The notes under the pieces: generated by a model
Database searches by the model: none
The model's input: the letters and a program-made list of their open reading frames with translations, nothing else
What the model was told of the DNA's origin: nothing
NCBI GenBank assembly: GCA_017537245.1
Contig: JAFYLD010000031.1
Coordinates: 742 to 64,741 of the forward strand
Length of the DNA: 64,000 nucleotides
Direction of reading: 5' to 3'
Source of the DNA: Clostridia bacterium
GTDB taxonomy: Bacteria; Bacillota; Clostridia; Oscillospirales; Acutalibacteraceae
In this document: positions 1-64,000 of the stretch, piece after piece
Position numbering within the stretch: the first letter of the stretch is position 1
Layout: each line of letters begins with the position of its first letter
Made by a program: the position numbers and the translations under genes

Positions 1-67
1 AACCTATTACTGCGCCAAATATCGTTGCCATACCAACGCCTAGCGCCGTTATTAAAACAAGTTCCAT
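1..67 (-). CDS. N-terminal fragment of a hydrophobic (membrane) protein; continues beyond window start
   Basis: ATG at 67-65 preceded by an AGGGGA SD just after the hisK stop. Translates MELVLITALGVGMATIFGAVIG..., which looks like a TM segment. Too short to classify. Confidence 0.35.
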   Translation of the reverse strand, partial: MELVLITALGVGMATIFGAVIG

Positions 68-77
68 TTTTTGTCCC

Positions 78-824
78 CTATAGATATTCTTTTACGTCGT
101 CATAACCATAAAGCAAAAAATCTTTGTTATGACAATCGGACGAAAAGATAAGTTTTTTGCCGTTTTGTTTAAAGTAATCAATTATTTCTTTTGACGGGTA
201 CGGGTGATTTACGTGTCCGCGCGCCATTCCGCCTGTGTTTATTTCTACCACGGCGGGTGTTTTTATAATAGCATCGGCGGCCTTTTTCCAAGCCGCAATA
301 TAGCGCGGATGATTTACGTCAAATAGGCTTCCGTCGGCATTATATTTTGTAATTAAATCAAAATGACCTATTACGTCGCATTTAAGTTTATTATAAAGGT
401 CGGCAACCGTATTATAATAATCCTCAATATATGCGTAATAATCACCGCCATAGTGTTTGTTAACCGCGTCTATTTGAACTTGACGGCTATAGTCTATACA
501 AAGATATTCCCCATCTTTAAAAAGGTAATGCACCGAACCTAAAATATAGTCGTAACCATCCATAGGCTCTACGCTGTGATAATCATATTCTATGCCTAAA
601 AATATTTCTATTTTGTCTTTGTATTTCTCTTTAAGACGGATTATTTCTTTTTTATATTCTTCGGTACCCTCGCGAGTCATACAGGGCTCTAGGTCAAACT
701 CAGTATAAGAATGTCCCGAAAAGCCAAGCTTTGAAAACCCTAGCTCTATCGCCTTTTGTATCATTTCCTCTGCGGTGCTTTTGCCGTCGCAGTAGGTGGT
801 GTGCGTGTGAAAATTATATAACAT
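78..824 (-). CDS. hisK: histidinol-phosphatase, PHP family
   Basis: 248 aa. N-terminal HTHTxYCDG PHP metal-binding motif. Last gene of the his cluster; its start overlaps the hisIE stop (TAATG). Confidence 0.8.
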   Translation of the reverse strand: MLYNFHTHTTYCDGKSTAEEMIQKAIELGFSKLGFSGHSYTEFDLEPCMTREGTEEYKKEIIRLKEKYKDKIEIFLGIEYDYHSVEPMDGYDYILGSVHYLFKDGEYLCIDYSRQVQIDAVNKHYGGDYYAYIEDYYNTVADLYNKLKCDVIGHFDLITKYNADGSLFDVNHPRYIAAWKKAADAIIKTPAVVEINTGGMARGHVNHPYPSKEIIDYFKQNGKKLIFSSDCHNKDFLLYGYDDVKEYL

Positions 825-1474
825 TATTTTGTCATCTTTTCTTGTTTTACTTTGTGGTCGATTATATGACGAGATGCAAGCTCACGGTGAACGTCCTCGA
901 CTGTTATACCCATTTGAACCATAAGCACCATTGCGTGATAAGCAAGGTCTGCAAGTTCATAAACAGTTTCGGCCTTATCGTCTGCCTTACCTGCAATGAT
1001 AACCTCGGTACATTCTTCGCCCACTTTTTTAAGTATTTTGTCAATACCCTTTTCAAAAAGATAGGTTGTGTATGAACCTTCGGGTTTATCGGTCTTGCGA
1101 CCTACAAGCATATCATAAAGATTTTGCAAAGAAAATTCGTGCAATTCATCACTGTGCCATACCTCGTTTGTAAAGCAAGAATCGGTACCCTTATGGCAAG
1201 CAGGACCGTCCTTTTCGACAACTACTACCAAAGCGTCGTTATCGCAGTCGGCGGTAATGCTTACTATGTGCTGATAGTTGCCGCTGGTCTCGCCTTTAAG
1301 CCAAAGTTCTTGGCGTGAACGGCTATAAAAACAGGTTAAACCTTTTTCCATAGAGATTTTAAGGCTTTCTTTGTTCATATATGCTACGGTCAAAACCTTT
1401 TTGGTAATTGAGTCTACAACTACCGCCGGGATTAAACCTTTTTCGTCAAATTTAAGTTGGTCAATATTTATCAT
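824..1474 (-). CDS. hisIE: bifunctional phosphoribosyl-AMP cyclohydrolase / phosphoribosyl-ATP pyrophosphatase
   Basis: 216 aa. Cyclohydrolase half (FYSRSRQELWLKGETSGN, CDNDAL) followed by a pyrophosphohydrolase half (EECTEVIIA...ELADLAYH). Sits in the his operon. Confidence 0.9.
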   Translation of the reverse strand: MINIDQLKFDEKGLIPAVVVDSITKKVLTVAYMNKESLKISMEKGLTCFYSRSRQELWLKGETSGNYQHIVSITADCDNDALVVVVEKDGPACHKGTDSCFTNEVWHSDELHEFSLQNLYDMLVGRKTDKPEGSYTTYLFEKGIDKILKKVGEECTEVIIAGKADDKAETVYELADLAYHAMVLMVQMGITVEDVHRELASRHIIDHKVKQEKMTK

Positions 1475-1476
1475 AA

Positions 1477-2235
1477 TTATAACCTCACAATGATATCATT
1501 TCTTTTTAGTTCTTGTTTAAGGTCGGGAATTGCTACCTCGCCAAAGTGAAAAATAGAGGCCGCAAGACCTGCGTCTATGTCGGGAATTTCTTTGAACAAA
1601 TCTACAAAGTGCTGCATATTACCAGCGCCACCCGATGCAATAACCGGCACGTTTACCACGTCGCAAACGAGTTTAAGTAATTCTATGTCAAAGCCGCCCT
1701 TTACACCGTCGGTATCGATAGAATTTACTACTATCTCACCGGCACCATTAGCGACGCCTTGTTTAATCCAGTTTATTGCTTCAATGCCTGTGTCCTCGCG
1801 TCCGCCTTTTGCAAACACGTGGAACGCGCCGTCAACGCGTTTTATATCTACCGACAAAACAACGCACTGGTCGCCATACTTACGAGCCGCATCGCGAATA
1901 AGAAGTGGATTTTTTATAGCGCCCGAATTAACGCTAACTTTATCTGCGCCGCATTTAAGCACGCGGTCAAAGTCGTCAACTGTGTTTATGCCACCGCCAA
2001 CGGTTAGCGGAATAAAGATTTCACTAGCAACTTGAGTTAATATATCGGTAAAAAGTTGTCTACCCTCAAAAGATGCGGTTATGTCGTAAAACACAAGTTC
2101 ATCGGCCAAACTGTCAGAGTAAAGACGCGCAAGCTCGATTGGAGATGATACGTCGTTTAGCCCTTTAAAATTTGTTCCTTTTACTACTCTGCCGTCTTTT
2201 ATGTCAAGACAAGGAATAATTCTTTTTGTTATCAT
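1477..2235 (-). CDS. hisF: imidazole glycerol phosphate synthase, cyclase subunit
   Basis: 252 aa. RIIPCLDIKDGRVVKG, GADKVSVNS and ASGGAG motifs typical of HisF. Confidence 0.95.
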   Translation of the reverse strand: MITKRIIPCLDIKDGRVVKGTNFKGLNDVSSPIELARLYSDSLADELVFYDITASFEGRQLFTDILTQVASEIFIPLTVGGGINTVDDFDRVLKCGADKVSVNSGAIKNPLLIRDAARKYGDQCVVLSVDIKRVDGAFHVFAKGGREDTGIEAINWIKQGVANGAGEIVVNSIDTDGVKGGFDIELLKLVCDVVNVPVIASGGAGNMQHFVDLFKEIPDIDAGLAASIFHFGEVAIPDLKQELKRNDIIVRL

Positions 2236-2945
2236 AAAGCCGCCTCCAAAGCGTCCTTTAGGTTGATTGCGCCTATGTAATAAGCCTTGCCTATTATTGC
2301 GCCGTAAATATTCATCTTGCGAAGTTCTTTAACGTCGTCAAGACTTGAAACACCGCCCGATGCGGTAATGCACATAGAATATTTTTGTGACAATTCGCGA
2401 TAAAGTTCAAGGTTAGTACCACGCATTGCGCCGTCTTTTGAAATATCGGTACAAATAATATACTTAACGCCAATTTCCTGCATTCCCAATAAAAAGTCCT
2501 CAAGTGTTACTTGCGACTTTTCTAGCCAACCTTTTATGGCGATATAACCGTCTTTAACGTCGGCGCCAACAGCAATTTTGTCGCCGTGTTTTGCTACCGC
2601 CGCTTTTAAAAACTCGGGGTTTGTAACCGCCGCAGTACCCAAAATAACACGACCTACACCGGCATCAAGATATTTATCTACCGTTGCCATATCACGAATA
2701 CCGCCGCCGATTTCTACAAAAAGGCTAGTTTCGGTTGCGACCTGGCGCACAATATCAATATTGGGTGTGGTGCCGTCTTTGGCGCCCTCTAGGTCAACCA
2801 TGTGAATATGGGTAGCTCCCGAATTTTCAAAATCGCGGGCAATCTCGATAGGATTATCGCTATACACCGTCATATTTTGGTAGTCGCCCTTAAAAAGACG
2901 AACCGCCTTTTTATCAAACAAATCTATTGCAGGAAAAATTATCAT
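2232..2945 (-). CDS. hisA: ProFAR isomerase
   Basis: 237 aa. IFPAIDL N-terminus, GGGIR and ASGGVSS motifs. Start overlaps the hisH-side neighbour in operon order. Confidence 0.9.
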   Translation of the reverse strand: MIIFPAIDLFDKKAVRLFKGDYQNMTVYSDNPIEIARDFENSGATHIHMVDLEGAKDGTTPNIDIVRQVATETSLFVEIGGGIRDMATVDKYLDAGVGRVILGTAAVTNPEFLKAAVAKHGDKIAVGADVKDGYIAIKGWLEKSQVTLEDFLLGMQEIGVKYIICTDISKDGAMRGTNLELYRELSQKYSMCITASGGVSSLDDVKELRKMNIYGAIIGKAYYIGAINLKDALEAAL

Positions 2946-2953
2946 AAAAAATA

Positions 2954-3565
2954 TTACTCCATTTCACAAAAAGCACGCAAGATATTTAGTCCTACCTCAC
3001 CGCTTTTTTCGGGATGGAACTGGCATCCCATAACGTTATCTTTTTGTACTGCGGCGGTAAGTTCTTTGCCGTATTCTGCAGTGGCAATTACGCTATCGTC
3101 ACAGTCGCTAGCATAAAACGAATGAACAAAATAAACGCAATCGTCGGGTTTTATGTATTTAAACAAATCACTTTCACGAGTAAAATGCAAAGCATTCCAA
3201 CCAATGTGTGGAATCTTTAAATCACTGGGGATGGTATCTTTCATAGGCACAATACTACCCTTTAAAAGTCCTAGGCCCTCGTGACAACCGTATTCGTAAC
3301 TACGCTCAAAAAGCATCTGCATACCAAGGCATATACCCATAAGTTTTTTGCCTTTTTTAGTTTCGGCAATTATAACCTTATCAAGACCGCTATCGCGAAG
3401 TTTGCGCGCCGCGTCTTCAAAAGCGCCAACACCTGGTAGGATTATTCCATCAGACTCGGCAATTACTTTTGGATCGGCAGTGACGGTAATATCGGCGCCT
3501 ATCTTTTTAAAAGAAGATATAAGCGAAAAAAGGTTACCAACGCCATAATCAACTATCGCTATCAT
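2954..3565 (-). CDS. hisH: imidazole glycerol phosphate synthase, glutamine amidotransferase subunit
   Basis: 203 aa. Class-I GATase: GICLGMQ nucleophile elbow, VHSF and QFHPEKS. Confidence 0.95.
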   Translation of the reverse strand: MIAIVDYGVGNLFSLISSFKKIGADITVTADPKVIAESDGIILPGVGAFEDAARKLRDSGLDKVIIAETKKGKKLMGICLGMQMLFERSYEYGCHEGLGLLKGSIVPMKDTIPSDLKIPHIGWNALHFTRESDLFKYIKPDDCVYFVHSFYASDCDDSVIATAEYGKELTAAVQKDNVMGCQFHPEKSGEVGLNILRAFCEME

Positions 3566-4152
3566 GCTATAACACCTTTCGTTGAAGGAATATCGTCGGC
3601 AAAAGCCTTGTCGATAGCTACCGCGGTACGAAGAGTGCGAGCGATTGACTTAAAGCAACCTTCGATTATGTGGTGAGAATTCTCGCCAGCAAACTTAACC
3701 ATGTGGGTAGTAATGCCCGAATTATACGCAAACGCGCTCCAAAACTCGTGATTAAGCTCGGTATCAAAATCGCCCACCTTTTCGGTTGGCATTTCTACTT
3801 CGTAGTAGCAACCGCCTCTGCCCGAAATATCAACTGCGGTAAGAATAAGCGACTCGTCCATAGGAAGTGTCGTATCGCCGTAACGGTTAATACCCTTTTT
3901 ATCACCTAAAGCTTCTTTAAAAGCTTGTCCCAGAGCGATGCCGATATCTTCGGTAGTGTGGTGATAGTCAACCTCTATATCACCCACACATTTAACGGTC
4001 ATATCAAATCTGCCGTGACGGGCAAAAAGAGTTAGCATGTGATCCAAAAAAGGACAACTTGTGTCACAAGTTGATTCACCCTTACCGTCAAGATTGATGG
4101 TTAGTTTTATATCGGTTTCTGCAGTTTTTCTTATAATTTCTGCGCTTCTCAT
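3562..4152 (-). CDS. hisB: imidazoleglycerol-phosphate dehydratase
   Basis: 196 aa. IGPD motifs DYHHTTED and NSHHIIE. Confidence 0.95.
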   Translation of the reverse strand: MRSAEIIRKTAETDIKLTINLDGKGESTCDTSCPFLDHMLTLFARHGRFDMTVKCVGDIEVDYHHTTEDIGIALGQAFKEALGDKKGINRYGDTTLPMDESLILTAVDISGRGGCYYEVEMPTEKVGDFDTELNHEFWSAFAYNSGITTHMVKFAGENSHHIIEGCFKSIARTLRTAVAIDKAFADDIPSTKGVIA

Positions 4153-4153
4153 T

Positions 4154-5215
4154 TTAATTCTCCTTAAGTATTAGAGATATTGTTTCGATTAGTTTTTGCA
4201 TTTGTTCTAGCGTACCAATTGTGATACGGTTATACTGACAAATGCATTCTTTGGTAAAATGACGAACCAAAATACCACGATTTTTAAGTTCGAGATAGAG
4301 TTTTTCGCCGTCTATTTTATCACTTTTTGCAAAAACAAAGTTTGCTTTAGACTCTAGAACTTCAAAACCTAGTTTTTTAAGTTCGTTAACCGTCCATTCG
4401 CGATTTTCGATTATTGTTTTACAATTATCCATATAATAGTCGTTGTCAATAAGCGCCGCAGCACCCGCCGCATCGGTCATGCGATTGACGTTATATGGGT
4501 TGGTAGAATATCTTATTGTGTTAAGGTCGGCAATAAGTGATTTATTACCGATTGCAAAACCTAATCTAGCGCCCGCCATAGAGCGAGATTTTGAAAAGGT
4601 TTGTACCACAAGAAGATTATCATACTTATTAATAAGCGATACAGCGCTCTTTGCGCCAAAATCTACGTACGCTTCGTCTATTATAACAACGTTATCGGGA
4701 TTTGACTTGACTATTTTTTCAATATCTTCTATTGAAAGCGCAATGCCCGTAGGCGCGTTAGGATTTGCAATAACTACCGTCTTGTTTACGCCAATATAAT
4801 CGTTTATATCAATTGTAAAGTCGCTTTTAAGCGGAACCTCGGTATAAGGAATACGATTAAGCTCGGCAAAAACGGGATAAAATCCGTAAGTAATATTTGG
4901 AAATAACAATGGACTTTTATCGTCGGCAAACGCCATAAACGCAAAGTTAAGTACTTCGTCAGAACCGTTTGTTACAATAACTTGGTCAAAATCCACACCA
5001 TATATTCTTGCTAGTTCCTTGCGAACGCTAGTGCACTCGGGGTCGGAATAAAGCTGTAACTTTTGGCTTTCTCGCAAAACTGCGTCACTTACTGCCTTTG
5101 ACGGAGCAAATGGCGACTCGTTTGTATTAAGCTTTATATACTGCATATCCTTTGGTTGTTCACCGGGGGTATATGGAGTTAAATTTTTAAGATTTTCTGT
5201 AAAAAATTTGCTCAT
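4154..5215 (-). CDS. hisC: histidinol-phosphate aminotransferase
   Basis: 353 aa. Class-II aminotransferase with a PLP-lysine context (QTFSKSRSMAGARLG). Sits in the his operon. Confidence 0.9.
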   Translation of the reverse strand: MSKFFTENLKNLTPYTPGEQPKDMQYIKLNTNESPFAPSKAVSDAVLRESQKLQLYSDPECTSVRKELARIYGVDFDQVIVTNGSDEVLNFAFMAFADDKSPLLFPNITYGFYPVFAELNRIPYTEVPLKSDFTIDINDYIGVNKTVVIANPNAPTGIALSIEDIEKIVKSNPDNVVIIDEAYVDFGAKSAVSLINKYDNLLVVQTFSKSRSMAGARLGFAIGNKSLIADLNTIRYSTNPYNVNRMTDAAGAAALIDNDYYMDNCKTIIENREWTVNELKKLGFEVLESKANFVFAKSDKIDGEKLYLELKNRGILVRHFTKECICQYNRITIGTLEQMQKLIETISLILKEN

Positions 5216-6495
5216 TATTTATCCTCAAATCTAATGGTAGCGCTACGTGCGTGTGCATCTAAGCCCTCTTTTTGCGCAAAGTAAGATACCTTGTCTGCTA
5301 CTTTTTCTAAAGCGTCGGCAGTAAAGTAGGTAAACTGTGATTTCTTTACAAAATCATCTACCGAAAGCGGAGAAGAAAATCTTGCAGTACCGCTTGTTGG
5401 TAAGGTGTGGTTAGGACCTGCAAAATAGTCACCCAAAGCCTCTGGGCAATATTTGCCCATAAAGATAGAACCAGCGTGCTTAACCTTATCAAGATAATCG
5501 AAAGGATTATCTACACAAAGTTCTAGATGCTCCGGAGCAATTTCGTTTGCAATATCAATTGCAAGCATCAAGTTGTTTTCGGCAACGATAATCTTACCGT
5601 TATTATCAATAGAAGCGCGTGCAATCTCGGCACGTGGAAGTTCCGGTATTTGAATCTCGAGCTCGGCGCTTACCTTTTGGGCAAACTCGCGGCTATCGCA
5701 AACAAGCACTGCACTTGCCATTTTGTCGTGCTCGGCTTGGCTAAGTAGGTCTGCCGCTACAAATCGTGGGTTTGCGCTAGAATCAGCAACAACCAAAATT
5801 TCGCTAGGACCGGCTATCATATCGATAGACACTTTGCCAAATACCTGCTTTTTAGCTTCGGCAACAAAGGCATTACCTGGACCTACTATTTTATCTACCT
5901 TTGGAATAGACTGTGTACCATACGCTAGCGCTGCTACCGCCTGCGCGCCGCCTACTTTAAAGATGCGGTCAACACCAGCAATTTTAGCCGCCGCCAAGAT
6001 TACAGGATTAACCTTGCCCTCGGCATTTGGTGGAGTTACCATAACAATCTCGCTACAACCTGCGATTTTAGCAGGAATGCTGTCCATAAGCACGGTTGAA
6101 GGATATGCCGCAGTACCACCCGGTACGTAAAGACCTACCTTTTCAATAGGAGTTACCTTTTGACCGGTAACCACTCCGTCTTGTTCGTTTATGATAAAAC
6201 TGTTTCTAACTTGTTTTGAGTGAAAAGCACGAATTTTTACCGCTGCTTCTTCAATTATTTTTACAAACTTATCGTCAACCAAAGAGAATGCTTCATCGAT
6301 TTCCTCAGCGGTAACTTCGAGACTCGTGAGATTTGCTTTGTCAAACTTTAAAGCATATTCAAAAATTGCCTCGTCGCCGCGATTTATTACGTTTGCAATA
6401 ATGTCGCTAACAATACCCTCTACGTTTGTCGCTATATTGTCGCGGGCAAAAATTTCTTCGTTAGAAACCTCGCCGTAGTTATAAATTTTAATCAT
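5215..6495 (-). CDS. hisD: histidinol dehydrogenase
   Basis: 426 aa. SQAEHD and GDYFAGPNHTLPT motifs. Confidence 0.95.
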   Translation of the reverse strand: MIKIYNYGEVSNEEIFARDNIATNVEGIVSDIIANVINRGDEAIFEYALKFDKANLTSLEVTAEEIDEAFSLVDDKFVKIIEEAAVKIRAFHSKQVRNSFIINEQDGVVTGQKVTPIEKVGLYVPGGTAAYPSTVLMDSIPAKIAGCSEIVMVTPPNAEGKVNPVILAAAKIAGVDRIFKVGGAQAVAALAYGTQSIPKVDKIVGPGNAFVAEAKKQVFGKVSIDMIAGPSEILVVADSSANPRFVAADLLSQAEHDKMASAVLVCDSREFAQKVSAELEIQIPELPRAEIARASIDNNGKIIVAENNLMLAIDIANEIAPEHLELCVDNPFDYLDKVKHAGSIFMGKYCPEALGDYFAGPNHTLPTSGTARFSSPLSVDDFVKKSQFTYFTADALEKVADKVSYFAQKEGLDAHARSATIRFEDK

Positions 6496-7117
6496 TGTTT
6501 TTCACCTGATTTTTGATAGACTCTACTATTTTTTCAATATCTGTACCCTTAAATTTAAAGCTTGACTTGTTTGAAATAAGTCGCGCGCTTATTGGTACGA
6601 TTGTGGATTTAACCTCTAGATTGTTTTCTTTTAAGGTTGTGCCTGTTTCTACGATATCAACGATAACGTCCGATAGTTTTAAGATAGGGGCGATTTCGAT
6701 TGAGCCGTTAAGCTTAATAATATCGATCTCGCGACCGAGTGACGCATAATAATTTGCCGCTATGTTGGTAAACTTGGTAGCTACCTTAAGTGTTTTTTGT
6801 CCGTCATCGTGAAAATCGCAAGGAGCGGCTACCGCCATACGGCATTTGCCCAAATCTAGATCTAAAAGCTCGTAAACGTCGGGGGCATATTCAAGCAAAA
6901 TATCTTTACCCGCTACACCAATGTCGGCAGCGCCACGTTCAACGTAGATTGCAACGTCGGAAGGCTTTACCCAAAAGTAACGAACCTGTTTTTCTTCATT
7001 TTCAAAAATAAGCTTACGGTTGTTTTCTTTTATCGAGGGGCACTCGTAACCCGCCGCTTCAAACATAGCGTAAACCTTTTCACCAAGTCTGCCCTTTGGC
7101 AATGCAACGTTAAGCAT
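6488..7117 (-). CDS. hisG: ATP phosphoribosyltransferase, short (HisZ-dependent) form
   Basis: 209 aa. LPKGRL N-terminus and DIVETGTTLKEN. Short length is consistent with the adjacent hisZ. Confidence 0.9.
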   Translation of the reverse strand: MLNVALPKGRLGEKVYAMFEAAGYECPSIKENNRKLIFENEEKQVRYFWVKPSDVAIYVERGAADIGVAGKDILLEYAPDVYELLDLDLGKCRMAVAAPCDFHDDGQKTLKVATKFTNIAANYYASLGREIDIIKLNGSIEIAPILKLSDVIVDIVETGTTLKENNLEVKSTIVPISARLISNKSSFKFKGTDIEKIVESIKNQVKNND

Positions 7118-7118
7118 T

Positions 7119-8216
7119 TTATACCCCTCCTCTTATATCGTTTAGTTCTTTGTACCTAATCTTACCAACGTCGGCATTTTGTACCGACACGGTTTTACCG
7201 CAAGCCACAATTTGATTTACTGTGTCAATCAAAAGTTGGTTGTCGGTTTTGCCATCGCAAAGCAATAAAACGTCGATATCAAAATTTTGCTTTTCGCGTG
7301 GTAAATCTTCAAGCAGGTCAAGATAAATAGCAAAACCAATAGCACCTGATTTTCTACCCATTTTATAGAGCAGATTATCATACTGACCGCCCGAAAGCAC
7401 GCTTTGTGACAAGCCGTTTATATAGCCTTTAAATACAATACCATTGTAATAATTCATATCGCTCACGGCGGAAAAATCAAATTTTATTTTACCACTGAAA
7501 GATAGATTGTCAAGCATATTAGATAATGTTCTTAATATATTTATATTATCTTTACCTATATTAACGTTTTCGTCTTCCAATTTTTGCAAAACTGCGTTTC
7601 GTTCTCCATAAATTGAAACAAAATTTTGTAGCGCTATTTTATCAAGCTCTGCTACGTTGTTTTCGTCGCAAATACGCGCAAGGTCATGGCTATTTTTATC
7701 AGAAATAAATTTAATAGCCTCTGCCTTAAAGTTAGCGTTTTTACAAATATTGTCAAGTAGTGATGAAATAAGTCCCAAGTGTGATACTTCTAGCACAAAA
7801 TCATCTGAAATAAGCGCTAGACTCTCGGCCGCCATAACAACCATTTCATATATATCGTAAAGCGATATGTCACCTATACACTCAACACCCGTTTGCATAA
7901 TCTCTTTAAACTGGTGGGTATTTTCAGACACACGATAAACGTTTTCGTTATAGCAAACCTTTTGCTTGAAGCCTTCTACGTCTTCACCGTTTTTTATGAT
8001 AGAAAGTGTTACGTCAGGTTTAAGGGCGAGTAGCTTACCGCTAGTATCATTAAAAGCGATGATTCGGTCACTTACCAAAAAGTCCTTGTTTTGAATATAA
8101 AATTCATACTCTTCAAACTTACTCATTTTAAACGGCTTATAACCATATTTTTCATAAAGCTCACGAAGGGCAAATATTGCCTTTTCGTCATTTCTTAAAA
8201 TATTGCTGTTAATCAT
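7119..8216 (-). CDS. hisZ: ATP phosphoribosyltransferase regulatory subunit (HisRS paralog)
   Basis: HisRS-like catalytic-core similarity with no anticodon-binding domain. I prefer the ATG at 8216 (GAGGGTG SD 8 nt upstream) over the track's GTG at 8231. Overlaps the upstream yerC-like gene by 8 nt. Confidence 0.85.
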   Translation of the reverse strand: MINSNILRNDEKAIFALRELYEKYGYKPFKMSKFEEYEFYIQNKDFLVSDRIIAFNDTSGKLLALKPDVTLSIIKNGEDVEGFKQKVCYNENVYRVSENTHQFKEIMQTGVECIGDISLYDIYEMVVMAAESLALISDDFVLEVSHLGLISSLLDNICKNANFKAEAIKFISDKNSHDLARICDENNVAELDKIALQNFVSIYGERNAVLQKLEDENVNIGKDNINILRTLSNMLDNLSFSGKIKFDFSAVSDMNYYNGIVFKGYINGLSQSVLSGGQYDNLLYKMGRKSGAIGFAIYLDLLEDLPREKQNFDIDVLLLCDGKTDNQLLIDTVNQIVACGKTVSVQNADVGKIRYKELNDIRGGV

Positions 8217-8505
8217 TGACTTCACCCTCACATCTGCTAATAACTATATCGTAACCGCCGCTACCGTATTCGCAACATTTGCTAACTCGGCTTATCGTTG
8301 CGGCGCTAGCTCCCGTTTCTTTGGTTATCTTAGTATAACTTACGCCCTTTTTAAGCATCTTTGCTACCGATAATCTTTGTGAAATATCAAGCGCTTCTTT
8401 GATTGTGCAAATATCTTCCAAAAAAGCGTAGCACTCCTCTTTGGTTTTTAGCGACAATAATGCGCTACATAATTCGTCTGTGCTTTGGTTATGCCAATTA
8501 CTCAT
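8209..8505 (-). CDS. TrpR-like YerC/YecD family DNA-binding protein (candidate histidine regulator)
   Basis: 98 aa. Family pattern LLSL.T.EE....EDICT..E....QRL.VAK.L..G.SY..I..ETGAS.ATISRV..C..YG. First gene of the his operon and translationally coupled to hisZ. Confidence 0.75.
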   Translation of the reverse strand: MSNWHNQSTDELCSALLSLKTKEECYAFLEDICTIKEALDISQRLSVAKMLKKGVSYTKITKETGASAATISRVSKCCEYGSGGYDIVISRCEGEVND

Positions 8506-8538
8506 AATTTTCTCCCTTTCGCATCACTTTAGTGTGCT

Positions 8539-8554
8539 AATGCGTTAATGCATT
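8539..8554. promoter_or_regulatory. imperfect palindrome AATGCGTTAATGCATT at the predicted his operon +1 region (candidate operator)
   Basis: 14 of 16 positions are symmetric. Lies immediately downstream of the -10 of the his promoter on the minus strand. Confidence 0.3.
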
Positions 8555-8555
8555 G

Positions 8556-8584
8556 AATTATACTACTCTATTCACCCTTTGTCA
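8556..8584 (-). promoter_or_regulatory. sigmaA-type promoter of the yerC-his operon
   Basis: On the minus strand: TTGACA (8584-8579), 17-nt spacer, TATAAT (8561-8556). This is a perfect consensus. Confidence 0.65.
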
Positions 8585-8646
8585 AGCATAAAAACTAATA
8601 AAATATTAATATATGAAAATATTTTTTCATTTTTTGAAAAAAATGC

Positions 8647-8678
8647 TTGCATTTTAAAATGTTTTGTGGTAATATAAT
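8647..8678 (+). promoter_or_regulatory. candidate rpmB promoter
   Basis: TTGCAT (8647-8652), 17 nt, TAATAT (8670-8675). An overlapping TATAAT sits at 8673-8678. Confidence 0.45.
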
Positions 8679-8732
8679 GTTCGCTATGTGACCGAAAGAG
8701 ATATCGGTCGATTAAAAAAGGAGGTGCAACCA

Positions 8733-8921
8733 ATGGCAAAATGTGAAATTTGCAGCAAAGAAATTGCTTTTGGTATTCAGGTTTCTCACTCACACAGACG
8801 TTCAAACAGAACATGGAAACCAAATGTTAAAAAGGTAAAGGCTATCGTTGATGGTTCACCCCGTCGCGTTAACGTTTGCACTCGTTGCCTACGTTCAGGT
8901 AAGGTTACCAGAGCTATCTAA
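8733..8921 (+). CDS. rpmB: 50S ribosomal protein L28
   Basis: MAKCEICSK...HSHRRSNRTWKPNV...RVCTRCLRSGKV. ATG at 8733 with a GGAGG SD. The track's upstream extension is rejected. Confidence 0.9.
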   Translation: MAKCEICSKEIAFGIQVSHSHRRSNRTWKPNVKKVKAIVDGSPRRVNVCTRCLRSGKVTRAI

Positions 8922-8942
8922 TCAATTCTTTGAATTAAAAGT

Positions 8943-8971
8943 CCCGTGTATGTTTTTACACGGGCTTTTTT
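8943..8971 (+). terminator. intrinsic terminator after rpmB
   Basis: Stem CCCGTGTA/TACACGGG, 6-nt loop, then a T-run at 8966-8971. Confidence 0.8.
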
Positions 8972-8996
8972 CTTATATAAAACAAGGAGCACAATT

Positions 8997-9656
8997 ATGA
9001 TAAAAGCAGTTTTATTTGATCTTGACGGCACTTTGGCCGATTCACTTATAGACCTAGCAGACGGTGTTAACCGCGCTATCGCATCAAAAGGCTTTCCTAC
9101 CCACGAGGTAGAAGCATTTAAATACTTTGTTGGTGACGGCATACCAAAGATGATTGAACGCGCATTGCCAGAAAGCAATCGTGATGCCGCTACCATAAAC
9201 GAAATTAAAGATATTTTTCTACCCTATTATGCTATTCACTATGCTGATAACACCTACGCGTACGCTGGTATGCCAGAACTTGTAAACACCTTAAAATCAC
9301 AGGAATTTATCGTAGCAGTAGTTACAAACAAGGAACAACACATGGCAAACGAGGTTGTAAAATCCCTTTACGGCGACGTGTTTGACCTAATTTTTGGCAA
9401 ACGCGATGGTATTCCTGCAAAGCCAGACCCAACCGCAGCATTAATGGCTATGAAGGAACTAGGAGTAACCCCCGAGGAATGTGTGTTTATCGGCGACTCG
9501 GGTATGGACGTTGCAACTGCCGTTAACAGCGGTGCCGTTCCTGTTGGCGAACTTTGGGGATTTAGAAAAGAAGATGAACTTCTTGAAAACGGAGCAAAAT
9601 ACATTATTCGCCAACCACAAGAACTTTTAGACATTATAAAGGAACTTAACAAATGA
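8997..9656 (+). CDS. HAD-superfamily hydrolase (phosphoglycolate phosphatase-like)
   Basis: MIKAVLFDLDGTLADS (DxDGT motif I), VTNK motif II, GDSGMDV motif IV. ATG at 8997 with an AGGAG SD. Confidence 0.75.
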   Translation: MIKAVLFDLDGTLADSLIDLADGVNRAIASKGFPTHEVEAFKYFVGDGIPKMIERALPESNRDAATINEIKDIFLPYYAIHYADNTYAYAGMPELVNTLKSQEFIVAVVTNKEQHMANEVVKSLYGDVFDLIFGKRDGIPAKPDPTAALMAMKELGVTPEECVFIGDSGMDVATAVNSGAVPVGELWGFRKEDELLENGAKYIIRQPQELLDIIKELNK

Positions 9657-10828
9657 GCGCATCCTATCGTTCTACAAAAATTGCCTGTTTTGTTGGTTTT
9701 GTAGTACAAGCAATTATAAACAACTTTTTACCGGTTCTTTTTATTATATTTTACAGCAAACCATATAACCTTAACTATGAACAACTAGGTCGTCTTTTAT
9801 TCATAAACTTTTTTGTTCAGCTTATAGTTGACGCTTTGACACCAGTTGTTGTTAAAAAAATTGGTTACCGTGGAGCATCGGTTGCCTGTCACGCGCTAGC
9901 GGCCACGGGACTTTGTATGCTGGGTATTTTACCTTGGCTGTTCCCTAGCTACATATACACCTGCCTTGTTGCATCAATCATTGTTTACGCGGCAGGTAGC
10001 GGCATAATCGAAGTGTGTATTAGCCCTATCGTGGAAATGTTACCGGGTGATAAAAAGGGTGCGGATATGGCTTTTTCTCACTCTTTTTATTGTTGGGGAC
10101 AAATGTTTACAGTGCTTGTATCTACACTGCTAATCGCGGTAATTGGCGAAAATTATTGGCATATAATACCTATTATTTGGGCAATTATTCCGCTGGTTAA
10201 TATGTTTAATTTTATGCGTGTGCCAATAGTAGAAGTCCCCGAAGAAAGCGCTGGTAAAACAGCTAAAAAGCTATTCAAAAATCGTGACTTTTGGATTTTT
10301 ATAGTAGTAATGGTTTGCGCGGGCGCTAGCGAAATAACCATGGCAGAGTGGGCGTCTATTTTTACCCAACAAGCTTTGGGCGTTAGCAAAACTGTGGGTG
10401 ATTTATTAGGCCCATGCGCATTTGCAGTTTGTATGGGTAGCGGCAGAGTTATATTTGGACTTTTAGACGGCAAATTTAACCCAAAGCGGGCGCTTATCAT
10501 AAACAATATACTTTGTGTTGCGTGCTACGTAGGAGTTGCGATTTGTAATATTAACTGGCTTTCTCTTGTAGTTTGCGCGCTTTGCGGATTTACAGTTAGC
10601 CTTTCTTGGCCCGGTACTTACTCTATGGCAGCGCGCCATTTTACCACAGGCGGTACGCTTATGTTTAGCGTGCTAGCGCTTAGCGGTGACCTAGGTTGCT
10701 CAATGGGACCCTGGATTATGGGAATTGTCGCAAACAACACTAACCTAGAAACCGGATTTTTAGTATCAGCTATTTTCCCTGCAGTTATGGTAGCGGTACT
10801 TCCCTTCCTTAGAAAAGAAAAATGTTGA
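9653..10828 (+). CDS. MFS transporter
   Basis: 391 aa with about 12 hydrophobic segments and a central loop (EESAGKTAKKLFKNRDF). Start overlaps the upstream stop. Confidence 0.75.
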   Translation: MSASYRSTKIACFVGFVVQAIINNFLPVLFIIFYSKPYNLNYEQLGRLLFINFFVQLIVDALTPVVVKKIGYRGASVACHALAATGLCMLGILPWLFPSYIYTCLVASIIVYAAGSGIIEVCISPIVEMLPGDKKGADMAFSHSFYCWGQMFTVLVSTLLIAVIGENYWHIIPIIWAIIPLVNMFNFMRVPIVEVPEESAGKTAKKLFKNRDFWIFIVVMVCAGASEITMAEWASIFTQQALGVSKTVGDLLGPCAFAVCMGSGRVIFGLLDGKFNPKRALIINNILCVACYVGVAICNINWLSLVVCALCGFTVSLSWPGTYSMAARHFTTGGTLMFSVLALSGDLGCSMGPWIMGIVANNTNLETGFLVSAIFPAVMVAVLPFLRKEKC

Positions 10829-10887
10829 AAAAACGCGTAATATAGTTTACAATATAAAAAAACACTATTACCTTTGAGGTGAAAAAG

Positions 10888-11364
10888 ATGAAAAGAGATG
10901 ACCACTTAAGCTGGGACGAATATTTTATGGGCATTGCGTCGCTTTCTGCACTTCGCAGTAAAGACCCTTCTACTCAAGTTGGCGCTTGCATCGTAAACGA
11001 GGAAAAACGCATACTCTCTATGGGTTATAATGGTATGCCACACCACTGTCACGATGACGAATATCCTTGGGATCGCGGTGAGGGACTTGACTCAAAGTAC
11101 CTTTACGTTTGCCATGCCGAGCTTAACGCAATACTTAACTGCAATACCTCATCGGTTCGCGGTTGCACAGTTTACGTTACACTATTTCCATGCAACGAGT
11201 GTACCAAAGCGATTATTCAATCAGGCATTAAAGAAGTTGTATATATGTGCGACAAATATGCCGACACCGACAGTGTAAAAGCGTCTAAGCGTATGCTTAA
11301 CAGCGCCGGCGTTATTTATCGTCAATATACCCCAACCAACAAAGAAATCAATATCAAACTATAA
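10888..11364 (+). CDS. comEB: deoxycytidylate (dCMP) deaminase
   Basis: CDA zinc motifs HAELNAI and PCNECTKAI. ATG at 10888 with a GAGGTG SD; the track start at 10879 is a GTG. Confidence 0.85.
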   Translation: MKRDDHLSWDEYFMGIASLSALRSKDPSTQVGACIVNEEKRILSMGYNGMPHHCHDDEYPWDRGEGLDSKYLYVCHAELNAILNCNTSSVRGCTVYVTLFPCNECTKAIIQSGIKEVVYMCDKYADTDSVKASKRMLNSAGVIYRQYTPTNKEINIKL

Positions 11365-11370
11365 AAAGAA

Positions 11371-11410
11371 ATCACCAGCCTAATAAGGTTGGTGATTTTG
11401 CGCTTTTTTG
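11371..11410 (+). terminator. intrinsic terminator after dCMP deaminase
   Basis: Stem ATCACCAGCC/GGTTGGTGAT (one G-U) followed by a T-rich tail. Confidence 0.7.
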
Positions 11411-11481
11411 CCAATAATTATATTGTCTTTTTAAAATTTTCATTATATAATGAACTTACTAAAACTAGCGAGGTAACGCGT

Positions 11482-12426
11482 ATGATAGGCTTTGATATAG
11501 GCGGTACTAAATGTGCCGTAACTATAGGTGAAGAAATCGATGGTATATTACATATAAAAAATAAAATGGTAACTGCCACCGACCACAGTATTTCGGCATA
11601 CGAAATGATTGATAAAATGTGCGACATGGCGGCAGAAATGACCGATGATTTTAGCCACATTGGTATTAGCTGCGGCGGTCCGCTTGATAACAAACGTGGC
11701 GTTATAATTTCACCGCCAAATCTACCTACCTTTAGAGATATCGAAATTGTAGATTACCTAAAGAAAAGATATGGCGGATTCGTTCGTCTCGAAAACGACG
11801 CCGATGCTTGCGCTTTTGCCGAGTGGAAATATGGCGCAGGAAAAGGTTGCCAAAATATGGTCTTTTTAACCTTTGGTACAGGGCTAGGAGCAGGTCTAGT
11901 ACTTGGCGGCAAGTTATATACCGGCGCTAACGGAAATGCCGGTGAGGTAGGTCACGTTAGACTACGCGATACAGGTCCTATCGGTTTTGGAAAAAAAGGT
12001 TCTTTTGAAGGGTTTGCAAGTGGCGGCGGTATTGCCCAAATGGGAAAAACGGCGGCGCGTGAACAACTGTCAAAAGGCATTGTCCCCTCTTACTGTAAAA
12101 GCATTGATGAATTAGATAACGTTACGGCGCGTACCATTGCCGAAGCAGCATATAGTGGCGACCAAACCGCTATTGACGTTTACCGCAAATGTGGCGAGAT
12201 GCTGGGTTTTGGACTATCTATAATCATTGACGTATTAAATCCCGAACGAATAGTTATTGGTAGTATTTACACTAGAAGTAGTGATTTACTTAAAGAAACA
12301 ATGCTAGAGGTTTTAAAACGCGAGGCTTTGGCCCCTTCACTTGCGGCGGTAGAAATTTTGCCGGCTACACTCGGTGAAAATCTTGGCGACTATGCTGCTT
12401 TATCACTCGCCGCTGATAACCACTAA
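11482..12426 (+). CDS. ROK-family sugar kinase
   Basis: MIGFDIGGTKCAV ATP-binding N-terminus, ENDADACA and GxGLGAG motifs. No N-terminal HTH, so kinase type. The ATG at 11482 is preferred. Confidence 0.8.
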   Translation: MIGFDIGGTKCAVTIGEEIDGILHIKNKMVTATDHSISAYEMIDKMCDMAAEMTDDFSHIGISCGGPLDNKRGVIISPPNLPTFRDIEIVDYLKKRYGGFVRLENDADACAFAEWKYGAGKGCQNMVFLTFGTGLGAGLVLGGKLYTGANGNAGEVGHVRLRDTGPIGFGKKGSFEGFASGGGIAQMGKTAAREQLSKGIVPSYCKSIDELDNVTARTIAEAAYSGDQTAIDVYRKCGEMLGFGLSIIIDVLNPERIVIGSIYTRSSDLLKETMLEVLKREALAPSLAAVEILPATLGENLGDYAALSLAADNH

Positions 12427-12440
12427 AAAGGAGAAAAGTT

Positions 12441-14894
12441 ATGAAACAGTTAATAGATTTAAGCGGTAAATGGGATTTATATTTGGCACCGCATAATCAA
12501 GTAAAAGAAACCGAATATGAATTTAACATTCTTAATATCAAGAAACTACCAAAGAATATAGATTTTACAAAAATTGATGCCGAAGTGCCAGGTAACTTTG
12601 AATTAGATATGCAACGCGCAGGATTACTCCATGATATTTTTATGGGTACTAATACTCTCCTTTGCCAAGAGTATGAGAACAGGCACCTTTGGTATGTAAA
12701 AGAGTTTAACCTTGACGAAATACCAACAGGCGACGTGTTTTTGCGATTTGAGGGTATTGATACCTTTGCAAAAATTTATCTTAACGGTGTATGCATAGGT
12801 AGTTGTGATAATATGCTTATTGAGCATGAATATCCCGTTCAAGAAGATTGGATGAATTACTTAAATTTAGGAAAAAACCAAATTATTGTTCATATTTACC
12901 CTACTGCTATAAAAGCACGCGAATTTGAAGGCACACCGCTTGCTGTTGGTCTTCCTTATAACGAGGATTCATTACACGTAAGAAAAGCGCCTTATATGTT
13001 TGGTTGGGACATTATGCCACGTACCGTATCAGGCGGTCTTTGGCGCGGTGTTTCACTTATCGAAAAACCCAAGCATCGAATCGACAGCTTTTATCTCGGC
13101 ACTTCTACTATGAACCTTCAGTGGAATGCCGCTACCCTTTCGGGTCAAATCCGTATTCATACCGACGATGACCTACTCTCTGATTATGAGGCGGTAATTA
13201 GTGGTACTTGCGGTGATTCTCATTTTGAGCACAGCGTTCGTTTTTGGGGCGTTAGCCGCAACTTTAGCGTAGGCTTTAAGGGCGCTAAATTCTGGTGGCC
13301 AAAGGGCGAAGGCGAGCAAAATCTTTACGACGTAGAGGTTAAACTTTATCGCAAGGGTGAACTTTGCGATACGCACAAGACTCGCATCGGTATTCGCCAA
13401 ATCGAGCTTATTCGCACTTCTACTCTAGATGAAAATGGTAAAGGCAAATTTGAATTTAAAATAAATGCTAAAAAGGTATTTATTTTGGGTACGAACTGGG
13501 TACCACTTGACGCATTCCCATCTCAAAACGAAAAGCGTGTTATCAAAGCACTCGAGATGGTCGAAGACGTTGGTTGTAATATGATTCGTCTTTGGGGTGG
13601 CGACCTTTACGAAAGTGACAGTTTCTACAACTGGTGTGACGAGCATGGTATTATGATTTGGCACGACTTTATTATGGGTTGCGCTTATTACCCACAGTAT
13701 GAAGAATTCTGCGAAAAACTTCGAGTAGAGGCAACCGTTGCCGTTAAGAGACTTCGCGACCATGCGTCTATTGTGCTTTGGGCGGGCGATAACGAGTGTG
13801 ACGTTTTCTATACATACGCACTTAAAAACGGCAAGAGACTTGACCCAAACACAAACGTACTAACCCGTAAGGTATTGCCTGAAGTTTTACGTATCTATGA
13901 CGAGTTTAGACCATATCTACCAAGTTCACCATACGTTGATGAATATGCATTCTCGGTAATCGACCAACGTCGTCCGTCAGAAGACCATCTTTGGGGACCA
14001 CGCAACTATTATAAGAGTGATTACTATACCAAGGCTACCGCGCTATTTGCCTCTGAAACAGGATTTCACGGTTGCCCATCGGTAGAGTCTTTAAAGAAAT
14101 TTATCACTCCTGAAAAATTGTGGCCGATTATATTGCCAAACGGACGTCCTAACGAGGATTATATCGTTCATGCGGCAAGTATGGAAACCAAGCATATCGG
14201 TAAGTACGAATACCGCATAGCGCTAATGTTAAAGCAGGTTGCAGTTCTCTTTGGCGGTGTTGCCGACAACAATCGTGGTACCGCTACTGCCGAAGAATCG
14301 GTAGAATACTTCGAACTTATGAAGAAAATGTTTGGCGACGGTGTTGATGCGCTCGAGGGCCACGCAAAAGCAAGCCAAATCTTCCAAGCAGAATCGTTTA
14401 AGTTTATGATTGAGCGTTTCCGTATTCGCAAAGAAACCCACGGCGGTCTAATTTGGTGGAACATTCTAGATGGTTGGCCACAAGTATCTGACGCAGTAGT
14501 TGACTACTACTTCACAAAGAAACTTGCCTACGACTATATCAAAAATTCTCAACAACCGCTTTGCCTTATGTTTGACGAGCCAAACGAAGAAAACAAAATA
14601 AGACTTGTTGCCGCAAACGATATCCCAGAGGATAAAACCTTTAGTTACAAGGTAACACGTGTTAACGATAACGCCGTTGTTGCAAGTGGTGACGCTACTG
14701 TAAGTGCTAGCGGTATTTTAGAGCTTGACGTTGTTAGTCTTGACTTTAGTGCAGAACCAATGCTACTTATCGAGTGGGAATGCGACGGCAAGGTTGGCCG
14801 TAACCACTTTATTAGTGACGTGCGCAAGCTTGACTATAACACTTATATCGATTTCTTAAACAAAACCGAAATCGGTCATTTTGAGGGATTTTAA
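12441..14894 (+). CDS. GH2 family glycoside hydrolase, beta-mannosidase-like
   Basis: 817 aa. FWWPKGEGEQNLYDV and NMIRLWGG...ESD.FY..CDE.GI..W.DF resemble GH2 beta-mannosidases. No signal peptide. Confidence 0.75.
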   Translation: MKQLIDLSGKWDLYLAPHNQVKETEYEFNILNIKKLPKNIDFTKIDAEVPGNFELDMQRAGLLHDIFMGTNTLLCQEYENRHLWYVKEFNLDEIPTGDVFLRFEGIDTFAKIYLNGVCIGSCDNMLIEHEYPVQEDWMNYLNLGKNQIIVHIYPTAIKAREFEGTPLAVGLPYNEDSLHVRKAPYMFGWDIMPRTVSGGLWRGVSLIEKPKHRIDSFYLGTSTMNLQWNAATLSGQIRIHTDDDLLSDYEAVISGTCGDSHFEHSVRFWGVSRNFSVGFKGAKFWWPKGEGEQNLYDVEVKLYRKGELCDTHKTRIGIRQIELIRTSTLDENGKGKFEFKINAKKVFILGTNWVPLDAFPSQNEKRVIKALEMVEDVGCNMIRLWGGDLYESDSFYNWCDEHGIMIWHDFIMGCAYYPQYEEFCEKLRVEATVAVKRLRDHASIVLWAGDNECDVFYTYALKNGKRLDPNTNVLTRKVLPEVLRIYDEFRPYLPSSPYVDEYAFSVIDQRRPSEDHLWGPRNYYKSDYYTKATALFASETGFHGCPSVESLKKFITPEKLWPIILPNGRPNEDYIVHAASMETKHIGKYEYRIALMLKQVAVLFGGVADNNRGTATAEESVEYFELMKKMFGDGVDALEGHAKASQIFQAESFKFMIERFRIRKETHGGLIWWNILDGWPQVSDAVVDYYFTKKLAYDYIKNSQQPLCLMFDEPNEENKIRLVAANDIPEDKTFSYKVTRVNDNAVVASGDATVSASGILELDVVSLDFSAEPMLLIEWECDGKVGRNHFISDVRKLDYNTYIDFLNKTEIGHFEGF

Positions 14895-14895
14895 T

Positions 14896-15510
14896 ATGGA
14901 AACTTTAAAACAGTTAATCGAGCGTTACCCTGCCCTCGCTTCTTGCAAAAAAGAAATTGAGCAGGCTACCGATTTAATTATTAAAACGTTTGAAAACGGT
15001 AACCGACTTTATATTTGCGGTAACGGTGGAAGTGCTGCTGATGCCGACCACATTGTTGGAGAACTTATGAAAGGTTTTTTAAAGAAAAGACCCCTAACCG
15101 AAACACAAGTGGCCGCCTTCGACGATAAAGATCTCGCCAAAGGGCTAATGCAAGGCTTACCCGCGATTTCACTTCATTCGCAAAGCGCGTTTTTAACCGC
15201 ATTTTTAAATGACGAAGATCCTTCCCTTTTATATGCGCAGGCTATGTACGCGCTAGGTAAAAAGGGCGATACCTTACTTGCAATTAGCACTTCGGGTAAT
15301 TCACAAAACGTATCAAACGCAGTAAACGCGGCTCGCGCATTGGGTTGCAACGTAATATCTCTTGTTGGTAATAAGGCTTGCAAACTTGATGATATTTCTA
15401 ATATCATCATACACGCCGACCATGCTGAAACCTACCGCATACAAGAATTACATTTGCCGATTTATCACTATATTTGCGCTACTGTCGAGCATCACTTTTT
15501 CAAAGTATAA
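14896..15510 (+). CDS. SIS-domain protein (GmhA/phosphoheptose isomerase-like)
   Basis: LYICGNGGSAADADHIVGELMKGF and ISTSGNS motifs. ATG at 14896 lies 2 nt after the GH2 stop, with a GAGGG SD. Confidence 0.75.
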   Translation: METLKQLIERYPALASCKKEIEQATDLIIKTFENGNRLYICGNGGSAADADHIVGELMKGFLKKRPLTETQVAAFDDKDLAKGLMQGLPAISLHSQSAFLTAFLNDEDPSLLYAQAMYALGKKGDTLLAISTSGNSQNVSNAVNAARALGCNVISLVGNKACKLDDISNIIIHADHAETYRIQELHLPIYHYICATVEHHFFKV

Positions 15511-15517
15511 ACTAAAA

Positions 15518-15545
15518 GCACACTTCGGTTTGAAGTGTGCTTTTT
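15518..15545. terminator. bidirectional terminator between the SIS gene and the convergent DUF4886-like gene
   Basis: Stem GCACACTTC/GAAGTGTGC flanked by an A-run (5') and a T-run (3'). Confidence 0.8.
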
Positions 15546-15550
15546 ATCAT

Positions 15551-16294
15551 TTATTTTGCATTTAAAACAGTATCAACTGCAGATTTTACAACGTCGATAA
15601 GCGCCGCATCCTCGCACAACTCAGGCGCATAGGTAACGTCAGCGGTCTTGCCGCCAAACAACTTGCAATACCACGTGAGAGCCGCAGCGTATCTGCCGTA
15701 GCCCAGCGTCAAATGAAAACCGTCGCGGTTAAGTGAAAGACCGCCGTTTTTGTAGTCAAATTCTTTTGTGTTGTCACGCAAATACTGTATTACGTCACCC
15801 GATGGAATAATATCGGCACCAATGCTTTCTGCCGCAAGATCATACGCTTCACAAAGTTTTTCATACATACATTTTTGATCTCTGTTATAAAAATCAAAGA
15901 GTTCGCTATCATAATCTATTTCATAAGCCCAGGTTTTGTGAATATAGAACTTAGCGTTTGGACAAGCCTCTTTAACAATCTTGTAAAGGTCACACAAAAA
16001 CGGTTGATATTTGTCAGCTCTACCACTTTCGTAGCTTGCTTGTTGGAACGTTATAACATCCCACTCTTCCATAGCGAGCGCTTCGCGCAAAGAAATCTTG
16101 CGAGCCGGCTCACCTTTTATTTCATAGTCGTAATCTGCTCTATCTTCTTCATAAAATTTCCAATGAGCATATAAAGAGCAACCGCCGTAATAAAGATTTA
16201 CGTTATATATATCTTTGCCCGCGCTTTTGCAAACGTCATAAAGCCACTTTTGAGCATCTTGTGAAAAACTGTTACCAATACTTAAAATTTTCAT
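15551..16294 (-). CDS. DUF4886 / SGNH-hydrolase-like protein
   Basis: 247 aa. N-terminal MKILSIGNSFSQD (GNSxS-type block I). No signal peptide. Family assignment is from memory. Confidence 0.55.
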   Translation of the reverse strand: MKILSIGNSFSQDAQKWLYDVCKSAGKDIYNVNLYYGGCSLYAHWKFYEEDRADYDYEIKGEPARKISLREALAMEEWDVITFQQASYESGRADKYQPFLCDLYKIVKEACPNAKFYIHKTWAYEIDYDSELFDFYNRDQKCMYEKLCEAYDLAAESIGADIIPSGDVIQYLRDNTKEFDYKNGGLSLNRDGFHLTLGYGRYAAALTWYCKLFGGKTADVTYAPELCEDAALIDVVKSAVDTVLNAK

Positions 16295-16328
16295 AATAAA
16301 ACCTCTTTTTGATAGATGTTATGCTAAT

Positions 16329-16357
16329 ATTTTATCTTGATAATGCCTAAAAGTCAA
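16329..16357 (-). promoter_or_regulatory. candidate promoter of the DUF4886-like gene
   Basis: On the minus strand: TTGACT (16357-16352), 17 nt, TAAAAT (16334-16329). Confidence 0.5.
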
Positions 16358-16445
16358 TATATAGTTAGCATATAATAACTGTGCTGTTATTAAGGTTACG
16401 TTTATGTACGTCGGTAGCCAGCTACCACAATATCACTAAAATTTT

Positions 16446-16478
16446 AAGTCACAAGTCGCCAAAACTTGTGACTTTTTA
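16446..16478 (+). terminator. orphan terminator-like hairpin upstream of the GH16 array
   Basis: 11-bp stem AAGTCACAAGT/ACTTGTGACTT, 7-nt loop and a T-run. No plus-strand gene lies upstream of it. Confidence 0.45.
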
Positions 16479-16488
16479 CTTTTATTCC

Positions 16489-16521
16489 TTGATTATTTAG
16501 AATATATATGATATATTCTAA
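16489..16521 (+). promoter_or_regulatory. candidate promoter of the GH16 array, overlapped by a perfect 11+3+11 palindrome
   Basis: TTGATT (16489-16494), 17 nt, TATATT (16512-16517). The palindrome TTAGAATATAT-ATG-ATATATTCTAA spans 16497-16521. Confidence 0.5.
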
Positions 16522-16563
16522 TTGGAACGCATTTCCAAATTATTTTAGGGAGGTTATATATTT

Positions 16564-17643
16564 ATGACCGATTTCGAACTAAACGTCATTGAAGAAGGTT
16601 TTTACAAAGGCGAGCCTTGTGACGACTTTAAAATTCATCTAGAAAAATATCACCCTGGCGTACCGGGTTATTCCGTTGCGTACAAGTATTACATTGTGTT
16701 TAAGGGTGAACGCATTAGTCCACGCGGCTGCAACATTAGAGCCGACTACCCAGACGTATTCTTTAAAGCGGACGAGATTATTATTCCCGACGCTACTCGT
16801 CAAATGGGCGGCTGGATGACGATTGACCTCCACTGTGCAGAGGACCCCGACTATACTGCAAAATTAAAGATTAAACTTCGTAAATACGAAATGACTCTTG
16901 AAGATAATTTCGAAACCTATAACACCGACCTTTGGACTCCTCGTCACGATGGCGCAAAGGTTGCTATGGCTTATACAAAGGTTAAGGACAACTACGTTCG
17001 TGATGGTAAGCTTTGTCTTGATTTTGAAAAACACGACGAGCCTGTTATTCGCGACGGCAAAGAGTGCTACTACTCTGACGCAGGTTTGCATACACGCGGC
17101 AAGTTCTCACAAAAATATGGTTGCTTTGCGTCAAGCATTCAAGTACCACCATGTCCTACCGGTATTTTCACAGCTTTCTGGCTACTACCTGAAGGCAGAT
17201 ATCAAGAAGATTACTTCTTTAAACGTACCGACACAGGCGACGATTTCCATGGTTGTAGCGAAATCGATATTATGGAAATATTCTGTCACCCTGCTACCCG
17301 CGGTAGCGCGCACACCGAACATTATTGGGAGCCTAACTGGGACAGAGCAGTAAGCGGAATTACCAAGAGCTCTCTTGGCTATGATTACACAATTCCGGGT
17401 TACAAAGATGGTCAATACATTGAATACGCTTGTGTTTGGAACGAATACGCGCTTTACTACTACGTAAATGGTGTTCTTGCAAAGGTAAACGACAAGATTG
17501 CTCCTGTTGACGAGGTATTTCCGGCATACATCCTTTATACCTGCTATATCGGACCAGAAGGCAGCGGCGCTTTCTGGGGCGAAGTTCCTGATAAGGATCT
17601 TCCACAAGCAATGAAGGTTGACTGGCTTAGAGTTTATAAATAA
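16564..17643 (+). CDS. GH16-like glycoside hydrolase with an unknown ~110-aa N-terminal domain, paralog 1
   Basis: 359 aa. FWLLPEG...GCSEIDIMEIF (ExDxxE), VWNEYALYYYVNG, C-terminal VDWLRVYK. GGAGG SD. No signal peptide. Confidence 0.7.
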   Translation: MTDFELNVIEEGFYKGEPCDDFKIHLEKYHPGVPGYSVAYKYYIVFKGERISPRGCNIRADYPDVFFKADEIIIPDATRQMGGWMTIDLHCAEDPDYTAKLKIKLRKYEMTLEDNFETYNTDLWTPRHDGAKVAMAYTKVKDNYVRDGKLCLDFEKHDEPVIRDGKECYYSDAGLHTRGKFSQKYGCFASSIQVPPCPTGIFTAFWLLPEGRYQEDYFFKRTDTGDDFHGCSEIDIMEIFCHPATRGSAHTEHYWEPNWDRAVSGITKSSLGYDYTIPGYKDGQYIEYACVWNEYALYYYVNGVLAKVNDKIAPVDEVFPAYILYTCYIGPEGSGAFWGEVPDKDLPQAMKVDWLRVYK

Positions 17644-17651
17644 AATCATTA

Positions 17652-17680
17652 AAGGTTGTGGTGTAACACATCACAACCTT
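17652..17680 (+). other. stable hairpin in the spacer between GH16 paralogs 1 and 2
   Basis: 13-bp stem AAGGTTGTGGTGT/ACATCACAACCTT (one G-U) with a 3-nt loop. The weak T tail makes it at best a partial terminator or processing site. Confidence 0.4.
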
Positions 17681-17702
17681 ATTTAAAAAGGAGATTTCCG
17701 TT

Positions 17703-18782
17703 ATGACCGATTTTGAACTTAACGTAATTGAAGAAGGCTTTTATAAAGGCGAGCCTTGTGACGACTTTAAAATCCATATTGAAAATTATCACCCAGGCGT
17801 ACCGGGTTATTCTGTTGCATACAAATATTACATAGTATTTAAGGGCGAACGTATAACTGCGCGCGGTTGTAATATTCGCGCTGATTATCCAGGTGTTTAC
17901 TTTAAAGCCGACGAATTTATCATCCCTGACAAAACTCGTCAAATGGGCGGTTGGATGACAATTGACCTACACTGCGCAGAGGACCCCGACTATACCGCAA
18001 AGTTAAAGATCAAGCTTCGTAAATACGAAATGACTCTTGAAGATAACTTTGAAACATTTAATACCGATCTTTGGAATGCCCTTTCCGGCGCTACAAAAAA
18101 GCCTATGGCATTTAGACTAGCTAAAGACAACTACGTTCGCGATGGTAAATTGTGCCTTGATTTTGAAAAGCACGAAACACCTACCATTCGTAACGGTGTA
18201 GAATGTTATTATTCCGACGCGGGTGTTAGCACAAAAGGTAAATTCTCTCAAGCGTACGGATGTTTTAGCACACGTATGAGCGTGCCCGAAACACCTACCG
18301 GTATTTTCTCGGCATTTTGGCTAATGCCAGAGGGTAGATATCGCGAGGATTATTTCTTTAAGCGCACCGATATGGGCGAAGAATTCCATGGTTGTAGCGA
18401 AATCGATATTATGGAAATATTCCACCACCCCTCAACACGCGGTAGCGCGCACACCGAACATTATTGGGAACCTGGTTGGGATCCAAACACACAACCGATT
18501 ACCAAGAGCTCTATCGGTATGGATTATACAATACCGGGTTATAAAGATGGCGAATTCCAAGAATATGCTTGCGTTTGGAACGAATATGCTATTTACTACT
18601 ACGTAAACGGCACTCTTGTAAGGGTAAATGACAAGATTGCTCCTGTTGAAGACGTGTTCCCTGCATATATTCTTTATACATGCTATATCGGACCTAAGGG
18701 CAGCGGCGCTTTTTGGGGCGAAGTTGACGACGAGGATCTACCACAATCTATGAAGGTCGATTGGCTTAGAGTTTATAAATAA
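17703..18782 (+). CDS. GH16-like glycoside hydrolase, paralog 2
   Basis: 359 aa. Same motifs as paralog 1 (FWLMPEG, GCSEIDIMEIF, VDWLRVYK). AGGAG SD. Confidence 0.7.
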   Translation: MTDFELNVIEEGFYKGEPCDDFKIHIENYHPGVPGYSVAYKYYIVFKGERITARGCNIRADYPGVYFKADEFIIPDKTRQMGGWMTIDLHCAEDPDYTAKLKIKLRKYEMTLEDNFETFNTDLWNALSGATKKPMAFRLAKDNYVRDGKLCLDFEKHETPTIRNGVECYYSDAGVSTKGKFSQAYGCFSTRMSVPETPTGIFSAFWLMPEGRYREDYFFKRTDMGEEFHGCSEIDIMEIFHHPSTRGSAHTEHYWEPGWDPNTQPITKSSIGMDYTIPGYKDGEFQEYACVWNEYAIYYYVNGTLVRVNDKIAPVEDVFPAYILYTCYIGPKGSGAFWGEVDDEDLPQSMKVDWLRVYK

Positions 18783-18799
18783 TTTTTAGGAGATATATA

Positions 18800-19879
18800 A
18801 TGACCGATTTTGAACTTAACGTAATTGAAGAAGGCTTTTACAAAGGTGAGCCTTGTGACGACTTTAAAATTCATCTTGTAAAATATCACCCTGGCGTACC
18901 GGGATTTACGCTAAAATACAATTACGAAATAATCTACAAAGGCGAACGCATCAGCGCGCGCGGTTGCGGTATAGAAGCCGACAACCCCGAAGTATATATC
19001 AAGGCTGACGAAATTCTTATTCCTGACCGTGTTCGCAAGTTGGGCGGATGGCTTACCATTTCCCTATTTTGCGCACAAGATCACGATTACACTGCAACAC
19101 TTAAAATCAAGATGCGTAAATATGAGCTAACCCTTGAAGATAACTTTGAAAGTTATAACACAGATTTGTGGAACGCTCGTTCAGCCGGCGCAAAGGTTGC
19201 TATGGCATTTACCGAGCCGCTTGATAACTACGTTCGCGACAATCATCTTTGCCTTGATTTTAAAAAGCACGAAACACCAACCATGCGCAATGGCAAAGAG
19301 TGCTACTACTCTGACGCCGGTGTTGATACAAAGGGTAAGTTCTCACAAAAATATGGTTGTTTCTCTACCCGAATGAAATTGCCGGATGCTCCAAAGGGTA
19401 TTTTCTCGGCATTTTGGCTCGTTCCGGAAGGCAGATACCAAGAGGACTACTTCTTTAAGCGCACCGATACCGGCGATGAATTCCATGGTTGTAGTGAAAT
19501 CGATATTATGGAAGTTTTCCACGATGCCGACACACTTGGCTCTGCTCACACCGAGCATTACTGGGAGCCTAATTGGGACCGCGCTACACAGGGCATTACC
19601 AAGAGCTCACTTGACAATTTCTACACCATCCCTGGCTTTAAATACGATAAGTATTATGAATTTGCTTGCGTTTGGAACGAATACGGCATTTACTACTACG
19701 TAGATGGCGAACTTGTAAGAGATAATCAAAACATTGCTCCTGTTGAGGAAGTGTTCCCTGCTTTTATCCTTTATACTTGCTATATCGGACCTAAGGGCAG
19801 CGGCGCTCGTTTTGGTGAAGTAGATGACGAACTACTACCAAAAACACTTCTTATCGATTGGCTAAAGGTTTATAAATAA
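18800..19879 (+). CDS. GH16-like glycoside hydrolase, paralog 3
   Basis: 359 aa. FWLVPEG, GCSEIDIMEVF, IDWLKVYK. AGGAG SD. 17-nt spacer from paralog 2. Confidence 0.7.
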   Translation: MTDFELNVIEEGFYKGEPCDDFKIHLVKYHPGVPGFTLKYNYEIIYKGERISARGCGIEADNPEVYIKADEILIPDRVRKLGGWLTISLFCAQDHDYTATLKIKMRKYELTLEDNFESYNTDLWNARSAGAKVAMAFTEPLDNYVRDNHLCLDFKKHETPTMRNGKECYYSDAGVDTKGKFSQKYGCFSTRMKLPDAPKGIFSAFWLVPEGRYQEDYFFKRTDTGDEFHGCSEIDIMEVFHDADTLGSAHTEHYWEPNWDRATQGITKSSLDNFYTIPGFKYDKYYEFACVWNEYGIYYYVDGELVRDNQNIAPVEEVFPAFILYTCYIGPKGSGARFGEVDDELLPKTLLIDWLKVYK

Positions 19880-19896
19880 TTTGGGAGATTAACACA

Positions 19897-20976
19897 ATGA
19901 CTGATTACGAACTTAACGTAAAGGTTGAATCGTTTTGTGGCGATCAACCTTGCGACGATATGCAAATTCACCTAAAAACCTATCACCCGGGTATTCCTGG
20001 TTACGCTCTAAAGTATAATTACTTTGTCACCTTTAAGGGCGAAAAACTAGCGTTTACAGATTATGACGTAGATTTTAATCTTCCTATGGTTTGGATTATT
20101 GACGAACTTATCGTAATCCCTGATGAAATTCGTCAACGCGGTGAAACACTTAAAATCACCGTTACCCATAAAGAGCACAAGGAATATTCATCTACCATAT
20201 ATATCAAGATGCGTAAATATGAATTAACTCTAGAAGATAATTTTGATACGTATAACACCGATTTGTGGGAAGGTATGCCTTACGGTGCTAAAACTCCGCT
20301 CGCTATTACTCCTGTTCAAGACAACTACGTTAAAAACGGTCAGCTTTGTCTTGAATTCAAAAAACTCGATACACCTATCGTTCGCGACGGTAAAGAGTAT
20401 TGGTACACCGATGCAGGTGTTAGAACAAAGGGCAAATTCTCACAAACATACGGCTGCTTTACCGCAAAGTGCAAGCACCCTAGCTATCGCAAGGGACTTT
20501 TCACTGCATTTTGGCTTATGCCTGAAGGCGAGTATTGTGAAGAATATTTCTTTAAGCGCACCGACACAGGCGACGATTTCCACGGTTGTAGTGAAATCGA
20601 TATTATGGAAATCTTCTGCCATCCAGACACACTAGGCTCTGCTCATACCGAGCATTTCTGGGAACCCGGTTGGGACTGGGACACTCAAGGCATTACCAAG
20701 AGTTCACTTGGCGAGCACTATATAATTCCGGGCTTTAAATATGGCGAATTCCAAGAATATTCTTGCGTTTGGAACGAGTATGCTATTTACTACTACGTAA
20801 ACGGCGAACTTGCAAAGGTAAATCCAAATATCGCTCCTGTTGACGACGTTAAGGCGGCATATATCAAGTTTACCTGCTATATTGGTCCAGAAGGCAGCGG
20901 CAAACATTGGGGCGACGTTCCCGATGAACTATTACCACAAGAGTTTGTTATCGACTGGCTAAAAGTATATAAATAA
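19897..20976 (+). CDS. GH16-like glycoside hydrolase, paralog 4 (most diverged N-terminal domain)
   Basis: 359 aa. FWLMPEG, GCSEIDIMEIF, IDWLKVYK. GGGAG SD. 17-nt spacer from paralog 3. Confidence 0.7.
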   Translation: MTDYELNVKVESFCGDQPCDDMQIHLKTYHPGIPGYALKYNYFVTFKGEKLAFTDYDVDFNLPMVWIIDELIVIPDEIRQRGETLKITVTHKEHKEYSSTIYIKMRKYELTLEDNFDTYNTDLWEGMPYGAKTPLAITPVQDNYVKNGQLCLEFKKLDTPIVRDGKEYWYTDAGVRTKGKFSQTYGCFTAKCKHPSYRKGLFTAFWLMPEGEYCEEYFFKRTDTGDDFHGCSEIDIMEIFCHPDTLGSAHTEHFWEPGWDWDTQGITKSSLGEHYIIPGFKYGEFQEYSCVWNEYAIYYYVNGELAKVNPNIAPVDDVKAAYIKFTCYIGPEGSGKHWGDVPDELLPQEFVIDWLKVYK

Positions 20977-20987
20977 CAATAAAAAAA

Positions 20988-21022
20988 GAAGAACTCAAGT
21001 CCTTTTAGGACTTGAGTTCTTT
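20988..21022. terminator. bidirectional terminator after the GH16 array
   Basis: ~15-bp stem GAAGAACTCAAGTCC/GGACTTGAGTTCTTT with A-rich 5' and T-rich 3' flanks. Confidence 0.8.
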
Positions 21023-21027
21023 TAATA

Positions 21028-21537
21028 TTATAAAACAGACATTAAAATACAACCAATTACGAATGTGCCTGCGCCAACAACCGTTGGGAAAAGAATGCCA
21101 AGCTTGAATTCCGGATTCCAATTAAGTTTTTTGCAACTAGCCTTAAATTTAATGCAGTAAGCAATGTATCTTATTGGTGTAACGAAAACGCCAACAAATA
21201 TTATACAGAAAAACTGAATAACCAATAGTCCTAACTTTCCGCCTAAATCATAATCGTAGGTTTTGCGACCGTCTTTGTATGTAGTTTCAATTACGTAATC
21301 ATAATTAAAAATGTTTTTAAATCCGTGTCTTCTTACAGAAATTACCGACGGTACAGAAATTACCAACGCACCCAAAATTGCGATAAGTGGATTTACCGGA
21401 AGGCCGATAGTAATCATCAACCATCCAATACAACAAAAAATAACAATTTTCCAAATTTCCTTAAGTCCGTGACTCATTTTGTCAAGGGCTTCCATTTCAA
21501 CCTCGTTTAATTCTTGTTCTAACATTTCTTCACTCAT
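21028..21537 (-). CDS. small membrane protein of unknown function
   Basis: Acidic N-terminus (MSEEMLEQELNEVEMEALDK) followed by about 4 TM segments. ATG at 21537 with an AGGGGAA SD is preferred over the track start. Confidence 0.5.
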   Translation of the reverse strand: MSEEMLEQELNEVEMEALDKMSHGLKEIWKIVIFCCIGWLMITIGLPVNPLIAILGALVISVPSVISVRRHGFKNIFNYDYVIETTYKDGRKTYDYDLGGKLGLLVIQFFCIIFVGVFVTPIRYIAYCIKFKASCKKLNWNPEFKLGILFPTVVGAGTFVIGCILMSVL

Positions 21538-21599
21538 AACCAATTCCCCTTTTGTTAATAATATTAGCAATAATCGGTATAACCTATCACCAACTATAT

Positions 21600-21645
21600 T
21601 TTAGCGGATTTTTCGCTAAAAGTCAATAGCGAATATTCCGCTAAA
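21600..21645. promoter_or_regulatory. operator-like repeats in the divergent XRE/membrane-protein promoter region
   Basis: Inverted repeat TTTAGCG-N7-CGCTAAA (21600-21620) plus a third half-site CCGCTAAA (21638-21645) abutting TATAAT (21647-21652). Confidence 0.45.
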
Positions 21646-21683
21646 CTATAATAAATGCATATACTATAAATGGTGGTGGTTAT

Positions 21684-21902
21684 ATGCCTTTATATGAGCG
21701 AATACGAAATCTGCGCGAAGACAAAGACTTAACTCAAACTGATATGGGCAAGGTACTTTCATGTAGCCAACGTGTATATAGCAACTACGAACGCGGAGAT
21801 ATAGATATACCCACTACAACACTTATTAAAATTGCCGATTTTCACAAAGTATCTATCGATTATCTACTTAACCGCACCGATAATCCAAATACAAATATAT
21901 AA
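21684..21902 (+). CDS. XRE-family helix-turn-helix transcriptional regulator
   Basis: 72 aa. RIRNLREDKDLTQTDMGKVLSCSQRVYSNYERG is a classic Cro/C1 HTH. Confidence 0.85.
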   Translation: MPLYERIRNLREDKDLTQTDMGKVLSCSQRVYSNYERGDIDIPTTTLIKIADFHKVSIDYLLNRTDNPNTNI

Positions 21903-21904
21903 AA

Positions 21905-21935
21905 CTCTCAAGTCAAAATTGACTTGAGGGTTTTT
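21905..21935. terminator. bidirectional terminator between the XRE gene and spoIVB
   Basis: Stem CTCTCAAGTCAA/TTGACTTGAGGG followed by TTTTT. Confidence 0.75.
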
Positions 21936-21938
21936 ATG

Positions 21939-23183
21939 CTATGATGCTTGTTTTAGTCTAGAAGATGAATAACTTTCGCCTACCGATTGTGCTGTTCCTA
22001 GCATATTTTCGGCATATATTCCGTACCCTTTTGTAGCATCATCTACTAGTACGTGGGTCAGCGCACCGACAAGCTTGCCGTTTTGCAAAATTGGACTGCC
22101 GCTCATTCCCTGCACTATACCGCCTGTGGCGTTTATTAGTTCTTTATCTGTAACGGTAACTATTAGATTTTGTGTTTTTGAATCACTGTTACCTGTCTTT
22201 TTTATCTTGCAAGAATAAAGTTTTGGCGTACTGCCGTTTACCGTACAAAGTATTTGAGCATCGCCGTTTTTTACCTCTTGTTTAAGCGCGATTTGAGTAA
22301 GTTTAGCGCTGGTTGTTTCTTGTTTCACAACACCATACACACCTAACTCACAATTAAGTGTAATATCCGCAAGACTATCGTAGGTTAATTTACCCTTTAA
22401 TGAACCGGGATTGCCCGAACTACCCTTTTGTACTCCAATTATTTCGGCCTCTACCAGTTCACCGTTGTCTATTTTTAAAAGTGAATTAGTATCGCCGTCG
22501 CATATACCGTGTCCTAACCCGCATACAACACCGCTTGAAGGACTATAAAAAGTAAGCGTACCAATACCCGCAGAACTATCGCGCACCCAAATTCCAATGC
22601 GGTAAACGTCATTCTCTTTATCTAAAACGGGTGTTACGTTGCGAATGATTTTTTTGCCATCGCGCACGATTTCAAATTTCATGATCTTGCCGCCCGATTC
22701 TGTAACAAGTTCTAACACGTCCTCGTTGGTGCTCACTGTCTTGCCGTTTACTGTTTTTATATAATCACCAACCTTAATTCCCGCGCTTTTTGCAGGGTTT
22801 TTCTTGCCGTTTTTTGTATCAATGTCAACACTATCTATAACCAGTACACCGTCGGTATATAACTTCATACCAAATGGCTCGCCCAAAACCTTAACGTACA
22901 TATCATCAACAATTTGCACTTTTGTTTTAGAAATAGGTATTATGCCAAACAACTTTAAATCCACTTCGTAACTCTCGCCTATTTGACGCGGAGTACCACC
23001 TTGTGATTCTTTTGCGCCATTATAAACCGCCGTAATGGGCATAAAGCTATCAATTTTTAATTCGTCGCCAAAATTAAGCTTATAACTATCGGAAATATCG
23101 TCGCTCATAATATATATAGAAGTAAAAATATAACTACTAATAAGCAGCAAAATAACACAAACAATTTTTATAACTTTTTTCAT
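21939..23183 (-). CDS. spoIVB: stage IV sporulation protein B (S55 signalling serine peptidase)
   Basis: 414 aa. N-terminal TM, PDZ region, SAGIGTLTFY...CGLGHGI and QGMSGSPI catalytic contexts. Confidence 0.85.
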   Translation of the reverse strand: MKKVIKIVCVILLLISSYIFTSIYIMSDDISDSYKLNFGDELKIDSFMPITAVYNGAKESQGGTPRQIGESYEVDLKLFGIIPISKTKVQIVDDMYVKVLGEPFGMKLYTDGVLVIDSVDIDTKNGKKNPAKSAGIKVGDYIKTVNGKTVSTNEDVLELVTESGGKIMKFEIVRDGKKIIRNVTPVLDKENDVYRIGIWVRDSSAGIGTLTFYSPSSGVVCGLGHGICDGDTNSLLKIDNGELVEAEIIGVQKGSSGNPGSLKGKLTYDSLADITLNCELGVYGVVKQETTSAKLTQIALKQEVKNGDAQILCTVNGSTPKLYSCKIKKTGNSDSKTQNLIVTVTDKELINATGGIVQGMSGSPILQNGKLVGALTHVLVDDATKGYGIYAENMLGTAQSVGESYSSSRLKQAS

Positions 23184-23269
23184 TATTTATTCCTCCAGTT
23201 TTAATTAATTCTTACTATTTTAATTTGCCCTAAAATAATAAATTTTAACAAAGGAAAAATTTAAAAAAT

Positions 23270-23303
23270 AAAAAAAGACACACAAACAATTAGTTTGTGT
23301 GTC
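23270..23303 (-). terminator. intrinsic terminator after the htrA-like gene
   Basis: 11-bp stem GACACACAAAC/GTTTGTGTGTC. On the minus strand it is followed by a T-run (the plus-strand A-run at 23270-23276). Confidence 0.8.
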
Positions 23304-23319
23304 CCCTGTTTTTAATTAT

Positions 23320-24672
23320 TTATTCTCCATCCGGAAAATCAAATTTTCCGCCACCAGAACCCGGATTGCCTTGTTGTGGAGTTTGCATTTCTTCACGACT
23401 GCCAATTTCTGCCGAATAACTTGATTCGCCAATATTTGCGCGCAACTTAACGTCTAAAACGATTTCGTCGCCTTCGTTTAATAAAACCGTCAACGTAATA
23501 GTATCTCCTGCCTTGCAGTCCTCGATAATATTTAAAATAATATCGTCATTAGTGATTTTAATGCCATTTACGTGGGTAATCATATCGCCCTCGCCAATTT
23601 TACCATAAGCATCGCTATCATCACTAACCGTAGCTACCAAAAGACCAACCGCACCGTAATTTTTTACATCTGCGGTAACAGAATTTACCTCTGTATAGCT
23701 AATACCAAGCTTTGCGCGGTCGGTAACTTTACCCTGAGCAATTAATTGCTCTACAACGCGTTTCATTGTCTTGGTAGGTATTGCAAAACCTATAGCATCG
23801 TACTCAACACCCGCAAGCTTCGATGCAGTAATGCCTACTACCTGACCGTACATGTTTACAAGAGCGCCACCTGATGAGCCTGGATTTATAGCGCTATCGG
23901 TTTGTATTAATCTAGCAGTATAACTTGAGGTCGTCTTTACGCGACGGCTTGTAAGCGAAATAACACCGCTTGTAATAGACGAACTATCAGTAGCGTCACT
24001 TGGTCTACCAACAGCTACAACGTTTTCACCATTTATTAGTTGCGCAGAATCGCCAAAAGTTGCAGGTTTAAATCCTGTGCCGTTTACTATTTTTAAAACT
24101 GCAAGATCGCTTACTGTGTCACCAGCAACGTAAACTGCGTCGTACTCTGTGCCATCGTGGGTAAAAATCTTAAATTTAGGCGCGCCTATTTCTGCATAGA
24201 TATGGTCGTTAGTTACAATATAACCATCTGCCGAATATATTACACCCGATGAATCGCCTGCTTTACCGGCATCGTTATAAGTTCTAATACCAACGATAGA
24301 CTCATTTACCATTTGATAAACCTGAGCAGGTGTATTGGCGTCAGTATCTACAGGTTTTGCCTCTAACCCTACTGTAACGTTATTACCGATATAACTGTTA
24401 TTGGTTGAAACGTTACTTTTGCCTAAGAAATAACCACCAGTGGCGGTTGCGGTTAGCACAATAACAGCGCTCATAACCAAGCAAAAGACTTTAAAACCCT
24501 TGTTCATCGGTTTATAGTCTTCTATTTTTTCTTCAGGTGTGTACTCAACCCTATTCCACATGGGTTCGTCTGCTATAAAATCATCTCCTGAGTCAAACTC
24601 TTCTGCAATTTCAGATTCTGTAGCATCATTATATAACTCGTCGTTATTAATATTTGGATTAAAATCGTCCAT
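23320..24672 (-). CDS. HtrA/DegP-family serine protease with PDZ domain
   Basis: TNDHI (His), DLAVLK (Asp), NPGSSGGALV (Ser), then a C-terminal PDZ. One TM segment. ATG at 24672 with an AGGAG SD is preferred. Confidence 0.85.
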   Translation of the reverse strand: MDDFNPNINNDELYNDATESEIAEEFDSGDDFIADEPMWNRVEYTPEEKIEDYKPMNKGFKVFCLVMSAVIVLTATATGGYFLGKSNVSTNNSYIGNNVTVGLEAKPVDTDANTPAQVYQMVNESIVGIRTYNDAGKAGDSSGVIYSADGYIVTNDHIYAEIGAPKFKIFTHDGTEYDAVYVAGDTVSDLAVLKIVNGTGFKPATFGDSAQLINGENVVAVGRPSDATDSSSITSGVISLTSRRVKTTSSYTARLIQTDSAINPGSSGGALVNMYGQVVGITASKLAGVEYDAIGFAIPTKTMKRVVEQLIAQGKVTDRAKLGISYTEVNSVTADVKNYGAVGLLVATVSDDSDAYGKIGEGDMITHVNGIKITNDDIILNIIEDCKAGDTITLTVLLNEGDEIVLDVKLRANIGESSYSAEIGSREEMQTPQQGNPGSGGGKFDFPDGE

Positions 24673-24682
24673 ATTCAAACTC

Positions 24683-26110
24683 CTATCTAATTGGTAGTGT
24701 AAATTCAAATGCAGTAAATTGGTTTTCTACACTAGAAACTTTAATCACGCCGCCATGATTTTTAATAATTGTCTTTACGATATAAAGACCTAATCCCGTA
24801 CTTTCTTTATTAGATGAACGGGATTTATCAACCTTATAAAATCTCTCGAATACGTGCGGTAATTCAATCTCTGGTATGCCTTTGCCCGTATTTTCTATTC
24901 TAAAGGTAAATTTGCCGCTGTCAAGTTTTATATCAAAACTTATTTCGCCGTCAATTTCTGTAAATTTGATAGCATTGTCTACAAGATTATATACCACGCG
25001 ATAGATTAAATCCTTATCAGCATTTATGGTAATACACTCAAGTTCATCAAGACCATTAATACTAATATTCTTTTCTTCTATGCGCTTTTCTTGACTTATA
25101 ACAATGCCTAGTAATTGTTCTTTAAAATCAAAGTCAGTTTTTACAAGTTCTGTTTCTTTTGATTCAAGACGAGAAATACTAAGCATTGATTCGACCATAC
25201 GGGACAGTCTTTTTACCTCGTCGTGAACTATTTGTAAATAATGATTTTGACGCTCGGGTGGTATTGTACCGTCCATAATACCATCGATAAATCCGCCTAT
25301 TGTAGTCATAGGTGTTCTAAGCTCGTGCGATACGTTGGCAATAAAGCTTTTTCTTACCTCTTCGAGTCGGGCAAGCGAATTGGTCATTTGGTTAAATGAT
25401 ACAGCAAGTTGACCTATTTCATCATCGCGAGTTACAGGAATGCGGCGAGAAAAATCGCCTCTTGCCATCGCCTTTGAAGCCTCGGACATAAGTCTTAGCG
25501 GACGTGTTAATCGATAGGTCATAAAATATAAAGCTATAAACATTAAAACAAGCGGAATAATAGCCGAAATAACGTATATATAGGTTATGTTTTTCATAAG
25601 TTCGCCTGCTTCATCCAAAGAATCTGCCGCTACAATATAACCTTTTTTTACGCCATCTGTTTCTATAATCTCGACCGCTGTATAGTGTGGGTCAACGTAA
25701 AATCCCAGCGCATTAATTTCATAGCCGCCTTCGTTTATAACTTTTTCAATTTCGGCAACGTTAAGCTGGCTACCTTGATGAGAGCAACTTTCGTCACTAT
25801 TCCAAGACTTGCAACCACAAATTCGAATAACGCCGCTTTGGTCGGTTATAAAAATATCACTATCAACAACGATAGCAAGATTATTCATCATATAAAAAAT
25901 CGAACTATCGTCGTATTGCTCGCTTTCTTGCGCGTTTCCTATCTCTATGAAATCGGCTATTGATTCACACGATTTTTGAAGCGTTTGATATTTTTGGTCC
26001 GCTATATACTCATTATACATAAAAGTAAGTATTATAAGTATTGCCGAAAGACTTAAAAAAACGATTAAAGCGATTGCACCAAACTGTTTTTTAAATAGTT
26101 TATGACGCAT
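24683..26110 (-). CDS. sensor histidine kinase (HAMP-HisKA-HATPase)
   Basis: 475 aa. Two TM segments flanking an extracytoplasmic domain. H-box SHELRTPMT, N-box DNAIKF, G-box GTGLGLYIV. Confidence 0.85.
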   Translation of the reverse strand: MRHKLFKKQFGAIALIVFLSLSAILIILTFMYNEYIADQKYQTLQKSCESIADFIEIGNAQESEQYDDSSIFYMMNNLAIVVDSDIFITDQSGVIRICGCKSWNSDESCSHQGSQLNVAEIEKVINEGGYEINALGFYVDPHYTAVEIIETDGVKKGYIVAADSLDEAGELMKNITYIYVISAIIPLVLMFIALYFMTYRLTRPLRLMSEASKAMARGDFSRRIPVTRDDEIGQLAVSFNQMTNSLARLEEVRKSFIANVSHELRTPMTTIGGFIDGIMDGTIPPERQNHYLQIVHDEVKRLSRMVESMLSISRLESKETELVKTDFDFKEQLLGIVISQEKRIEEKNISINGLDELECITINADKDLIYRVVYNLVDNAIKFTEIDGEISFDIKLDSGKFTFRIENTGKGIPEIELPHVFERFYKVDKSRSSNKESTGLGLYIVKTIIKNHGGVIKVSSVENQFTAFEFTLPIR

Positions 26111-26113
26111 ACT

Positions 26114-26803
26114 TTATTTTACCTCAAATTTGTAGCCTACGCCCCAAACGGTCTTTAGCGACCATTTATCTGAAACGTCCTCAAGCTTTTCACGTAATCT
26201 TTTTACGTGAACGTCAACCGTACGTGAATCGCCATAGTAATCAAATCCCCAAACCTCGTCTAGTAATTGGTCACGTGTATAAACGCGGTTTGGATTGCTT
26301 GCAAGGTGGTATATAAGCTCTAATTCCTTTGGCGGCGTATCAATCTGCTCGCCTGCAACTTCAAGCTCGTAATTAGTAATATTAATGCGCAAATTATCGT
26401 ATCTTACCTCGCGAACGTTTGCCGCCTTATCACTATCGCTAATGCGACGAAGAACCGCCTTAATGCGAGCTACAACCTCTTTTGAGTCAAAGGGTTTTGT
26501 TATATAGTCGTCTGCGCCAAGTTCTAGGCCTAAAACCTTGTCAAAGGTTTCGCCTTTTGCGGTAAGCATAATTATTGGCACGTTTGAATTTTTACGTATT
26601 TCGCGACAAACCTGCCAACCATCTAAAACAGGCATCATTATATCAAGCAATACTAAATCAGGATTGTTGATTTGCGCGCTGTGCAACGCCGCGCCGCCAT
26701 CATGCGCTACAAGTGTGGTAAATCCATCTTTTTCGAGATATAGTCGCAAAAGCTCGCATATATTTTCGTCATCATCAACAATAAGTATTTTTTTGTTTTC
26801 CAT
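26114..26803 (-). CDS. OmpR/PhoB-family response regulator
   Basis: 229 aa. Receiver domain (ILIVDDD...LLDIMMP...TAKG) plus a winged-helix C-terminus (VWG..Y.G..RTVDVH...LR.K). Confidence 0.9.
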   Translation of the reverse strand: MENKKILIVDDDENICELLRLYLEKDGFTTLVAHDGGAALHSAQINNPDLVLLDIMMPVLDGWQVCREIRKNSNVPIIMLTAKGETFDKVLGLELGADDYITKPFDSKEVVARIKAVLRRISDSDKAANVREVRYDNLRINITNYELEVAGEQIDTPPKELELIYHLASNPNRVYTRDQLLDEVWGFDYYGDSRTVDVHVKRLREKLEDVSDKWSLKTVWGVGYKFEVK

Positions 26804-26932
26804 TGCTTTTTTCTCCTTGTAAGTTAAGAAGCGTAATGTAATATTTCACAAGTATATAATAAAACAATAATCAAAAGATAGTATTAAGAAAATGTTAATA
26901 TTTTATCACAAATAGTATAATACAAAACAAAG

Positions 26933-26961
26933 AAAAAAGCCACACTAAATTTAGCGTGGCT
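26933..26961 (-). terminator. intrinsic terminator after the zinc-ribbon gene
   Basis: Stem AGCCACGCTAA/TTAGTGTGGCT (one mismatch) followed by a T-run on the minus strand. Confidence 0.65.
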
Positions 26962-26972
26962 TTAAGTTGCGA

Positions 26973-27266
26973 TTATTCAGCGTCAGCTGCTTCCTCTTCT
27001 TTCATTTTTGCAAAGCATTCGCTGCAATATACTGGACGATCATCACGTGGAGTAAATGGTACACGTGCTACGCCGCCACATGCTGCGCAAACAGCTTCGT
27101 GCATTTCACGGGGTGCCCTTCCTGCATTTTTACGCTTGTCGCGGCAGGGTTTGCATCTCTGCGGTTCATTTTCGAATCCTTTCTCTGCATAAAATTCTTG
27201 TTCTCTTGCAGTAAATACGAATTCTTCTCCGCATTCTTTGCAAACTAGGGTCTTGTCTTCAAACAT
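26973..27266 (-). CDS. small zinc-ribbon protein (two CxxC...CxxC modules)
   Basis: MFEDKTLVCKECGEEF...RCKPCR...VCAACGG...YCSECF with an acidic tail. ATG at 27266 with a GAGAGG SD. The track's upstream extension is rejected. Confidence 0.7.
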   Translation of the reverse strand: MFEDKTLVCKECGEEFVFTAREQEFYAEKGFENEPQRCKPCRDKRKNAGRAPREMHEAVCAACGGVARVPFTPRDDRPVYCSECFAKMKEEEAADAE

Positions 27267-27386
27267 CTTTTTTACCTCTCTTGATTTAGGATTAGCCCCG
27301 GACGGAATCGCACCGCCATCTTTGTGAAACACAACGCTCTGCTGATTAAACTACAAAGGGCATATATAAGCAGGAAACCTGCTTGA

Positions 27387-27938
27387 TTACTGTTTTATTT
27401 TGGATCGTATTCTACGAAGCGCATTATCGATAGATTTAGTAGAAACGCCAAGCGAAGTTGCTATGTCGGCATAACTCTTACCGCTTAAAAATTCGACTAG
27501 CACACTATATTCAAAATCAGATAAATCCTTCTTGATAGAGTGTTCTAAATCAGAAAAACTTTCTTTTTCAATAAGTATTGTTTCAGGGTCGCTTGTATCA
27601 GCAAGTTCAATATCATCGATAGGTGAAATCAATTCTTCTGGAATGTGTTTTGCATTACCTACCGCGCGAGATAGCGCCGTTGACATTGCCCTGTTTACAC
27701 AAAGACCGGCAAAAGTTTTAAAAGAAGCCTTGCTTGAGTCGTAAGTCTTAACCGCAGAAAAAATTGCCAAAACGCCTTCTTGAATAAAATCATCAGTGTC
27801 AAGACCACCGCCGTTAAAACGAGAAGCCACGCTAATTATATAAGGCATATAACGATTGATAAGCTGTTGCAAATATTTATACTCACCTTTGCTAATAAGC
27901 TCAACCAATTGATTATCGGACAAATTTTCTTGCATCAA
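27387..27938 (-). CDS. sigH: sigma-70 family sigma factor, SigH (Spo0H)-like
   Basis: 183 aa. FIQEG..A....V..YD......FK.FA..C..R, KHIP and SYADIA..LG.S.KSIDNALRRIR.K resemble B. subtilis SigH. The genomic context is not the canonical one. Confidence 0.55.
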   Translation of the reverse strand: MMQENLSDNQLVELISKGEYKYLQQLINRYMPYIISVASRFNGGGLDTDDFIQEGVLAIFSAVKTYDSSKASFKTFAGLCVNRAMSTALSRAVGNAKHIPEELISPIDDIELADTSDPETILIEKESFSDLEHSIKKDLSDFEYSVLVEFLSGKSYADIATSLGVSTKSIDNALRRIRSKIKQ

Positions 27939-28028
27939 AACTATATAATACTCCTACAATATTATAATAAATATACATTAATTATTAAATATTGTCAAGT
28001 ATTTTTATCATTTTTGACAAATTTGCAC

Positions 28029-28072
28029 AAAAAAATAACAGTATTCGAACAAAAATGACGAATACTGTTATT
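28029..28072 (-). terminator. intrinsic terminator after the transporter/yerC-like operon
   Basis: 14-bp stem AATAACAGTATTCG/CGAATACTGTTATT followed by a T-run on the minus strand. Confidence 0.8.
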
Positions 28073-28078
28073 TTAAGT

Positions 28079-28345
28079 TTATTTCACAAATTTTTTATAA
28101 CCTTGTCCGTATTGTACGCAACGCGAAACGCGACTTAGAGTCGCCGACGATATTTCGCACTCGCTCATCACTTGGTTATAGGTCTTACCCTCTTTTAAAA
28201 GCTTGGCGGCTTTTACACGCTGCGCCATTTGTTCTAGCTCTTTTGCAGTACACAAGTCCTCAAAAAGCATTGCGCAATCTTCGTGCGTTTCGAGCGATAA
28301 AATTAGTGAAAACAATTCGTTTATATCAAGGTTCTCAACTGCCAT
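28079..28345 (-). CDS. TrpR-like YerC/YecD family DNA-binding protein, second paralog
   Basis: 88 aa. ILSLETHEDCAMLFEDLCTAKELEQMAQRVKAAKLLKEGKTY...SSATLSRVSRCVQYG. Last gene of the amino-acid ABC transporter operon. Confidence 0.75.
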   Translation of the reverse strand: MAVENLDINELFSLILSLETHEDCAMLFEDLCTAKELEQMAQRVKAAKLLKEGKTYNQVMSECEISSATLSRVSRCVQYGQGYKKFVK

Positions 28346-28357
28346 ACCGCACCGCCT

Positions 28358-29116
28358 TTAGATTTTTTCTAGTGAGTTTTGCAAGAAATGACGTGTTTTA
28401 TCACTTTGTGGATTTTCAAAAATCTGCTCTGGTGTTCCCATTTCTTCAATAACACCGTCAGCCATAAAGATAATCTTGTCTGACACGTTTTTTGCAAATT
28501 CCATTTCGTGAGTTACTACGATCATTGTACTTCCCGACTCTTTAAGCCCCTTTATAACACGCAAAACCTCGCCCGTAAGTTCGGGGTCAAGCGCGCTGGT
28601 AGGCTCGTCAAAACAAAGAATATCAGGATTCATCGCAAGCGCGCGAGCTATTGCAACACGTTGTTGCTGACCGCCCGAAAGTTCACAAGGATAGTTACCA
28701 ATTTTTTCGGTAAGTCCTACCTTATCTATCAATGCGCGAGCATTTTGCTCAATTTCTTCTGTCGAACCTTTTTTAAGTAATTTAGGCGCTAGAGTTACGT
28801 TATCTAGCACGTTATACTGTGGAAAAAGATTAAACGACTGAAAAACAAGTCCAAAATGCAAACGGTTTTCGCGAATTTCGTTATCGGTTAAAGCCTTAGA
28901 ATTTTCACCGTCAAAAAGCACATTATCGCCAACACTAATTGTACCACTATCTGGTGTTTCTAAAAAGTTAAGGCAACGAAGAAGAGTGGTTTTACCACTA
29001 CCGGATGAACCGATTAAAGAAATTACTTCACCCTCGTTAAGTGAAAAACTAATGCCTTTTAAAACCTCGGTTTTTCCAAAGCTTTTTTTAATATTTTTAA
29101 CCTCTAATATAGCCAT
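28358..29116 (-). CDS. polar amino-acid ABC transporter, ATP-binding protein
   Basis: Walker [10 protein letters not shown], signature [15 protein letters not shown], Walker [13 protein letters not shown]. Confidence 0.9.
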
Positions 29117-29127
29117 AGTTTCACCTC

Positions 29128-29823
29128 TTAAGACTTGAAGTAATCAAGTTTCTTTTCAACTCTACCCAATATTATTGTAAGTAGACCTACAAAAATTAGA
29201 TAGAACACGCCGGTAAAGAACAATGGCCAAATCAAAGCTTTGGTAGCAGCAAGCTCTTTTGCTTGCTTGATAATCTCGCATACCATAATACAGTTAGCAA
29301 GAGCGGTATCTTTGATTAGGGTTATAATTTCGTTAGACATTGGTGGCACTATGCGCTTTATAACCTGCTTTAGTATGATTTTTTTGAATATTTGTGACTT
29401 AGTAAGTCCCAAAACGTATCCTGCTTCATACTGTCCTTTTGAAATACTTTCAATACCACCACGATATATTTCAGAAAAATAGCACGCGTAGTTAATGGTA
29501 AATGCGATAAGTACGGCAAGAATTCTGCCGGCATCGGCAATGCCAAAATTTATAGATACGTAACGGTCTACGTGACTAAATAGCGGAAAATCGAACAAAA
29601 GTCCCGGTACGTAATAAATTATAAAAATTTGGAGCATTAGCGGTACACCGCGAACAATCCAAACAAATATCTTTGAAATGACTTTTAATGGTTTCCATCT
29701 GCTCATAGAACAAAACGCTATAGGCAAACCAAGCGGTGCGCCGCAAAGCAGCGTCACCGCAAAGATTAGTAAGGATACCATAAAGCCGTCCCACAAAAAG
29801 GATGTAACTTCTAAAAACGACAT
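29128..29823 (-). CDS. polar amino-acid ABC transporter permease
   Basis: 231 aa. HisM/GlnP-type permease with an EAA-like loop ([22 protein letters not shown]). Confidence 0.85.
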
Positions 29824-29854
29824 TTATATTCTCCAGGTAGATTCAATTTTAAAA

Positions 29855-30634
29855 TTATTTCTGATCAGCAAAGTCTGTGATAGCTGTGTTTGAAACACCA
29901 TACTTTTCAGCAAGTGTAGCGATTGTACCATCAGCAGCTAGTTTTTCAAGTTCTGCATTTACTTGTGCAGTGAGTTCGCTACCCTTCTTGAAACCGATAG
30001 CATAATATTCTACCTCGCTTGAAAGATCTTCAACGATCATAAGATCTGCATAGTTGCCCTTACCTACGTATGATTTAGCAAGTTGAGCATCAAGAACTGC
30101 GAAATCAGCAGTACCTGAAACAACTTCTACAAGACAATCAGTTTGCTTTAAGAAGCCCTTGATTTCTGCGCCTTCAAACTCTTTACCATAAGTTTCACCA
30201 GCAGAACCGGTTTCGGCAGCACCAAACTTACCCTTTAAATCAGCAGCAGCCTTAATGCCTGAATTCTTCTTAACAACTACAACCTGACGATTTTCCATAT
30301 AGTTATATGAGAAGTCAACCTTATCAGCGCGAGCAACACCGTCATCATCAGCGGTATTTGCAGTAAAGCCATTCCATACACAGTCAATAGCGCCTGAATC
30401 TAGATCGGTGTATTTGCTACCCCAGTCAATTTCTTGGAACACAACTGTATAACCAAGGTTTTCAAAAACTGCCTCTGCAAGCTCTGTATCAAAGCCTACA
30501 AGATTGTTGTCTTCATCTAGATAGTTCATTGGTTCATAAATTGTGTAGCCAACAACTACTGTTTTTTCTTCGCCGCAACCTGCAAAGCAGAAGAGCATTG
30601 CAACTACCATAAGTAATGCGATAATCTTTTTCAT
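29855..30634 (-). CDS. amino-acid ABC transporter substrate-binding lipoprotein (family 3)
   Basis: Signal peptide plus lipobox (LFCFAGCG). GFD.EL....F..LG and DC.W.G motifs of polar amino-acid binding proteins. Confidence 0.85.
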   Translation of the reverse strand: MKKIIALLMVVAMLFCFAGCGEEKTVVVGYTIYEPMNYLDEDNNLVGFDTELAEAVFENLGYTVVFQEIDWGSKYTDLDSGAIDCVWNGFTANTADDDGVARADKVDFSYNYMENRQVVVVKKNSGIKAAADLKGKFGAAETGSAGETYGKEFEGAEIKGFLKQTDCLVEVVSGTADFAVLDAQLAKSYVGKGNYADLMIVEDLSSEVEYYAIGFKKGSELTAQVNAELEKLAADGTIATLAEKYGVSNTAITDFADQK

Positions 30635-30680
30635 AATTAAAATCTCCTTTTACCCGTTCGGGTTTTGTTTTGATGTTGTT

Positions 30681-30709
30681 ATTATACTTTACCAAACTAA
30701 AGTTGTAAA
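30681..30709 (-). promoter_or_regulatory. candidate promoter of the amino-acid transporter operon
   Basis: On the minus strand: TTTACA (30709-30704), 17 nt, TATAAT (30686-30681). Confidence 0.5.
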
Positions 30710-30745
30710 GTGTTTTTTGTTAAATTTTATCACTTTTGTACATTT

Positions 30746-30772
30746 GCACAAAAGAGTGAATAACTTTTGTGC
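30746..30772. promoter_or_regulatory. inverted repeat GCACAAAAG-N9-CTTTTGTGC upstream of the transporter promoter
   Basis: Perfect 9-bp arms, flanked by direct repeats of AAGTGATAA / ACAAAAGT on the minus strand. Confidence 0.35.
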
Positions 30773-30809
30773 ATTATCACTTTAATTCGCTGAAGAAATA
30801 AATTGTTCC

Positions 30810-31352
30810 CTACCTAGGAACAATAAACGGTATGCCAAAATAGTCGGTAAGTGATACAACAACGTTTGCGGCTATTGCCTCAATATTATCGCGTATCCAA
30901 AGCGCATCGTCATAATTATCGTGATAGGCAAACTCTATAAGCACACTTGGCGCGCGCGTGCGTCGCACCTCACCGAGAGCGGTAGTCGGCAACGCTTTAA
31001 CCAAATTGGGCAGCGGATATATTAGTTTTAAGTTATTAGAAATAATCTCGGCTGCGCGCGCACCATCAAGACTTGTCGGAAAATAATAAACTTCCGTGCC
31101 TCTACGGTCACCATCCCCACTACCCGTAGCATTAGAATGGAGTGCTAAATGTAAATCATAATTTCCCATATTTGACTGCGCAATAGACGATGCGGCGGTC
31201 ATACCAGGTGTGTTGCGCGTAAAAGAAATGCCGCTAGCATATAAATACGGCTCCATAGCGTCGGCAATAAGATTCATATAGTACTCTTCGTTTCCACCTA
31301 TTATATAAGGATTAAATTCCTGCGTTGACGGACTTAAATAAATACTTGGCAT
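30810..31352 (-). CDS. N-acetylmuramoyl-L-alanine amidase (Amidase_3 family)
   Basis: LALHSNA, GTEVYY and EFAYHDN motifs. No signal peptide. ATG at 31352 with a GGGGGAG SD is preferred. Confidence 0.75.
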   Translation of the reverse strand: MPSIYLSPSTQEFNPYIIGGNEEYYMNLIADAMEPYLYASGISFTRNTPGMTAASSIAQSNMGNYDLHLALHSNATGSGDGDRRGTEVYYFPTSLDGARAAEIISNNLKLIYPLPNLVKALPTTALGEVRRTRAPSVLIEFAYHDNYDDALWIRDNIEAIAANVVVSLTDYFGIPFIVPR

Positions 31353-31528
31353 AAAAACTCCCCCTTCCCACAAATTTATGCTTAAAATTCATATTTTATT
31401 AACAATAAATTCAAACCACTTTTTGCGAGCATTTAAGAGCATTTGGGCGAAAAATTAAGCAAATCAAAGTTTAACAAAAATTAGCATAAAATTCCTACCA
31501 AAAATTCTACATTTTTTGCAAAATTTAC

Positions 31529-31563
31529 TTGACTTTTTGGGCGTTTCGCCGTATCTTTATAAT
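31529..31563 (+). promoter_or_regulatory. possible promoter for the pot leader (weak geometry)
   Basis: TTGACT (31529-31534). TATAAT (31558-31563) is 23 nt away. The alternative -10, TATCTT (31552-31557), has a 17-nt spacing. Confidence 0.3.
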
Positions 31564-31599
31564 GTTAATATATGCATATAAATATTAATTTAACGCATC

Positions 31600-32046
31600 T
31601 GTGTAGAAAGACGGCCGGTACTAATGTGTGCCGTAGTTCACGTGTAGCGTAGAACTACGAAAAACCCTTTGTCAGGGCATACAAACAAACGGCTGGGGTG
31701 AGGCTGGCGAGTGTCAATACCGTCACGCCTGACAAATAGTAATTTTCTGCCCTACTTGTCTTATCGTTTGCAATACGACAGTATTGCTGCTCTCTTCAAC
31801 TTCGCAGGAACAAAAAATTCCTTATTTAGCAGGTCAAAGAGTTTCTCTCTGTCGCCTTTTTATGAAAGGCGACGCGTGAAATTTGCAGCAAGGCTATCGC
31901 CTTGCAAAAATAAATGCAAGCAAGGCAGGAAAAGGCGACGAGCGAAACCGTAATGGTATTGGCACTCGTCAGCCTCAGCGCAGGGTAAACGTAAAACTTT
32001 ACTACTGTCGACACTTGGGGTGTTTGACAAAGGGGGATGTGGTTAA
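31600..32046 (+). promoter_or_regulatory. long structured 5' leader / candidate cis-regulatory RNA upstream of potA
   Basis: No credible ORF. G+C is visibly above the flanking spacer. Has a 23-bp long-range helix (31699-31721/31955-31977), multiple hairpins, and a segment complementary to the potA SD. Confidence 0.5.
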
Positions 32047-33174
32047 ATGACCAAACAAAATATTATAGAACTAAAAGACATCTTCGTTTCTTTTGGCGAT
32101 GAAAAGGTACTTGACGGACTTAATCTCGATATTCGCGATAAAGAGTTTATCACTCTTCTTGGTCCTTCGGGTTGTGGTAAAACAACCACCTTGCGTATTA
32201 TTGCAGGCTTTTTAGACGCTGATAGTGGCGAGGTTGTTTTTGAAAGTAAAAATATAAATGGTGTGCCATCGTACAAGCGACAGGTTAACACCATTTTTCA
32301 GCGTTATGCGCTTTTTCCTCATCTTAACGTGTACGAAAACGTTGCATTTGGTCTTCGTGTTAAGAAGTTAAAGGAAAACGAAATAAAAGAGATAGTTACC
32401 GAGATGTTGCATCTTGTTAACCTAGACGGTTTTGAAAAGAGAAATATCTCTACCCTTTCCGGCGGTCAGCAGCAACGCGTTGCTATTGCTCGCGCTATTG
32501 CCAACAAGCCAAAGGTGTTGCTACTTGACGAGCCGCTTGCCGCTTTGGACCTAAAGCTTCGCAAAGATATGCAAAAAGAACTTCGTCGTATTCAGCGTCA
32601 GCTTGGTATAACCTTTGTATTCGTTACCCACGACCAAGAAGAAGCTCTTACAATGTCGGACCGCGTTGTTGTAATGAACAAGGGCAAAATTCAACAAATA
32701 GGTACTCCACAAGATATTTACAACGAGCCTGAAAACGCTTTTGTTGCCGACTTTATCGGCGAGTCAAATATTCTTGACGGTATTATGCGCGATGATTTTG
32801 TTGCGGAATTTTCGGGTCACGTGTTTGACTGCCTTGACAAAGGCTTTGACAAAAACGAAAACGTTGACGTTGTTGTTCGTCCTGAGGACGTTGATATTGT
32901 CGCTCCAGAAAAAGGCATGTTAAAAGGTGTTGTTACCTCTGTTGACTTTTTGGGCGTGCATTATGAAATCATCGTTGATATCGGCGGCTTTAAGTGGATG
33001 ATACAAACCACCGACGAGTGTTTTGTTGGTGATAACGTAGGTCTATTTATTGAGCCAGACGCTATTCACATTATGAAAAAATCAGAATATTCTGGTCTTT
33101 ATGGTGACTATAGTACATACAGCGAAGAGATGGAGCATCTTTCGGACGTAGAGTCGGAGGATGACGATGAATAA
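32047..33174 (+). CDS. potA: spermidine/putrescine ABC transporter ATP-binding protein
   Basis: Walker [34 protein letters not shown]-like C-terminal domain and an acidic tail. Confidence 0.9.
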
Positions 33175-33991
33175 AAAAAGTTTTGGTAGCCGTATAGTTG
33201 CGGCGCCCTATATAGTTTGGGCAGCAATTTTTATTATCGTACCACTCGTTATAGTTGCTTACTTTGCATTTACCGACGCAAACGGAGCGTTCGCGCTATC
33301 AAACTTTGCGCAAATCGGTAAATACAAAAAGGCGTTTGGACTATCTATTCTTTACGCCGTTATCGCTACGATAATAACCTTGTTTATCGCCTACCCTATG
33401 GCTTATTTTATGACCAAGCTTAAAATTAGTAATCAACGTATGATAATGATGCTCATTATGCTTCCTATGTGGATGAACTTCCTTATTCGTACCTATTCAT
33501 GGATTACAATTCTTGCAAACACCGGTCTTATAAATAAGTTTTTAACCTGGATAGGCATTGGACAAGTACAACTTATAAACACACCCGGCGCGGTTATACT
33601 TGGTATGGTTTACGACTTTATACCATATATGATTTTGCCAATTTATACCGCTATGTCAAAGATTGATAACTCGCTACTAGAGGCGGCAAGCGACCTTGGT
33701 TCTAACAGCTGGTCACGTATTCGCCGCGTTATTATGCCGTTATCACTACCGGGTGTTATATCGGGCATAACAATGGTATTTGTACCAAGTGTTAGTACCT
33801 TTTACATTTCTCAAAAACTCGGCGGCAACAAAGATATGCTTATTGGTGACGCTATTGAATACCTATTCAACACAGGCTCACAATACTATAACGTTGCGTC
33901 AACCTTGTCGTTAATACTTATGGTGCTAATACTTGTCTGCACCCTTATTATGAATCGCTTTAGCGATGACGAGGAGGCGGTTGTACTATGA
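33161..33991 (+). CDS. potB: spermidine/putrescine ABC transporter permease
   Basis: 6-TM permease with an EAASDLG EAA loop. The alternative ATG at 33167 is better spaced from the GGAGG SD. Confidence 0.85.
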
Positions 33992-34791
33992 AAACACTCT
34001 CTCGTATATATATCGCTTTAATTCTTTTGTTCCTTTACGCGCCTGTTGCGGTTATGATTGTTTTTTCATTTAACTCGGGCGGTAGCGTATGGGTGTTTGA
34101 AGGTTTTTCGCTTGATTGGTACAAGGGTCTTGCTACCAACTCGTCAATGCTTACTGCGCTTCAGCATACATTGATAGTAGCTGTGTTATCGGCAATTATA
34201 TCTACCGTTATGGGTACTGCGGCGTCGGTTGGTATTTTGGCGCTTCGCAAAAAGTTTACCCGCAGAGCAGTAATGTCGGCTACAAATATTCCTATGATGA
34301 ACGCAGATATAGTAACGGGCGTATCGCTTATGCTTTTGTTCGTGTTCGTTGGTAGTTTGTTTGGTCTTAAAGAGTCGCTCGGTTTCTTTACCGTACTTGC
34401 CGCTCACATTACTTTTAACCTGCCTTACGTTATTTTATCGGTTCTTCCTAGACTTCGCGCTACCGATATGAGTCTAAACGAGGCGGCGCTCGACCTTGGT
34501 TGCACACCTGTTAAGGCATTTTTTAAGGTTATTTTACCTTCTATTTCTACCTCGATTTTCACAGGCGCTATAATGGCGTTTACATTGTCGCTAGATGACT
34601 TTGTTATTAGCTATTTTACTTGCGGTCATTATCAGACGTTACCTATCGTAATTTACAATATGACCAAAAAGACGGTATCGCCTGACGTTTATGCCCTTTC
34701 AACAATTATATTCCTTGCGGTGTTTGTATTGCTTATACTTTACAACACCCTTCAAAGCAAGGCAGATTTAAGGAGGGGTATTCGTGCTTAA
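33988..34791 (+). CDS. potC: spermidine/putrescine ABC transporter permease
   Basis: 6-TM permease with an EAALDLG EAA loop. Start overlaps the potB stop. Confidence 0.85.
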   Translation: MKTLSRIYIALILLFLYAPVAVMIVFSFNSGGSVWVFEGFSLDWYKGLATNSSMLTALQHTLIVAVLSAIISTVMGTAASVGILALRKKFTRRAVMSATNIPMMNADIVTGVSLMLLFVFVGSLFGLKESLGFFTVLAAHITFNLPYVILSVLPRLRATDMSLNEAALDLGCTPVKAFFKVILPSISTSIFTGAIMAFTLSLDDFVISYFTCGHYQTLPIVIYNMTKKTVSPDVYALSTIIFLAVFVLLILYNTLQSKADLRRGIRA

Positions 34792-35887
34792 AAAAATATT
34801 TGCAGTATTGCTTTGCCTTACTCTTAGTATTTCACTTTGCGGTTGTGGTTACGAGTATTTTAACCCCGAGCTTGAAGCTAGCTACACAAGTGATTTAGCC
34901 GGCACCGAGCTTAACGTTTATAACTGGGGCGAATACATATCCGACGGCAGCGACGGTTGTATGGACGTTAACCGTGAGTTCGAACGCATTACGGGTATTA
35001 AGGTCAACTACACCACCTTTGAAAGTAATGAAACAATGTATTCCCAGCTTGATAACGGTGGCGTAAGCTACGATATTATCATTCCTTCTGAATATATGAT
35101 AGAGCGTCTTATGTCAGAAAATATGCTCGAAAAGATTGATATTTCAAAGCTTTCTAACTACAAGTACGTTGACACAAGTTATTTTAACCCCGACACAACC
35201 GGTCTTGTTGAAGGCTACGCTATTCCTTACAATGTAGGTATGGTTGGTATTATCTACAATAGCGCGCTTATTGACGAGCCAGAGCATTCGTGGACAGCTT
35301 TGTGGGATGAAAAGTACCGCAATATGTCGCTAAACTTTAATAATCCTCGTGATGGTTTTATGACCGCGCAAATGATTAAGGGTTATAGTGTTAACTCTAC
35401 AAATCTTGCAGAGTGGAACGACGCTTGCGAACTTTTAAAGAGTGGTAAAGACGTTTTGCAGTCCTACGTAATGGACGAAATCTACGGCAAGCTTGAAACC
35501 GGTGAGGCCGCTATTGGTCCTTATTACGCGGGCGACTATCTTGTAATGCAAGAGGTTAACCCCGATCTTAAGTTCTTCTACCCAGAAGAAGGCACAAACA
35601 TTTTTATTGACGCAATTTGTATTCCAAAGTGTGTTAAAAACTATGAGGCGGCGCTACTTTATATCAACTTCCTTTTAGAGCCTGAAATTGCTCTTGCAAA
35701 CGCTGAATATATTGGTTATGCTTCTCCTCACACCGCAGTAATAAATAATCCAGATTATTGCTATTACCAAAACGAAATTCTCTATCCAAAGAAAGAAGAT
35801 ATGCCCAAGGTAGAATATTATCGCAATATTCCCGAAGAGGTGCGTATGCACTACGAAAATCTTTGGCTAGATTTAAAACTTTACTAA
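34784..35887 (+). CDS. potD: spermidine/putrescine-binding lipoprotein
   Basis: Lipobox LSISLCGCG and PotD/PotF-family similarity. GTG start with an AGGAGG SD. Confidence 0.85.
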   Translation: MLKKIFAVLLCLTLSISLCGCGYEYFNPELEASYTSDLAGTELNVYNWGEYISDGSDGCMDVNREFERITGIKVNYTTFESNETMYSQLDNGGVSYDIIIPSEYMIERLMSENMLEKIDISKLSNYKYVDTSYFNPDTTGLVEGYAIPYNVGMVGIIYNSALIDEPEHSWTALWDEKYRNMSLNFNNPRDGFMTAQMIKGYSVNSTNLAEWNDACELLKSGKDVLQSYVMDEIYGKLETGEAAIGPYYAGDYLVMQEVNPDLKFFYPEEGTNIFIDAICIPKCVKNYEAALLYINFLLEPEIALANAEYIGYASPHTAVINNPDYCYYQNEILYPKKEDMPKVEYYRNIPEEVRMHYENLWLDLKLY

Positions 35888-35891
35888 AGAT

Positions 35892-35918
35892 AAAACCCCG
35901 TTTTTTACGGGGTTTTAT
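35892..35918 (+). terminator. intrinsic terminator after potD
   Basis: Stem AAAACCCCG/CGGGGTTTT with a T-rich loop and tail. Confidence 0.8.
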
Positions 35919-35946
35919 TGACTTTATATTAAATATATAATATAAT
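35918..35946 (+). promoter_or_regulatory. candidate nfnAB promoter
   Basis: TTGACT (35918-35923), 17 nt, TATAAT (35941-35946). Confidence 0.55.
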
Positions 35947-35977
35947 ATTAAAATCTTTTAGCATTGAAGGTTTTTGT

Positions 35978-36832
35978 ATGTATAAAATTATAACAAAAAA
36001 AGAATTAAATCCAACCGTAACCCAAATGGAAATTTACGCACCTCTAGTTGCCAATAAAGCGCAACCGGGTCAATTTATCATTTTGCGTGTTGACGAATCG
36101 GGCGAGCGTATTCCGCTAACCGTTGCAGGTGTCAATAAGACTGAAGGTACGGTTAAAATAATATTTCAAATCGTAGGCGCTACCACCTTTAAACTTAACC
36201 AAAAGGCCGAGGGCGAATTCATAGAGGACTTTGTAGGTCCTTTGGGCGAGCCAACCCACATTGCAGGACTTAAAAAAGTTTGCATTATTGGTGGCGGTGT
36301 TGGTTGCGCTATCGCTATGCCTGTAGCCGAGGCGCTACACAACGCAGGCGCTGACGTAACCAGTATTATCGGTTTTAGAAATAAAGACCTCGTAATACTA
36401 GAAAACGAGTTTAACGCTTGCTCTAATAGACTTTTTATAATGACCGACGACGGCTCTTATGGAACTCAAGGTAACGTATGTGCTCCACTTAACGAAATGC
36501 TAGCTAGTGGTGAGCATTTTGATATGATAATCACCATCGGACCACTCGTTATGATGAAATTTGTGGTTGAGGCTGCTCGTCCTTATAACGTGCCTGTTAC
36601 CGTATCTATGAATCCAATTATGATCGACGGCACAGGTATGTGTGGTGGTTGCCGACTCACCCTTAACGTAGACGGCAAAAAAGTTACTAAATTTGCTTGT
36701 GTTGACGGCCCTGACTTTAACGGCTATGAGGTCGATTTTGACGAGGCTATGTCAAGAGGTCGTATGTACTCTGACTTTGAGCGTCACGCTTATGAAAGCG
36801 CTTGCAACCTCTTTAAGAAAGGCGGTATGTGA
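35978..36832 (+). CDS. nfnA: ferredoxin-NADP(+) reductase-type FAD/[2Fe-2S] subunit (NfnA / PyrK-like)
   Basis: 284 aa. FAD/NAD-binding fold and a C-terminal Cys cluster (CGGCRL...C). Paired with a GltD-like subunit. Confidence 0.7.
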   Translation: MYKIITKKELNPTVTQMEIYAPLVANKAQPGQFIILRVDESGERIPLTVAGVNKTEGTVKIIFQIVGATTFKLNQKAEGEFIEDFVGPLGEPTHIAGLKKVCIIGGGVGCAIAMPVAEALHNAGADVTSIIGFRNKDLVILENEFNACSNRLFIMTDDGSYGTQGNVCAPLNEMLASGEHFDMIITIGPLVMMKFVVEAARPYNVPVTVSMNPIMIDGTGMCGGCRLTLNVDGKKVTKFACVDGPDFNGYEVDFDEAMSRGRMYSDFERHAYESACNLFKKGGM

Positions 36833-36834
36833 TA

Positions 36835-38244
36835 ATGGCTATTAATCCTAAAAAGCACGAAATGCCAAACCAAGAGCCGCTAGTTCGCGCGCGCAATTTT
36901 GACGAGGTAGCGCTAGGTTACAGCGAGGAAATCGCAATTGCCGAAGCTGAGCGTTGCATTACTTGTAAAAATCAGCCTTGCGTTAGCGGTTGCCCAGTAA
37001 ACATTGATATACCAAACTTTATTAGCAAGATAAAAGACGGCAAGTTCCAGGACGCGTATAACGTAATTTCTCTTTCGTCTTCCCTACCCGCAGTTTGCGG
37101 ACGTGTTTGCCCACAAGAAACACAGTGCGAAAGCAAATGTACGCTCGGCATTAAGTTTGAGCCTGTTGGTATTGGCAGACTTGAACGTTTTGTTGCCGAC
37201 TGGCATAATCAAAATTCAAAAGAGTTACCTCAAAAGGCTGAATCTAACGGCCACAAGGTAGCAATCGTAGGCTCTGGTCCATCAGGTCTTACTTGCGCCG
37301 GTGACCTTGCAAAAAGCGGCTATGACGTTACAGTTTTTGAAGCGCTTCATCTAGCGGGCGGCGTACTAGTTTACGGTATTCCTGAATTCCGTTTACCAAA
37401 GCCCATAGTTGCCAAAGAGGTAGATACTCTAAAATCACTTGGTGTAAAAATAGAAACAAACGTTGTTATTGGTAAAACACTTACTATTGACGAGTTGTTT
37501 GATATGGGATTTGAGTCGGTATTTATCGGCTCAGGCGCAGGACTACCAAACTTTATGGGAATCCCTGGTGAGAGCCTTAAGGGTGTTTACTCTGCTAACG
37601 AGTTCCTTACTCGTAGCAACCTTATGAAATCATATCTACAAACTCCTGAAACTCCTATTATGAAGGGTGGTAAGGTAGCGGTTGTAGGCGGCGGTAACGT
37701 TGCTATGGACGCAGCTCGTACTGCACTCAGACTTGGAGCCGACAAGGTTTACATAGTTTATCGTCGTTCTATGGACGAGCTCCCTGCACGTAAAGAAGAG
37801 GTAGAGCACGCTATTGAAGAAGGTATTGACTTTAAGCTACTTAATAACCCTGTTGAAATTTTGGGTTACAACAACCCCGATAATCCACGTGACGAGAAAA
37901 ACGGCTTTGTTACCGGTATGAAATGTATTAAGATGGAACTAGGCGAACCCGACGAAAGAGGTCGCCGCAGACCGGTTGAAATACCAAATTCTGAGTTTAC
38001 TCTTGACGTTGATACGGTAATCATTTCGATAGGTACTTCCCCTAACCCGCTTATCAAAAACACAACCGATAATCTAGAGGTTAACCGTTGGGGCGGTATA
38101 GTTGTTACCGAGGACGGACTTACCTCTCGTGAGGGTGTTTACGCAGGCGGTGATGCAGTAACAGGTGCCGCAACAGTAATCTCGGCAATGGGCGCTGGCA
38201 AAACAGCCGCAAAAGCAATTGACGAGTATTTAAAGAATAAATAA
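36835..38244 (+). CDS. nfnB: NADPH-dependent glutamate synthase small-chain homolog (NfnB)
   Basis: Two Fe-S Cys motifs (CITCKNQPCVSGCP; CGRVCPQETQCESKC). Dinucleotide folds VGSGPSGL and VVGGGNVAMD. Confidence 0.75.
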   Translation: MAINPKKHEMPNQEPLVRARNFDEVALGYSEEIAIAEAERCITCKNQPCVSGCPVNIDIPNFISKIKDGKFQDAYNVISLSSSLPAVCGRVCPQETQCESKCTLGIKFEPVGIGRLERFVADWHNQNSKELPQKAESNGHKVAIVGSGPSGLTCAGDLAKSGYDVTVFEALHLAGGVLVYGIPEFRLPKPIVAKEVDTLKSLGVKIETNVVIGKTLTIDELFDMGFESVFIGSGAGLPNFMGIPGESLKGVYSANEFLTRSNLMKSYLQTPETPIMKGGKVAVVGGGNVAMDAARTALRLGADKVYIVYRRSMDELPARKEEVEHAIEEGIDFKLLNNPVEILGYNNPDNPRDEKNGFVTGMKCIKMELGEPDERGRRRPVEIPNSEFTLDVDTVIISIGTSPNPLIKNTTDNLEVNRWGGIVVTEDGLTSREGVYAGGDAVTGAATVISAMGAGKTAAKAIDEYLKNK

Positions 38245-38246
38245 GT

Positions 38247-38278
38247 AAAAGGCTTGGGATTTATCCCAAGCCTTTTTA
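38247..38278. terminator. bidirectional terminator between nfnB and the GHL6-like gene
   Basis: 12-bp stem AAAGGCTTGGGA/TCCCAAGCCTTT flanked by A and T runs. Confidence 0.8.
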
Positions 38279-38283
38279 TATTA

Positions 38284-40254
38284 TCAATACTTAATTTCAG
38301 TCATCTGCCAACATTCAAATTTTGGAATGGTAAATTCAAGTGTGCCATCTTTGTATTTGAATTTTAGCTTTTTATTTTCGGGAACAAGTTTTACCGAGCG
38401 TGGTTTTTTGTCGGTCTTTAGTGATACGGTTGTATCATAAATTGGGATGAGGTCCTCAATAATTTGAGTCTTTTCGCCACGAAGAACAGCCGATGCATAA
38501 AGTGTGTGCACAATTTGTGTATCGCCGTTTTGGGTTAAGGTTATAACACCTTGAGCCGGCAAGTTGGTCTTTATGGTCTTAGCGTCGCCTATAAGCGCCT
38601 CAATTGCCGCACGAACGATTTCTTTGGTATAGATGCTACCATGCTTGAAATATTCGTAAAATACCTTGTGAGCAAAATAAGCAGTATTTTCGGTCATAAC
38701 TACCGCGTCACCATAACGCTCACCGCTATATGGTGTATGTAGGTGCGAGCAAAAATGCTCGAGAGCGCGGTTAAAGTATGGCTTATCAATAATAGCAGTA
38801 GCCTTGCCACTAGTAGCAGATACCTTCATAGCGTCTTCATATACTAGATATGATGCAGTTGGCAAGCAGTCGATATCGTTATCGGGTTTAATATAGGTTG
38901 GCTTGTATTCGCTTTCCCCCTCAAACTTACAACCAAAGTCGAGCGCAAAATCAGTTTTGTCTTGATTTAAACCTGACTCGTAACTTGCAAGCACCTTACC
39001 GCCTGCAGCGATATAATCGTTAATCTTTTTGGCAAGCGCATCATCAAGTGTGCAAATATCAGGCAAAATGAGTAGTTTGTAGTTTGAAAAATCTGCTTTT
39101 TCGTCAATAAAGTCAAAGAGATAGTTGCTCTCTAGCAATATACGTGTGCAACCCTTGCTCCAGTGTAGTGACTCCCAGCTTGGTTTAGCAATACCGTTGT
39201 AGTTTTGCCATGCTTCACTAGAGAATACTGCGATATCGCCCTTGACGTTCTTATAACCATCAAGCCAAGGCTCACGCTCTTCTACCGTCTTATAAGCTTC
39301 GCCAATAAGAGTATATGTAGCGTTATCCATAAAGCCTGTTGGATGCAACTGGTCGCCAATAGAACTGCAAGCGCCGTTTGCCGCAGAAAGAGCTACCTCA
39401 TAACGCAATGCGTTAGGGTGCTTGTAACCGCCAAACTCGCCCCACGCCTTATGGAATTTACCGGTCATACCAAGGTAGTCCATACCAATAGTGCGAGCAT
39501 AAGCCGCAGACATTGGGAAGTGGTCGTAACCCCAACCGCCTGTTGGCAAACTCTCGAGCTCAAGATGGGTATTGGCGTGAGCTAGGTCATATCTGCCGTG
39601 ACGAATGTGACCGCCGTTGTGGAATACAGGTAGTCCCGGTTTTACAGAATCGATAGTTTCGCGAACGCGACGAACGTAGTTTGCGTAGGTTTCTTCGGCC
39701 AAAATCTTTACGTCGTCAGGATTATTTACGTCTAGACCGCGCTCTGCCATTTGTTTGCGGCAGGTTTCACAATAACAAGGGTCAACGTGAACAATGTCTA
39801 GGAAAATGCCGTCGGCATCATAGTTTTCACAAACCTCTTTAATTTCGGCCAAAAGTTCGTCAAGATAAGGTGTGTTTAGGCACATTAGGTGATAGCCAAC
39901 GTACTCCATATTTATACCGTTTTGGTATTCGTCGAGTCGATAATTTAGCCACTCGGGATGCTCGGCAATAGCCTTGTGGTCAAAGCCTGCCGAAATATAA
40001 ACAGGGGTTTTAACACCAATTTCGTGAGCCGCCTCAATTTGAGCGCCCAAAAGGTCAAACTTTAGGTTTGGGTGCATCTTATTAACCTTTGTAGGATGAT
40101 AAGACCATCCGTGATGGCACTTTGAAAATACCGTTATAGAGTCAACGTGACCTTTTTTTAGCATAGTTTGGAAATTTTCTTTTGAAAACGCGCTACCTAT
40201 GCCGTCAATTGCTTCTGATGTGTGAAAGTCAAGATGTACCTGTCTTCTTCTCAT
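38284..40254 (-). CDS. putative glycoside hydrolase (GHL6-like TIM barrel plus beta-galactosidase-trimerisation-like domain)
   Basis: 656 aa. N-terminus RQVHLDFHTSE...ITVFSKCHHGW resembles the GHL6 family. No signal peptide. Assignment is from memory. Confidence 0.5.
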   Translation of the reverse strand: MRRRQVHLDFHTSEAIDGIGSAFSKENFQTMLKKGHVDSITVFSKCHHGWSYHPTKVNKMHPNLKFDLLGAQIEAAHEIGVKTPVYISAGFDHKAIAEHPEWLNYRLDEYQNGINMEYVGYHLMCLNTPYLDELLAEIKEVCENYDADGIFLDIVHVDPCYCETCRKQMAERGLDVNNPDDVKILAEETYANYVRRVRETIDSVKPGLPVFHNGGHIRHGRYDLAHANTHLELESLPTGGWGYDHFPMSAAYARTIGMDYLGMTGKFHKAWGEFGGYKHPNALRYEVALSAANGACSSIGDQLHPTGFMDNATYTLIGEAYKTVEEREPWLDGYKNVKGDIAVFSSEAWQNYNGIAKPSWESLHWSKGCTRILLESNYLFDFIDEKADFSNYKLLILPDICTLDDALAKKINDYIAAGGKVLASYESGLNQDKTDFALDFGCKFEGESEYKPTYIKPDNDIDCLPTASYLVYEDAMKVSATSGKATAIIDKPYFNRALEHFCSHLHTPYSGERYGDAVVMTENTAYFAHKVFYEYFKHGSIYTKEIVRAAIEALIGDAKTIKTNLPAQGVITLTQNGDTQIVHTLYASAVLRGEKTQIIEDLIPIYDTTVSLKTDKKPRSVKLVPENKKLKFKYKDGTLEFTIPKFECWQMTEIKY

Positions 40255-40303
40255 AACGCACCTCGTTATAAATAATTATTTGATTTTATTATATAATTTA
40301 TCT

Positions 40304-40341
40304 ATAAAAAAAACAAGCCGTATTTATTAAAAATACGGCTT
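40304..40341 (-). terminator. intrinsic terminator after the acyltransferase gene
   Basis: Stem AAGCCGTATTT/AAATACGGCTT followed by a long T-run on the minus strand. Confidence 0.8.
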
Positions 40342-40347
40342 TAAAAT

Positions 40348-41448
40348 TTAGTTTTTTTCGCGATAAATTTTTAACCAAAGTTTTTTAAGTAACGTTTCAA
40401 TTTTAAATGTTACAAATTCAATTCCCTTATTTACTCTTAAAAGATTAAACACAAAAATACGTATTCTTTCGACCAATAAGCAAACTATAAATATCGTTAA
40501 GGCGCATCCCGCTATTACAAAAGGTATTTGTTTAGACGGCAATTCTGCAATAAACAAAAAACGATTGGTTATACAACTGCTTCTTATTAAAGTATGTTCA
40601 TGTATTAAATACACACCAAATGCGGCCGGAGCAAAAAACTTTATAATAGCGCTAAAGAAACGATTTATTTTAAGTCTTGCAAATACAATAATATAGCACG
40701 CGGCCATAACTACGATTGTAGGACTTATATATGATACAAAATACTCTCTATAATCTTGCGCAAAAAACTTCATACCACAAGTAATCAACATACAAATCAA
40801 AATAGATAAAATGGCCGATATACTATTTACTTTTTGTGGAATTTCACACTTTTTAAGCCATGCTCCGACAAAATACATTATAACAATCCAAACAAAAGTA
40901 TAACCATTACCAAGCTTGAAAACGTCGGTATATTTTACGCGGCAATAGTTGCTATAACACGAAAAAATAATAACTATCAAAACCATAAAACGTGTCATGT
41001 CGTTTTTTGAGATATTACGCACAAATCTATTAAGCCAAGGAGTAACAAAGAACAAACCAGCATAGGCTGAAAAATACCAATATCGAGAAGTGCTAACAGG
41101 TAGCAACGTGTTTTTTATTATAGTTTCGTCTATAACTGTTTTACCTAGGCAAGACCACAATATTGTTATACCCAAACTATAAAATACCACCTGCGCCCAA
41201 ATAGAGGCAAATTTTGAATACTTGTACGGTTTTTCTTGGTCTGTGAAAGAAACGTAACCGCTTATCATTGCATAACAATTAACGGCGCAATATGCGGCAA
41301 TTTCAAATCCCCAAACTACGTCACTTTTTATACCCGTCGCTGTATTAAGTACGCCACCATGACCTAAAATATGTAGTGTTGTAACCATTAACATGGCAAC
41401 CAAGCGAAGTAGATCTACTCCATAATTTCGTTTTGAAGTTATCCCCAT
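40348..41448 (-). CDS. acyltransferase family 3 membrane protein (O-acyltransferase)
   Basis: 366 aa with about 10 TM segments. N-terminal NYGVDLLRLVAMLMV...HILGHGG is typical of Acyl_transf_3. Confidence 0.8.
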   Translation of the reverse strand: MGITSKRNYGVDLLRLVAMLMVTTLHILGHGGVLNTATGIKSDVVWGFEIAAYCAVNCYAMISGYVSFTDQEKPYKYSKFASIWAQVVFYSLGITILWSCLGKTVIDETIIKNTLLPVSTSRYWYFSAYAGLFFVTPWLNRFVRNISKNDMTRFMVLIVIIFSCYSNYCRVKYTDVFKLGNGYTFVWIVIMYFVGAWLKKCEIPQKVNSISAILSILICMLITCGMKFFAQDYREYFVSYISPTIVVMAACYIIVFARLKINRFFSAIIKFFAPAAFGVYLIHEHTLIRSSCITNRFLFIAELPSKQIPFVIAGCALTIFIVCLLVERIRIFVFNLLRVNKGIEFVTFKIETLLKKLWLKIYREKN

Positions 41449-41500
41449 TTAATAGTCCCCTTTTAAATTAATGCGCACCTTCATTATACTATTCTGTAAT

Positions 41501-41536
41501 AAAAAAACAACCCGTATTTTTTACAAAATACGGGTT
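41501..41536 (-). terminator. intrinsic terminator after argF
   Basis: Stem AACCCGTATTTT/AAAATACGGGTT followed by a T-run on the minus strand. Confidence 0.8.
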
Positions 41537-41558
41537 TCCTTTTAAAAATCTAGTTTAC

Positions 41559-42542
41559 TCAAACGATAGTTGCTGCAATAACAGCCTTAATTGTATGCAT
41601 TCTATTTTCGGCTTCGTCAAATACGATTGACTGCTCCGACTCAAATACATCTTCGGTAACTTCCATACAATCGATGCCAAATTTATCGTAAATTTCTTTA
41701 CCAATTTTGGTATCAAGATTATGGAACGCAGGAAGGCAATGCATAAAGCGGCACTGTGAACCCGCCTTATCCATAAGAGCCTTGTTTACCTGGTAAGGCA
41801 TAAGGTCGGTGATTCTCTCTTCCCAAACGCTGTCAGGCTCGCCCATAGATACCCAAACGTCAGTATAAATAACGTGAGCGTCCTTTACCGCGTCGGTGCT
41901 TTCGCTAAACTCGATAGTAGCGCCTGTTTCTTTTGCAATTTCGAGGCACTTATTTACAAGTTCGCTTTCAGGGAAATACTTTTTGTTGGTACAAGCCACA
42001 AAGTGCATACCCATTTTAGCGCAACCTACCATAAGCGAGTTACCCATATTATAACGAGCATCACCCATATAAACGAGCTTTTTACCCTTAAGATCGCCAA
42101 AATGCTCGCGAATGGTTAAAAAGTCGGCAAGAATTTGGGTTGGGTGGAATTCGTTTGTAAGACCATTCCAAACAGGAACACCTGCATATTTTGCAAGTTC
42201 TTCTACAATTTCTTGACCAAAACCGCGGTACTCGATACCGTCGTACATACGGCCGAGCACTCTTGCTGTGTCGGCAATGCTTTCTTTTTTGCCGATTTGT
42301 GAACCTGTTGGATCAAGGTAGGTTGGGTGCATACCAAGGTCTGCCGCCGCTACCTCAAAAGCGCAACGGGTACGTGTGCTGGTCTTTTCAAAAATGAGGG
42401 CGATATTTTTACCCTCAAAGTATTTGTGTGGTGTGCCGCATTTTTTCTTTTCTTTTAAATCTGCGGCAAGGTCTAATAGACCTGCTATTTCTTCGCTTGT
42501 AAAATCAAGCAGCTTTAAAAAACTTTTACCCTTTAGATCCAT
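41559..42542 (-). CDS. argF: ornithine carbamoyltransferase
   Basis: 327 aa. STRTRCAFE carbamoyl-phosphate motif, plus HPTQ and HCLPA motifs. Confidence 0.9.
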
Positions 42543-43705
42543 TATTTTGCAACCTCTTTAATTGTATCTATTGCTATTTTCAAGTCCTCAAAAGGAATGT
42601 TGAGCGCAGGAAGTAGTCGAACCTTATCTTTAGCGGTAAGGCACAAAACGCCCTTTTCGATAGCCGCTTTTACGACATCTGCTGCGGGTTTGGTGGTCTT
42701 GATACCAATCATAAGACCCATACCGCTAACGCTCTCGATACCCTCGGCGCCGTTTAACGCAGAGAATACATATTCGCTCTTTGAATTAACCTCGTCTAAA
42801 AACTCGTCGGTTAAGCGATTAATTACTGTTAGAGCACCGGCGCTACAAACTGGGTTGCCGCCATAGGTTGAACCATGGTCGCCAAAGCCTAAAACGCTTT
42901 CTACCCTTTCGCTCATCATAGCAGCGCCAATTGGCAAACCGCCACCGAGTCCCTTTGCGGTAGTAACAACGTCTGGGGTTATATCATAGTTCATATAACC
43001 ATAAATCTTACCTGTTCTGCCGTTACCGGTTTGAACCTCGTCAACAATGATAAGAAAATTGTGTTCTTTTGATAACTTTGCAATTTCTTTTACAAAATCC
43101 TTGTCAAGCGCTATAACGCCACCCTCGCCTTGAACACACTCGAACATAACTGCGGCAACGTTATTGTCGCTAACAGTCTTTTTAAGCGCGTCTATATCAT
43201 TAGCCGGTGTATGTATAAAGCCATCAGTAAGTGGTTTAAATAGTTTATGAAAATGGTCTTGTCCCGTTGCCGCAAGGGTTGTAAGCGTACGTCCGTGAAA
43301 ACTGTTTTGGAGCGTTACTATTGTATAGCAATCTTCGCCCTTGTTTTCTGCCGCCCATTTACGCGCAACCTTTATAGCGCACTCGTTTGCCTCGGCACCC
43401 GAATTTGCAAAAAAGACCTTTTTAAGACCTGTTTTTTCGCACAGTGCTTTTGCAAGATTAGCGCACGGCTCGGTATAATATAGGTTTGACATATGTTGAA
43501 GTGTTGCCGCTTGCTTTGCTACGGCACTTGCCCAAACGTCATCGGCAAGACCAAATGCCGTAACGCCAATGCCCGAACCCATATCTATATATTCTTTGCC
43601 ATTTATATCTACGACACGAGAGCCTTTACCACTTACGATTTCGATAGGAAAACGATTATAGGTATTGGCAACGTATTGTTTATCTAGTGATATTAAATCA
43701 TTCAT
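42542..43705 (-). CDS. argD: acetylornithine aminotransferase
   Basis: 387 aa. Class-III aminotransferase with DEVQTG and the [12 protein letters not shown]-lysine context. Confidence 0.9.
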
Positions 43706-43722
43706 TAGTGAAATACATCCTT

Positions 43723-44586
43723 TTAGTCATTATGAACCATTGTACCAGCACCCTCGTCGGTAAGAAGTTCCATAAGGATTGAATGTGGTACACGTCCGTC
43801 CATAATTACAACGTTTTTAACGCCTTTGTGAATAGCCTCGACACAGCAATCCACCTTTGGTATCATACCGCCTGAAATTACGCCCTCGGTTTTAAGATGC
43901 TCAATCTCGCTTAGTGTAAGGTCGGATATAAGTGTAGAAGCATCGTCTTTATCGCGCAAAATGCCATCAATATCGGTCATCATAATAAGACGCTGAGCGC
44001 CGAGCGCACCGGCAATATAAGCCGCCGCAGTATCGCCGTTAATATTATAGGCATTGCCTTTTTTGTCGCAACCAATGGTTGATATAACAGGAATATAACC
44101 TTTTTCAAGCAAATCGAGTACAGGTGTTATATGCACCTTGGTAACACGACCAACGTAACCTAATCTTTCGTCCTTTATCTCGGCTTCAATTAGTCTGCCG
44201 TCCATACCCGAAATACCCATAGCCTTGCCACCCTTCATTTCAAGAAGGTTTACAAGTGTTTTATTAACCTTGCCTGCAAGCACCATTTGAACAATATCAA
44301 CAGTTTCCTTATCGGTAACGCGAAGTCCGTCAACAAACTCTGGCTTTTTGCCGAGCTTGTCCATAAGGTCGTTAATTTCTGGGCCACCACCGTGAACCAA
44401 AACAACTTTTACGCCAATAAGCCACAAAAGAACGATATCTTCCATAACCTGTTGTTTAAGTTGCTCGTTTATCATAGCGTTGCCGCCATATTTTATAACA
44501 ACGATTTTGTTGGTATGTTTTTTAATATATGGAAGCGCTTGGGTAAGTACCTCGGCGCGCTGAGCATTTGAAAAATGGTTATCCAT
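43723..44586 (-). CDS. argB: acetylglutamate kinase
   Basis: 287 aa. VIKYGGNAM and VHGGGP amino-acid-kinase motifs. Confidence 0.9.
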   Translation of the reverse strand: MDNHFSNAQRAEVLTQALPYIKKHTNKIVVIKYGGNAMINEQLKQQVMEDIVLLWLIGVKVVLVHGGGPEINDLMDKLGKKPEFVDGLRVTDKETVDIVQMVLAGKVNKTLVNLLEMKGGKAMGISGMDGRLIEAEIKDERLGYVGRVTKVHITPVLDLLEKGYIPVISTIGCDKKGNAYNINGDTAAAYIAGALGAQRLIMMTDIDGILRDKDDASTLISDLTLSEIEHLKTEGVISGGMIPKVDCCVEAIHKGVKNVVIMDGRVPHSILMELLTDEGAGTMVHND

Positions 44587-44596
44587 AATATTCTCC

Positions 44597-45817
44597 TTAG
44601 GTTCTATAATCTCCGTTTATTTTAACGTAGTCATAAGTTAGGTCGCAACCCCACGCAGTTGAATTAAATTCGCCGTCATTTAGCTTAATATCAATAACGA
44701 TTTCTTTTTCGAGCAAGATTTCTTTTGCTTTTTCTTCGCTAAAATCAACACCTGCGCCATTTTGACACACAATGATTTCACCCTTGTTAGAAATAAAAGA
44801 AACGTCAATCTTTGTAACGTCAACGTCTGCGCCGCTATAACCAATTGCGCAAAGTACGCGTCCCCAGTTAGCGTCTGCACCAAACATTGCAGCCTTTAAA
44901 AGACTAGAACAAATTACACTCTTTGCAACAGTTTTTGCAGTATCAAGGGTTTTTGCGCCACTTACTTTGCACTCAAGCAATTTTGTAGCGCCCTCGCCGT
45001 CACCTGCAATAACACGGCAAAGATTAACTGTAACTGTGTTAAGCGCCTTCATAAAGGTATTAAAATCATCGCCATCAGCGGTAATCTCATCATTACCCGC
45101 CATACCGTTTGCAAGCACAGTTACCATATCGTTGGTTGACGTATCGCCATCAATGCTTAGCATATTAAATGTATTAGCAATATCGCCCGAAAGTGCCTTT
45201 TGTAACATGTCGGAAGAAATAGCCGCGTCGGTAGTGATAAACACAAGCATTGTAGCCATATTAGGATGAATCATACCGCTACCTTTAGCGATACCGCCCA
45301 TTTTACAAACCTTGCCGCCAATAGTAAACTCAACGGCAATTTGCTTATCGATAGTATCGGTTGTCATAATTGCCTCGGCCGCGTCTTGGCTACCACAGTA
45401 TGAAAGATTTTGAGCAAGTACGGGAATACCTGCCGCTATTGGAGTAATATCAAGTGGCTGACCGATAACACCGGTAGATGCAACCACAACGTCGTTTGCG
45501 CTAACACCTGTTGCTTTTTCAACAAGGTCGCTCATTTGCTCGGCAATTTCAATGCCGTTTGCGTTACAAGTGTTTGCGTTGCCGCTATTACAAATAACTG
45601 CTTGAGCCTTGCCGTTTGCAATGTGATTTTTTGTAACTGTAAGCGGAGCGCCTTTTACAAGATTTGTGGTATAAACCGCTGCCGCGTTACACAAGGTATC
45701 ACTTACAATAAGCGCTAAATCCTTTTTTGTTTTATTCTTTCTAATACCACAGTGCACGCCTGCCGCTTTAAAGCCGCTTGCCGCGCAAACACCGCCGTTT
45801 ATTAACTTAATATCCAT
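44597..45817 (-). CDS. argJ: bifunctional ornithine acetyltransferase / N-acetylglutamate synthase
   Basis: 406 aa. Autoproteolytic site context HPNMATMLVFITTDA. Confidence 0.9.
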   Translation of the reverse strand: MDIKLINGGVCAASGFKAAGVHCGIRKNKTKKDLALIVSDTLCNAAAVYTTNLVKGAPLTVTKNHIANGKAQAVICNSGNANTCNANGIEIAEQMSDLVEKATGVSANDVVVASTGVIGQPLDITPIAAGIPVLAQNLSYCGSQDAAEAIMTTDTIDKQIAVEFTIGGKVCKMGGIAKGSGMIHPNMATMLVFITTDAAISSDMLQKALSGDIANTFNMLSIDGDTSTNDMVTVLANGMAGNDEITADGDDFNTFMKALNTVTVNLCRVIAGDGEGATKLLECKVSGAKTLDTAKTVAKSVICSSLLKAAMFGADANWGRVLCAIGYSGADVDVTKIDVSFISNKGEIIVCQNGAGVDFSEEKAKEILLEKEIVIDIKLNDGEFNSTAWGCDLTYDYVKINGDYRT

Positions 45818-46741
45818 TTAATACACCAAACCTATTGTTTCATCTACACCCATAAGGATGTTCATATTTTGAATAGCTGCGCCCGATGCGCCCTTGCCCA
45901 GATTATCATAACGAGCAGTAAGAATAATTCTGTCCTCGTTACCAAACACAGCAAGTTGCATATCGTCTTTGCCAGAAAGCGCTGCCGCAGATAGAAATCC
46001 CGACTCGTCAGCATTTTCGTCAAAGTGAACCAGCGCGCTTTGATAGTAATTTTTATAAAGTGTTTTTATGTCGTTTATATTTGCCTTAATATCCTTTACA
46101 AATAGTGGCACTGTTACTTCCATGCCGCTATAAAAATCGGCTACTATCGGACAAAATGCAGGCAACGTATCAATGCCTGTAAGCACTTGCATTTCTTTCA
46201 AGTGCTTATGTTGTTGAGTAAGTCCATATTGACGAGGAGCTTTAAGTAGCGCAGATTTATTTGGGTCTTCGTAATCGGCAATCATCTTTTTACCGCCGCC
46301 TGAATAACCTGTTAAAGAAAAACAACTAAGCGCGGAATTAACGTCTAAAACGCCCGCTTCAATAAGAGGTTTTACAAGCGCGATAAATCCGCTTGCATGA
46401 CAACCAGGGTTTGCAATGCGCTTTGAAGCCGCTATTTGCTCGCGTTTGCCTGTAAGTTCAGCGAAGCCATACACCCACTCTGTATTTGTACGATGCGCGG
46501 TTGACGTGTCGATAATAGCAGTCTTGTCGTTATTTACAAAACTTACCGCTTGGCGAGCCGCATCGTCAGGCAAACATAAAAATACTATGTCTGCAGAGTT
46601 GATAGCATCTGCGCGAGCCGCGTCGTCTTTTCTTAACTCTTCAGGCAATTTTATTAGAGAAATATCTTCTCTAACACTTAGTCTATCATATATACGAAGG
46701 CCGGTTGTACCCGCACTTCCGTCAATAAATACCTTTGTCAT
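45818..46741 (-). CDS. argC: N-acetyl-gamma-glutamyl-phosphate reductase (short form)
   Basis: 307 aa. GSAGTTG NAD-binding fold and catalytic Cys in ANPGCHASG. The length matches the less common short ArgC type. Confidence 0.85.
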   Translation of the reverse strand: MTKVFIDGSAGTTGLRIYDRLSVREDISLIKLPEELRKDDAARADAINSADIVFLCLPDDAARQAVSFVNNDKTAIIDTSTAHRTNTEWVYGFAELTGKREQIAASKRIANPGCHASGFIALVKPLIEAGVLDVNSALSCFSLTGYSGGGKKMIADYEDPNKSALLKAPRQYGLTQQHKHLKEMQVLTGIDTLPAFCPIVADFYSGMEVTVPLFVKDIKANINDIKTLYKNYYQSALVHFDENADESGFLSAAALSGKDDMQLAVFGNEDRIILTARYDNLGKGASGAAIQNMNILMGVDETIGLVY

Positions 46742-46751
46742 AATCTTCTTT

Positions 46752-46789
46752 AAAAAACACTTAACTGCCCGACCGTAAAAGCCGGGCAG
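46752..46789 (-). terminator. hairpin/terminator between argG and argC
   Basis: Stem CTGCCCG/CGGGCAG with an 11-nt loop. A T-rich stretch begins 8 nt downstream on the minus strand. Confidence 0.5.
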
Positions 46790-46803
46790 AATTTATCCTT
46801 TTA

Positions 46804-48021
46804 CTATTTTTTGCCGTCAACCATAGCCTGAACCTTGATTGGTAAGCCATAGAGGTTGATAAAGCCTTCTGCATCTCTTTGGTCGTAATCGCTTTCACCA
46901 AAGGTTGCAATTTCTTCGCTATAAAGTGAGTAATCACTCCAGATACCAGCTTTGATGATGTTACCCTTATAGAGCTTAAGCTTTACAGTACCTGTAACCT
47001 TTTCTTGAGTCTTGTCAACAAATGCTGCAAGCGCCTCACGTAGAGGTGTAAACCACTGACCGTTGTAAACGAGTTCAGCATAAGTAATAGCAAGTCTTTG
47101 TTTCTCGTGAAGAGTCATCTTGTCAAGGCAGATGCTCTCAAGTGCTTCGTGAGCTCTGTAAAGAATTGTACCGCCTGGAGTTTCATATACGCCACGACAC
47201 TTCATACCAACAAGACGATTTTCTACGATATCGATAATACCAATACCGTTCTTGCCGCCGAGTTCGTTAAGCTTTAAGATAATATTCTTAGCGCTCATCT
47301 TTTCGCCGTCAAGAGCTACAGGAACACCCTGCTCAAAGTCGAGTGTAATATATGTAGGTACGTCTGGAGCCATTGCTGGACTAACGCCCATTTCAAGGAA
47401 GCCTGGCTTATCATACAAAGGCTCGTTACCTGTATCTTCAAGGTCCATACCTTCGTGTGAAAGGTGCCAAAGGTTCTTATCCTTTGAGTAGTTGGTTTCT
47501 CTGTTTATCTTTAGAGGAATGTTGTGTGCCTCTGCGTATTCGATTTCTTCTTCACGTGACTTAATATCCCATTCTCTCCAAGGAGCGATGATTGGCATAT
47601 TAGGTGCAAAGTGCTTAATTGTAAGTTCAAAACGAACTTGGTCGTTACCCTTACCTGTACAACCGTGGCAGATAGCGTCTGCGCCTTCTTTGATAGCGAT
47701 ATCAACAAGACCCTTTGCAATGCAAGGACGAGCTTGGCTGGTACCAAGTAGGTAATCCTCGTAAATTGCGCCTGCTTTTACGCAAGGAATAATATAGTCG
47801 TCTACGTACTCGTCTGTAAGGTCGAGAACGTAAAGCTTTGAAGCGCCTGTCTTGATAGCCTTTTCTTCAAGGCCTTCAAGCTCGTCAGCCTGACCAACGT
47901 TACCAGATACTGCGATAACTTCACAGTTGTTGTAATTCTCTTTTAGCCAAGGAATGATGATTGATGTATCAAGACCGCCTGAGTAAGCAAGCACTACTTT
48001 TTTAATATCTTTTTTATCCAT
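46804..48021 (-). CDS. argG: argininosuccinate synthase
   Basis: [13 protein letters not shown]-loop. ATG at 48021 with an AGGAG SD 8 nt upstream is preferred over the track start at 48045. Confidence 0.9.
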
Positions 48022-48064
48022 GATTTTTGTCTCCTTTTTAGACATAATTTATTCAACACGAGCC

Positions 48065-48093
48065 ATTATATGCCTGTCTAATTCATTTGTCAA
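48065..48093 (-). promoter_or_regulatory. argG promoter
   Basis: On the minus strand: TTGACA (48093-48088), 17 nt, TATAAT (48070-48065). This is a perfect consensus. Confidence 0.65.
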
Positions 48094-48103
48094 GTGTTTT
48101 TTT

Positions 48104-48148
48104 TGAATAAATATTCAATATTTTTTATTTTATGCAAAAATCTTGCAT
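48104..48148. promoter_or_regulatory. two ARG-box-like palindromes (ArgR/AhrC operators)
   Basis: TGAATAAATATTCA (48104-48117) and ATGCAAAAATCTTGCAT (48132-48148). Both match the TGAAT-AT-rich-ATTCA / TGCAT-type ARG box pattern. Confidence 0.55.
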
Positions 48149-48153
48149 ATTTT

Positions 48154-48834
48154 CTATAAAATATCGCATATTTGCATAATATTTGTGATTTCATAGGTGG
48201 TTTTGTATGCTCCTGGCGTTCCTTTTGGGTTAAGCCAACAAGTATCGACACCAAAATTTATACCACCTAAAATATCGGACGACATAGAATCGCCAATAAC
48301 CAAAATCTTTGACCTGTCCTTTTCGGGCGTATTAGCCATAACAAAATCAAAATATTCTACCTCTGGCTTTTGGCTGCCCGCATCTTCCGACACAAATATA
48401 TAATCAAAATACTGCTTTATAGAGCAGTTTTCAATTCGTCTATATTGTGTGCGTGACATACCGTTAGTGGTAATACAAACGGTATAACCTTTTGATTTTA
48501 TGTAATCTAGCGCTTTATCTGCGCCCTCGATTAAATCGTAACCCTGTGACAAGAAATCAAAATAATCACTAGCCATTTTTATAGGGTCGCCTTCTAGTTT
48601 ATAAAACTCTAGATATTCTCTAAAACGTCCCGAGTAAATTTCTTCCTTTTTGATTTCGCCCTTTTCAAAGCGCGCCCACCAAGTGTGGTTAATAGCAGAA
48701 TACTTTGCTACCATTTCATCACTTATAGGTAGGTTATGAAGCGCAAATAAGTTTCTTATTGCTTTGTACTCTGCCGCCGAAAAGTCAAGCAAGGTATTAT
48801 CTAGGTCAAAATATAACGTTGTATATTTTTTCAT
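48154..48834 (-). CDS. HAD-superfamily hydrolase (YjjG-like nucleotidase subfamily)
   Basis: 226 aa. LYFDLDNTLLDF motif I, TNG motif II, GDSMSSDILGG motif IV. Confidence 0.6.
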   Translation of the reverse strand: MKKYTTLYFDLDNTLLDFSAAEYKAIRNLFALHNLPISDEMVAKYSAINHTWWARFEKGEIKKEEIYSGRFREYLEFYKLEGDPIKMASDYFDFLSQGYDLIEGADKALDYIKSKGYTVCITTNGMSRTQYRRIENCSIKQYFDYIFVSEDAGSQKPEVEYFDFVMANTPEKDRSKILVIGDSMSSDILGGINFGVDTCWLNPKGTPGAYKTTYEITNIMQICDIL

Positions 48835-49751
48835 GAGAACATCCCCAACGTGTATGCCAAAATTGTTGGTAACTCACCTACAAGAAAATAACCCAAAACG
48901 CCAATAAAGAAATTAACGCCGCCTTTTTTACGAAAAGCGAGTTCTTGGTCAAGATCACTTTTCTTTATTTCAGAAACGTTTGATATTACCTTGTTCCTAT
49001 AAATATAGTCACCAAACACACCAAACAACACGCTCAAAAGTATAGCCAGCAATCCACCTACAAGCGCTAATACAATAACCGGAACGCCGATTGTAGAGAT
49101 ATTTTCTCGAATTATGTTTGCTACCTGGAAGTAACCCTTAGTTTCGGATAAATCCAACTGATTCACAGCCACAGTAAAGGGTATGCTCAACATTGTAAGC
49201 GCTACCTGTATCGCGCCTATAATAGCGCCTAGTATATACATTTTGCGTGACAAGAGCCAACCGCATGGAGTCAAAAATGCAAGCCAGTTCCAAGACGCTT
49301 TTTTACCATATTTAAATTTTAAAAACTTTGGTAAATAACGGTGTGTATTACCCGCAACAAATTGCTTTGCTTCTTTTGCGGTAACACCATTGCCCAAATC
49401 GGTATCTTCTGGCACACCGCCCATTAAATCAATGGTAAACGCGCGACTGCCCATACTTAACATATTTGGAGTATTACATTTAGGACAAGCGGGCGCGTCT
49501 TTTTTATACTTTTCACCACATCTACCGCAAAAAACCACGTCTTCTGCCTCTGGTTCTTTTTGAGTGGTAGACTCGGGTTTTTTGTACTGATTCTCTGTAC
49601 CGTGAAATTCAGCTAGACCACAATGACCTAGTGATAAATAACACTCTCTGTGATGTGGCGCACCACATTCGGGACAATGCGCTACGTCATCATCTTCAAA
49701 CAAATACGCGCCACAAATAGCGCATTTTTCTTTGCCATAATCAAGACTCAC
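48831..49751 (-). CDS. zinc-ribbon / RING-like N-terminal domain protein with DUF2628-like membrane domain
   Basis: CAICG...HCPECGAPHHRECY...C, then a second ribbon CGRCG...CPKC, then 3-4 TM segments. GTG start overlapping the Nudix stop (GTGA). Confidence 0.55.
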   Translation of the reverse strand: MSLDYGKEKCAICGAYLFEDDDVAHCPECGAPHHRECYLSLGHCGLAEFHGTENQYKKPESTTQKEPEAEDVVFCGRCGEKYKKDAPACPKCNTPNMLSMGSRAFTIDLMGGVPEDTDLGNGVTAKEAKQFVAGNTHRYLPKFLKFKYGKKASWNWLAFLTPCGWLLSRKMYILGAIIGAIQVALTMLSIPFTVAVNQLDLSETKGYFQVANIIRENISTIGVPVIVLALVGGLLAILLSVLFGVFGDYIYRNKVISNVSEIKKSDLDQELAFRKKGGVNFFIGVLGYFLVGELPTILAYTLGMFS

Positions 49752-50266
49752 ACCGTCACCCCCATTTGTTCGTCAATTTTTTCAAATACTGTATCAAAAT
49801 ACTCTTTACCATAGTTATGATAAAGACCATCTTTAATCATAGCGTCAAACTCGCTACGGCTAACCCAACGCGCCTCGGCAACCTCATCATCTTGAAGTCT
49901 TAATTTTTCACTTGCGACGTCGGTATTTATAAACCAAACGTCTAAAAGCGAATTTCTGCGTTTAATACGGGTTAGTTTTTTAAGAGTTTGTTTGTTAGAA
50001 GGAATACCCAATTCCTCATAAAGCTCGCGGTTAGCCGCGGTGTATGAGTCCTCACCTGCGATAGCCGCGCCGCCTGTTGCCGCCCATTCGCCGGGCATAA
50101 GCTTTTTACTGTCCGATCTGCGTTGAACCAAAAACTCACCACGCGAAGATACAATCCATATATGCACCACCAAGTGATATTCACCGGGTTTTAAATTGCA
50201 TTTTCCACGCAACGTAGTTTTACCTACGGGTTCGCCGTCAGCGTTTAAAATGTCCCACTTTTCCAT
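49748..50266 (-). CDS. NUDIX hydrolase
   Basis: 172 aa. Nudix box GGAAIAGEDSYTAANRELYEELG. Confidence 0.8.
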   Translation of the reverse strand: MEKWDILNADGEPVGKTTLRGKCNLKPGEYHLVVHIWIVSSRGEFLVQRRSDSKKLMPGEWAATGGAAIAGEDSYTAANRELYEELGIPSNKQTLKKLTRIKRRNSLLDVWFINTDVASEKLRLQDDEVAEARWVSRSEFDAMIKDGLYHNYGKEYFDTVFEKIDEQMGVTV

Positions 50267-50270
50267 TATT

Positions 50271-50936
50271 TTAATTTTTCCTCACAACGTTGTCACGACT
50301 TTTATAAATACTGTTTTCCTCAACGTATCCTCTAACACTAGATAGCGGATAGATATTTGTGTTTTTGCCAACCACACAACCGGGATTAAGCACAGTACCG
50401 CACCCTACCTCGACGTAGTCGCCTAAAATCGCGCCAAACTTTCTTAGATTTGTATTATACCTTTCATTTCCCAATAAGATAGATACGTTTGTTTTGTCTG
50501 ACTTTACGTTTGAGGTAATAGCACCCGCGCCTAAATGAGCCTTATAGCCCAATATACTGTCGCCCACGTAGTTATAATGTGGTACCTGCACACTGTCAAA
50601 CAGTATAGCGTTTTTAAGCTCGGTAGAGTTCCCTACAACCGCGCCCTTACCAATAATCGCATTGCCGCGAATAAATGCGCAATGGCGTATTTCGGCGTCC
50701 TCATCAATAATACAAGGACCGCTAATGCTAGCGCTAGGCGTCACCTTTGCGCTCTTTGCAATAAGCACTCCACCGCCAAAATCATCGAATTTTTCTGGGT
50801 CTAACGCACTAGACAACCAGACAATAAAATCCTTGATTTCACCGAGCACTTCAAAGGGGTATTTCTTGCCTTTAAAAATATCGCGCGCTATTGTGTGGCG
50901 TGTGTCTAAAAGAGTTGTGATTTCAAGCCTTTTCAT
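50271..50936 (-). CDS. hexapeptide-repeat (left-handed beta-helix) transferase, GlmU C-terminal-domain-like
   Basis: Repeated [LIV]G hexapeptides (IGKGAVVGNSTELKNAILFDSVQV...YVGDSILGYKAHLGAGAITSN). ATG at 50936 is preferred. Confidence 0.6.
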   Translation of the reverse strand: MKRLEITTLLDTRHTIARDIFKGKKYPFEVLGEIKDFIVWLSSALDPEKFDDFGGGVLIAKSAKVTPSASISGPCIIDEDAEIRHCAFIRGNAIIGKGAVVGNSTELKNAILFDSVQVPHYNYVGDSILGYKAHLGAGAITSNVKSDKTNVSILLGNERYNTNLRKFGAILGDYVEVGCGTVLNPGCVVGKNTNIYPLSSVRGYVEENSIYKSRDNVVRKN

Positions 50937-51065
50937 AACAAACATATCCTTCTTACACTAAAAATTTTATATTATATAGTATAATACGGATAATTAAAAC
51001 TATTATAACAGTATTAAAAGAAATTTTCAATAATTATTATAAGTAAAATTTATATAATTTAGTTC

Positions 51066-51094
51066 TTGATTTTTTTTTATATATAAGTTATAAT
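51066..51094 (+). promoter_or_regulatory. candidate SRP RNA promoter
   Basis: TTGATT (51066-51071), 17 nt, TATAAT (51089-51094). Confidence 0.5.
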
Positions 51095-51100
51095 TTTTTG

Positions 51101-51240
51101 TAGCCTGTATATTTGGTCGTGCGAATGGGCGGGTCCTATACGGCGGGAGGCTGTGAACCATGTCAGGCGGGGAACCGAGCAGCATTAAGCAGTTTTTTCC
51201 GTGCGAATAGTAAATCGGTCCATTCGTACGACCAAGCATA
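51101..51240 (+). ncRNA. ffs: signal recognition particle RNA (small, 4.5S-like); ends approximate
   Basis: Domain IV signature GUCAGG-CGG-GGAA-CCG-AGCAGC (51162-51183, GGAA tetraloop at 51171-51174). 16-bp closing helix 51113-51128/51220-51235. Conserved position upstream of dnaX-ybaB-recR. Confidence 0.75.
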
Positions 51241-51269
51241 TAGGTTAATTTTAATTTTGGGGTGAATTT

Positions 51270-52895
51270 ATGGCATATCAGGCGTTATATCGAAAATATC
51301 GTCCTTCTACTTTTAGCGACGTTGTAGGGCAAGAGCATATTACCAATACTCTTAAAAACGAGCTTGACTGCGGCAAAATTGTGCACGCGTATCTTTTTAC
51401 CGGCACACGTGGTACGGGTAAAACAACCTGCGCCAAAATCCTTGCCAAGGCAGTTAACTGCCTTAATCCCATAAACGGCGATCCTTGCGGCGAGTGTGAA
51501 ATTTGCCGTATGGTAGCGGCCGATGAAGCAACCGATATTGTCGAAATGGACGCAGCGTCTAACAACGGTGTTGACGATATTCGCGAACTACGCGAACAGG
51601 TTAATTTCTCCCCTGCCGCTTGTAAATACCGCGTGTATATCATAGACGAGGTTCACATGCTTTCCGGCGCCGCATTTAACGCGCTACTAAAAACACTAGA
51701 AGAACCACCCGAACACGTTGTGTTTATACTTGCTACTACCGAAGTTCACAAACTACCTGCTACCATTCTTTCGCGTTGTCAACGTTTCGATTTTCGTAGA
51801 ATTGATAGCGCCGAAATCGTTGGTAGATTAAAGCACGTTGCATCTTGTGAAAATCTAACCCTTACCGACGATGCCGCAACACTTATTGCATCTGCGGCTG
51901 ATGGTGGCATGCGCGACGCGTTATCTATACTTGACCTTTGCGCATCGCACAACAGTAATATTACCGAAGATACCGTTGCTAACGTTTGCTCAATGGCAGG
52001 CAACGAATATCTTATAAAAATGGCCGACCTTATTAAGTCGCACTCTACCGAGCAGGCTATAACACTTATTGACGAGCTACACAATTCGTCGGTAGATATG
52101 TTACGACTTCTCTCTGAACTCACAGGTCACTTCCGCGATCTTATGATTGTAAAGGTAGTAAAGGGTGACAAAAAGCCAATAGTTTGCTCTAGTCAAAAGA
52201 TGAAGGCGCTAGAAGCGCAAGCGCAAAACTTTGACATAAAAGAAATTATGGCAATTTTATCTATCTTACAGGCAAGCGCTACCGCAATGCAAAACGGTAA
52301 TCGACGTTGCGAAATGGAAATGGCTATAATTAGACTTTGTAACCCTCAAATTCGACAAGACCTTGACTCGCTCGAGCGCAGAATTGCAGCGCTCGAAAGC
52401 AACCCACCTGTAGCGGTTGTAAAAGCCGAGCCTGTAAAAGAAACAATTGAAGAATTACCACCAATTGTCGAAGAGGAAATCCCACTACCCGATGACAATG
52501 ACGACCCTGCTCCGTTTGACGTGGACGACGTTAAACCCGTTGCTCCTCCAAAACCAGTTGTCGACAATAACGACGACTCGTCAACACCTGTTGCAGAGTG
52601 GCAAGATATAATTGGTATTTTGCGTAAAACGTGCCCAATTATAGCCAGTGTTCTTGGCGATTCAAAAGCATACGTTGAAGGCGATAAATTGCTTATTGAC
52701 ACAAACAACACTCAATTCAAGGCGCTTATGAATGGTAACAACCCTGTTTATAGAGATAACGTACGCAAAGCGGCGCAAACTATACTAGGCAAGGTTTATA
52801 AACTAGGACCTTATCATAAAAAACCTGCGCAAAGCGAAAGCGCTGACCCGCTACAAGGCTTTGCCGCAAAACTAAAACAATTAGAAAAAAATTAA
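51270..52895 (+). CDS. dnaX: DNA polymerase III subunit gamma/tau
   Basis: Walker A GTRGTGKTT, zinc module CGECEIC, DEVHML, SRCQRF. Confidence 0.95.
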   Translation: MAYQALYRKYRPSTFSDVVGQEHITNTLKNELDCGKIVHAYLFTGTRGTGKTTCAKILAKAVNCLNPINGDPCGECEICRMVAADEATDIVEMDAASNNGVDDIRELREQVNFSPAACKYRVYIIDEVHMLSGAAFNALLKTLEEPPEHVVFILATTEVHKLPATILSRCQRFDFRRIDSAEIVGRLKHVASCENLTLTDDAATLIASAADGGMRDALSILDLCASHNSNITEDTVANVCSMAGNEYLIKMADLIKSHSTEQAITLIDELHNSSVDMLRLLSELTGHFRDLMIVKVVKGDKKPIVCSSQKMKALEAQAQNFDIKEIMAILSILQASATAMQNGNRRCEMEMAIIRLCNPQIRQDLDSLERRIAALESNPPVAVVKAEPVKETIEELPPIVEEEIPLPDDNDDPAPFDVDDVKPVAPPKPVVDNNDDSSTPVAEWQDIIGILRKTCPIIASVLGDSKAYVEGDKLLIDTNNTQFKALMNGNNPVYRDNVRKAAQTILGKVYKLGPYHKKPAQSESADPLQGFAAKLKQLEKN

Positions 52896-52915
52896 ATTTT
52901 ATAGGAGATAAAAAA

Positions 52916-53257
52916 ATGAAAGTACGCATTCCAAACTCTGGTGGCCCAGGCAATATGAACCAAATGATTAAACAAGCACAAAAGATGCAAGAAGATATGG
53001 CAACACTTCAAACCGATCTTGAGGCTCGCGAATATACCGCAACCTCTGGCGGCGGAGCAGTAAGCGTTACCGTTGACGGCAAGCATCTTATCAAATCTAT
53101 CAAAATCAATCCTGACATCATCGATCCAGAAGATGCCGAAATGATCGAAGATCTTGTTACCGTTGCAGTTAACGAAGCTATCAGCAACGCAACCCGTACC
53201 GCAGAGGAAGAAATGGGCGCAATAACAGGCGGACTTAATATTCCTGGTATGTTTTAA
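52916..53257 (+). CDS. ybaB: YbaB/EbfC nucleoid-associated protein
   Basis: 113 aa. [12 protein letters not shown]...GGGAV.V...G family pattern. Conserved dnaX-ybaB-recR order. Confidence 0.9.
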
Positions 53258-53259
53258 TT

Positions 53260-53859
53260 ATGAATTATAACATAGTTCCGCTAACCGAACTTATAAACCA
53301 GTTTTCACGTCTACCGGGAATTGGTAAAAAAACTGCTCAAAGACTAGCTTATAGCATATTAGAGCAACCGCCCGAGCGCGCTAAAGCATTTGCCGAGGCG
53401 CTTGTAAACGCGCGTGAAAAGATACATTTTTGTTCAATTTGTCAGTCCCTTACCGATTTAGAGGTTTGTCAAATTTGTTCTGACGAATTACGTGATAAAA
53501 GCGTTATTTGCGTGGTAGAAGACCCGCGTGACGTTATGGCTTTTGAACGCACTCGCGAGTACAAGGGCGTTTATCACGTACTTCACGGAGTTATATCTCC
53601 GCTTGACAATATTGGTCCTGACAAATTGCGCATTAAAGAGCTTATGGCAAGACTTAGCGATGGTACTGTAAAAGAAATTATTATGGCTACCAACCCTACC
53701 GTTGAAGGTGAGGCTACCGCTAGTTATATTTCACGTCTTGTAAAACCAATGGGCATTAAGGTAACACGCCTCGCTTACGGTATTCCTGTAGGCGGCGACC
53801 TTGAATATGCCGACGAATACACACTCGCCCGAGCACTTGAGGGCAGAAACGAGATTTAA
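53260..53859 (+). CDS. recR: recombination protein RecR
   Basis: [13 protein letters not shown] helix-hairpin-helix, C4 zinc finger (CSICQ...CQIC), Toprim domain. Confidence 0.95.
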
Positions 53860-53862
53860 ACT

Positions 53863-54066
53863 ATGGAACAAAGCAAAATTGACCGCATAAACGAACTTGC
53901 TCGCAAGCAAAAGTCCGAAGGTTTAACCGAGGAAGAAAAGGTTGAGCAAGCAGTCCTTAGAAAAGAGTATATCGAGGGTTACAAGCGTAGCCTTATGGCT
54001 CAACTTGACAATATGTATATTGTAGAGCCTGATGGTTCAAAGAAAAAGGTTGTACCAAAGCAATGA
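53863..54066 (+). CDS. UPF0291/DUF896 (YnzC-like) small protein
   Basis: 67 aa. RINELARKQK.EGLTEEEK.EQ..LR.EY family pattern. Confidence 0.7.
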   Translation: MEQSKIDRINELARKQKSEGLTEEEKVEQAVLRKEYIEGYKRSLMAQLDNMYIVEPDGSKKKVVPKQ

Positions 54067-55013
54067 AAATCTTGATCGCAGACTGCGCAACTCTTGCACA
54101 AAATAACGATTTACCTCTCACCGTATTCGAAGAGTACGGTGACGTTGTTTATAACCCCAATATATCGCGTGACGAGTTATTAGAAACCGTACACGAATAC
54201 GATATTATTTTGTGCAACAAGACAATTATTGACCGCAGTGTTTTTGAAAAAGCTAAGAAATTAAAATACATTGGTCTTTTTGCAACCGGTTATAACAATA
54301 TTGATATTATTGCGGCTCGCGAGCGTGGTATTGTTGTTTGTAACGCAGGCAGCTATTCTACAAGCGCCGTAGCGCAACAGACCTTTGCTTATATTTTAAA
54401 CCATTATAACGCGGTAAATAAGTATAACGATTTTGTAAGTAATGGTGGTTGGCAACAATCTCCTACCTTTTCGGTGCTATGCTTTCCTACCGATGAACTC
54501 AAAGATAAAACGATTGGTATTATCGGTTACGGCAGTATAGGTCGTCGCGTGGCAGAAATCGCATTGGCGTTTGAGATGCGCGTTTTGGTATATACCAGAA
54601 CCCCAAAAGAAGATAACCGCGTAACTTTTGTATCGCTCGACGAGCTTTTACAAAAAAGCGATATCGTAACTCCACACTGCCCACTAAATGATGAGAGTCG
54701 CGAACTTTTTAACAAAGATACCTTCGCTAAATTTAAAGACGGCGCTTTCTTTATTAACACTGCGCGTGGTGGTGTTGTAAATGAACAAGACCTTGCCGAC
54801 GCATTAAATAGTGGCAAACTATCGGGTGCTGCTATCGACGTTTTGACCGAGGAACCTATGTCGAAGGACTGCGTGTTAAAGACCGCCAAAAACCTTGTTA
54901 TTACTCCTCACACCGCGTGGGCACCGCTTTCTACAAGAGAAAGATTGCTAGGTATTGTAGAAGATAATATCAAAGCATTTTTAAACGGAAATCCTAAAAA
55001 TAAAGTTTCATAA
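54063..55013 (+). CDS. D-isomer-specific 2-hydroxyacid dehydrogenase (glycerate dehydrogenase-like)
   Basis: 316 aa. NAD fold GIIGYGSIGRRVA and catalytic context NTARGG...D...HTAW. Confidence 0.8.
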   Translation: MKILIADCATLAQNNDLPLTVFEEYGDVVYNPNISRDELLETVHEYDIILCNKTIIDRSVFEKAKKLKYIGLFATGYNNIDIIAARERGIVVCNAGSYSTSAVAQQTFAYILNHYNAVNKYNDFVSNGGWQQSPTFSVLCFPTDELKDKTIGIIGYGSIGRRVAEIALAFEMRVLVYTRTPKEDNRVTFVSLDELLQKSDIVTPHCPLNDESRELFNKDTFAKFKDGAFFINTARGGVVNEQDLADALNSGKLSGAAIDVLTEEPMSKDCVLKTAKNLVITPHTAWAPLSTRERLLGIVEDNIKAFLNGNPKNKVS

Positions 55014-55014
55014 T

Positions 55015-55045
55015 AAAAAGCCTTCGGTAAAACCGAAGGCTTTAA
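55015..55045. terminator. bidirectional terminator
   Basis: 11-bp stem AAAGCCTTCGG/CCGAAGGCTTT flanked by A and T runs. Confidence 0.8.
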
Positions 55046-55047
55046 TT

Positions 55048-55899
55048 TTATCTTATAGAGTTGTAATAATCTTTCATACGTTTTACGTCCTCGGCTTGTG
55101 TGCCGTCAGACTCGCAAATAAAGGTTGGAGTACATCCTTTTTGCACAACCAAGTCGATTACAGGCTCAAAATCAGGGCCGTAAACTGTGTCTTCAAAGGT
55201 AAGGTGCTTTTTCTCGCCGCCTGTTGTATATTCAATCTTTGAAAAATGTGAATGGAAGTTTTTAAGACGATCATAACCCAAAGCATTCTCAATTTTGTCG
55301 AACACTGTTTTATAATCCTCTTTGGTCTTAAAATAACCTAAATCGCGCGCGTTAAGATGACCAAAATCTATACAAGGAATAAGTCGCTCATCTATTTTAC
55401 AAAGTTCTAAAACCTCGTCCAAAGTGCCTAACTGATTTACCTTGCCCATCGTTTCGGGACAAATATGCACGTGACCGAGTCCCGCATCATCAAGTGCAGT
55501 TATGGCCTTTTTCATGGTATCAATCGCAAGTTCTAGGGCTGTTTCACGGCTTATTTTACTACAAGAACCGGTGTGAACAACGATGCGATTACCGCCCATA
55601 AAATCCACAGCGCGAGCCGAGTCCATAATATATTTGATAGAATTAAGGCGTTTTTCCTCTTCGACAGATGACATAGAGATATAATACGGCGCGTGTAGAG
55701 ATAAGGTTATGCCCTTTTCTGCGGCAAGTTTTCCAAGTTCGCGAGCCTTGTCCTCGCCAATATTTACACCGCGACCACATTGATACTCAAAAGTGTCGAG
55801 TCCCATGCGTTCTACGTACTCAGGGATATGCAAACTGCCTTTATAACCCATTTTAAAAAAGCTGTCAGAGTTACCCGCAGGACCAAATTTTGCAGACAT
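55048..55899 (-). CDS. endonuclease IV-like TIM-barrel (xylose isomerase-like fold) protein
   Basis: 283 aa. LHAPYYI, VVHTG, PETMG and DFGH metal-ligand contexts resemble the AP endonuclease 2 family. Confidence 0.6.
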   Translation of the reverse strand: MSAKFGPAGNSDSFFKMGYKGSLHIPEYVERMGLDTFEYQCGRGVNIGEDKARELGKLAAEKGITLSLHAPYYISMSSVEEEKRLNSIKYIMDSARAVDFMGGNRIVVHTGSCSKISRETALELAIDTMKKAITALDDAGLGHVHICPETMGKVNQLGTLDEVLELCKIDERLIPCIDFGHLNARDLGYFKTKEDYKTVFDKIENALGYDRLKNFHSHFSKIEYTTGGEKKHLTFEDTVYGPDFEPVIDLVVQKGCTPTFICESDGTQAEDVKRMKDYYNSIR

Positions 55900-55910
55900 A
55901 GTTACACCTC

Positions 55911-56402
55911 TTATTCCTCGAATTTATATCTTTTGTAAAGCTTCTTTTCAAGTTTTCTACGAACTTTAAATGACCAGCCGTCCTCAAGTTTTATTGGAGT
56001 AAGCAATATAGATTTGACACCAACTACGTTACCACCCAAAATATCGGTAAAAATTTGATCGCCAACGATAGCCACGTTTTTGCGTTTTTCACCTAGCGCC
56101 TTTACGCCGCGTAAATAGCCTGTTGGCAATGGTTTGCAACCAAGACTTATAAACGGCAAGCCGATACGCGCAGCAAACGGCTCTATTCTAAAACGCTTTG
56201 AATTAGAAAGTACCATAAGTTTGATTCCACTTTCTTGCATTGCGGCAATCCACTCCATAAGTCCATCGGTCAAAACTGTGCCGTGGTGGGTGGACATGGT
56301 ATTATCAACGTCTAAAAGCAACGCTTTTATATCGTATTCTTTTAAAAGCTCTACTGTAATATCGGTTATACCGTGAAGCTTGATATCTGGTTTTAATAAC
56401 AT
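55911..56402 (-). CDS. yqeG: YqeG-family HAD-IIIA phosphatase
   Basis: 163 aa. LLLDVDNTM motif I, LSNS motif II, VGDQIFTDILGGN motif IV. Confidence 0.75.
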   Translation of the reverse strand: MLLKPDIKLHGITDITVELLKEYDIKALLLDVDNTMSTHHGTVLTDGLMEWIAAMQESGIKLMVLSNSKRFRIEPFAARIGLPFISLGCKPLPTGYLRGVKALGEKRKNVAIVGDQIFTDILGGNVVGVKSILLTPIKLEDGWSFKVRRKLEKKLYKRYKFEE

Positions 56403-56485
56403 ATAAATTATCTCCTATTAAGCCTCCCTTGCCCTAAAGGGAGGGGGACCGCATCAGCGGTGGTGGGATATTCATTTTGATAAAA

Positions 56486-56523
56486 TTAAAAAGGCGAAAA
56501 GGGTGTTCCCCTAATCGCCTTTT
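56486..56523 (-). terminator. intrinsic terminator after rpsU
   Basis: Stem AAAGGCGA/TCGCCTTT with an internal GGGG/CCC(T) extension. T-run on the minus strand. Confidence 0.7.
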
Positions 56524-56535
56524 AAGTGCCGTAAA

Positions 56536-56712
56536 TTAGCGGAACTTTCTCTTACGAGCAGCTTCCGACTTCTTCTTACGCTTTACAGAGGGCTTCTCAT
56601 AGTGCTCTCTCTTACGAACTTCTTGAATAACGCCGTCCTTAGCGGTCTGACGCTTAAAGCGACGAAGTGCGTTATCGAGTGATTCGTTTTCTTTTACTTT
56701 TACCTGACTCAT
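56536..56712 (-). CDS. rpsU: 30S ribosomal protein S21
   Basis: [21 protein letters not shown]...[17 protein letters not shown] at 56712 with a GGAGGGAGGG SD. Confidence 0.9.
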
Positions 56713-56762
56713 TAACATTCCCTCCCTCCGCAATAGTGCAGGGGTATAAACTTACAAAAGCC

Positions 56763-56792
56763 ATTATACTACAATGGTATATGGAATGTCAA
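56763..56792 (-). promoter_or_regulatory. candidate rpsU promoter
   Basis: On the minus strand: TTGACA (56792-56787), 18 nt, TATAAT (56768-56763). Confidence 0.5.
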
Positions 56793-56808
56793 GAATTATT
56801 TTTTAAAT

Positions 56809-58791
<1,983 letters not shown>

Positions 58792-59484
58792 TTATCCTAA
58801 ATCTCCAAAGTTAAATACTTCGTCTGCTAAGTCATTATTGGGTTGTTCGACAACGTTTGTAAATGAATCGGGAACCTCGCCCGAAATTATTGTTTGCGCG
58901 GCAATAGCCGTAGTAGATACGCTAAACGAATCGGTGCAACCCATCATAAGAATACTCACGTTCACATCAATTTTAATAATTATTTGATGCAACACGTTAT
59001 TTATACCCGCCGACTCAAAACGACTTTCAAAATCGAGTATGGCTGTTTCGGTAAGTTGCATTTTAAATTTAATTTTAGGGCCATAGCCCGTTGTATATTC
59101 ATTACCCCAAAGCGAGCCTATCGGTATGTTTAAATCGTATTTGTTTTTACCGGCCACAATTCGCGAGATTTCGTTTGAAAGACTACTTTTAAACAAATTT
59201 ATCTTTTCAACGTTTATCTCAATACCGGTAATAGTACCGCTGTCATCACGCGAAATAATCGATATATCGTTATACTTTATATTGTTTTGCTCTATTACGT
59301 TTAAAACTGCCTTGTTTGCAGCGTTTAAAATAATTGTTTCAGCCTCGCTTTTAGCGTATGTAAAAACAAAGGGTTTTACGCTAATTACACATATCACAAA
59401 TACTAAAACCAAAGCAAAAATCAATATTGCCCATCGTTTTATGAGTGTAATCGTTTGTTTTTTTATTTTTCTTTTCATCGTCAC
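58792..59484 (-). CDS. yunB: sporulation protein YunB-like
   Basis: 230 aa. Single N-terminal TM and similarity to the YunB family (..KFKMQLTETA..DFESRFESAGINNVLHQI). Recognised from memory. Confidence 0.55.
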   Translation of the reverse strand: MTMKRKIKKQTITLIKRWAILIFALVLVFVICVISVKPFVFTYAKSEAETIILNAANKAVLNVIEQNNIKYNDISIISRDDSGTITGIEINVEKINLFKSSLSNEISRIVAGKNKYDLNIPIGSLWGNEYTTGYGPKIKFKMQLTETAILDFESRFESAGINNVLHQIIIKIDVNVSILMMGCTDSFSVSTTAIAAQTIISGEVPDSFTNVVEQPNNDLADEVFNFGDLG

Positions 59485-59526
59485 ACCCCCACTTCATACT
59501 ACGAAAAAGTGAGTTTTGTGTGAGTG

Positions 59527-60198
59527 TTAAAGAGTAAAGAACAAAATACAAATAAAGTGCATTATACTAGCAAGCACCACAAAAATATGAAAAACCGAAT
59601 GAATATATTTTACCTTTGCGCCAATGCCAAAAAGCACCGCGCCGATAGTGTACATTATACCGCCGCCTAAAAGCCACGTAAATCCCCAAAAAGTGAGCGC
59701 TTTGTACACAGGTACTATGGTTAAAATAACGCACCAACCCATACCTATGTAACAAATCATAGAAAACACTTTATATTTCTTTAAATCAATTGCGGTAAGC
59801 GTAATAGCAAGCGCCGCTATACCCCAAACTATACCAAATATTACCCAAGCGATAACAGGATTTGTTTTTCTAACAAGAGATAGCATTATAGGGGTATACG
59901 TACCCGCTATCATAAAATAAATAGTGCAGTGGTCAAGTACCTGCAATACTTTTTTAGCAGTACCGGGATTTAGACCGTGATAAACACTCGACATTGTAAA
60001 AAGCGATATAACCGACGCGCCGTAAATTGCCGATGATACTACTCCCCAAGTGTTGCTATTAAAAGCCGCCATTATAACGCACGCTACCAAATATATAACG
60101 CCAAGTCCACCGCCAACGATGTGTGTAGTCATATTAAAAACTTCTTCACCGTTTGTATAACTTGGCAGTAATCTATCGATAAGTTTTGTTCGTTTCAT
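59527..60198 (-). CDS. hemolysin III / PAQR family membrane protein
   Basis: 223 aa with 7 TM segments. His motifs (TTHIVGG...; SVYHG; HSVFHIFV) are typical of the HlyIII family. Confidence 0.75.
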   Translation of the reverse strand: MKRTKLIDRLLPSYTNGEEVFNMTTHIVGGGLGVIYLVACVIMAAFNSNTWGVVSSAIYGASVISLFTMSSVYHGLNPGTAKKVLQVLDHCTIYFMIAGTYTPIMLSLVRKTNPVIAWVIFGIVWGIAALAITLTAIDLKKYKVFSMICYIGMGWCVILTIVPVYKALTFWGFTWLLGGGIMYTIGAVLFGIGAKVKYIHSVFHIFVVLASIMHFICILFFTL

Positions 60199-60265
60199 AG
60201 AGTTTTATCCTTTTGATTTTACTCTATTCATTATATCACAAAAGAAACGTTTTTTCAATCAATAA

Positions 60266-60297
60266 ACAAAAAACAAGGCGACAAAAGTCGCCTTGTT
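60266..60297 (-). terminator. intrinsic terminator after the aminopeptidase gene
   Basis: 11-bp stem AACAAGGCGAC/GTCGCCTTGTT followed by a T-run on the minus strand. Confidence 0.8.
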
Positions 60298-60304
60298 AAA
60301 TAAA

Positions 60305-61696
60305 TTATTTCATAAATTCGTACATTGCGCGGTAGCACATATATACGTCAAGTTTTGAAGTTGTTTCGTAAGGAGCGTGCATTGAAAGTACAGGCACACC
60401 AAGGTCAATTACGTCAATACCAAGGTTTGCAACGTACATAGCAACAGTACCGCCGCCGCCTGCGTCAATCTTACCAAGCTCGCCTGTTTGCCAGATAATA
60501 CCCGCGTTATCAAGCATAGCGCGTACTTCTGCAACGTATTCGGCAGATGCGTCAGAAGTGCCGCCTTTACCGCCGCCGCCTGTGTATTTAGTAACAACTA
60601 CGCCGTAGTTTAAGAAACTAGCGTTTCTGCGTTCCATAACGTCTTGGAAGGTTGGATCAGTACCAGCGTTAACGTCAGCAGAAAGGCACTTTGAGTTGCG
60701 AAGTGCAACTGTTTCGTCACAACCCTGCATTACGCAAATATCGTGAACCACGTGTGGCAAGAAGTCAGACTGCAAGCCTGTGTTACCCATAGAACCGATT
60801 TCTTCCTTATCGGTAAGAATAGCAATAGCAGTCTTTTCTGGTGCTTCAACCTCTAAAATAGCGGTAAGAGCAGGATATGCGCATACGCGGTCGTCCTGAC
60901 CGTAAGCGCCAACGAGTGAGCGATCAAAACCAATGTCGCAAGCCTTTGCCGCAGGAACGAGTTCAAGCTCTGCAGAAAGGAAATCTTCCTCGGTAATATC
61001 GTATTTTTCGTTTAAGATTTTAAGAATGTTGAGTTTTACAAGCTCGCTACCCTCGTCACTCTTAAATGGCATACTACCAATAAGAACGTTAAGTTCTTCA
61101 CCACGAATACCATCAGAAAGTGTGCGTTTGCTTTGCTCTCTTGCCAAATGTGGAAGCAAGTCGTTGATTACAAATTTAGGATCGGCATCGTCTTCACCAA
61201 TATTTACTTCTACAACACTGCCGTCTTTCTTTGCAAATACGCCGTGAAGCGCAAGTGGTAGAGCTGTCCACTGATATTTTTTAATACCACCATAATAGTG
61301 AGTCTTGAAAAGCGCTAATTCGAGTTCTTCGTAAAGTGGGTTTGGTTTAAGGTCAAGACGTGGTGAGTCAACGTGAGCCGCGGTAATATTGATACCCTTG
61401 TCAGCCGTTTCCTTACCAATTACTGCAAAAGCAACAGTCTTGCCGCGATTGTTAAAGTAAACGCGGTCGCCTGCGTTGTATTTGTTACCAATTACAAAAG
61501 GAACAAAGCCCTTCTCTTCTGCCATAGCGATAGCGGTAGCTACTGCCTCGCGCTCGGTTTTTGCGGCATCAAGATATGCTTTATAACCTTCGCAGTAGTT
61601 TTGCATACTGTCGATAACTGAATCTTCAACCTTTAAAAGACCGTTTTTCTTTTCGTAAAATAGTTTTTGTTTTAAATCTTTTACTGCATCAGACAT
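60305..61696 (-). CDS. M18-family aminopeptidase
   Basis: 463 aa. AHVDSPRLD, DKEEIGS and MHAPYE metal-ligand contexts of M18 (aminopeptidase 1-like). Confidence 0.75.
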   Translation of the reverse strand: MSDAVKDLKQKLFYEKKNGLLKVEDSVIDSMQNYCEGYKAYLDAAKTEREAVATAIAMAEEKGFVPFVIGNKYNAGDRVYFNNRGKTVAFAVIGKETADKGINITAAHVDSPRLDLKPNPLYEELELALFKTHYYGGIKKYQWTALPLALHGVFAKKDGSVVEVNIGEDDADPKFVINDLLPHLAREQSKRTLSDGIRGEELNVLIGSMPFKSDEGSELVKLNILKILNEKYDITEEDFLSAELELVPAAKACDIGFDRSLVGAYGQDDRVCAYPALTAILEVEAPEKTAIAILTDKEEIGSMGNTGLQSDFLPHVVHDICVMQGCDETVALRNSKCLSADVNAGTDPTFQDVMERRNASFLNYGVVVTKYTGGGGKGGTSDASAEYVAEVRAMLDNAGIIWQTGELGKIDAGGGGTVAMYVANLGIDVIDLGVPVLSMHAPYETTSKLDVYMCYRAMYEFMK

Positions 61697-62282
61697 TATT
61701 ATATTCCTCCAATAGTTTAGTTAAAAGTTTTTGTATTTTTAGATTAAAAACCGATAGTTCACAATCATTATACACTATGTTATCAGTTTTTTCTATATAA
61801 AATTCTTCTGGTTTGCCGGCGCTCATGCGAAGCTCGGCCGCTGTTTCATCAATACCATCGCGCTCCATAATACGAGCTTTGCGAGTTTTTTCGTCGGATA
61901 TAACGGCAATTACCTCGTTACAAATGCTATTAGCACCACTTTCAAAAAGCGTTGGCGCATCTAATAGCACCCTGTCCTCATTTATTTCATCACGAACAAG
62001 CATCATAATATATGGCAAAAGTGTTTTGTTTAAAAGCTCTGTGTTTTCAGGGGTTGAAAATGCAACTTCGGCTAATTTTTTTCGGTTTATTTCACCCTCA
62101 CGATTTAAAATCTCAACACCGAACACATTCATTAAAGCGCCGTGACCGGCACTGCCTCTTTCTACGGCTTTTCTGGCAAGTTTGTCGCAGTCAACAATCT
62201 TAAATCCCATTTCCTTGGCTACTGCGGTAGCGCTGCTTTTTCCTGATCCCGTAGGGCCTGTAAGACCTACTACAAAACTCAT
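61689..62282 (-). CDS. coaE: dephospho-CoA kinase
   Basis: 197 aa. P-loop GLTGPTGSGKSS. Overlaps the downstream gene by 8 nt. Confidence 0.85.
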   Translation of the reverse strand: MSFVVGLTGPTGSGKSSATAVAKEMGFKIVDCDKLARKAVERGSAGHGALMNVFGVEILNREGEINRKKLAEVAFSTPENTELLNKTLLPYIMMLVRDEINEDRVLLDAPTLFESGANSICNEVIAVISDEKTRKARIMERDGIDETAAELRMSAGKPEEFYIEKTDNIVYNDCELSVFNLKIQKLLTKLLEEYNNV

Positions 62283-63298
62283 AATTTAATCACCTCAAAA
62301 CCACAAGCTCGGATAAGTCGGTTGTAAACTGCTAGACCCACTCCGTCCTTGCTTGGCGCGTGAATATAAACCTCTTTAACGTTTAGCGAGTCTATATCAC
62401 GCAAACACGAAAATACGTTTTGTGCCAAAGTGCTTTCGTCACGCTTTGAACCATACGACATTTTCGGTACGTTTACGTTATAATATTCTTCCTCAAAACA
62501 AATCGCCGCAGCGTTTTCTTTGGAATTAACAAAACTAACAAAGCTATTGCTGCAACCTTCTACCAAAAACGCGGTCGTGTTTGGAGCGTAATGCTTATAT
62601 TTCATACCGGGTGACGCTGCCGCTACGCCGTCTTTTAACTTTTCGAGCACCGCGTCATCTACTATAAGCTCTGGCAAAATAGCTCGTAATTGCTCGGGGG
62701 TTACAGCGCCCGGACGTAAAAGTCGAGGCTTTTCGCCAACCAACGATACCACCGTTGACTCAACGCCAACCATACAATCACCGCCAATTACCACAGCATT
62801 GATCTTACCGTCAAGGTCATCGATTACGTGAGCCGCAGTCGTTGGACTTGGTTTGCCCGAAGTGTTAGCGCTAGGCGCGGCAAGGGGTAAACCGCTTTTT
62901 TCGATTATATCACATATCGTTTTATCGCTCGGGAATCTAACGGCTACTGTTTTGAGCCCACCCGATACGCTTTCGGCAATTTTGTCACCTTTTGGTAATA
63001 CCATTGTAAACGGTCCCGGCCAAAACGCACGAGCGCACTGGTAAGCCACGTCGGGTATATCGCAGGCAATATCACTCAACATATCAAGGTTTGAAATGTG
63101 AACGATAAGCGGATTATCTTGTGGTCTGCCTTTGGCGGCAAAGATAGACTTTATAGCATCATCATTATAAGCGGATGCCGCAAGTCCATAAACCGTTTCG
63201 GTAGGTACGGCTACGATACCGCCACCATTTAAAATTTCAGATGCTACGTTTATTGAATTTTCATAATCGGCAATAGCATCTAACTTTAGCGTTTCCAT
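62279..63298 (-). CDS. tsaC: L-threonylcarbamoyladenylate synthase (Sua5/YwlC type, YrdC plus Sua5 domains)
   Basis: VPTETVYGLAA...KGRP..NPLIVH...SANTSG. ATG at 63298 with an AGGAG SD lies 1 nt after the prfA stop. The track's extension is rejected. Confidence 0.85.
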   Translation of the reverse strand: METLKLDAIADYENSINVASEILNGGGIVAVPTETVYGLAASAYNDDAIKSIFAAKGRPQDNPLIVHISNLDMLSDIACDIPDVAYQCARAFWPGPFTMVLPKGDKIAESVSGGLKTVAVRFPSDKTICDIIEKSGLPLAAPSANTSGKPSPTTAAHVIDDLDGKINAVVIGGDCMVGVESTVVSLVGEKPRLLRPGAVTPEQLRAILPELIVDDAVLEKLKDGVAAASPGMKYKHYAPNTTAFLVEGCSNSFVSFVNSKENAAAICFEEEYYNVNVPKMSYGSKRDESTLAQNVFSCLRDIDSLNVKEVYIHAPSKDGVGLAVYNRLIRACGFEVIKL

Positions 63299-63299
63299 T

Positions 63300-64000
63300 T
63301 TAAGAATTCTCCTGTGCTTTAAGAGCCTCTGCACGATAATGGGTTGTAAGTCCATCTACGATTTCCTCAATATCACCGTTTAAAATGCTATCGATTTTAT
63401 AAAGTGTTAGACCTATACGATGATCGGTAACACGACCTTGTGGGTAGTTGTAGGTACGAATACGTTCACTACGATCACCTGTACCAACCTGTGCCTTACG
63501 ATCCGATGCCAAAGCCGCATCAGCCTTTTCTTTTTCAGCATCATAAAGACGTGCGCGCAAAACTTTGAGCGCTTTTTCTTTGTTCTTAAACTGACTACGC
63601 TCGTCCTGACATTCTACTACCACACCGGTAGGAATATGCGTTACACGAATAGCAGAAGAAGTTTTGTTAATGTGCTGACCACCCGCGCCCGATGAACGGA
63701 AGGTGTCAATCTTGAGGTCGGCGGGGTTAAGATTAAATTCTACCTCGTCGGCTTCTGGAAGTACCGCAACAGTTACGGTAGATGTATGAATTCTGCCCTG
63801 TGTTTCGGTGTCAGGCACACGCTGAACACGGTGAACACCGCTTTCGTACTTAAAGCGTGAGTACGCGCCTGCACCCTCTATCATAAAGCTAATTTCCTTA
63901 TAACCGCCAAGCTCGGTTTCGTTAGCGTTTGTAATATCTATGTGCCAACGTTTGCTCTCGGCATACATTGAGTACATTCTAAAAAGTGAAGCCGCAAAGA
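63300..64000 (-). CDS. prfA: peptide chain release factor 1 (N-terminus beyond window end)
   Basis: GGQ motif [11 protein letters not shown] and RVQRVP.TE.QGRIHTS. The frame stays open upstream of the track's Met (..[14 protein letters not shown]..). Confidence 0.9.

Follow-up and report, generated by a model that had tools for sequence, protein, structure and literature searches.

We report four tandem genes of equal length that make up a single operon, opened by a conserved promoter of the sigma-A type and closed by a strong terminator. They encode GH16 proteins that are predicted to be competent for catalysis, as retaining endo-beta-glycanases of the beta-bulge (ExDxxE) type, and that by their sequences are likely cytoplasmic. 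The duplicates are old, are under purifying selection and have been maintained as distinct orthogroups. Our preferred reading of their role, to which we give about an even chance, is that they are retaining endo-beta-glycanases at work in the cytoplasm, where they shorten plant or host oligosaccharides that the cell has imported, and that the paralogs differ in specificity.

The window, by which we mean the whole 64,000-nucleotide stretch of DNA that was analysed, carries the four genes co-oriented on the forward strand. Copy 1 (orthogroup c1) lies at 16564-17643, copy 2 (c2) at 17703-18782, copy 3 (c3) at 18800-19879 and copy 4 (c4) at 19897-20976. In exact agreement with the earlier note, the ORF list gives 359 codons for each and spacers of 59, 17 and 17 nt; every copy has its own SD, of the GGAG type and 7-10 nt before the ATG. 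In all four ORFs the ATG used is the first start codon past an in-frame stop, so an upstream extension is impossible, and the N-terminus MTDFELNV is kept in dozens of independent assemblies. The array comes from an uncultured gut Clostridium. Its proteins are deposited at NCBI as MBR6502726.1 (identical to copy 1), MBR6502727.1, MBR6502728.1 and MBR6502729.1; the family is thus already known to the extent that these entries were automatically named GH16, although it is uncharacterised. A survey of relatives found 1-4 copies across gut MAGs of the Acutalibacteraceae, at a syntenic position in many, and the array is therefore not unique to this genome.

The promoter is found at 16489-16517 on the forward strand (TTGATT, 17 nt, then TG-n-TATATT with an extended -10; a 9/12 match with the TG), and most of 19 related loci conserve it as CTTGATTATTT ... 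TATG(C/A)TATATT. An inverted repeat, TTGGAA-N5-TTCCAA (16522-16538, forward strand), follows the -10 box ahead of the SD and is conserved among related loci with symmetric variants. Its RNA fold is unstable (z 0.04), and it is a candidate operator.

Membership of GH16, which had been proposed from the motifs FWL(L/M/V)PEG, GCSEIDIME(I/V)F, VWNEY.(I/L)YYYV(N/D)G and (V/I)DWL(R/K)VYK, is well supported: all of these motifs were found, and all four proteins pass the gathering score of PF00722 (33.4, 43.7, 44.6 and 36.1 bits for copies 1-4, against 22). The catalytic EIDIME is encoded at 17260-17277, 18399-18416, 19496-19513 and 20593-20610. In a profile search against the PDB it falls on the catalytic residues of GH16 enzymes; the best match, at E 5e-19, is to 3azx, the laminarinase of T. 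maritima, where CsEIDIlE lies against CGEIDIME. EIDIME also aligns with the EIDILE of 4bq1 (for copy 2) and the EIDIME of 3azx. Residues E233, D235, E238, W206 and W255 are invariant in 27 aligned family members, and H253 (in TEHYW) is present in 26 of the 27. The AlphaFold (AF2) model, made for copy 1, has a pLDDT of 93.8 and a pTM of 0.91 and shows the beta-jelly-roll that is typical of clan GH-B. With this model Foldseek returned 182 PDB matches at E<=1e-3, led by laminarinases at E 1e-15 and a target-normalised TM of 0.73; among the 50 matches listed, every one was a GH16 protein.

The best matches of sequence and structure are the laminarinases 3azx, 4dfs, 8xph, 2vy0, 4crq and 4bq1, all of which we take to be GH16_3, together with 6t2r and 5nbo. 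The last two, 5nbo being BoGH16, have been classed as GH16_3 (PMC7419316, PMC10318527), which is known as "the laminarinase subfamily" (PMC6827312). The laminarinases or beta-1,3(4)-glucanases TmLam (3AZX), that of T. petrophila (4DFS) and Zobellia ZgLamA (4BQ1) have the same beta-jelly-roll (TM ~0.7), a strand with ExDxxE that aligns residue for residue, including the preceding Cys, and equivalents of H253 and W206. H253 corresponds to the conserved His on the strand adjoining the catalytic strand in GH16_3 (PMC6827312). However, the window proteins are only ~20% identical to any characterised enzyme, have an invariant insertion of nine residues (the FFKRTDTGDDFHG region) ahead of the catalytic strand, carry an N-terminal Ig-like domain, are signal-free and are encoded by four tandem paralogs. 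In GH16_3, finger 3 carries three tryptophans, of which the second and third are the -1 and -2 platforms (PMC7419316). The aligned positions here are F202, W206 and F228, with the central Trp alone retained. If W206 and F228 serve as the -1 and -2 aromatic platforms, this suggests a beta-1,3 link between those two sugars; GH16 has no conserved discriminator between Glc and Gal (PMC7419316). Since the F-W-F triad is only partly kept and identity is ~20%, the inference of substrate is weak. The description "laminarinase-type" holds for the nearest neighbours, but the substrate is not readable from the sequence. The best pairwise E to any solved member is 2e-6, whereas the GH16 subfamilies were delimited in an SSN at E<1e-55 (PMC6827312), and the proteins may be an unclassified GH16 lineage.

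The first 108 residues (nt 16564-16887 in copy 1, where the GH16 domain covers residues 109-359) had been called a novel domain. Searches of Pfam and NCBIfam at E<=1 and a sequence search of the PDB gave no match, and with Foldseek included there was no similarity to a described CBM family. Foldseek found generic Ig domains alone, all at E>=0.08, and the domain is modelled as an ordinary Ig-like beta-sandwich. The motif string reported for this part stands broadly, with IK(L/M)RKYE in place of K(I/M)RKYE, and copy 3 reads PGF, YKGE and RK.G. Each protein would form a rigid two-domain unit in which the sandwich packs onto the GH16 jelly-roll, and the N-terminal domain may stabilise the protein or bind substrate. 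It also defines a wider clade: the family is rare (94 representatives at 50% identity), each representative is fused ahead of GH16, and the majority are either exported lipoproteins or large surface enzymes of many domains. Its presence hence does not mark a protein as cytoplasmic. The exported lipoproteins (e.g. the gene at 8664-9911 of locus L078, and P0036-P0042) share the two-domain module, the [YW]HPGxPG[YF] motif, the extended finger and ExDxxE with the window proteins, but have a lipobox signal peptide, a Ser/Thr/Asn-rich linker of 60-100 residues and fewer Cys, and are usually single copy. A bolder proposal is that this clade is a new GH16 subfamily, set apart by a finger extended ahead of the catalytic strand and by an accessory domain family, of CBM or X type, that is also new; that its signal-free branch comprises the first dedicated cytoplasmic endo-GH16s; and that each of the four orthogroups suits its own branched oligosaccharide of plant or host origin (e.g. 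arabinogalactan-, glucomannan- or LacNAc-derived), with activities unlisted for GH16. We hold this proposal tentatively and think it doubtful as a whole.

The four proteins align without gaps at 58-81% amino acid identity, and identity within the four orthogroups is 86-96%. Pairwise dS is 1.2-2.4, or saturated and not calculable (above 1.1 as a summary figure), and pairwise dN/dS is 0.11-0.23. Old duplicates with mostly synonymous third-position differences had been suspected from copies 1 and 2, and the first 110 codons of this pair bear that out (dN 0.041, dS 1.2, omega 0.034). As dS is equal in the N- and C-terminal parts of the genes, the near-identical N-termini of copies 1 and 2 reflect constraint, and recent gene conversion is ruled out. 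The 75 type-specific positions cluster where the earlier note had placed the divergence, i.e. in the N-terminal domain (mostly of copy 4), in the stretch 125-134 that follows YNTDLW and in residues 189-208, before and at FWL, while residues 210-240 are invariant. Copy 4 is the deepest branch, and its N-terminal domain is the most divergent of the four. The variable loops would flank the cleft, and because the differences fall in these and in the N-terminal domain, the copies probably accept different oligosaccharide structures.

Endo-acting GH16 enzymes are regarded as opening the use of beta-glycans outside the cell. By a home-made heuristic of hydropathy and lipobox, together with the ORF listing, no signal peptide, lipobox, TM segment or alternative start was found in the four proteins, as the earlier note had held. 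Their maximal 12-residue hydropathy in the first 60 residues is 0.2-0.6, compared with at least 2.3 in signal-bearing relatives, and the maximal 19-residue value over the whole protein is 1.0-1.2. The same test found a signal or lipoprotein N-terminus in 49 of 51 ordinary GH16 homologues (~96%), which agrees with the claim that nearly all GH16s are exported; the two signal-free cases are rare, yet there is a precedent. A GH16_3 of Muricauda lutaonensis has likewise been proposed to be cytoplasmic and to act on oligosaccharides (PMC13188888), although that is a prediction only, for a Bacteroidota laminarin PUL, and concerns a protein with neither the N-terminal domain nor a tandem array.

It is unlikely, in our view, that the four enzymes act outside on polysaccharides, leaving by lysis of the cell or of the mother cell at sporulation, in vesicles or by an unrecognised export route. 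That most of the wider clade is exported means that the module works outside, mother-cell lysis does occur in a host that sporulates (a SpoIVB gene is adjacent), and the array operon encodes no importer. Yet the signal-free state is constant over every orthogroup and species sampled, and the promoter is of a housekeeping type, unlike those of sigma-E/K. The signal-free clade members are also richer in Cys than their exported relatives (median 2.2% against 1.4%, p 1.4e-4 in a comparison that ignores phylogeny), with 2.5-3.1% in the window proteins. Cys is excluded from exported Firmicute proteins, and the Cys-rich members fit this pattern. Finally, one operon (in L078 and L079) encodes a lipoprotein with both domains (415 aa), a signal-free 359-residue form, a signal-free GH2 and ABC importer components; in L078 this pairing of an exported and a signal-free copy argues for two compartments.

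Returning to a cytoplasmic activity, which we infer to be on imported oligosaccharides, the proteins would most likely cut oligosaccharides taken up by the cell and pass smaller pieces to signal-free exo-glycosidases encoded nearby (GH4 alpha-galactosidase, GH2, and GH51 in related genomes). The import step is supported by the L078/L079 operon and by L080/L081, where signal-free members lie among ABC permeases, a 926-residue binding protein, and GH3, GH95 and GH123 enzymes, all with no signal peptide. A scheme of surface GH16, ABC import and cytoplasmic enzymes has been published for a Firmicute (PMC10318527). In 16 loci the gene immediately 5' of the array, in the same orientation, encodes a GH4 alpha-galactosidase, and in four loci GH51 ArfA and a GH2 lie downstream. 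In the window, a sugar operon (8946-15510, forward strand; HAD phosphatase, MFS transporter, cytidine-type deaminase, ROK kinase, GH2 and SIS isomerase) precedes a terminator at 15514-15544. Its GH2 is signal-free and beta-mannosidase-like (9nfe, E 3e-137; the beta-mannosidases 5n6u and 2vjx were matched). The operon also adjoins the array in locus L013, and HAD-MFS-deaminase lies directly 3' of a GH16 gene in L019; it is a possible functional partner. A gene for DUF4886, an SGNH-type hydrolase family, lies at 15551-16294 on the reverse strand (PF16227, 223.7 bits; no signal peptide). In most related loci it flanks the array in divergent orientation, and it is also found near a 28%-identical relative (L022); a published account lists DUF4886 among the SGNH hydrolases (PMC9487903). 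As a point against import, the array operon holds no transporter gene and the rest of the window no sugar ABC system. In L082-L085 the gene occurs once and has no CAZyme gene beside it, which makes the tie to any one utilisation pathway loose.

These single-copy loci, which adjoin a penicillin-binding protein gene and spoIVB, bear on a second alternative, that the enzymes remodel or transglycosylate the cell's own envelope, capsule or spore polysaccharide precursors in the cytoplasm. The promoter looks constitutive, the position beside spoIVB is invariant, and transglycosylases occur within GH16 (PMC6827312). But spoIVB runs towards the array with a terminator in between, and hence is a positional neighbour only, while the genes that recur alongside encode catabolic glycosidases, esterases and importers, and no glycosyltransferase or polysaccharide-export gene is found nearby. 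We consider this improbable.

Three distant signal-free relatives have lost their catalytic residues (P0063 EISVFS, P0071 EFNIMH and P0109 ELGFLE), which might point to non-catalytic, lectin-like carbohydrate-binding proteins in the window too. This is very improbable, as the three acidic residues and the surrounding 30 are invariant in the four copies, all orthologues and the 27 family members, and dN/dS is low throughout the catalytic domain. An error in the assembly or in the choice of start codon, as the cause of the missing signal peptide, has next to no probability, and is refuted by the in-frame stop immediately before each ATG, the proper SD distance and the conserved MTDFELNV.

How then do the proteins compare with other gut GH16 systems? 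The GH16_3 endo-O-glycanases of gut Bacteroides and Akkermansia (e.g. BACCAC_03717, 6T2R, and BF4060; PMC7419316) are among the best hits by sequence and by structure (6t2r at E 1.8e-13, structure rank 12), and BT2824, which belongs to this group, likewise bears a domain of unknown function at its N-terminus (PMC7419316). However, that domain is DUF4971, which the window domain does not match, and these enzymes are surface or periplasmic proteins with type I or II signal peptides. Distant members of the N-domain clade co-occur with a host-glycan-like set (GH20, GH95, GH123 and GH2), whereas the partners of the window lineage are plant-type (alpha-galactosidase, arabinofuranosidase and beta-mannosidase-like). 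The BpGH16MLG system of Blautia producta, likewise a Firmicute gut bacterium, proceeds from endo-cleavage through import to cytoplasmic digestion; there the GH16 is cell-anchored and multimodular, with four CBM4s, and GH94 and GH3 do the work in the cytoplasm (PMC10318527), while here the GH16 itself is the predicted cytoplasmic component.

We regard these enzymes as a real, uncharacterised variant of a well-known family, and not as a system of a new kind; the finding is a lead on the scale of enzyme families and overturns no principle. If the proteins are cytoplasmic, some gut Clostridia would import fairly large oligosaccharides and endo-cleave them inside the cell, which bears on cross-feeding and on the prediction of CAZyme location in metagenomes of the herbivore gut. 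For studies of specificity and for tools of glycan analysis, the clade further provides four active-site variants that diverged in nature, and an accessory domain that is uncharacterised.

Three further hairpins accompany the array. A terminator-like one upstream (16446-16474, forward strand; 11-bp stem and T run, dG -13.4 kcal/mol, z -5.9) has compensatory changes that preserve the stem in most loci retaining that region. In L001 and others the GH4 alpha-galactosidase gene ends just 5' of its counterpart; this gene is absent from the window. The spacer between copies 1 and 2 holds another, stable one (17652-17680, forward strand; dG -19.6 kcal/mol, z -4.6) with a weak U tail, possibly a partial terminator or mRNA stabiliser. 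The array ends in a bidirectional intrinsic terminator (20988-21022; 15-bp stem, dG -24.6 kcal/mol, z -7.3), with an A run before and a U-rich tail after, that it shares with a convergent gene for a 180-residue membrane protein.

The GH16 family is known, as are its fold, its chemistry and the broad principle of processing oligosaccharides inside the cell. Copies 1-4, the four tandem paralogs discussed here, are themselves already deposited and automatically annotated, and one predicted cytoplasmic GH16_3 protein has been mentioned (PMC13188888). The novelty is threefold. The GH16 lineage, marked by a diagnostic finger insertion and a degenerate Trp motif, is uncharacterised; its accessory domain belongs to a family not described before; and a branch lacking signals has grown to four long-lived paralogs in uncultured Clostridia of herbivore guts. 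These merit a biochemist's attention; they are not very surprising and hold no key to a long-standing question.

An earlier note on this DNA described four co-oriented genes of 359 codons, each with its own Shine–Dalgarno sequence. An ORF listing and a reading of the spacers bear this out: copies 1 to 4 lie at 16564-17643, 17703-18782, 18800-19879 and 19897-20976, all on the forward strand, separated by 59, 17 and 17 nt, with GGAG-type Shine–Dalgarno sequences 7-10 nt 5′ of each ATG. The protein motifs listed in that note were all found, with small slips in its quotation of the N-terminal string.

Several lines of evidence place these proteins in GH16. All four exceed the Pfam gathering score (33-45 bits vs 22); NCBIfam equivalogs for beta-glucanase and carrageenase matched weakly, below threshold. 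With phmmer against the PDB, GCSEIDIME lined up with aCGEIDILE of the laminarinase ZgLamA, and a 27-member family profile gave its top score to the Thermotoga maritima laminarinase 3azx (E 5e-19), the catalytic strand matching residue for residue, so the EIDIME glutamates do align with GH16 catalytic residues, as had been proposed. Copy 1 was modelled with AlphaFold2 from the family alignment (pLDDT 93.8, pTM 0.91). In Foldseek this confident model first matched laminarinases that we count as GH16_3 (E 1e-15, target-normalised TM 0.73, about 21% identity); O-glycanases, mixed-linkage glucanases, carrageenases and porphyranases ranked next. Across the 27 aligned family members E233, D235, E238, W206 and W255 never vary and H253 hardly does. 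Judged by these alignments, the modelled fold and the invariant residues, copies 1-4 are beta-bulge (ExDxxE) GH16 enzymes, a class defined in PMC6827312, and very probably active ones.

Their subfamily is a different matter. Unlike the laminarinases, copies 1-4 carry an invariant insertion of about nine residues (…YFFKRTDTGDDFHG…) directly before the catalytic strand. Furthermore, GH16_3 is marked by a motif of three tryptophans, from which the -1 and -2 sugar platforms are formed (PMC7419316), whereas copies 1-4 read F202-W206-F228. For these two reasons GH16_3 is called the apparent nearest neighbour and membership is not assigned. The aromatic residues at the platform positions suggest a beta-1,3 link between the -1 and -2 subsites, as aromatic platforms there have been tied to this linkage; an attempt to read Glc or Gal specificity from the sequence was abandoned because GH16 has no conserved discriminator between the two (PMC7419316).

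The N-terminal domain (residues 1-108) was called novel in the note, and searches indeed gave no Pfam or NCBIfam family at E<=1 and no PDB sequence. Modelled alone it forms an all-beta sandwich (pLDDT 92.8) for which Foldseek returned only generic immunoglobulin-like domains (E>=0.08), and the fold and sequence searches together gave no specific relative; the novelty is thus one of family, in a generic Ig-like sandwich common to a mostly exported clade. A profile of the domain found 94 proteins at E<=1e-3 among 1.84 billion representatives. In nearly all retrieved, parseable sequences the GH16 catalytic strand lies about 200 residues beyond a [YW]HPGxPG[YF] motif. In the majority a lipoprotein signal peptide comes first and then a long linker rich in Ser, Thr and Asn; a few are multidomain proteins of 700-1900 residues, some with dockerin-like segments, and about 20 have no signal. 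The domain is thus a rare accessory module, not described before and confined to a single Clostridia GH16 clade; being mostly exported, it does not mark proteins as cytoplasmic. The pTM of the full-length model is high, which suggests that the two domains have a fixed arrangement, and the N-terminal one may lend the catalytic domain stability or bind glycan.

The paralogs of the array are old. Pairwise amino acid identity among the copies is 58-81% in a gapless alignment, dS is 1.2-2.4 or incalculable, i.e. synonymous divergence is saturated, and dN/dS, a comparison that the earlier note had proposed, is 0.11-0.23. That note took the mostly synonymous changes in the N-terminal parts of copies 1 and 2 as a sign of old, constrained duplicates, and codons 1-110 agree (dN 0.041, dS 1.2, omega 0.034). 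These two domains are 93% identical, and recent gene conversion is ruled out because dS is the same there as in the remainder of each gene, so constraint explains the likeness. This very low omega, together with type-specific conservation in copy 4, shows that the domain is functionally important. In a neighbour-joining tree the homologues fall into four orthogroups, c1 to c4 after the copies, with 86-96% identity inside and 58-81% across groups; c1 and c2 are sisters, joined by c3, and c4 is deepest. Seventy-five positions are fixed within orthogroups and differ between them, 17 with at least three states. They cluster in the N-terminal domain and at 125-134 and 189-208, the very pattern of divergence first reported, while residues 210-240 are invariant.

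The family is also rare. Only 35 related clusters were found among 5.8 billion protein clusters. Copies 1-4 are identical to NCBI MBR6502726-29, labelled ‘family 16 glycosylhydrolase [Clostridia bacterium]’, from a MAG contig of 85 kb, and their 90% clusters hold 72-198 members. When each GTDB species was represented by one genome, full-length relatives of at least 60% identity were confined to MAGs of Acutalibacteraceae, Oscillospiraceae and ‘Ruminococcus’ from the guts of buffalo, goat, sheep and humans. Relatives of 28-30% identity that bear the N-terminal domain are present in a few Clostridia, and all other matches are to the catalytic domain alone. The suggested survey of related genomes gave four, three, two or one copies in varying order. 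One related locus, L001, has two c4-type copies of 361 aa each (L001:8849-11086) and no c3 copy, a lineage-specific duplication. The array consists of old paralogs under birth-and-death evolution, which L001 shows to be ongoing.

The prediction of a cytoplasmic location, made initially from the lack of a signal peptide or transmembrane segment, has been strengthened. Copies 1-4 begin MTD(F/Y)ELNV…, with no upstream start; their peak 12-residue hydropathy in residues 1-60 is 0.2-0.6, compared with 2.3-3.9 for signal-bearing clade relatives, and no 19-residue window exceeds 1.24 anywhere. As a baseline, 51 ordinary GH16 homologues from other phyla were scored against a threshold of 2.2: 38 lay above it, 11 of the 13 others were plain signal or lipoprotein sequences at 1.8-2.2, and just two were truly signal-free. 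As an independent check Cys content was compared, since Firmicutes are known to exclude Cys from exported proteins. The median Cys content of the two-domain module is 2.2% in signal-free clade members vs 1.4% in signal-bearing ones (Mann-Whitney p 1.4e-4, kinship ignored), and copies 1-4 reach 2.5-3.1%. Given the weak N-terminal hydropathy and high Cys content, a cytoplasmic location is well supported as a prediction and, in our estimate, highly probable. Set beside these figures, non-classical release followed by action outside the cell is unlikely. The rest of the window yielded no exported partner or sugar importer.

Such partners do occur around more distant signal-free members, whose clusters encode four ABC permeases, a binding protein of 926 residues, a protein with a Yip1 domain, and DUF5696. 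Also present there are GH2, GH3, GH95, GH123, GH20, GH65 and GDSL or DUF4886 esterases, and their glycosidases lack signal peptides. In L078 and L079 one operon encodes a lipoprotein binding protein, exported and signal-free N-domain+GH16 proteins, a signal-free GH2 and an importer; a 415-aa exported lipoprotein is followed directly by a 359-aa signal-free form (L078:8664-11080, L079:4830-7246), a paralogous outside/inside pair. In the published scheme for Firmicute beta-glycans, a surface endo-GH16 is followed by ABC import and by cytoplasmic exo-enzymes and phosphorylases (PMC10318527). Because of the pair in L078, we propose that the 359-aa proteins would supply an endo-acting step inside the cytoplasm. 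Retaining GH16 hydrolysis would shorten imported oligosaccharides, the pieces would pass to adjoining signal-free exo-glycosidases, and each of the four orthogroups would accept different structures. The full reading, imported substrates and divergent specificities included, stands at about an even chance. The GH20, GH95 and GH123 enzymes suggest host-type glycans for the distant relatives. A recurrent and apparently undescribed cluster in L078-L081, and in L022, the locus of a 28%-identical relative, combines two permease pairs, the 926-aa solute-binding protein, a 714-aa Yip1-domain protein, DUF5696, and signal-free GH2, GH3, GH95 and GH123; no literature was found on DUF5696.

The partner genes of the present lineage point to decorated plant glycans. 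In 16 related loci the genes directly 5′ of the array, co-oriented with it, are those of an AraC regulator and of a GH4 alpha-galactosidase (NCBIfam score 627 bits vs a cut-off of 486). Four loci have a GH51 alpha-L-arabinofuranosidase (ArfA, above cut-off), a GH2 whose best NCBIfam match, beta-glucuronidase, is sub-threshold, and a second AraC 3′ of the array. The window itself has a separate upstream operon of HAD, MFS, deaminase, ROK kinase, GH2 and SIS isomerase genes, which in L019 come after a single GH16 gene; its signal-free GH2 (12441-14894, forward strand) is beta-mannosidase-like (9nfe, E 3e-137). Some genomes carry a lone GH16 copy with no CAZyme neighbour. The alpha-galactosidase, alpha-L-arabinofuranosidase, beta-mannosidase-like and esterase partners suggest arabinogalactan or galactoglucomannan fragments. 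For the window GH2, the unpublished or recent structure series 9nfe/9np8-9npn, labelled only ‘Glycoside hydrolase family 2’, outranks known beta-mannosidases and may set its specificity.

The array slot is constant: a DUF4886 gene on the reverse strand (SGNH-type, without signal), the array, then a convergent spoIVB. The literature yields almost nothing on DUF4886 and cytoplasmic GH16. A functional link to spoIVB or sporulation was rejected, since spoIVB is convergent, a terminator separates it from the array, and the promoter of the array is sigma-A-like. Endogenous glycans of the envelope or the spore are an improbable target. That copies 1-4 are lectin-like pseudo-enzymes is very improbable, since they retain their catalytic residues, although three distant signal-free relatives with the same N-terminal domain and architecture, P0063 (EISVFS), P0071 (EFNIMH) and P0109 (ELGFLE), have degraded catalytic motifs and are possible non-catalytic derivatives. 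A start-codon artefact is refuted: each ATG is the first possible start after an in-frame stop, so a longer N-terminus is impossible.

A sigma-A-type promoter with an extended -10 box (TTGATT, 17 nt, TGnTATATT) lies at 16489-16517, upstream of copy 1, and is kept in most of 19 related loci. Between its -10 box and the copy 1 Shine–Dalgarno sequence is a 17-bp inverted repeat, TTGGAA-N5-TTCCAA (16522-16538), conserved with symmetric variants in other species. Folding energy rules out a 5′ mRNA hairpin (z 0.04), so a DNA operator is the more likely candidate. The AGAATATATATGATATATTCT palindrome over the promoter was rejected as an operator, being conserved in the three closest loci only, and is probably an AT-rich promoter spacer. 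At 16295-16563 the AraC and GH4 genes seen at L001:4295-6600 are absent and the GH4 terminator hairpin alone remains, which looks like a lineage-specific deletion. This hairpin (16446-16474, dG -13.4 kcal/mol, z -5.9) keeps its stem across loci via compensatory changes, and since its counterpart in L001 comes directly after GH4 it looks like the terminator left behind by the lost gene. An Rfam scan of 15400-21700 (E<=1) gave only sub-threshold noise, with no riboswitch or leader. In the spacer between copies 1 and 2, a hairpin with a 13-bp stem and a weak U tail (17652-17680, dG -19.6 kcal/mol, z -4.6) may serve as an attenuator for the transcription of copies 2-4, or may stabilise copy 1 mRNA.

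A bidirectional terminator with a stem of about 17 bp (20988-21022, dG -24.6 kcal/mol, z -7.3) closes the array. It is shared with a 180-aa hydrophobic ORF of no Pfam family at 21028-21570 on the reverse strand, which is kept beside the array in L006, L007 and L010. Elsewhere in the window, the reverse-strand gene at 38284-40254 adjoins an acyltransferase-3 gene and encodes a 656-aa protein with GHL6 (hypothetical glycosyl hydrolase 6) and GH42 trimerisation domains, a further uncharacterised putative glycosidase.

Follow-up and report, generated by a model that had tools for sequence, protein, structure and literature searches.

The operon potABCD, read as a spermidine/putrescine importer, is preceded in the window (the whole 64,000-nt stretch of DNA that was analyzed) by a region of about 450 nt with dense base-pairing potential, and the question raised by this locus is whether that region is a single large regulatory RNA. 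PotA passes the curated cut-offs of the polyamine-transporter models NF043075 and TIGR01187, and the best matches of PotB, PotC and PotD are Pot families, with scores below the cut-offs. An earlier note on this DNA had proposed a new ~450-nt cis-regulatory RNA built around a 23-bp helix, and each feature that it listed is present in the sequence: the helix itself, which joins 31699-31721 (TGAGGCTGGCGAGTGTCAATACC) to 31955-31977 (GGTATTGGCACTCGTCAGCCTCA) through 21 Watson-Crick and 2 G-U pairs; local hairpins at 31851-31873, 31888-31905 and 31633-31658; the strings GGGGTGA (31695-31701) and CGTCAGC (31967-31973); and a G+C content of 0.45-0.49 at 31600-32050 versus 0.25-0.29 in the spacer at 31400-31600. 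The view that the region holds no credible open reading frame also stands: it is non-coding, it lies 3' of a conserved promoter-like site, and its sole sizeable + strand ORF (31711-31953) is a GTG-initiated frame of 80 codons. Folding of 31590-32060 gave -179.9 kcal/mol; dinucleotide shuffles gave -128.5 +/- 6.1, and none of 100 folded as well (z = -8.4). By our own estimate a 23-bp near-perfect inverted repeat would be expected by chance in ~450 nt at a level of ~1e-5. The reverse strand of the same segment folds almost equally (z = -8.2), and the signal is therefore as much that of a DNA-level palindrome as of an RNA.

When potA upstream regions were compared by BLAST and alignment, sister species were seen to have the counterparts of 31560-31699 and 31978-32060 joined directly. 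Likewise, a profile built from 58 leaders (nhmmer) matches the window at 31589-31697 (E = 3e-16), halts at 31697 and restarts at 31978, with 31978-32054 as the second match (E = 3e-14). The segments 31595-31699 and 31978-32040, which together make up a leader of ~190 nt, are conserved 5' of potA, whereas 31700-31977 is not. Judged from these comparisons, the region probably consists of two superimposed things, a conserved ~190-nt riboswitch-like pot leader and a 278-nt insertion confined to one lineage (Table 1). The proposal of a new cis-regulatory RNA 5' of potABCD thus holds to the extent that a conserved, structured and apparently undescribed RNA exists, but its anatomy was wrong: the ~450-nt size, the 23-bp helix, the ~230-nt domain and the hairpins at 31851-31873 and 31888-31905 all belong to the lineage-specific insertion, and the hairpin at 31633-31658 (P3) is the only one of its features that belongs to the conserved element.

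Table 1. Coordinates of the features of the pot leader, the insertion and the operon (positions of the window).
Feature	Coordinates	Strand	Remarks
Promoter-like site (predicted)	31529..31557	+	-35 TTGACT, 17-nt spacer, -10 TATCTT (consensus scan); predicted start ~31564-31570
P1 5' strand GCATC (31595-31599) and P1a 5' strand TGTGT (31600-31604)	31595..31604	+	GCATCTGTG invariant across the leader family (alignment A1)
P1.1 5' strand CGGCCG	31612..31617	+	Partner 31690-31695 CGGCTG; 4-6 canonical pair types per position
Internal-loop strand GTACTAA	31618..31624	+	Faces AACAAA 31684-31689
P2 5' strand TGTGTGC	31625..31631	+	Partner 31677-31683 GCATACA
P3 variable hairpin	31632..31659	+	In all subgroups, sequence and length differing; covariation
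Junction AAAAAC (near-invariant), then P4 mini-hairpin CCT-TTGTC-AGG	31660..31676	+	A73-C77 at least 90% conserved
Anti-Shine-Dalgarno (anti-SD) segment CCCTTTGTCA	31665..31674	+	Inside the P4 region; 10-nt perfect complement of 32025-32034 (repeat I7)
P2 3' strand (31677-31683), P1.1 3' strand (31690-31695), GGGT (31696-31699)	31677..31699	+	GGGT is the first half of the conserved junction GGGTATC
278-nt imperfect-palindrome insertion	31700..31977		Outer arms form the 23-bp helix; absent from sister species
P1a 3' strand GCGCAG	31978..31983	+	Second half of the conserved block GGGTATCGCGCAG
P5 variable hairpin GTAAA...TTTAC	31985..32002	+	Pairing kept despite length and sequence change; L001 and L003 have GUAAUACGG...CCGUAAUUUUAC
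P6 hairpin TGTC-G-ACAC ... GTGT-TT-GACA	32006..32029	+	3' strand overlaps the anti-SD partner
Ribosome-binding region	32025..32040	+	TGACAAAGGG is the anti-SD partner; Shine-Dalgarno (SD) AAAGGGGG 32029-32036; P1 3' strand GATGT 32036-32040; CAAAGGGGGATG invariant in alignment A1
potA 32047-33174, potB 33161-33991, potC 33988-34791, potD 34784-35887	32047..35887	+	ORF list

The insertion is recent, strain-polymorphic, fast-evolving and MITE-like, and it is not part of the conserved RNA. Eight independent assemblies carry it (L081-L085, L102-L104), and it is therefore not an assembly artefact; it occurs there as two haplotypes ~8% apart. Sister species lack it (L001-L004, L007, L073, L106, L121-L127), and the empty site GGGGTATCGCGCAGGG is found in L086, which has a 100%-identical PotA, in L105 (98%) and in all of the 95-97% relatives sampled. 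Between the two haplotypes 23 of the 278 insert nucleotides differ, compared with 9 of 1128 in potA (all synonymous) and 5 of 176 in the flanking conserved leader; the insert diverges faster than potA synonymous sites, at or above the neutral rate. Its inner part, a degenerate rod, holds two of the hairpins (31851-31873, 31888-31905) together with the 80-codon ORF, and the insertion as a whole contains no terminator.

This distribution bears directly on the idea that a single large functional cis-regulatory RNA spans all of the ~450 nt, 23-bp helix and enclosed domain included. Absence of the domain from all sister species and near-identical strains largely refutes that idea, which we regard as very unlikely despite the very strong predicted folding and despite the placement of both G-U pairs of the 23-bp helix such that the + strand stays paired. 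The insert's persistence as two haplotypes in the eight assemblies, and its possession of a string, CCUGACAAA (31728-31736), complementary to the anti-SD loop, would also suit a functional domain, but its divergence exceeds that of potA synonymous sites, the reverse strand folds equally well, and no homologue of the insert was found in anything searched (window, fetched loci, plasmids, phages, viral contigs and metagenome). Substitutions at predicted paired sites within the insert point the same way: six of the 13 disrupt a pair, and there is no case of compensation on both sides. Covariation is present in P3; the 23-bp helix and the enclosed domain show zero compensatory changes.

A coding role for the insert, in which 31711-31953 would specify a small basic protein, is extremely unlikely. 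The frame stays open in both haplotypes despite 19 substitutions, with a dN/dS of ~0.33; however, the ratio is the same (0.32) in an antisense frame that contains stops, and the synonymous excess is not significant after correction for six frames and transition bias (own estimate). The GTG start has no Shine-Dalgarno sequence, none of the assemblies has a gene call at this place, and the ORF has no Pfam match.

Bacterial MITEs and palindromic intergenic repeats include Correia, RUP, bcr1 and ERIC elements, and the insert resembles them in size, in its long terminal inverted repeats, in its hairpin transcript, in its intergenic or 5'-UTR location and in its strain polymorphism. Whether it is a true MITE, mobilized in trans by a transposase and with further copies elsewhere in the genome, is a separate matter, and we consider this a reasonable but less favored possibility. 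The element is 278 nt long with no recognizable protein and no Pfam match for its sole ORF, and its terminal inverted repeats, 23 bp long and in the L084 haplotype perfect over 19 bp, end in 5'-TG...CA-3', so that size, repeats and the lack of a transposase all fit; the presence/absence polymorphism among near-identical strains fits as well, and a related short hairpin of 45 nt, in which the two arms alone are joined, occupies the same site in another species (L005). A target-site duplication, by contrast, was looked for and is lacking: comparison of the empty GGGGT-ATC-GCGCAG with the filled GGGGT-[GAGGC...GCCTC(A/G)]-GCGCAG shows that the element is not flanked by direct repeats and has taken the place of ~3 nt (ATC). 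Nor did BLAST of the window and 80 loci detect a second copy in the 64-kb window or the other fetched loci (~0.64 Mb). Distant-mode BLAST against plasmids and phages and a scan of viral contigs returned no copy, the few matches being 17-27-nt chance seeds in unrelated, mostly high-G+C contigs, and in this lack of similarity to deposited plasmid and phage sequence, too, the insert departs from such repeats. A metagenome scan with the arm pattern gave only chance 19-mers, in a collection that does not hold even the pot locus of this species.

Acutalibacteraceae loci were gathered by PotA similarity, and of the 80 obtained, 70 have the conserved leader, once per locus and directly upstream of potA; nhmmer gave a single match region per locus (two pieces where an insertion or truncation splits it), always 5' of potA. 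All of these sequences come from one bacterial family, so that the phylogenetic breadth is limited. The CTTGAC and TATCTT blocks of the promoter-like site are kept in sister loci. No conserved upstream ORF or leader peptide was apparent by eye across the leaders, and a short AUG frame of the window's subgroup has no counterpart in the other subgroups. In the subgroup of L031, L034 and L053, GUACUAA is found on the 3' strand of the internal loop instead.

Independent MFE folds yielded the same architecture in 47 of 58 distinct cores. A plain MAFFT alignment misaligns the variable helices, so that RNAalifold run on it detected P1 and the anti-SD helix and no others; we therefore parsed helices from the per-sequence MFE folds and applied shuffled-partner and partner-swap controls to them. 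Since the P1.1, P2 and P3 pairs are drawn from those folds, their complete pairing is circular and only the controls carry weight: with shuffled partners, canonical pairing falls from 100% (by construction) to 54% for P1.1, 72% for P2 and 70% for P3, and the partner swap for P1.1 (6.6 versus 4.5 bp) agrees. Compensatory variants of P2 include GUGUGCC/GGCACAC, CUCCUGC/GCAGGAG and UUUUUGC/GCAAAAA. P1 (GCAUC/GAUGC) is invariant and hence lacks covariation support, and the pair that flanks it is canonical in only 36 of the 58 sequences; P1 is paired with 32036-32040 in 100% of cells and P1a with 31978-31982 in 96.9%, but changes in P1/P1a are one-sided only, which is consistent with pairing and does not amount to proof. 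Taken as a whole, the leader is a conserved and structured domain in which helices covary and unpaired nucleotides are conserved, as is generic to riboswitches.

In the mechanism suggested by these helices, the potABCD 5' leader would be transcribed from the predicted promoter-like site and would fold into an aptamer-like domain in which P1/P1a is followed by P1.1, an internal loop, P2 and a three-way junction bearing P3 and P4, with the near-invariant strings GCAUCUGUG, GAAAAAC and GGGUAUCGCGCAG placed at the 5' end of the domain and at its junctions. The anti-SD of P4, CCCUUUGUCA, could alternatively pair with the ribosome-binding region UGACAAAGGG, and the downstream hairpin P6 would compete with the anti-SD for the ribosome-binding strand. 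The anti-SD co-varies with its partner (GUCA/UGAC, GUUCA/UGAAC, GCGG/CCGC); the anti-SD:SD helix is 97% paired, with both-sided changes at four pairs (three of them in 17-21 sequences), and 0 of 500 shuffles reach the observed score, although most of the both-sided changes follow a few subgroup splits and so represent few independent events. The P6 5' strand co-varies with both the anti-SD and its ribosome-binding partner (UGUC, GCGG, UCG). Computationally, then, three co-varying segments form mutually exclusive pairings at the SD, as in a riboswitch expression platform.

The SD-sequestered fold is the computed ground state for all eight sequences folded, with a near-tie in L031 (-57.0 versus -55.5). 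When the SD was forced to be single-stranded, every representative tested regained the same multi-helix fold, and in the full-length window sequence the insert merely added one branch. No intrinsic terminator was found on the + strand between 31200 and 32200. We infer from this modeling that the leader may control initiation of potABCD translation by interconversion of an SD-sequestered fold and an aptamer-like fold with a free SD, and that a small ligand, for which a polyamine or related metabolite is the leading guess, could drive the switch. Given a sequestered ground state, ligand binding would, on the simplest view, turn expression on; an RNA that switched on the importer of its own ligand would be an odd arrangement in biological terms, and this counts against the polyamine guess or else against the presumed sign. 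As to the filled allele, the insertion sits inside the conserved junction GGGUA^UCGCGCAG as a predicted long hairpin branching between P1.1 and P1a, around which the rest of the leader fold is predicted to be still able to form. Its basal pairs, however, use up U, A, U and C of the conserved junction, and the insertion may as a consequence alter or disable regulation.

A protein might take the place of the ligand. The leader could be an operator or autoregulatory site to which, for example, a global RNA-binding protein or one of the Pot components binds, or it could be constitutive and fix mRNA stability and basal translation through its structure; protein-bound and ligand-bound leaders are indistinguishable by sequence analysis. 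In E. coli, the precursor of PotD assists in repression of the pot operon, and the SD-sequestered ground state in all eight folded sequences could mean constitutive damping. Nevertheless, we consider such a role rather unlikely: no regulator gene adjoins the pot operon, as the earlier note had said and as the neighborhood comparison agrees, the operon and its leader lie in differing neighborhoods across species, and mutually exclusive co-varying segments combined with near-invariant junction strings in a three-way junction are the classic picture of an aptamer and expression platform. The best reading is that the small conserved RNA, and not the big hairpin, is a candidate new riboswitch-like element for translational control of the spermidine/putrescine importer.

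The leader matches no family in Rfam 15. The 4227 models of this release were searched with 31400-32100 (E <= 10), with 2740-3020 of L002, which lacks the insert (E <= 10), and with nine relatives (E <= 1); at the gathering threshold the whole window contains only the SRP RNA at 51127-51224, and at E <= 10 the region and insertion-free relatives returned only noise (such as bxd_4, IMES-2 and snoR19). A likeness to the ydaO/c-di-AMP riboswitch (RF00379) had been noticed, which comes down to two short strings; the whole of CGTCAGC falls within the insert, which is not conserved, GGGGTGA spans the insert's left edge, and neither the window nor the insertion-free relatives match the covariance model. 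With translational riboswitches that combine an anti-SD, an SD and a competing hairpin, the pot leader shares its location in the 5'-UTR, covarying stems, near-invariant junctions, the lack of a terminator, an anti-SD embedded in the aptamer-like domain and mutually exclusive helices around the ribosome-binding site; unlike those already known, it has a fold (P1/P1a, then P1.1, the internal loop, P2 and the three-way junction) to which none of the 4227 models corresponds. The searchable literature yielded no account of such a leader on pot genes. In Borrelia burgdorferi, spermidine-responsive 5'-UTR termination reportedly acts on the pot genes, which may be another case of polyamine-linked control of pot at the RNA level, in another organism and presumably by another mechanism.

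The earlier statement that no polyamine riboswitch is established in bacteria is outdated, as a spermidine riboswitch, a variant of SAM-I, was validated in 2023 (Salvail et al. 2023, PMC10853860). It lies upstream of speE, speB and ldcC, acts as an off switch via transcription termination, and is rare, its consensus being drawn from 13 representatives; it is the only validated polyamine riboswitch class, and it serves biosynthesis genes (PMC10853860). Like it, the pot leader is a Bacillota (Firmicutes) cis-regulatory RNA tied to polyamine homeostasis; unlike it, the pot leader has no terminator, has a predicted anti-SD/SD platform and precedes an importer. Assignment of the pot leader to that class was rejected, as there is no SAM-family/RF00162 match and a three-way junction on an extended stem stands in place of the SAM-I four-way junction. 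The ldcC motif, an orphan candidate 5' of decarboxylase genes and occasionally of potA, has also been tied, by proposal, to polyamine homeostasis (Weinberg et al. 2017, PMC5737381). The pot leader gave no Rfam match to it at E <= 10, assuming that the motif is among the 4227 models. It is conceivable, if doubtful, that the leader represents a second, structurally unrelated class of riboswitch responsive to polyamines or their precursors, the first to control uptake and not synthesis, in which case the window would carry a naturally occurring allele whose aptamer is interrupted, at its most conserved junction, by a 278-nt hairpin.

The locus carries a caution, in that its most striking structure, the 23-bp helix with its 230-nt domain, is evolutionary noise, and single-sequence folding picked the wrong part. 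Wild strains carry filled and empty alleles, and these offer a ready-made experiment that asks whether function requires the junction GGGUAUC. To our knowledge, little is known about the regulation of polyamine import outside E. coli, and the pot leader would offer a testable orphan riboswitch candidate for this gap in many uncultured gut and rumen Acutalibacteraceae.

Reading the sequence from 31200 to 32300 bore out the earlier note's description of the DNA where it had claimed a structured leader of ~450 nt (31600-32046) upstream of potABCD: the 23-bp helix (21 Watson-Crick and 2 G-U pairs), three hairpins and two short strings are all in place, G+C stands at 0.45-0.49 over the region against 0.25-0.29 in the spacer, and the ORF listing has a GTG-initiated 80-codon frame as the sole + strand frame, along with short ones on the opposite strand. 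The dense pairing potential was likewise confirmed, as the RNA fold of 31590-32060 reached -179.9 kcal/mol, where dinucleotide-shuffled sequences gave -128.5 +/- 6.1 (z = -8.4). The complementary strand gave z = -8.2, and thus most of the fold signal reflects a DNA palindrome and is not specific to the sense transcript. A consensus scan found a promoter-like site, and no terminator was found on the + strand within 31200-32200. No family in Rfam 15 explains the region, which returned noise alone at E <= 10, leaving the suggested resemblance of the two strings to the ydaO/c-di-AMP riboswitch unsupported; the sole gathering-level Rfam match in the window is a small SRP RNA (Bacterial, RF00169).

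Features of the pot leader, its insert and the surrounding window
Feature	Position	Strand	Basis
Promoter-like site TTGACT / 17 nt / TATCTT	31529-31557	+	consensus scan
Leader profile match, 5' piece	31589-31697		nhmmer, E = 3e-16
Leader profile match, 3' piece	31978-32054		nhmmer, E = 3e-14
Internal loop P1.1-P2	31618-31624 / 31684-31689		
Hairpin	31633-31658		seen in sequence
Anti-SD:SD helix	31665-31674 x 32025-32034		MAFFT alignment
Anti-SD segment TTTGTCAGG	31668-31676		
23-bp helix	31699-31721 x 31955-31977		sequence read
80-codon GTG frame	31711-31953	+	ORF listing
Complement of anti-SD segment, CCTGACAAA	31728-31736		
Hairpin	31851-31873		seen in sequence
Hairpin	31888-31905		seen in sequence
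Segment B (P6 5' strand)	32006-32013		
Segment C	32025-32034		
Small SRP RNA	51127-51224	+	Rfam 15, 58.9 bits, E = 2e-10

A search of species-representative genomes with PotA (375 aa) as query yielded 80 loci; almost all are from gut and rumen MAGs (Acutalibacteraceae, Ruminococcaceae or unclassified Clostridia). BLAST and alignment place 31560-31699 directly against 31978-32060 in the closest species (pot loci L001-L004, L007 and L073; PotA 93-97% identical), and the stretch missing there is exactly the 23-bp helix plus the part it encloses. Among contigs with identical PotA, five (L081-L085) carry this 278-nt insert and one (L086) has an empty site, CGGCTGGGGTATCGCGCAGGG, matching the family consensus; further sampling added three filled contigs (L102-L104; PotA 98-99%) and empty sites in L105 (98%) and in L106 and L121-L127 (95-97%). 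Its presence in eight independent assemblies shows that the insert, which interrupts the conserved block GGGUA^UCGCGCAG, is not an artefact, and it is limited to one species-level lineage and polymorphic within it. A different species (L005) has, at the same site, a 45-nt hairpin made of the two joined arms alone. The earlier proposal therefore stands in that a putative new cis-regulatory RNA precedes potABCD, but the large helix-closed domain, absent from relatives, does not belong to it.

Inspection of upstream regions together with nhmmer gave a leader of 140-250 nt in 70 of the 80 loci, and a stricter three-motif filter retained 61 of these for alignment. Invariant or near-invariant blocks in this alignment comprise GCAUCUGUG at the 5' end, an anti-Shine-Dalgarno (anti-SD) block C[CU]CUUUG..., GAAAAAC, GGGUAUCGCGCAG, and CAAAGGGGGAUGC at the ribosome-binding site. 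For each leader-bearing locus the derived nhmmer profile hits one place, always just 5' of potA; a split or truncated leader is hit in two pieces, and the window is matched on both sides of the insert. Truncated leaders at L010 (2867-3009) and L015 (2871-3009) keep the 5' half, anti-SD and SD, lack GGGUAUCGCGCAG, P5 and P6, and may be degenerate, switch-less variants. Extra hairpins occur elsewhere in the leaders of L013, L017, L018, L075, L037, L041 and the L016 group (in the 5' junction, the P6 loop or a long P5), indicating that variable hairpin expansions are common in this RNA; a hairpin inside the GGGUAUC junction is found only in the window lineage and L005. A 48-aa ORF called over most of the insertion-free leader of L106 (754-900), ending at the potA start, is probably a spurious call on a structured leader. 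Upstream neighbours of leader and operon vary among close species (flanks of L081-L086, L106 and L121-L126), the window having an amidase there and other loci a cation ATPase, TatD or PRPP synthetase; leader and pot operon behave as a unit.

The leader core, between GCAUCUGUG and GGGUAUC, was folded sequence by sequence (MFE), and 47 of 58 distinct cores independently gave a shared architecture: P1.1 is the outer helix, followed by an internal loop and by helix P2, which leads to a three-way junction. From this junction project P3, a hairpin of variable form, and the mini-hairpin P4; the anti-SD segment makes up the loop and 5' stem of P4. Helix sequences vary widely (for P1.1, CGAUCG/CGGUCG, GCAGUUUCA/UGAAGCUGC and GUGAAUUUU/AAAAUUCAC). 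Because the pairs were taken from the per-sequence folds, their 100% pairing is circular, and shuffle and swap controls were used. When 3' partners were dealt out among sequences, canonical pairing came to 54% (P1.1), 72% (P2) and 70% (P3), with maxima over 500 partner shuffles never above 61-78%, and the best helix, 6.6-6.9 bp long with a sequence's own partner, reached 4.5-4.6 bp once partners were swapped between unrelated sequences. The anti-SD:SD helix is 97% paired, with two-sided changes at four pairs (GUCA/UGAC, GUUCA/UGAAC, GCGG/CCGC). For the three-helix structure tested, the covariation score observed was reached in none of 500 shuffles, and pairing fell to 37-66% when the partners were slid. 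P1 (GCAUC/GAUGC) does not vary at all and P1a (UGUGU/GCGCA) varies on one side only, patterns consistent with pairing in both. In the P1.1-P2 internal loop, the 5' strand bears GUACUAA in the subgroup to which the window belongs, and the 3' strand bears it in another subgroup (L031, L034 and L053); in both it faces an A-rich strand. It looks like a module flipped by 180 degrees, and may serve in tertiary contact or binding.

Three co-varying segments, A (the anti-SD, in P4), B and C (just 5' of the SD and overlapping it), can pair as A:C or as B:C but not as both at once. Eight sequences were folded without constraint: six representative leaders, plus the window leader in one version with the insert and one lacking it. 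For seven of them the ground state was the A:C fold, in which the SD is sequestered; for L031 this fold came out 1.5 kcal/mol higher than the MFE. With the SD constrained to be single-stranded, every sequence returned the full P1/P1a, P1.1, P2, P3/P4, P5, P6 fold, at a cost of 1.6-14 kcal/mol relative to the A:C fold. This fold also forms in the full-length window sequence, where the insert is predicted to add a branch between P1.1 and P1a whose basal pairs draw in U, A, U and C of the conserved junction. As modeled, the anatomy is that of an aptamer joined to a translational expression platform, and the energies suggest an on switch in which a ligand would stabilise the less stable, aptamer-like fold. 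Conceivably, the leader is bound by a protein instead. If a ligand is bound, its identity is a guess from gene context: PotA clears the curated thresholds of two spermidine/putrescine models, NF043075 and TIGR01187, and the best matches of PotB, PotC and PotD are Pot families.

The insert occurs as two haplotypes, a window type and an L084 type, with 23 differences over 278 positions (8.3%); the same contig pair differs at 9 of 1128 positions in potA, all synonymous, and at 5 of 176 in the flanking conserved leader. Thirteen substitutions fall at predicted paired sites: seven keep the pair, in most cases by changing G-U to Watson-Crick within the outer arms, and six break it, with no two-sided compensation among the thirteen across these two haplotypes. 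The inner part folds differently in the L084 haplotype. As an inverted repeat, the insert halves agree at 88 of 143 positions. No second copy was found in the window, the 80 loci, plasmids, phages or viral contigs, and a metagenome scan with the arm pattern, in a collection lacking this species' pot locus, yielded only chance 19-27-mers in unrelated contigs. Comparison of empty and filled sites revealed no target-site duplication, and ~3 bases (ATC) of the empty site are replaced in the filled one. The 80-codon frame is open in both haplotypes with a synonymous excess (dN/dS ~0.33, not significant), a value equalled by an antisense frame with stops; it has no Pfam match and was called by no gene caller. 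From these comparisons we conclude that the insert is a recent imperfect palindrome under weak or no constraint, MITE-like in form, and we rate it an ordinary palindromic insertion, though unusually placed. It holds CCTGACAAA, the 9-nt complement of the anti-SD segment, identical in both haplotypes and lying in part within an internal loop predicted for the rod; this could act as an anti-SD decoy, but one 9-bp inverted repeat per ~700 nt is about the chance expectation.

The sole validated polyamine riboswitch is a SAM-I variant found upstream of speE, speB and ldcC that acts by transcription termination (PMC10853860); unlike it, the pot leader lacks both the SAM-I fold and a terminator. For the orphan ldcC motif, which in some cases lies upstream of potA (PMC5737381), the model, presumed to be among those of Rfam 15, does not match the leader either. 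Since neither of these two RNAs fits and a full-text literature search returned no account of a pot-associated leader of this type, we rate the conserved leader as a motif of known kind, not described before. On comparative sequence evidence it is a well-supported candidate for an orphan riboswitch of polyamine uptake; a natural insertion allele of it exists, and its known range to date is a single family of uncultured bacteria.

Follow-up and report, generated by a model that had tools for sequence, protein, structure and literature searches.

A conserved structured leader RNA upstream of potA probably controls initiation of translation in gut Acutalibacteraceae

In the 64,000-nt stretch of Clostridia DNA analyzed here (the window), the potABCD operon is preceded by a structured leader RNA in which the Shine-Dalgarno sequence (SD) of potA is part of the fold. 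The conserved part of the leader is about 185 nt long, includes the covarying helices P2, P3, P4, and P5, and is associated exclusively with potA. This new, potA-specific leader RNA probably controls initiation of translation. P2, P3, and P4 form an arm of three stacked helices that holds an anti-SD strand in the P3/P4 internal loop, while the SD strand, which follows P5 and P6, pairs its first 10 nt with the anti-SD, giving a pseudoknot across P2/P3, and its next 7 nt with the invariant 5' end of the motif (P0). The 17 double-stranded nt over the SD should block 30S binding. In the mechanism that we propose, the stability of the pseudoknotted fold would be tuned by a ligand, for which spermidine or putrescine is the most plausible candidate, or perhaps by a protein, and polyamine import would thereby be feedback-repressed at translation. 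We thus describe the potA leader as a new riboswitch-like translational leader, with a polyamine as the presumed ligand and OFF as the presumed logic. The explanation as a whole, i.e., a conserved leader RNA that clamps the SD of potABCD and is tuned by a ligand or protein, and that does not need the 278-nt insertion which the window carries in junction J2/1, is in our judgment likely to be correct. The features of the conserved leader and its surroundings are as follows.

31529-31557, + strand: promoter-like site, TTGACT, 17-nt spacer, TATCTT, found by consensus scan.
31594-31600, + strand: 5' strand of the closing helix P0, CGCAUCU, pairing with 32035-32041.
31612-31617 and 31690-31695, + strand: P2, CGGCCG / CGGCUG, with compensatory changes at 5 of 5 modelled pairs.
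31626-31632 and 31676-31682, + strand: P3, GUGUGCC / GGCAUAC, with compensatory changes at 7 of 7 pairs.
31633-31658 (strands 31633-31639 and 31652-31658), + strand: P4, hairpin GUAGUUC ... GAACUAC with a variable loop and compensatory changes at 7 of 7 pairs.
31665-31674, + strand: anti-SD strand CCCUUUGUCA, on the 3' side of the P3/P4 internal loop and preceded by a conserved GAAAAA.
31978-32009, + strand: P5, a long hairpin formed locally by GCGCAGGGUAAA ... UUUACUACUGUC, variable at its tip, with compensatory changes at 7 of 13 pairs.
32010-32024, + strand: P6, short hairpin GACAC-UUGGG-GUGUU directly 5' of the SD strand, seen in the sequence.
32025-32034, + strand: 3' strand of the pseudoknot, UGACAAAGGG, pairing with the anti-SD and overlapping the SD AAGGGGGA.
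32035-32041, + strand: 3' strand of P0, GGAUGUG, directly adjoining the pseudoknot strand.
32047-35887, + strand: potABCD operon, encoding an ATPase, two permeases, and a substrate-binding protein, with NCBIfam matches to PotA, PotB, PotC, and PotD models.

The potA reading frame (32047-33174, ATG at 32047) matches PotA models and has its SD (32030-32037) 10 nt upstream. From the promoter-like site the transcription start of the leader can be placed provisionally, and related loci carry TTGACW, 17 nt, and TATNNT about 35-45 nt 5' of the motif (positional conservation judged by eye). Conserved GAG(C/T)ATTT repeats are present upstream of the promoters and hint at an extra layer of transcriptional control. 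Compared with dinucleotide shuffles the fold of the 491-nt leader has a z of -9.2. Open reading frames within the leader (e.g., 31711-31953) were dismissed as the region is missing or far shorter in relatives. No terminator-like site was found on the + strand inside the leader, in agreement with the original prediction made from the window, and control at initiation of translation is therefore a reasonable reading.

A PotA scan of a genome collection gave 80 loci from Acutalibacteraceae, Oscillospiraceae, and related Clostridia, represented by gut and rumen metagenome-assembled genomes. With a first covariance model built on 23 short-form leaders the motif was detected at about 64 of these loci, while about 16 related potA loci are motif-free and have short leaders. 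The same model confirmed about 40 of 71 metagenome contigs that had been retrieved by a gene-independent pattern, and every copy found is located directly upstream of a potA homologue. The helix between the anti-SD and the SD is conserved in about 100 potA leaders from gut-dwelling Acutalibacteraceae. A second covariance model, made with the final nested structure P0/P2/P3/P4/P5, aligned 75 copies of which 73 are distinct. Among the distinct sequences 93.4% of the cells are paired and compensatory changes occur at 26 of the 38 pairs; the covariation score of 0.42 compares with 0.157 for shuffles (0/500 reach 0.42) and 0.06-0.07 for slid partners. Two deletion variants (L010 and L015) are devoid of P5 and P6 and have kept the 5' strand, P2-P4, the anti-SD, and the SD, which points to this set as the core of the structure.

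The individual helices differ in the kind of evidence they offer. The GCAUCU 5' strand of P0 is invariant across all copies and its partner, GGAUGY, lies just 3' of the SD. P0 (duplex energy -9.4 kcal/mol) is 99.5% paired in the 73 distinct sequences, with GC in 67 and GU in 4 and no compensatory change in the 6-bp core. The extension pair next to the core on its outer side does vary (AU 9, CG 8, GU 3, unpaired 16). The pairing of P0 is thus supported by conservation, by a single change from G-C to G.U, and by the variable extension pair, the core being devoid of covariation. In junction J2/1 a conserved GGGGU comes after the 3' strand of P2. P5 starts with UCG and ends with CGA in relatives free of the inserted element, and in independent minimum-energy folds its first nucleotides pair with its last in 51 of 57 distinct versions ranging from 27 to 76 nt; native P5 duplexes average -11.6 kcal/mol vs. 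-8.0 kcal/mol for cross-group pairings. A long-range alternative helix between a "middle" and a "3' segment" was rejected, as the two segments are the strands of one local hairpin, P5.

The observation from which the analysis started, i.e., three leader segments and their complementarities, is confirmed, and the interpretation originally given to it is partly supported. CCCTTTGTCA (31665-31674) is complementary at 10 of 10 positions to TGACAAAGGG (32025-32034), the latter does overlap the SD at 32030-32037, and when the upstream leader was dinucleotide-shuffled 2000 times a perfect complement of at least 10 nt to the SD region arose in 9 cases. The proposal that a distal anti-SD strand sequesters the SD holds across the leaders of relatives, where both strands are conserved and covary. 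For the covariation counts 62 leaders were aligned in register on anchors, giving 36 distinct rows, and three compensatory variants of the helix were found, GUCA/UGAC, GUUC/GAAC, and GCGG/CCGC; the three forms, CCCUUUGUCA/UGACAAAGGG in the group of the window, CCCUUUGUUC/GAACAAAGGG, and CUCUUUGCGG/CCGCAAAGGG, differ at three distal pairs. In the 36 distinct rows the first of these pairs is UA in 21, CG in 14, and UG in 1, the second GC in 14, CG in 11, and UA in 11, and the third GC in 14, CG in 11, AU in 6, and other in 5, and at two of the three there is not a single unpaired cell. The covariation score was reached by 0/500 shuffles, and the mean duplex energy is -15.6 kcal/mol for native and -9.9 kcal/mol for cross-group combinations. 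U.G wobbles are confined to the + strand, both in this helix and in the nested structure, which fixes the transcribed strand.

The anti-SD is located in the P3/P4 internal loop and the SD strand 3' of P2, and consequently the helix between them crosses P2 and P3, which both covary, and constitutes a pseudoknot. The original prediction had missed this and described the 10-bp helix as nested around the large domain; its topology is not simply a nested one. As the pseudoknot strand adjoins the 3' strand of P0, 17 contiguous nt over the SD (32025-32041) are paired with two distant strands, and this stretch ends 5 nt before the AUG. For the short-form leader L004 the minimum-energy fold, at -55.8 kcal/mol, includes P0, the anti-SD helix, P4, and P5, and the nested fold supported by covariation has -38.9 kcal/mol, to which the pseudoknot duplex adds about -17.9 kcal/mol; an alternative with open SD, where the 5' strand is paired to the 5' strand of P5 and P6 is extended, has -30.5 kcal/mol. 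These energies indicate a default state in which the SD is closed, and in the models the SD-closed fold is the thermodynamically favored one. The minimum-energy fold gives up P2/P3 for the anti-SD helix, so the pseudoknot and P2/P3 may, as modelled, be alternatives rather than simultaneous, and we count this against our explanation. The high stability of the 17-bp clamp makes it hard to see how the clamp would ever open without a further factor, and this is counted against the explanation as well.

It is conceivable that the SD-open alternative is one side of a conserved two-state switch. When the switch is ON, AUCUGUG of the 5' strand would pair with CRCAGGGU, the 5' strand of P5, and the 3' strand of P5, released in this way, would extend P6 over UGAC and the SD would be open, while the OFF state would consist of P0, the pseudoknot, and full P5. 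The complementarities that such a switch requires are present in all groups, and where leaders of the L016 type have one more U in the 5' strand (GCAUCUUGUG), GAGCAAGAU matches it so that both pairings are preserved. The bottom of P5 and the distal end of the anti-SD helix would both face competition from a possible lower stem of P6, GUCG/UGAC, and in the CCGC group this lower stem tracks the SD-proximal variants (GCGG/CCGC, native -8.7 kcal/mol vs. -5.4 kcal/mol cross-group). Over all groups native P6 duplexes are weakly better than cross-group ones (-7.4 vs. -6.0), and the advantage is clear in the CCGC group but does not exist in the UGAC group to which the window belongs. Furthermore, the 5' strand is almost invariant and its pairing with P5 (P1; native -10.0 vs. 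-9.3 cross-group) shows no real covariation, an open SD costs at least 8 kcal/mol of stability even with the pseudoknot left uncounted, and L010 and L015 retain the rest of the structure without P5/P6. We therefore consider a switch of this kind unlikely, and prefer the SD-closed, pseudoknotted fold whose stability would be tuned from outside.

Rfam 15 scans of the whole window, the leader, L004, L031, L099, L102, and 37 whole loci returned only SRP RNA and tRNAs, and the papers searched on potA, potABCD, and polyamine riboswitch motifs contained no potA leader motif, only the spermidine riboswitch that is a variant of SAM-I and the ldcC and potE candidates. In the translational riboswitches SAM-II, SAM-V, preQ1-II, and preQ1-III the SD is part of the aptamer pseudoknot. 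The potA leader resembles these in that a conserved anti-SD within a structured domain pairs with the SD as a pseudoknot, and in that it is located in cis before coherent genes and has no terminator, with control expected at 30S binding. It differs from them in having no sequence or covariance-model similarity to any of the four, in being much larger (about 185 nt, five helices), and in that its SD is clamped by both an internal-loop anti-SD and the 5' end in a composite helix of 17 nt.

Candidate riboswitches are commonly nominated on the basis of size, covarying helices, conserved junctions, a coherent gene association, and an SD within the fold. The size of the potA leader, its several covarying helices and highly conserved junction nucleotides, its association with one transporter operon only, and the embedded SD are features of this kind. 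They speak against a reading in which the structure, instead of being a small-molecule riboswitch, is bound by a protein or another factor acting in trans, or serves constitutively to damp translation or as a stability element. Nor was a gene for a candidate RNA-binding protein found linked to the leader in the window. Such a role would agree with a fold that is very stable on its own and has no known ligand, and with the hint of additional transcriptional control given by the GAG(C/T)ATTT repeats 5' of the promoters, and we regard it as improbable, though far from negligible, next to the preferred reading of a leader with riboswitch-like properties.

Polyamine-sensing riboswitches have long been predicted, and the one validated class is a rare SAM-I variant controlling biosynthesis genes (PMC10853860). 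This spermidine riboswitch has a four-way junction and acts by transcription termination (Salvail et al., 2023, PMC10853860). The potA leader shares with it the link to polyamine homeostasis and the expectation of an OFF switch, but is built as a linear P2-P3-P4 arm with a pseudoknot, has no SAM-I match in the Rfam scans, has no terminator/antiterminator platform, and precedes a transporter operon. The named candidate closest to the potA leader motif, as compared by description and Rfam model, appears to be the ldcC motif, a cis-regulatory candidate of Firmicutes that lies before decarboxylases and PotA and whose published description gives a bulged hairpin plus invariant nucleotides that may form a pseudoknot (Weinberg et al., 2017, PMC5737381). 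The association with polyamine genes, including that for PotA, is common to the two, and the bulged hairpin and pseudoknot of that description resemble P3/P4 with the anti-SD loop. In contrast, the pseudoknot of the potA leader varies and covaries, and potA is its only gene association; as far as the published description and the Rfam model of ldcC allow, this may set the two apart. Neither ldcC nor any other Rfam 15 model gave a hit at E ≤ 10 in the window leader, L004, or L031, or at the gathering score in the 37 loci. Tied exclusively to the main polyamine importer of a large Clostridia family from gut and rumen, the potA leader is thus a candidate, open to direct testing, for a second class that is linked to a transporter.

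Between the 3' strand of P2 and P5, the leader of the window carries additional DNA with the following features.

31700-31977, + strand: inserted structured module of about 278 nt (boundaries ±2 nt), with a base stem formed by 31693-31727 and 31949-31983.
31728-31738, + strand: 5' strand of arm 1 of the module, CCUG-AC-AAAUA, i.e., the alternative anti-SD partner CCUGACAAA of the original prediction; it pairs with UAUUU-AG-CAGG at 31823-31833.
31823-31833, + strand: 3' strand of arm 1, UAUUUAGCAGG, partner of 31728-31738.

The insertion takes the place of AUC in the otherwise near-invariant GGGUAUCG of junction J2/1, the arrangement being GGGGT-ATC-GCGCAGGG in relatives vs. GGGGT-(GAGGCTGG...CAGCCTCA)-GCGCAGGG in the window. 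In the six loci with PotA 93-97% identical to that of the window (L001-L004, L007, and L073) the leader matches 31560-31699 and 31978-32060 and the 278 nt are missing. Among contigs with a 100% identical PotA, four (L081-L084) have the insertion and one conspecific contig (L085) has the short form, and the insertion is therefore polymorphic within one species. Its absence from the closest relatives and from L085 places both 31728-31736 and the "23-bp helix" of the original prediction outside the conserved mechanism. The long helix does exist, with 35-nt arms that are 83% complementary, and it is an internal part of the insertion. Since the insertion replaces three near-invariant junction nucleotides, the leader copy of the window may be altered or impaired.

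These results bear directly on the switch that was originally proposed, in which the anti-SD would alternate between the SD strand at 32025-32034 (OFF) and CCUGACAAA at 31728-31736 (ON), the large domain acting as a decoy that frees the SD. The complementarity of TTTGTCAGG (31668-31676) with CCTGACAAA (31728-31736) is real at 9 of 9 positions and uncommon by chance; when the inserted domain was shuffled 2000 times, a complement of at least 9 nt to the anti-SD region was found in 29 cases. The duplex would be fairly stable (-13.6 kcal/mol), the segment is unchanged in a 95%-identical allele (L083), and L099 retains a weaker match of 4+4 bp with a bulge. However, the SD helix is stronger (-17.9 kcal/mol), and the segment is the 5' strand of a stem that is kept in all copies of the insertion. 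Pairing with the anti-SD would require the base stem of the module to be melted or a pseudoknot that is crossed threefold. In L102 the complementarity to the anti-SD of the host is down to 5 nt (UCAGG/CCUGA), and in L099, where the host variant is GUUC/GAAC, the module keeps GACAA, i.e., it has not co-evolved with its host. Thus, of the three segments only the anti-SD and SD strands are conserved and covary, whereas 31728-31736 lies in DNA that the nearest relatives and a conspecific contig do not have; the two-partner switch as proposed is unsupported and we consider it very improbable. The preferred reading remains a clamp made by the anti-SD and the 5' strand, with the module as an addition.

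Homologous copies of the module were found at another site, inside P6 and just 5' of the SD, in five leaders, with a size of about 185 nt in L099 and about 280 nt in L102, L136, L095, and L123 (blastn: 148 nt aligned at E = 1.6e-7, and a 5' block of 35 nt with 86% identity). From an alignment of 5 copies, in which the tips of the variable arm were swapped for a short linker, a consensus fold of 67 pairs was obtained, 26 of them with compensatory changes. It has three parts: the two termini form a long base stem, arm 1 (CCUG...CAGG) is short and variable at its tip, and arm 2 is long and has internal loops that are conserved. The CCUG/CAGG pairing of arm 1 is found in 5/5 aligned copies; the arm has a duplex energy of -10.0 kcal/mol in the window, reads CCUG-ACAACGG-CAGG in L099, where it closes a 7-nt loop, and consists of CCUGAUAUUC/GAAUAUCAGG in L102. 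No Rfam match was obtained for the module with the insert of the window or with the insert-bearing L099 and L102, no plasmid or phage match for the insert by blastn, and none of 113 pattern hits for its core blocks in viral contigs was homologous by blastn. The 64-kb window contains no further copy, and the 1.09 Mb of retrieved loci contain none outside potA leaders. A group-I-intron reading, suggested by a U before the insert and a G at its end, was dropped as there is no Rfam intron match and the ends pair together, and as the predicted ligated product would be without the conserved host nucleotides.

A more far-reaching reading, which we put forward only tentatively, would combine a new class of translational OFF riboswitch, sensing spermidine or putrescine and dedicated to PotABCD, with a mobile or modular structured RNA domain of 190-280 nt that enters tolerant loops of the riboswitch at two sites and may modulate it. 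The natural long (window) and short (L085) alleles in one species offer a ready comparison of the effect of the module. Like a MITE, the module is discrete and polymorphic among strains, with homologous copies at different sites, and its 35-nt arms are terminal inverted repeats (CAGGCTGGCG / CGCCAGCCTG in L099). Unlike a MITE it is without a target-site duplication, 3-5 host nucleotides being replaced per insertion, and its internal helices covary as in a functional RNA. At the site used in the window, L005 has a 46-nt remnant of the module.

The inserted RNA module, which in the window occupies junction J2/1 of the conserved potA leader motif, ranges in length from 185 to 280 nt across its copies, and in the potA leaders of different species it is found at two different insertion sites. 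Its presence is also polymorphic within the window's own species.

Copies of the inserted module in the window and in the compared potA loci or contigs (L-numbers)
31700-31977, window copy
1234-1418, (-), L099 copy
418-697, L102 copy
7234-7513, (-), L136 copy
Further copies in L095 and L123
~2882-2927, remnant in L005

The module is built as a terminal stem carrying two arms, a fold that contains 26 compensatory pairs when five copies are compared. Within it, across window positions 31851-31873 and 31930-31939, GUCGCCUUU has two possible partners, i.e., the adjacent AAAGGCGAC, a pairing that gives a local hairpin specific to the window copy, or the distal AAAAGGCGAC; of the two pairings it is the distal one that L099 and L102 preserve through compensatory changes. 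Comparison of the module with Rfam, plasmid, phage and viral sequences gave no match, no target-site duplication was found at the module, and no copies beyond potA leaders were found in 1.09 Mb of compared sequence. A mobile element and an accessory regulatory domain are both candidate readings of its nature.

Natural deletion variants of the leader motif
2870-3007, L010
2874-3007, L015
2967-3010, L056

The first two variants retain the 5' strand, P2-P4, the anti-SD and the SD and are devoid of J2/1, P5 and P6, and all that remains of the motif in L056 is the P6 3' strand and the SD. In about 16 of the 80 related potA loci the leader is short and lacks the motif.

In one subgroup (L031, L034, L053, L070, L035, L038, and L043) GGAUGCGCU(A)AUGAAAAGCG follows 3' of the SD (~2995-3015, around the potA start); here a small GCGCU/AGCG hairpin presents the start codon in its loop, and the additional G lengthens P0 to CGCAUCU/GGAUGCG.

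Upstream of the -35 element lie tandem GAG(C/T)ATTT boxes, often as AAAACGAGCATTTAAGAGTATTT.

Tandem GAG(C/T)ATTT boxes in the window
31427-31434
31437-31444

Similar boxes occur 90-150 nt upstream of potA promoters at many loci (e.g., L002, L004, L040, L057, and L063), also at loci without the leader motif, and may constitute a transcription-factor binding array for the same operon. In the interval from the putative transcription start to the motif, an AT-rich palindromic stretch (window 31566-31592) may serve as a 5' stabiliser hairpin; the equivalent position in other loci (e.g., L008, L020, L042, and L060) holds a small hairpin unrelated to it. A further RNA lies elsewhere in the window.

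51127-51224, (+), bacterial small SRP RNA (Rfam RF00169, 58.9 bits)
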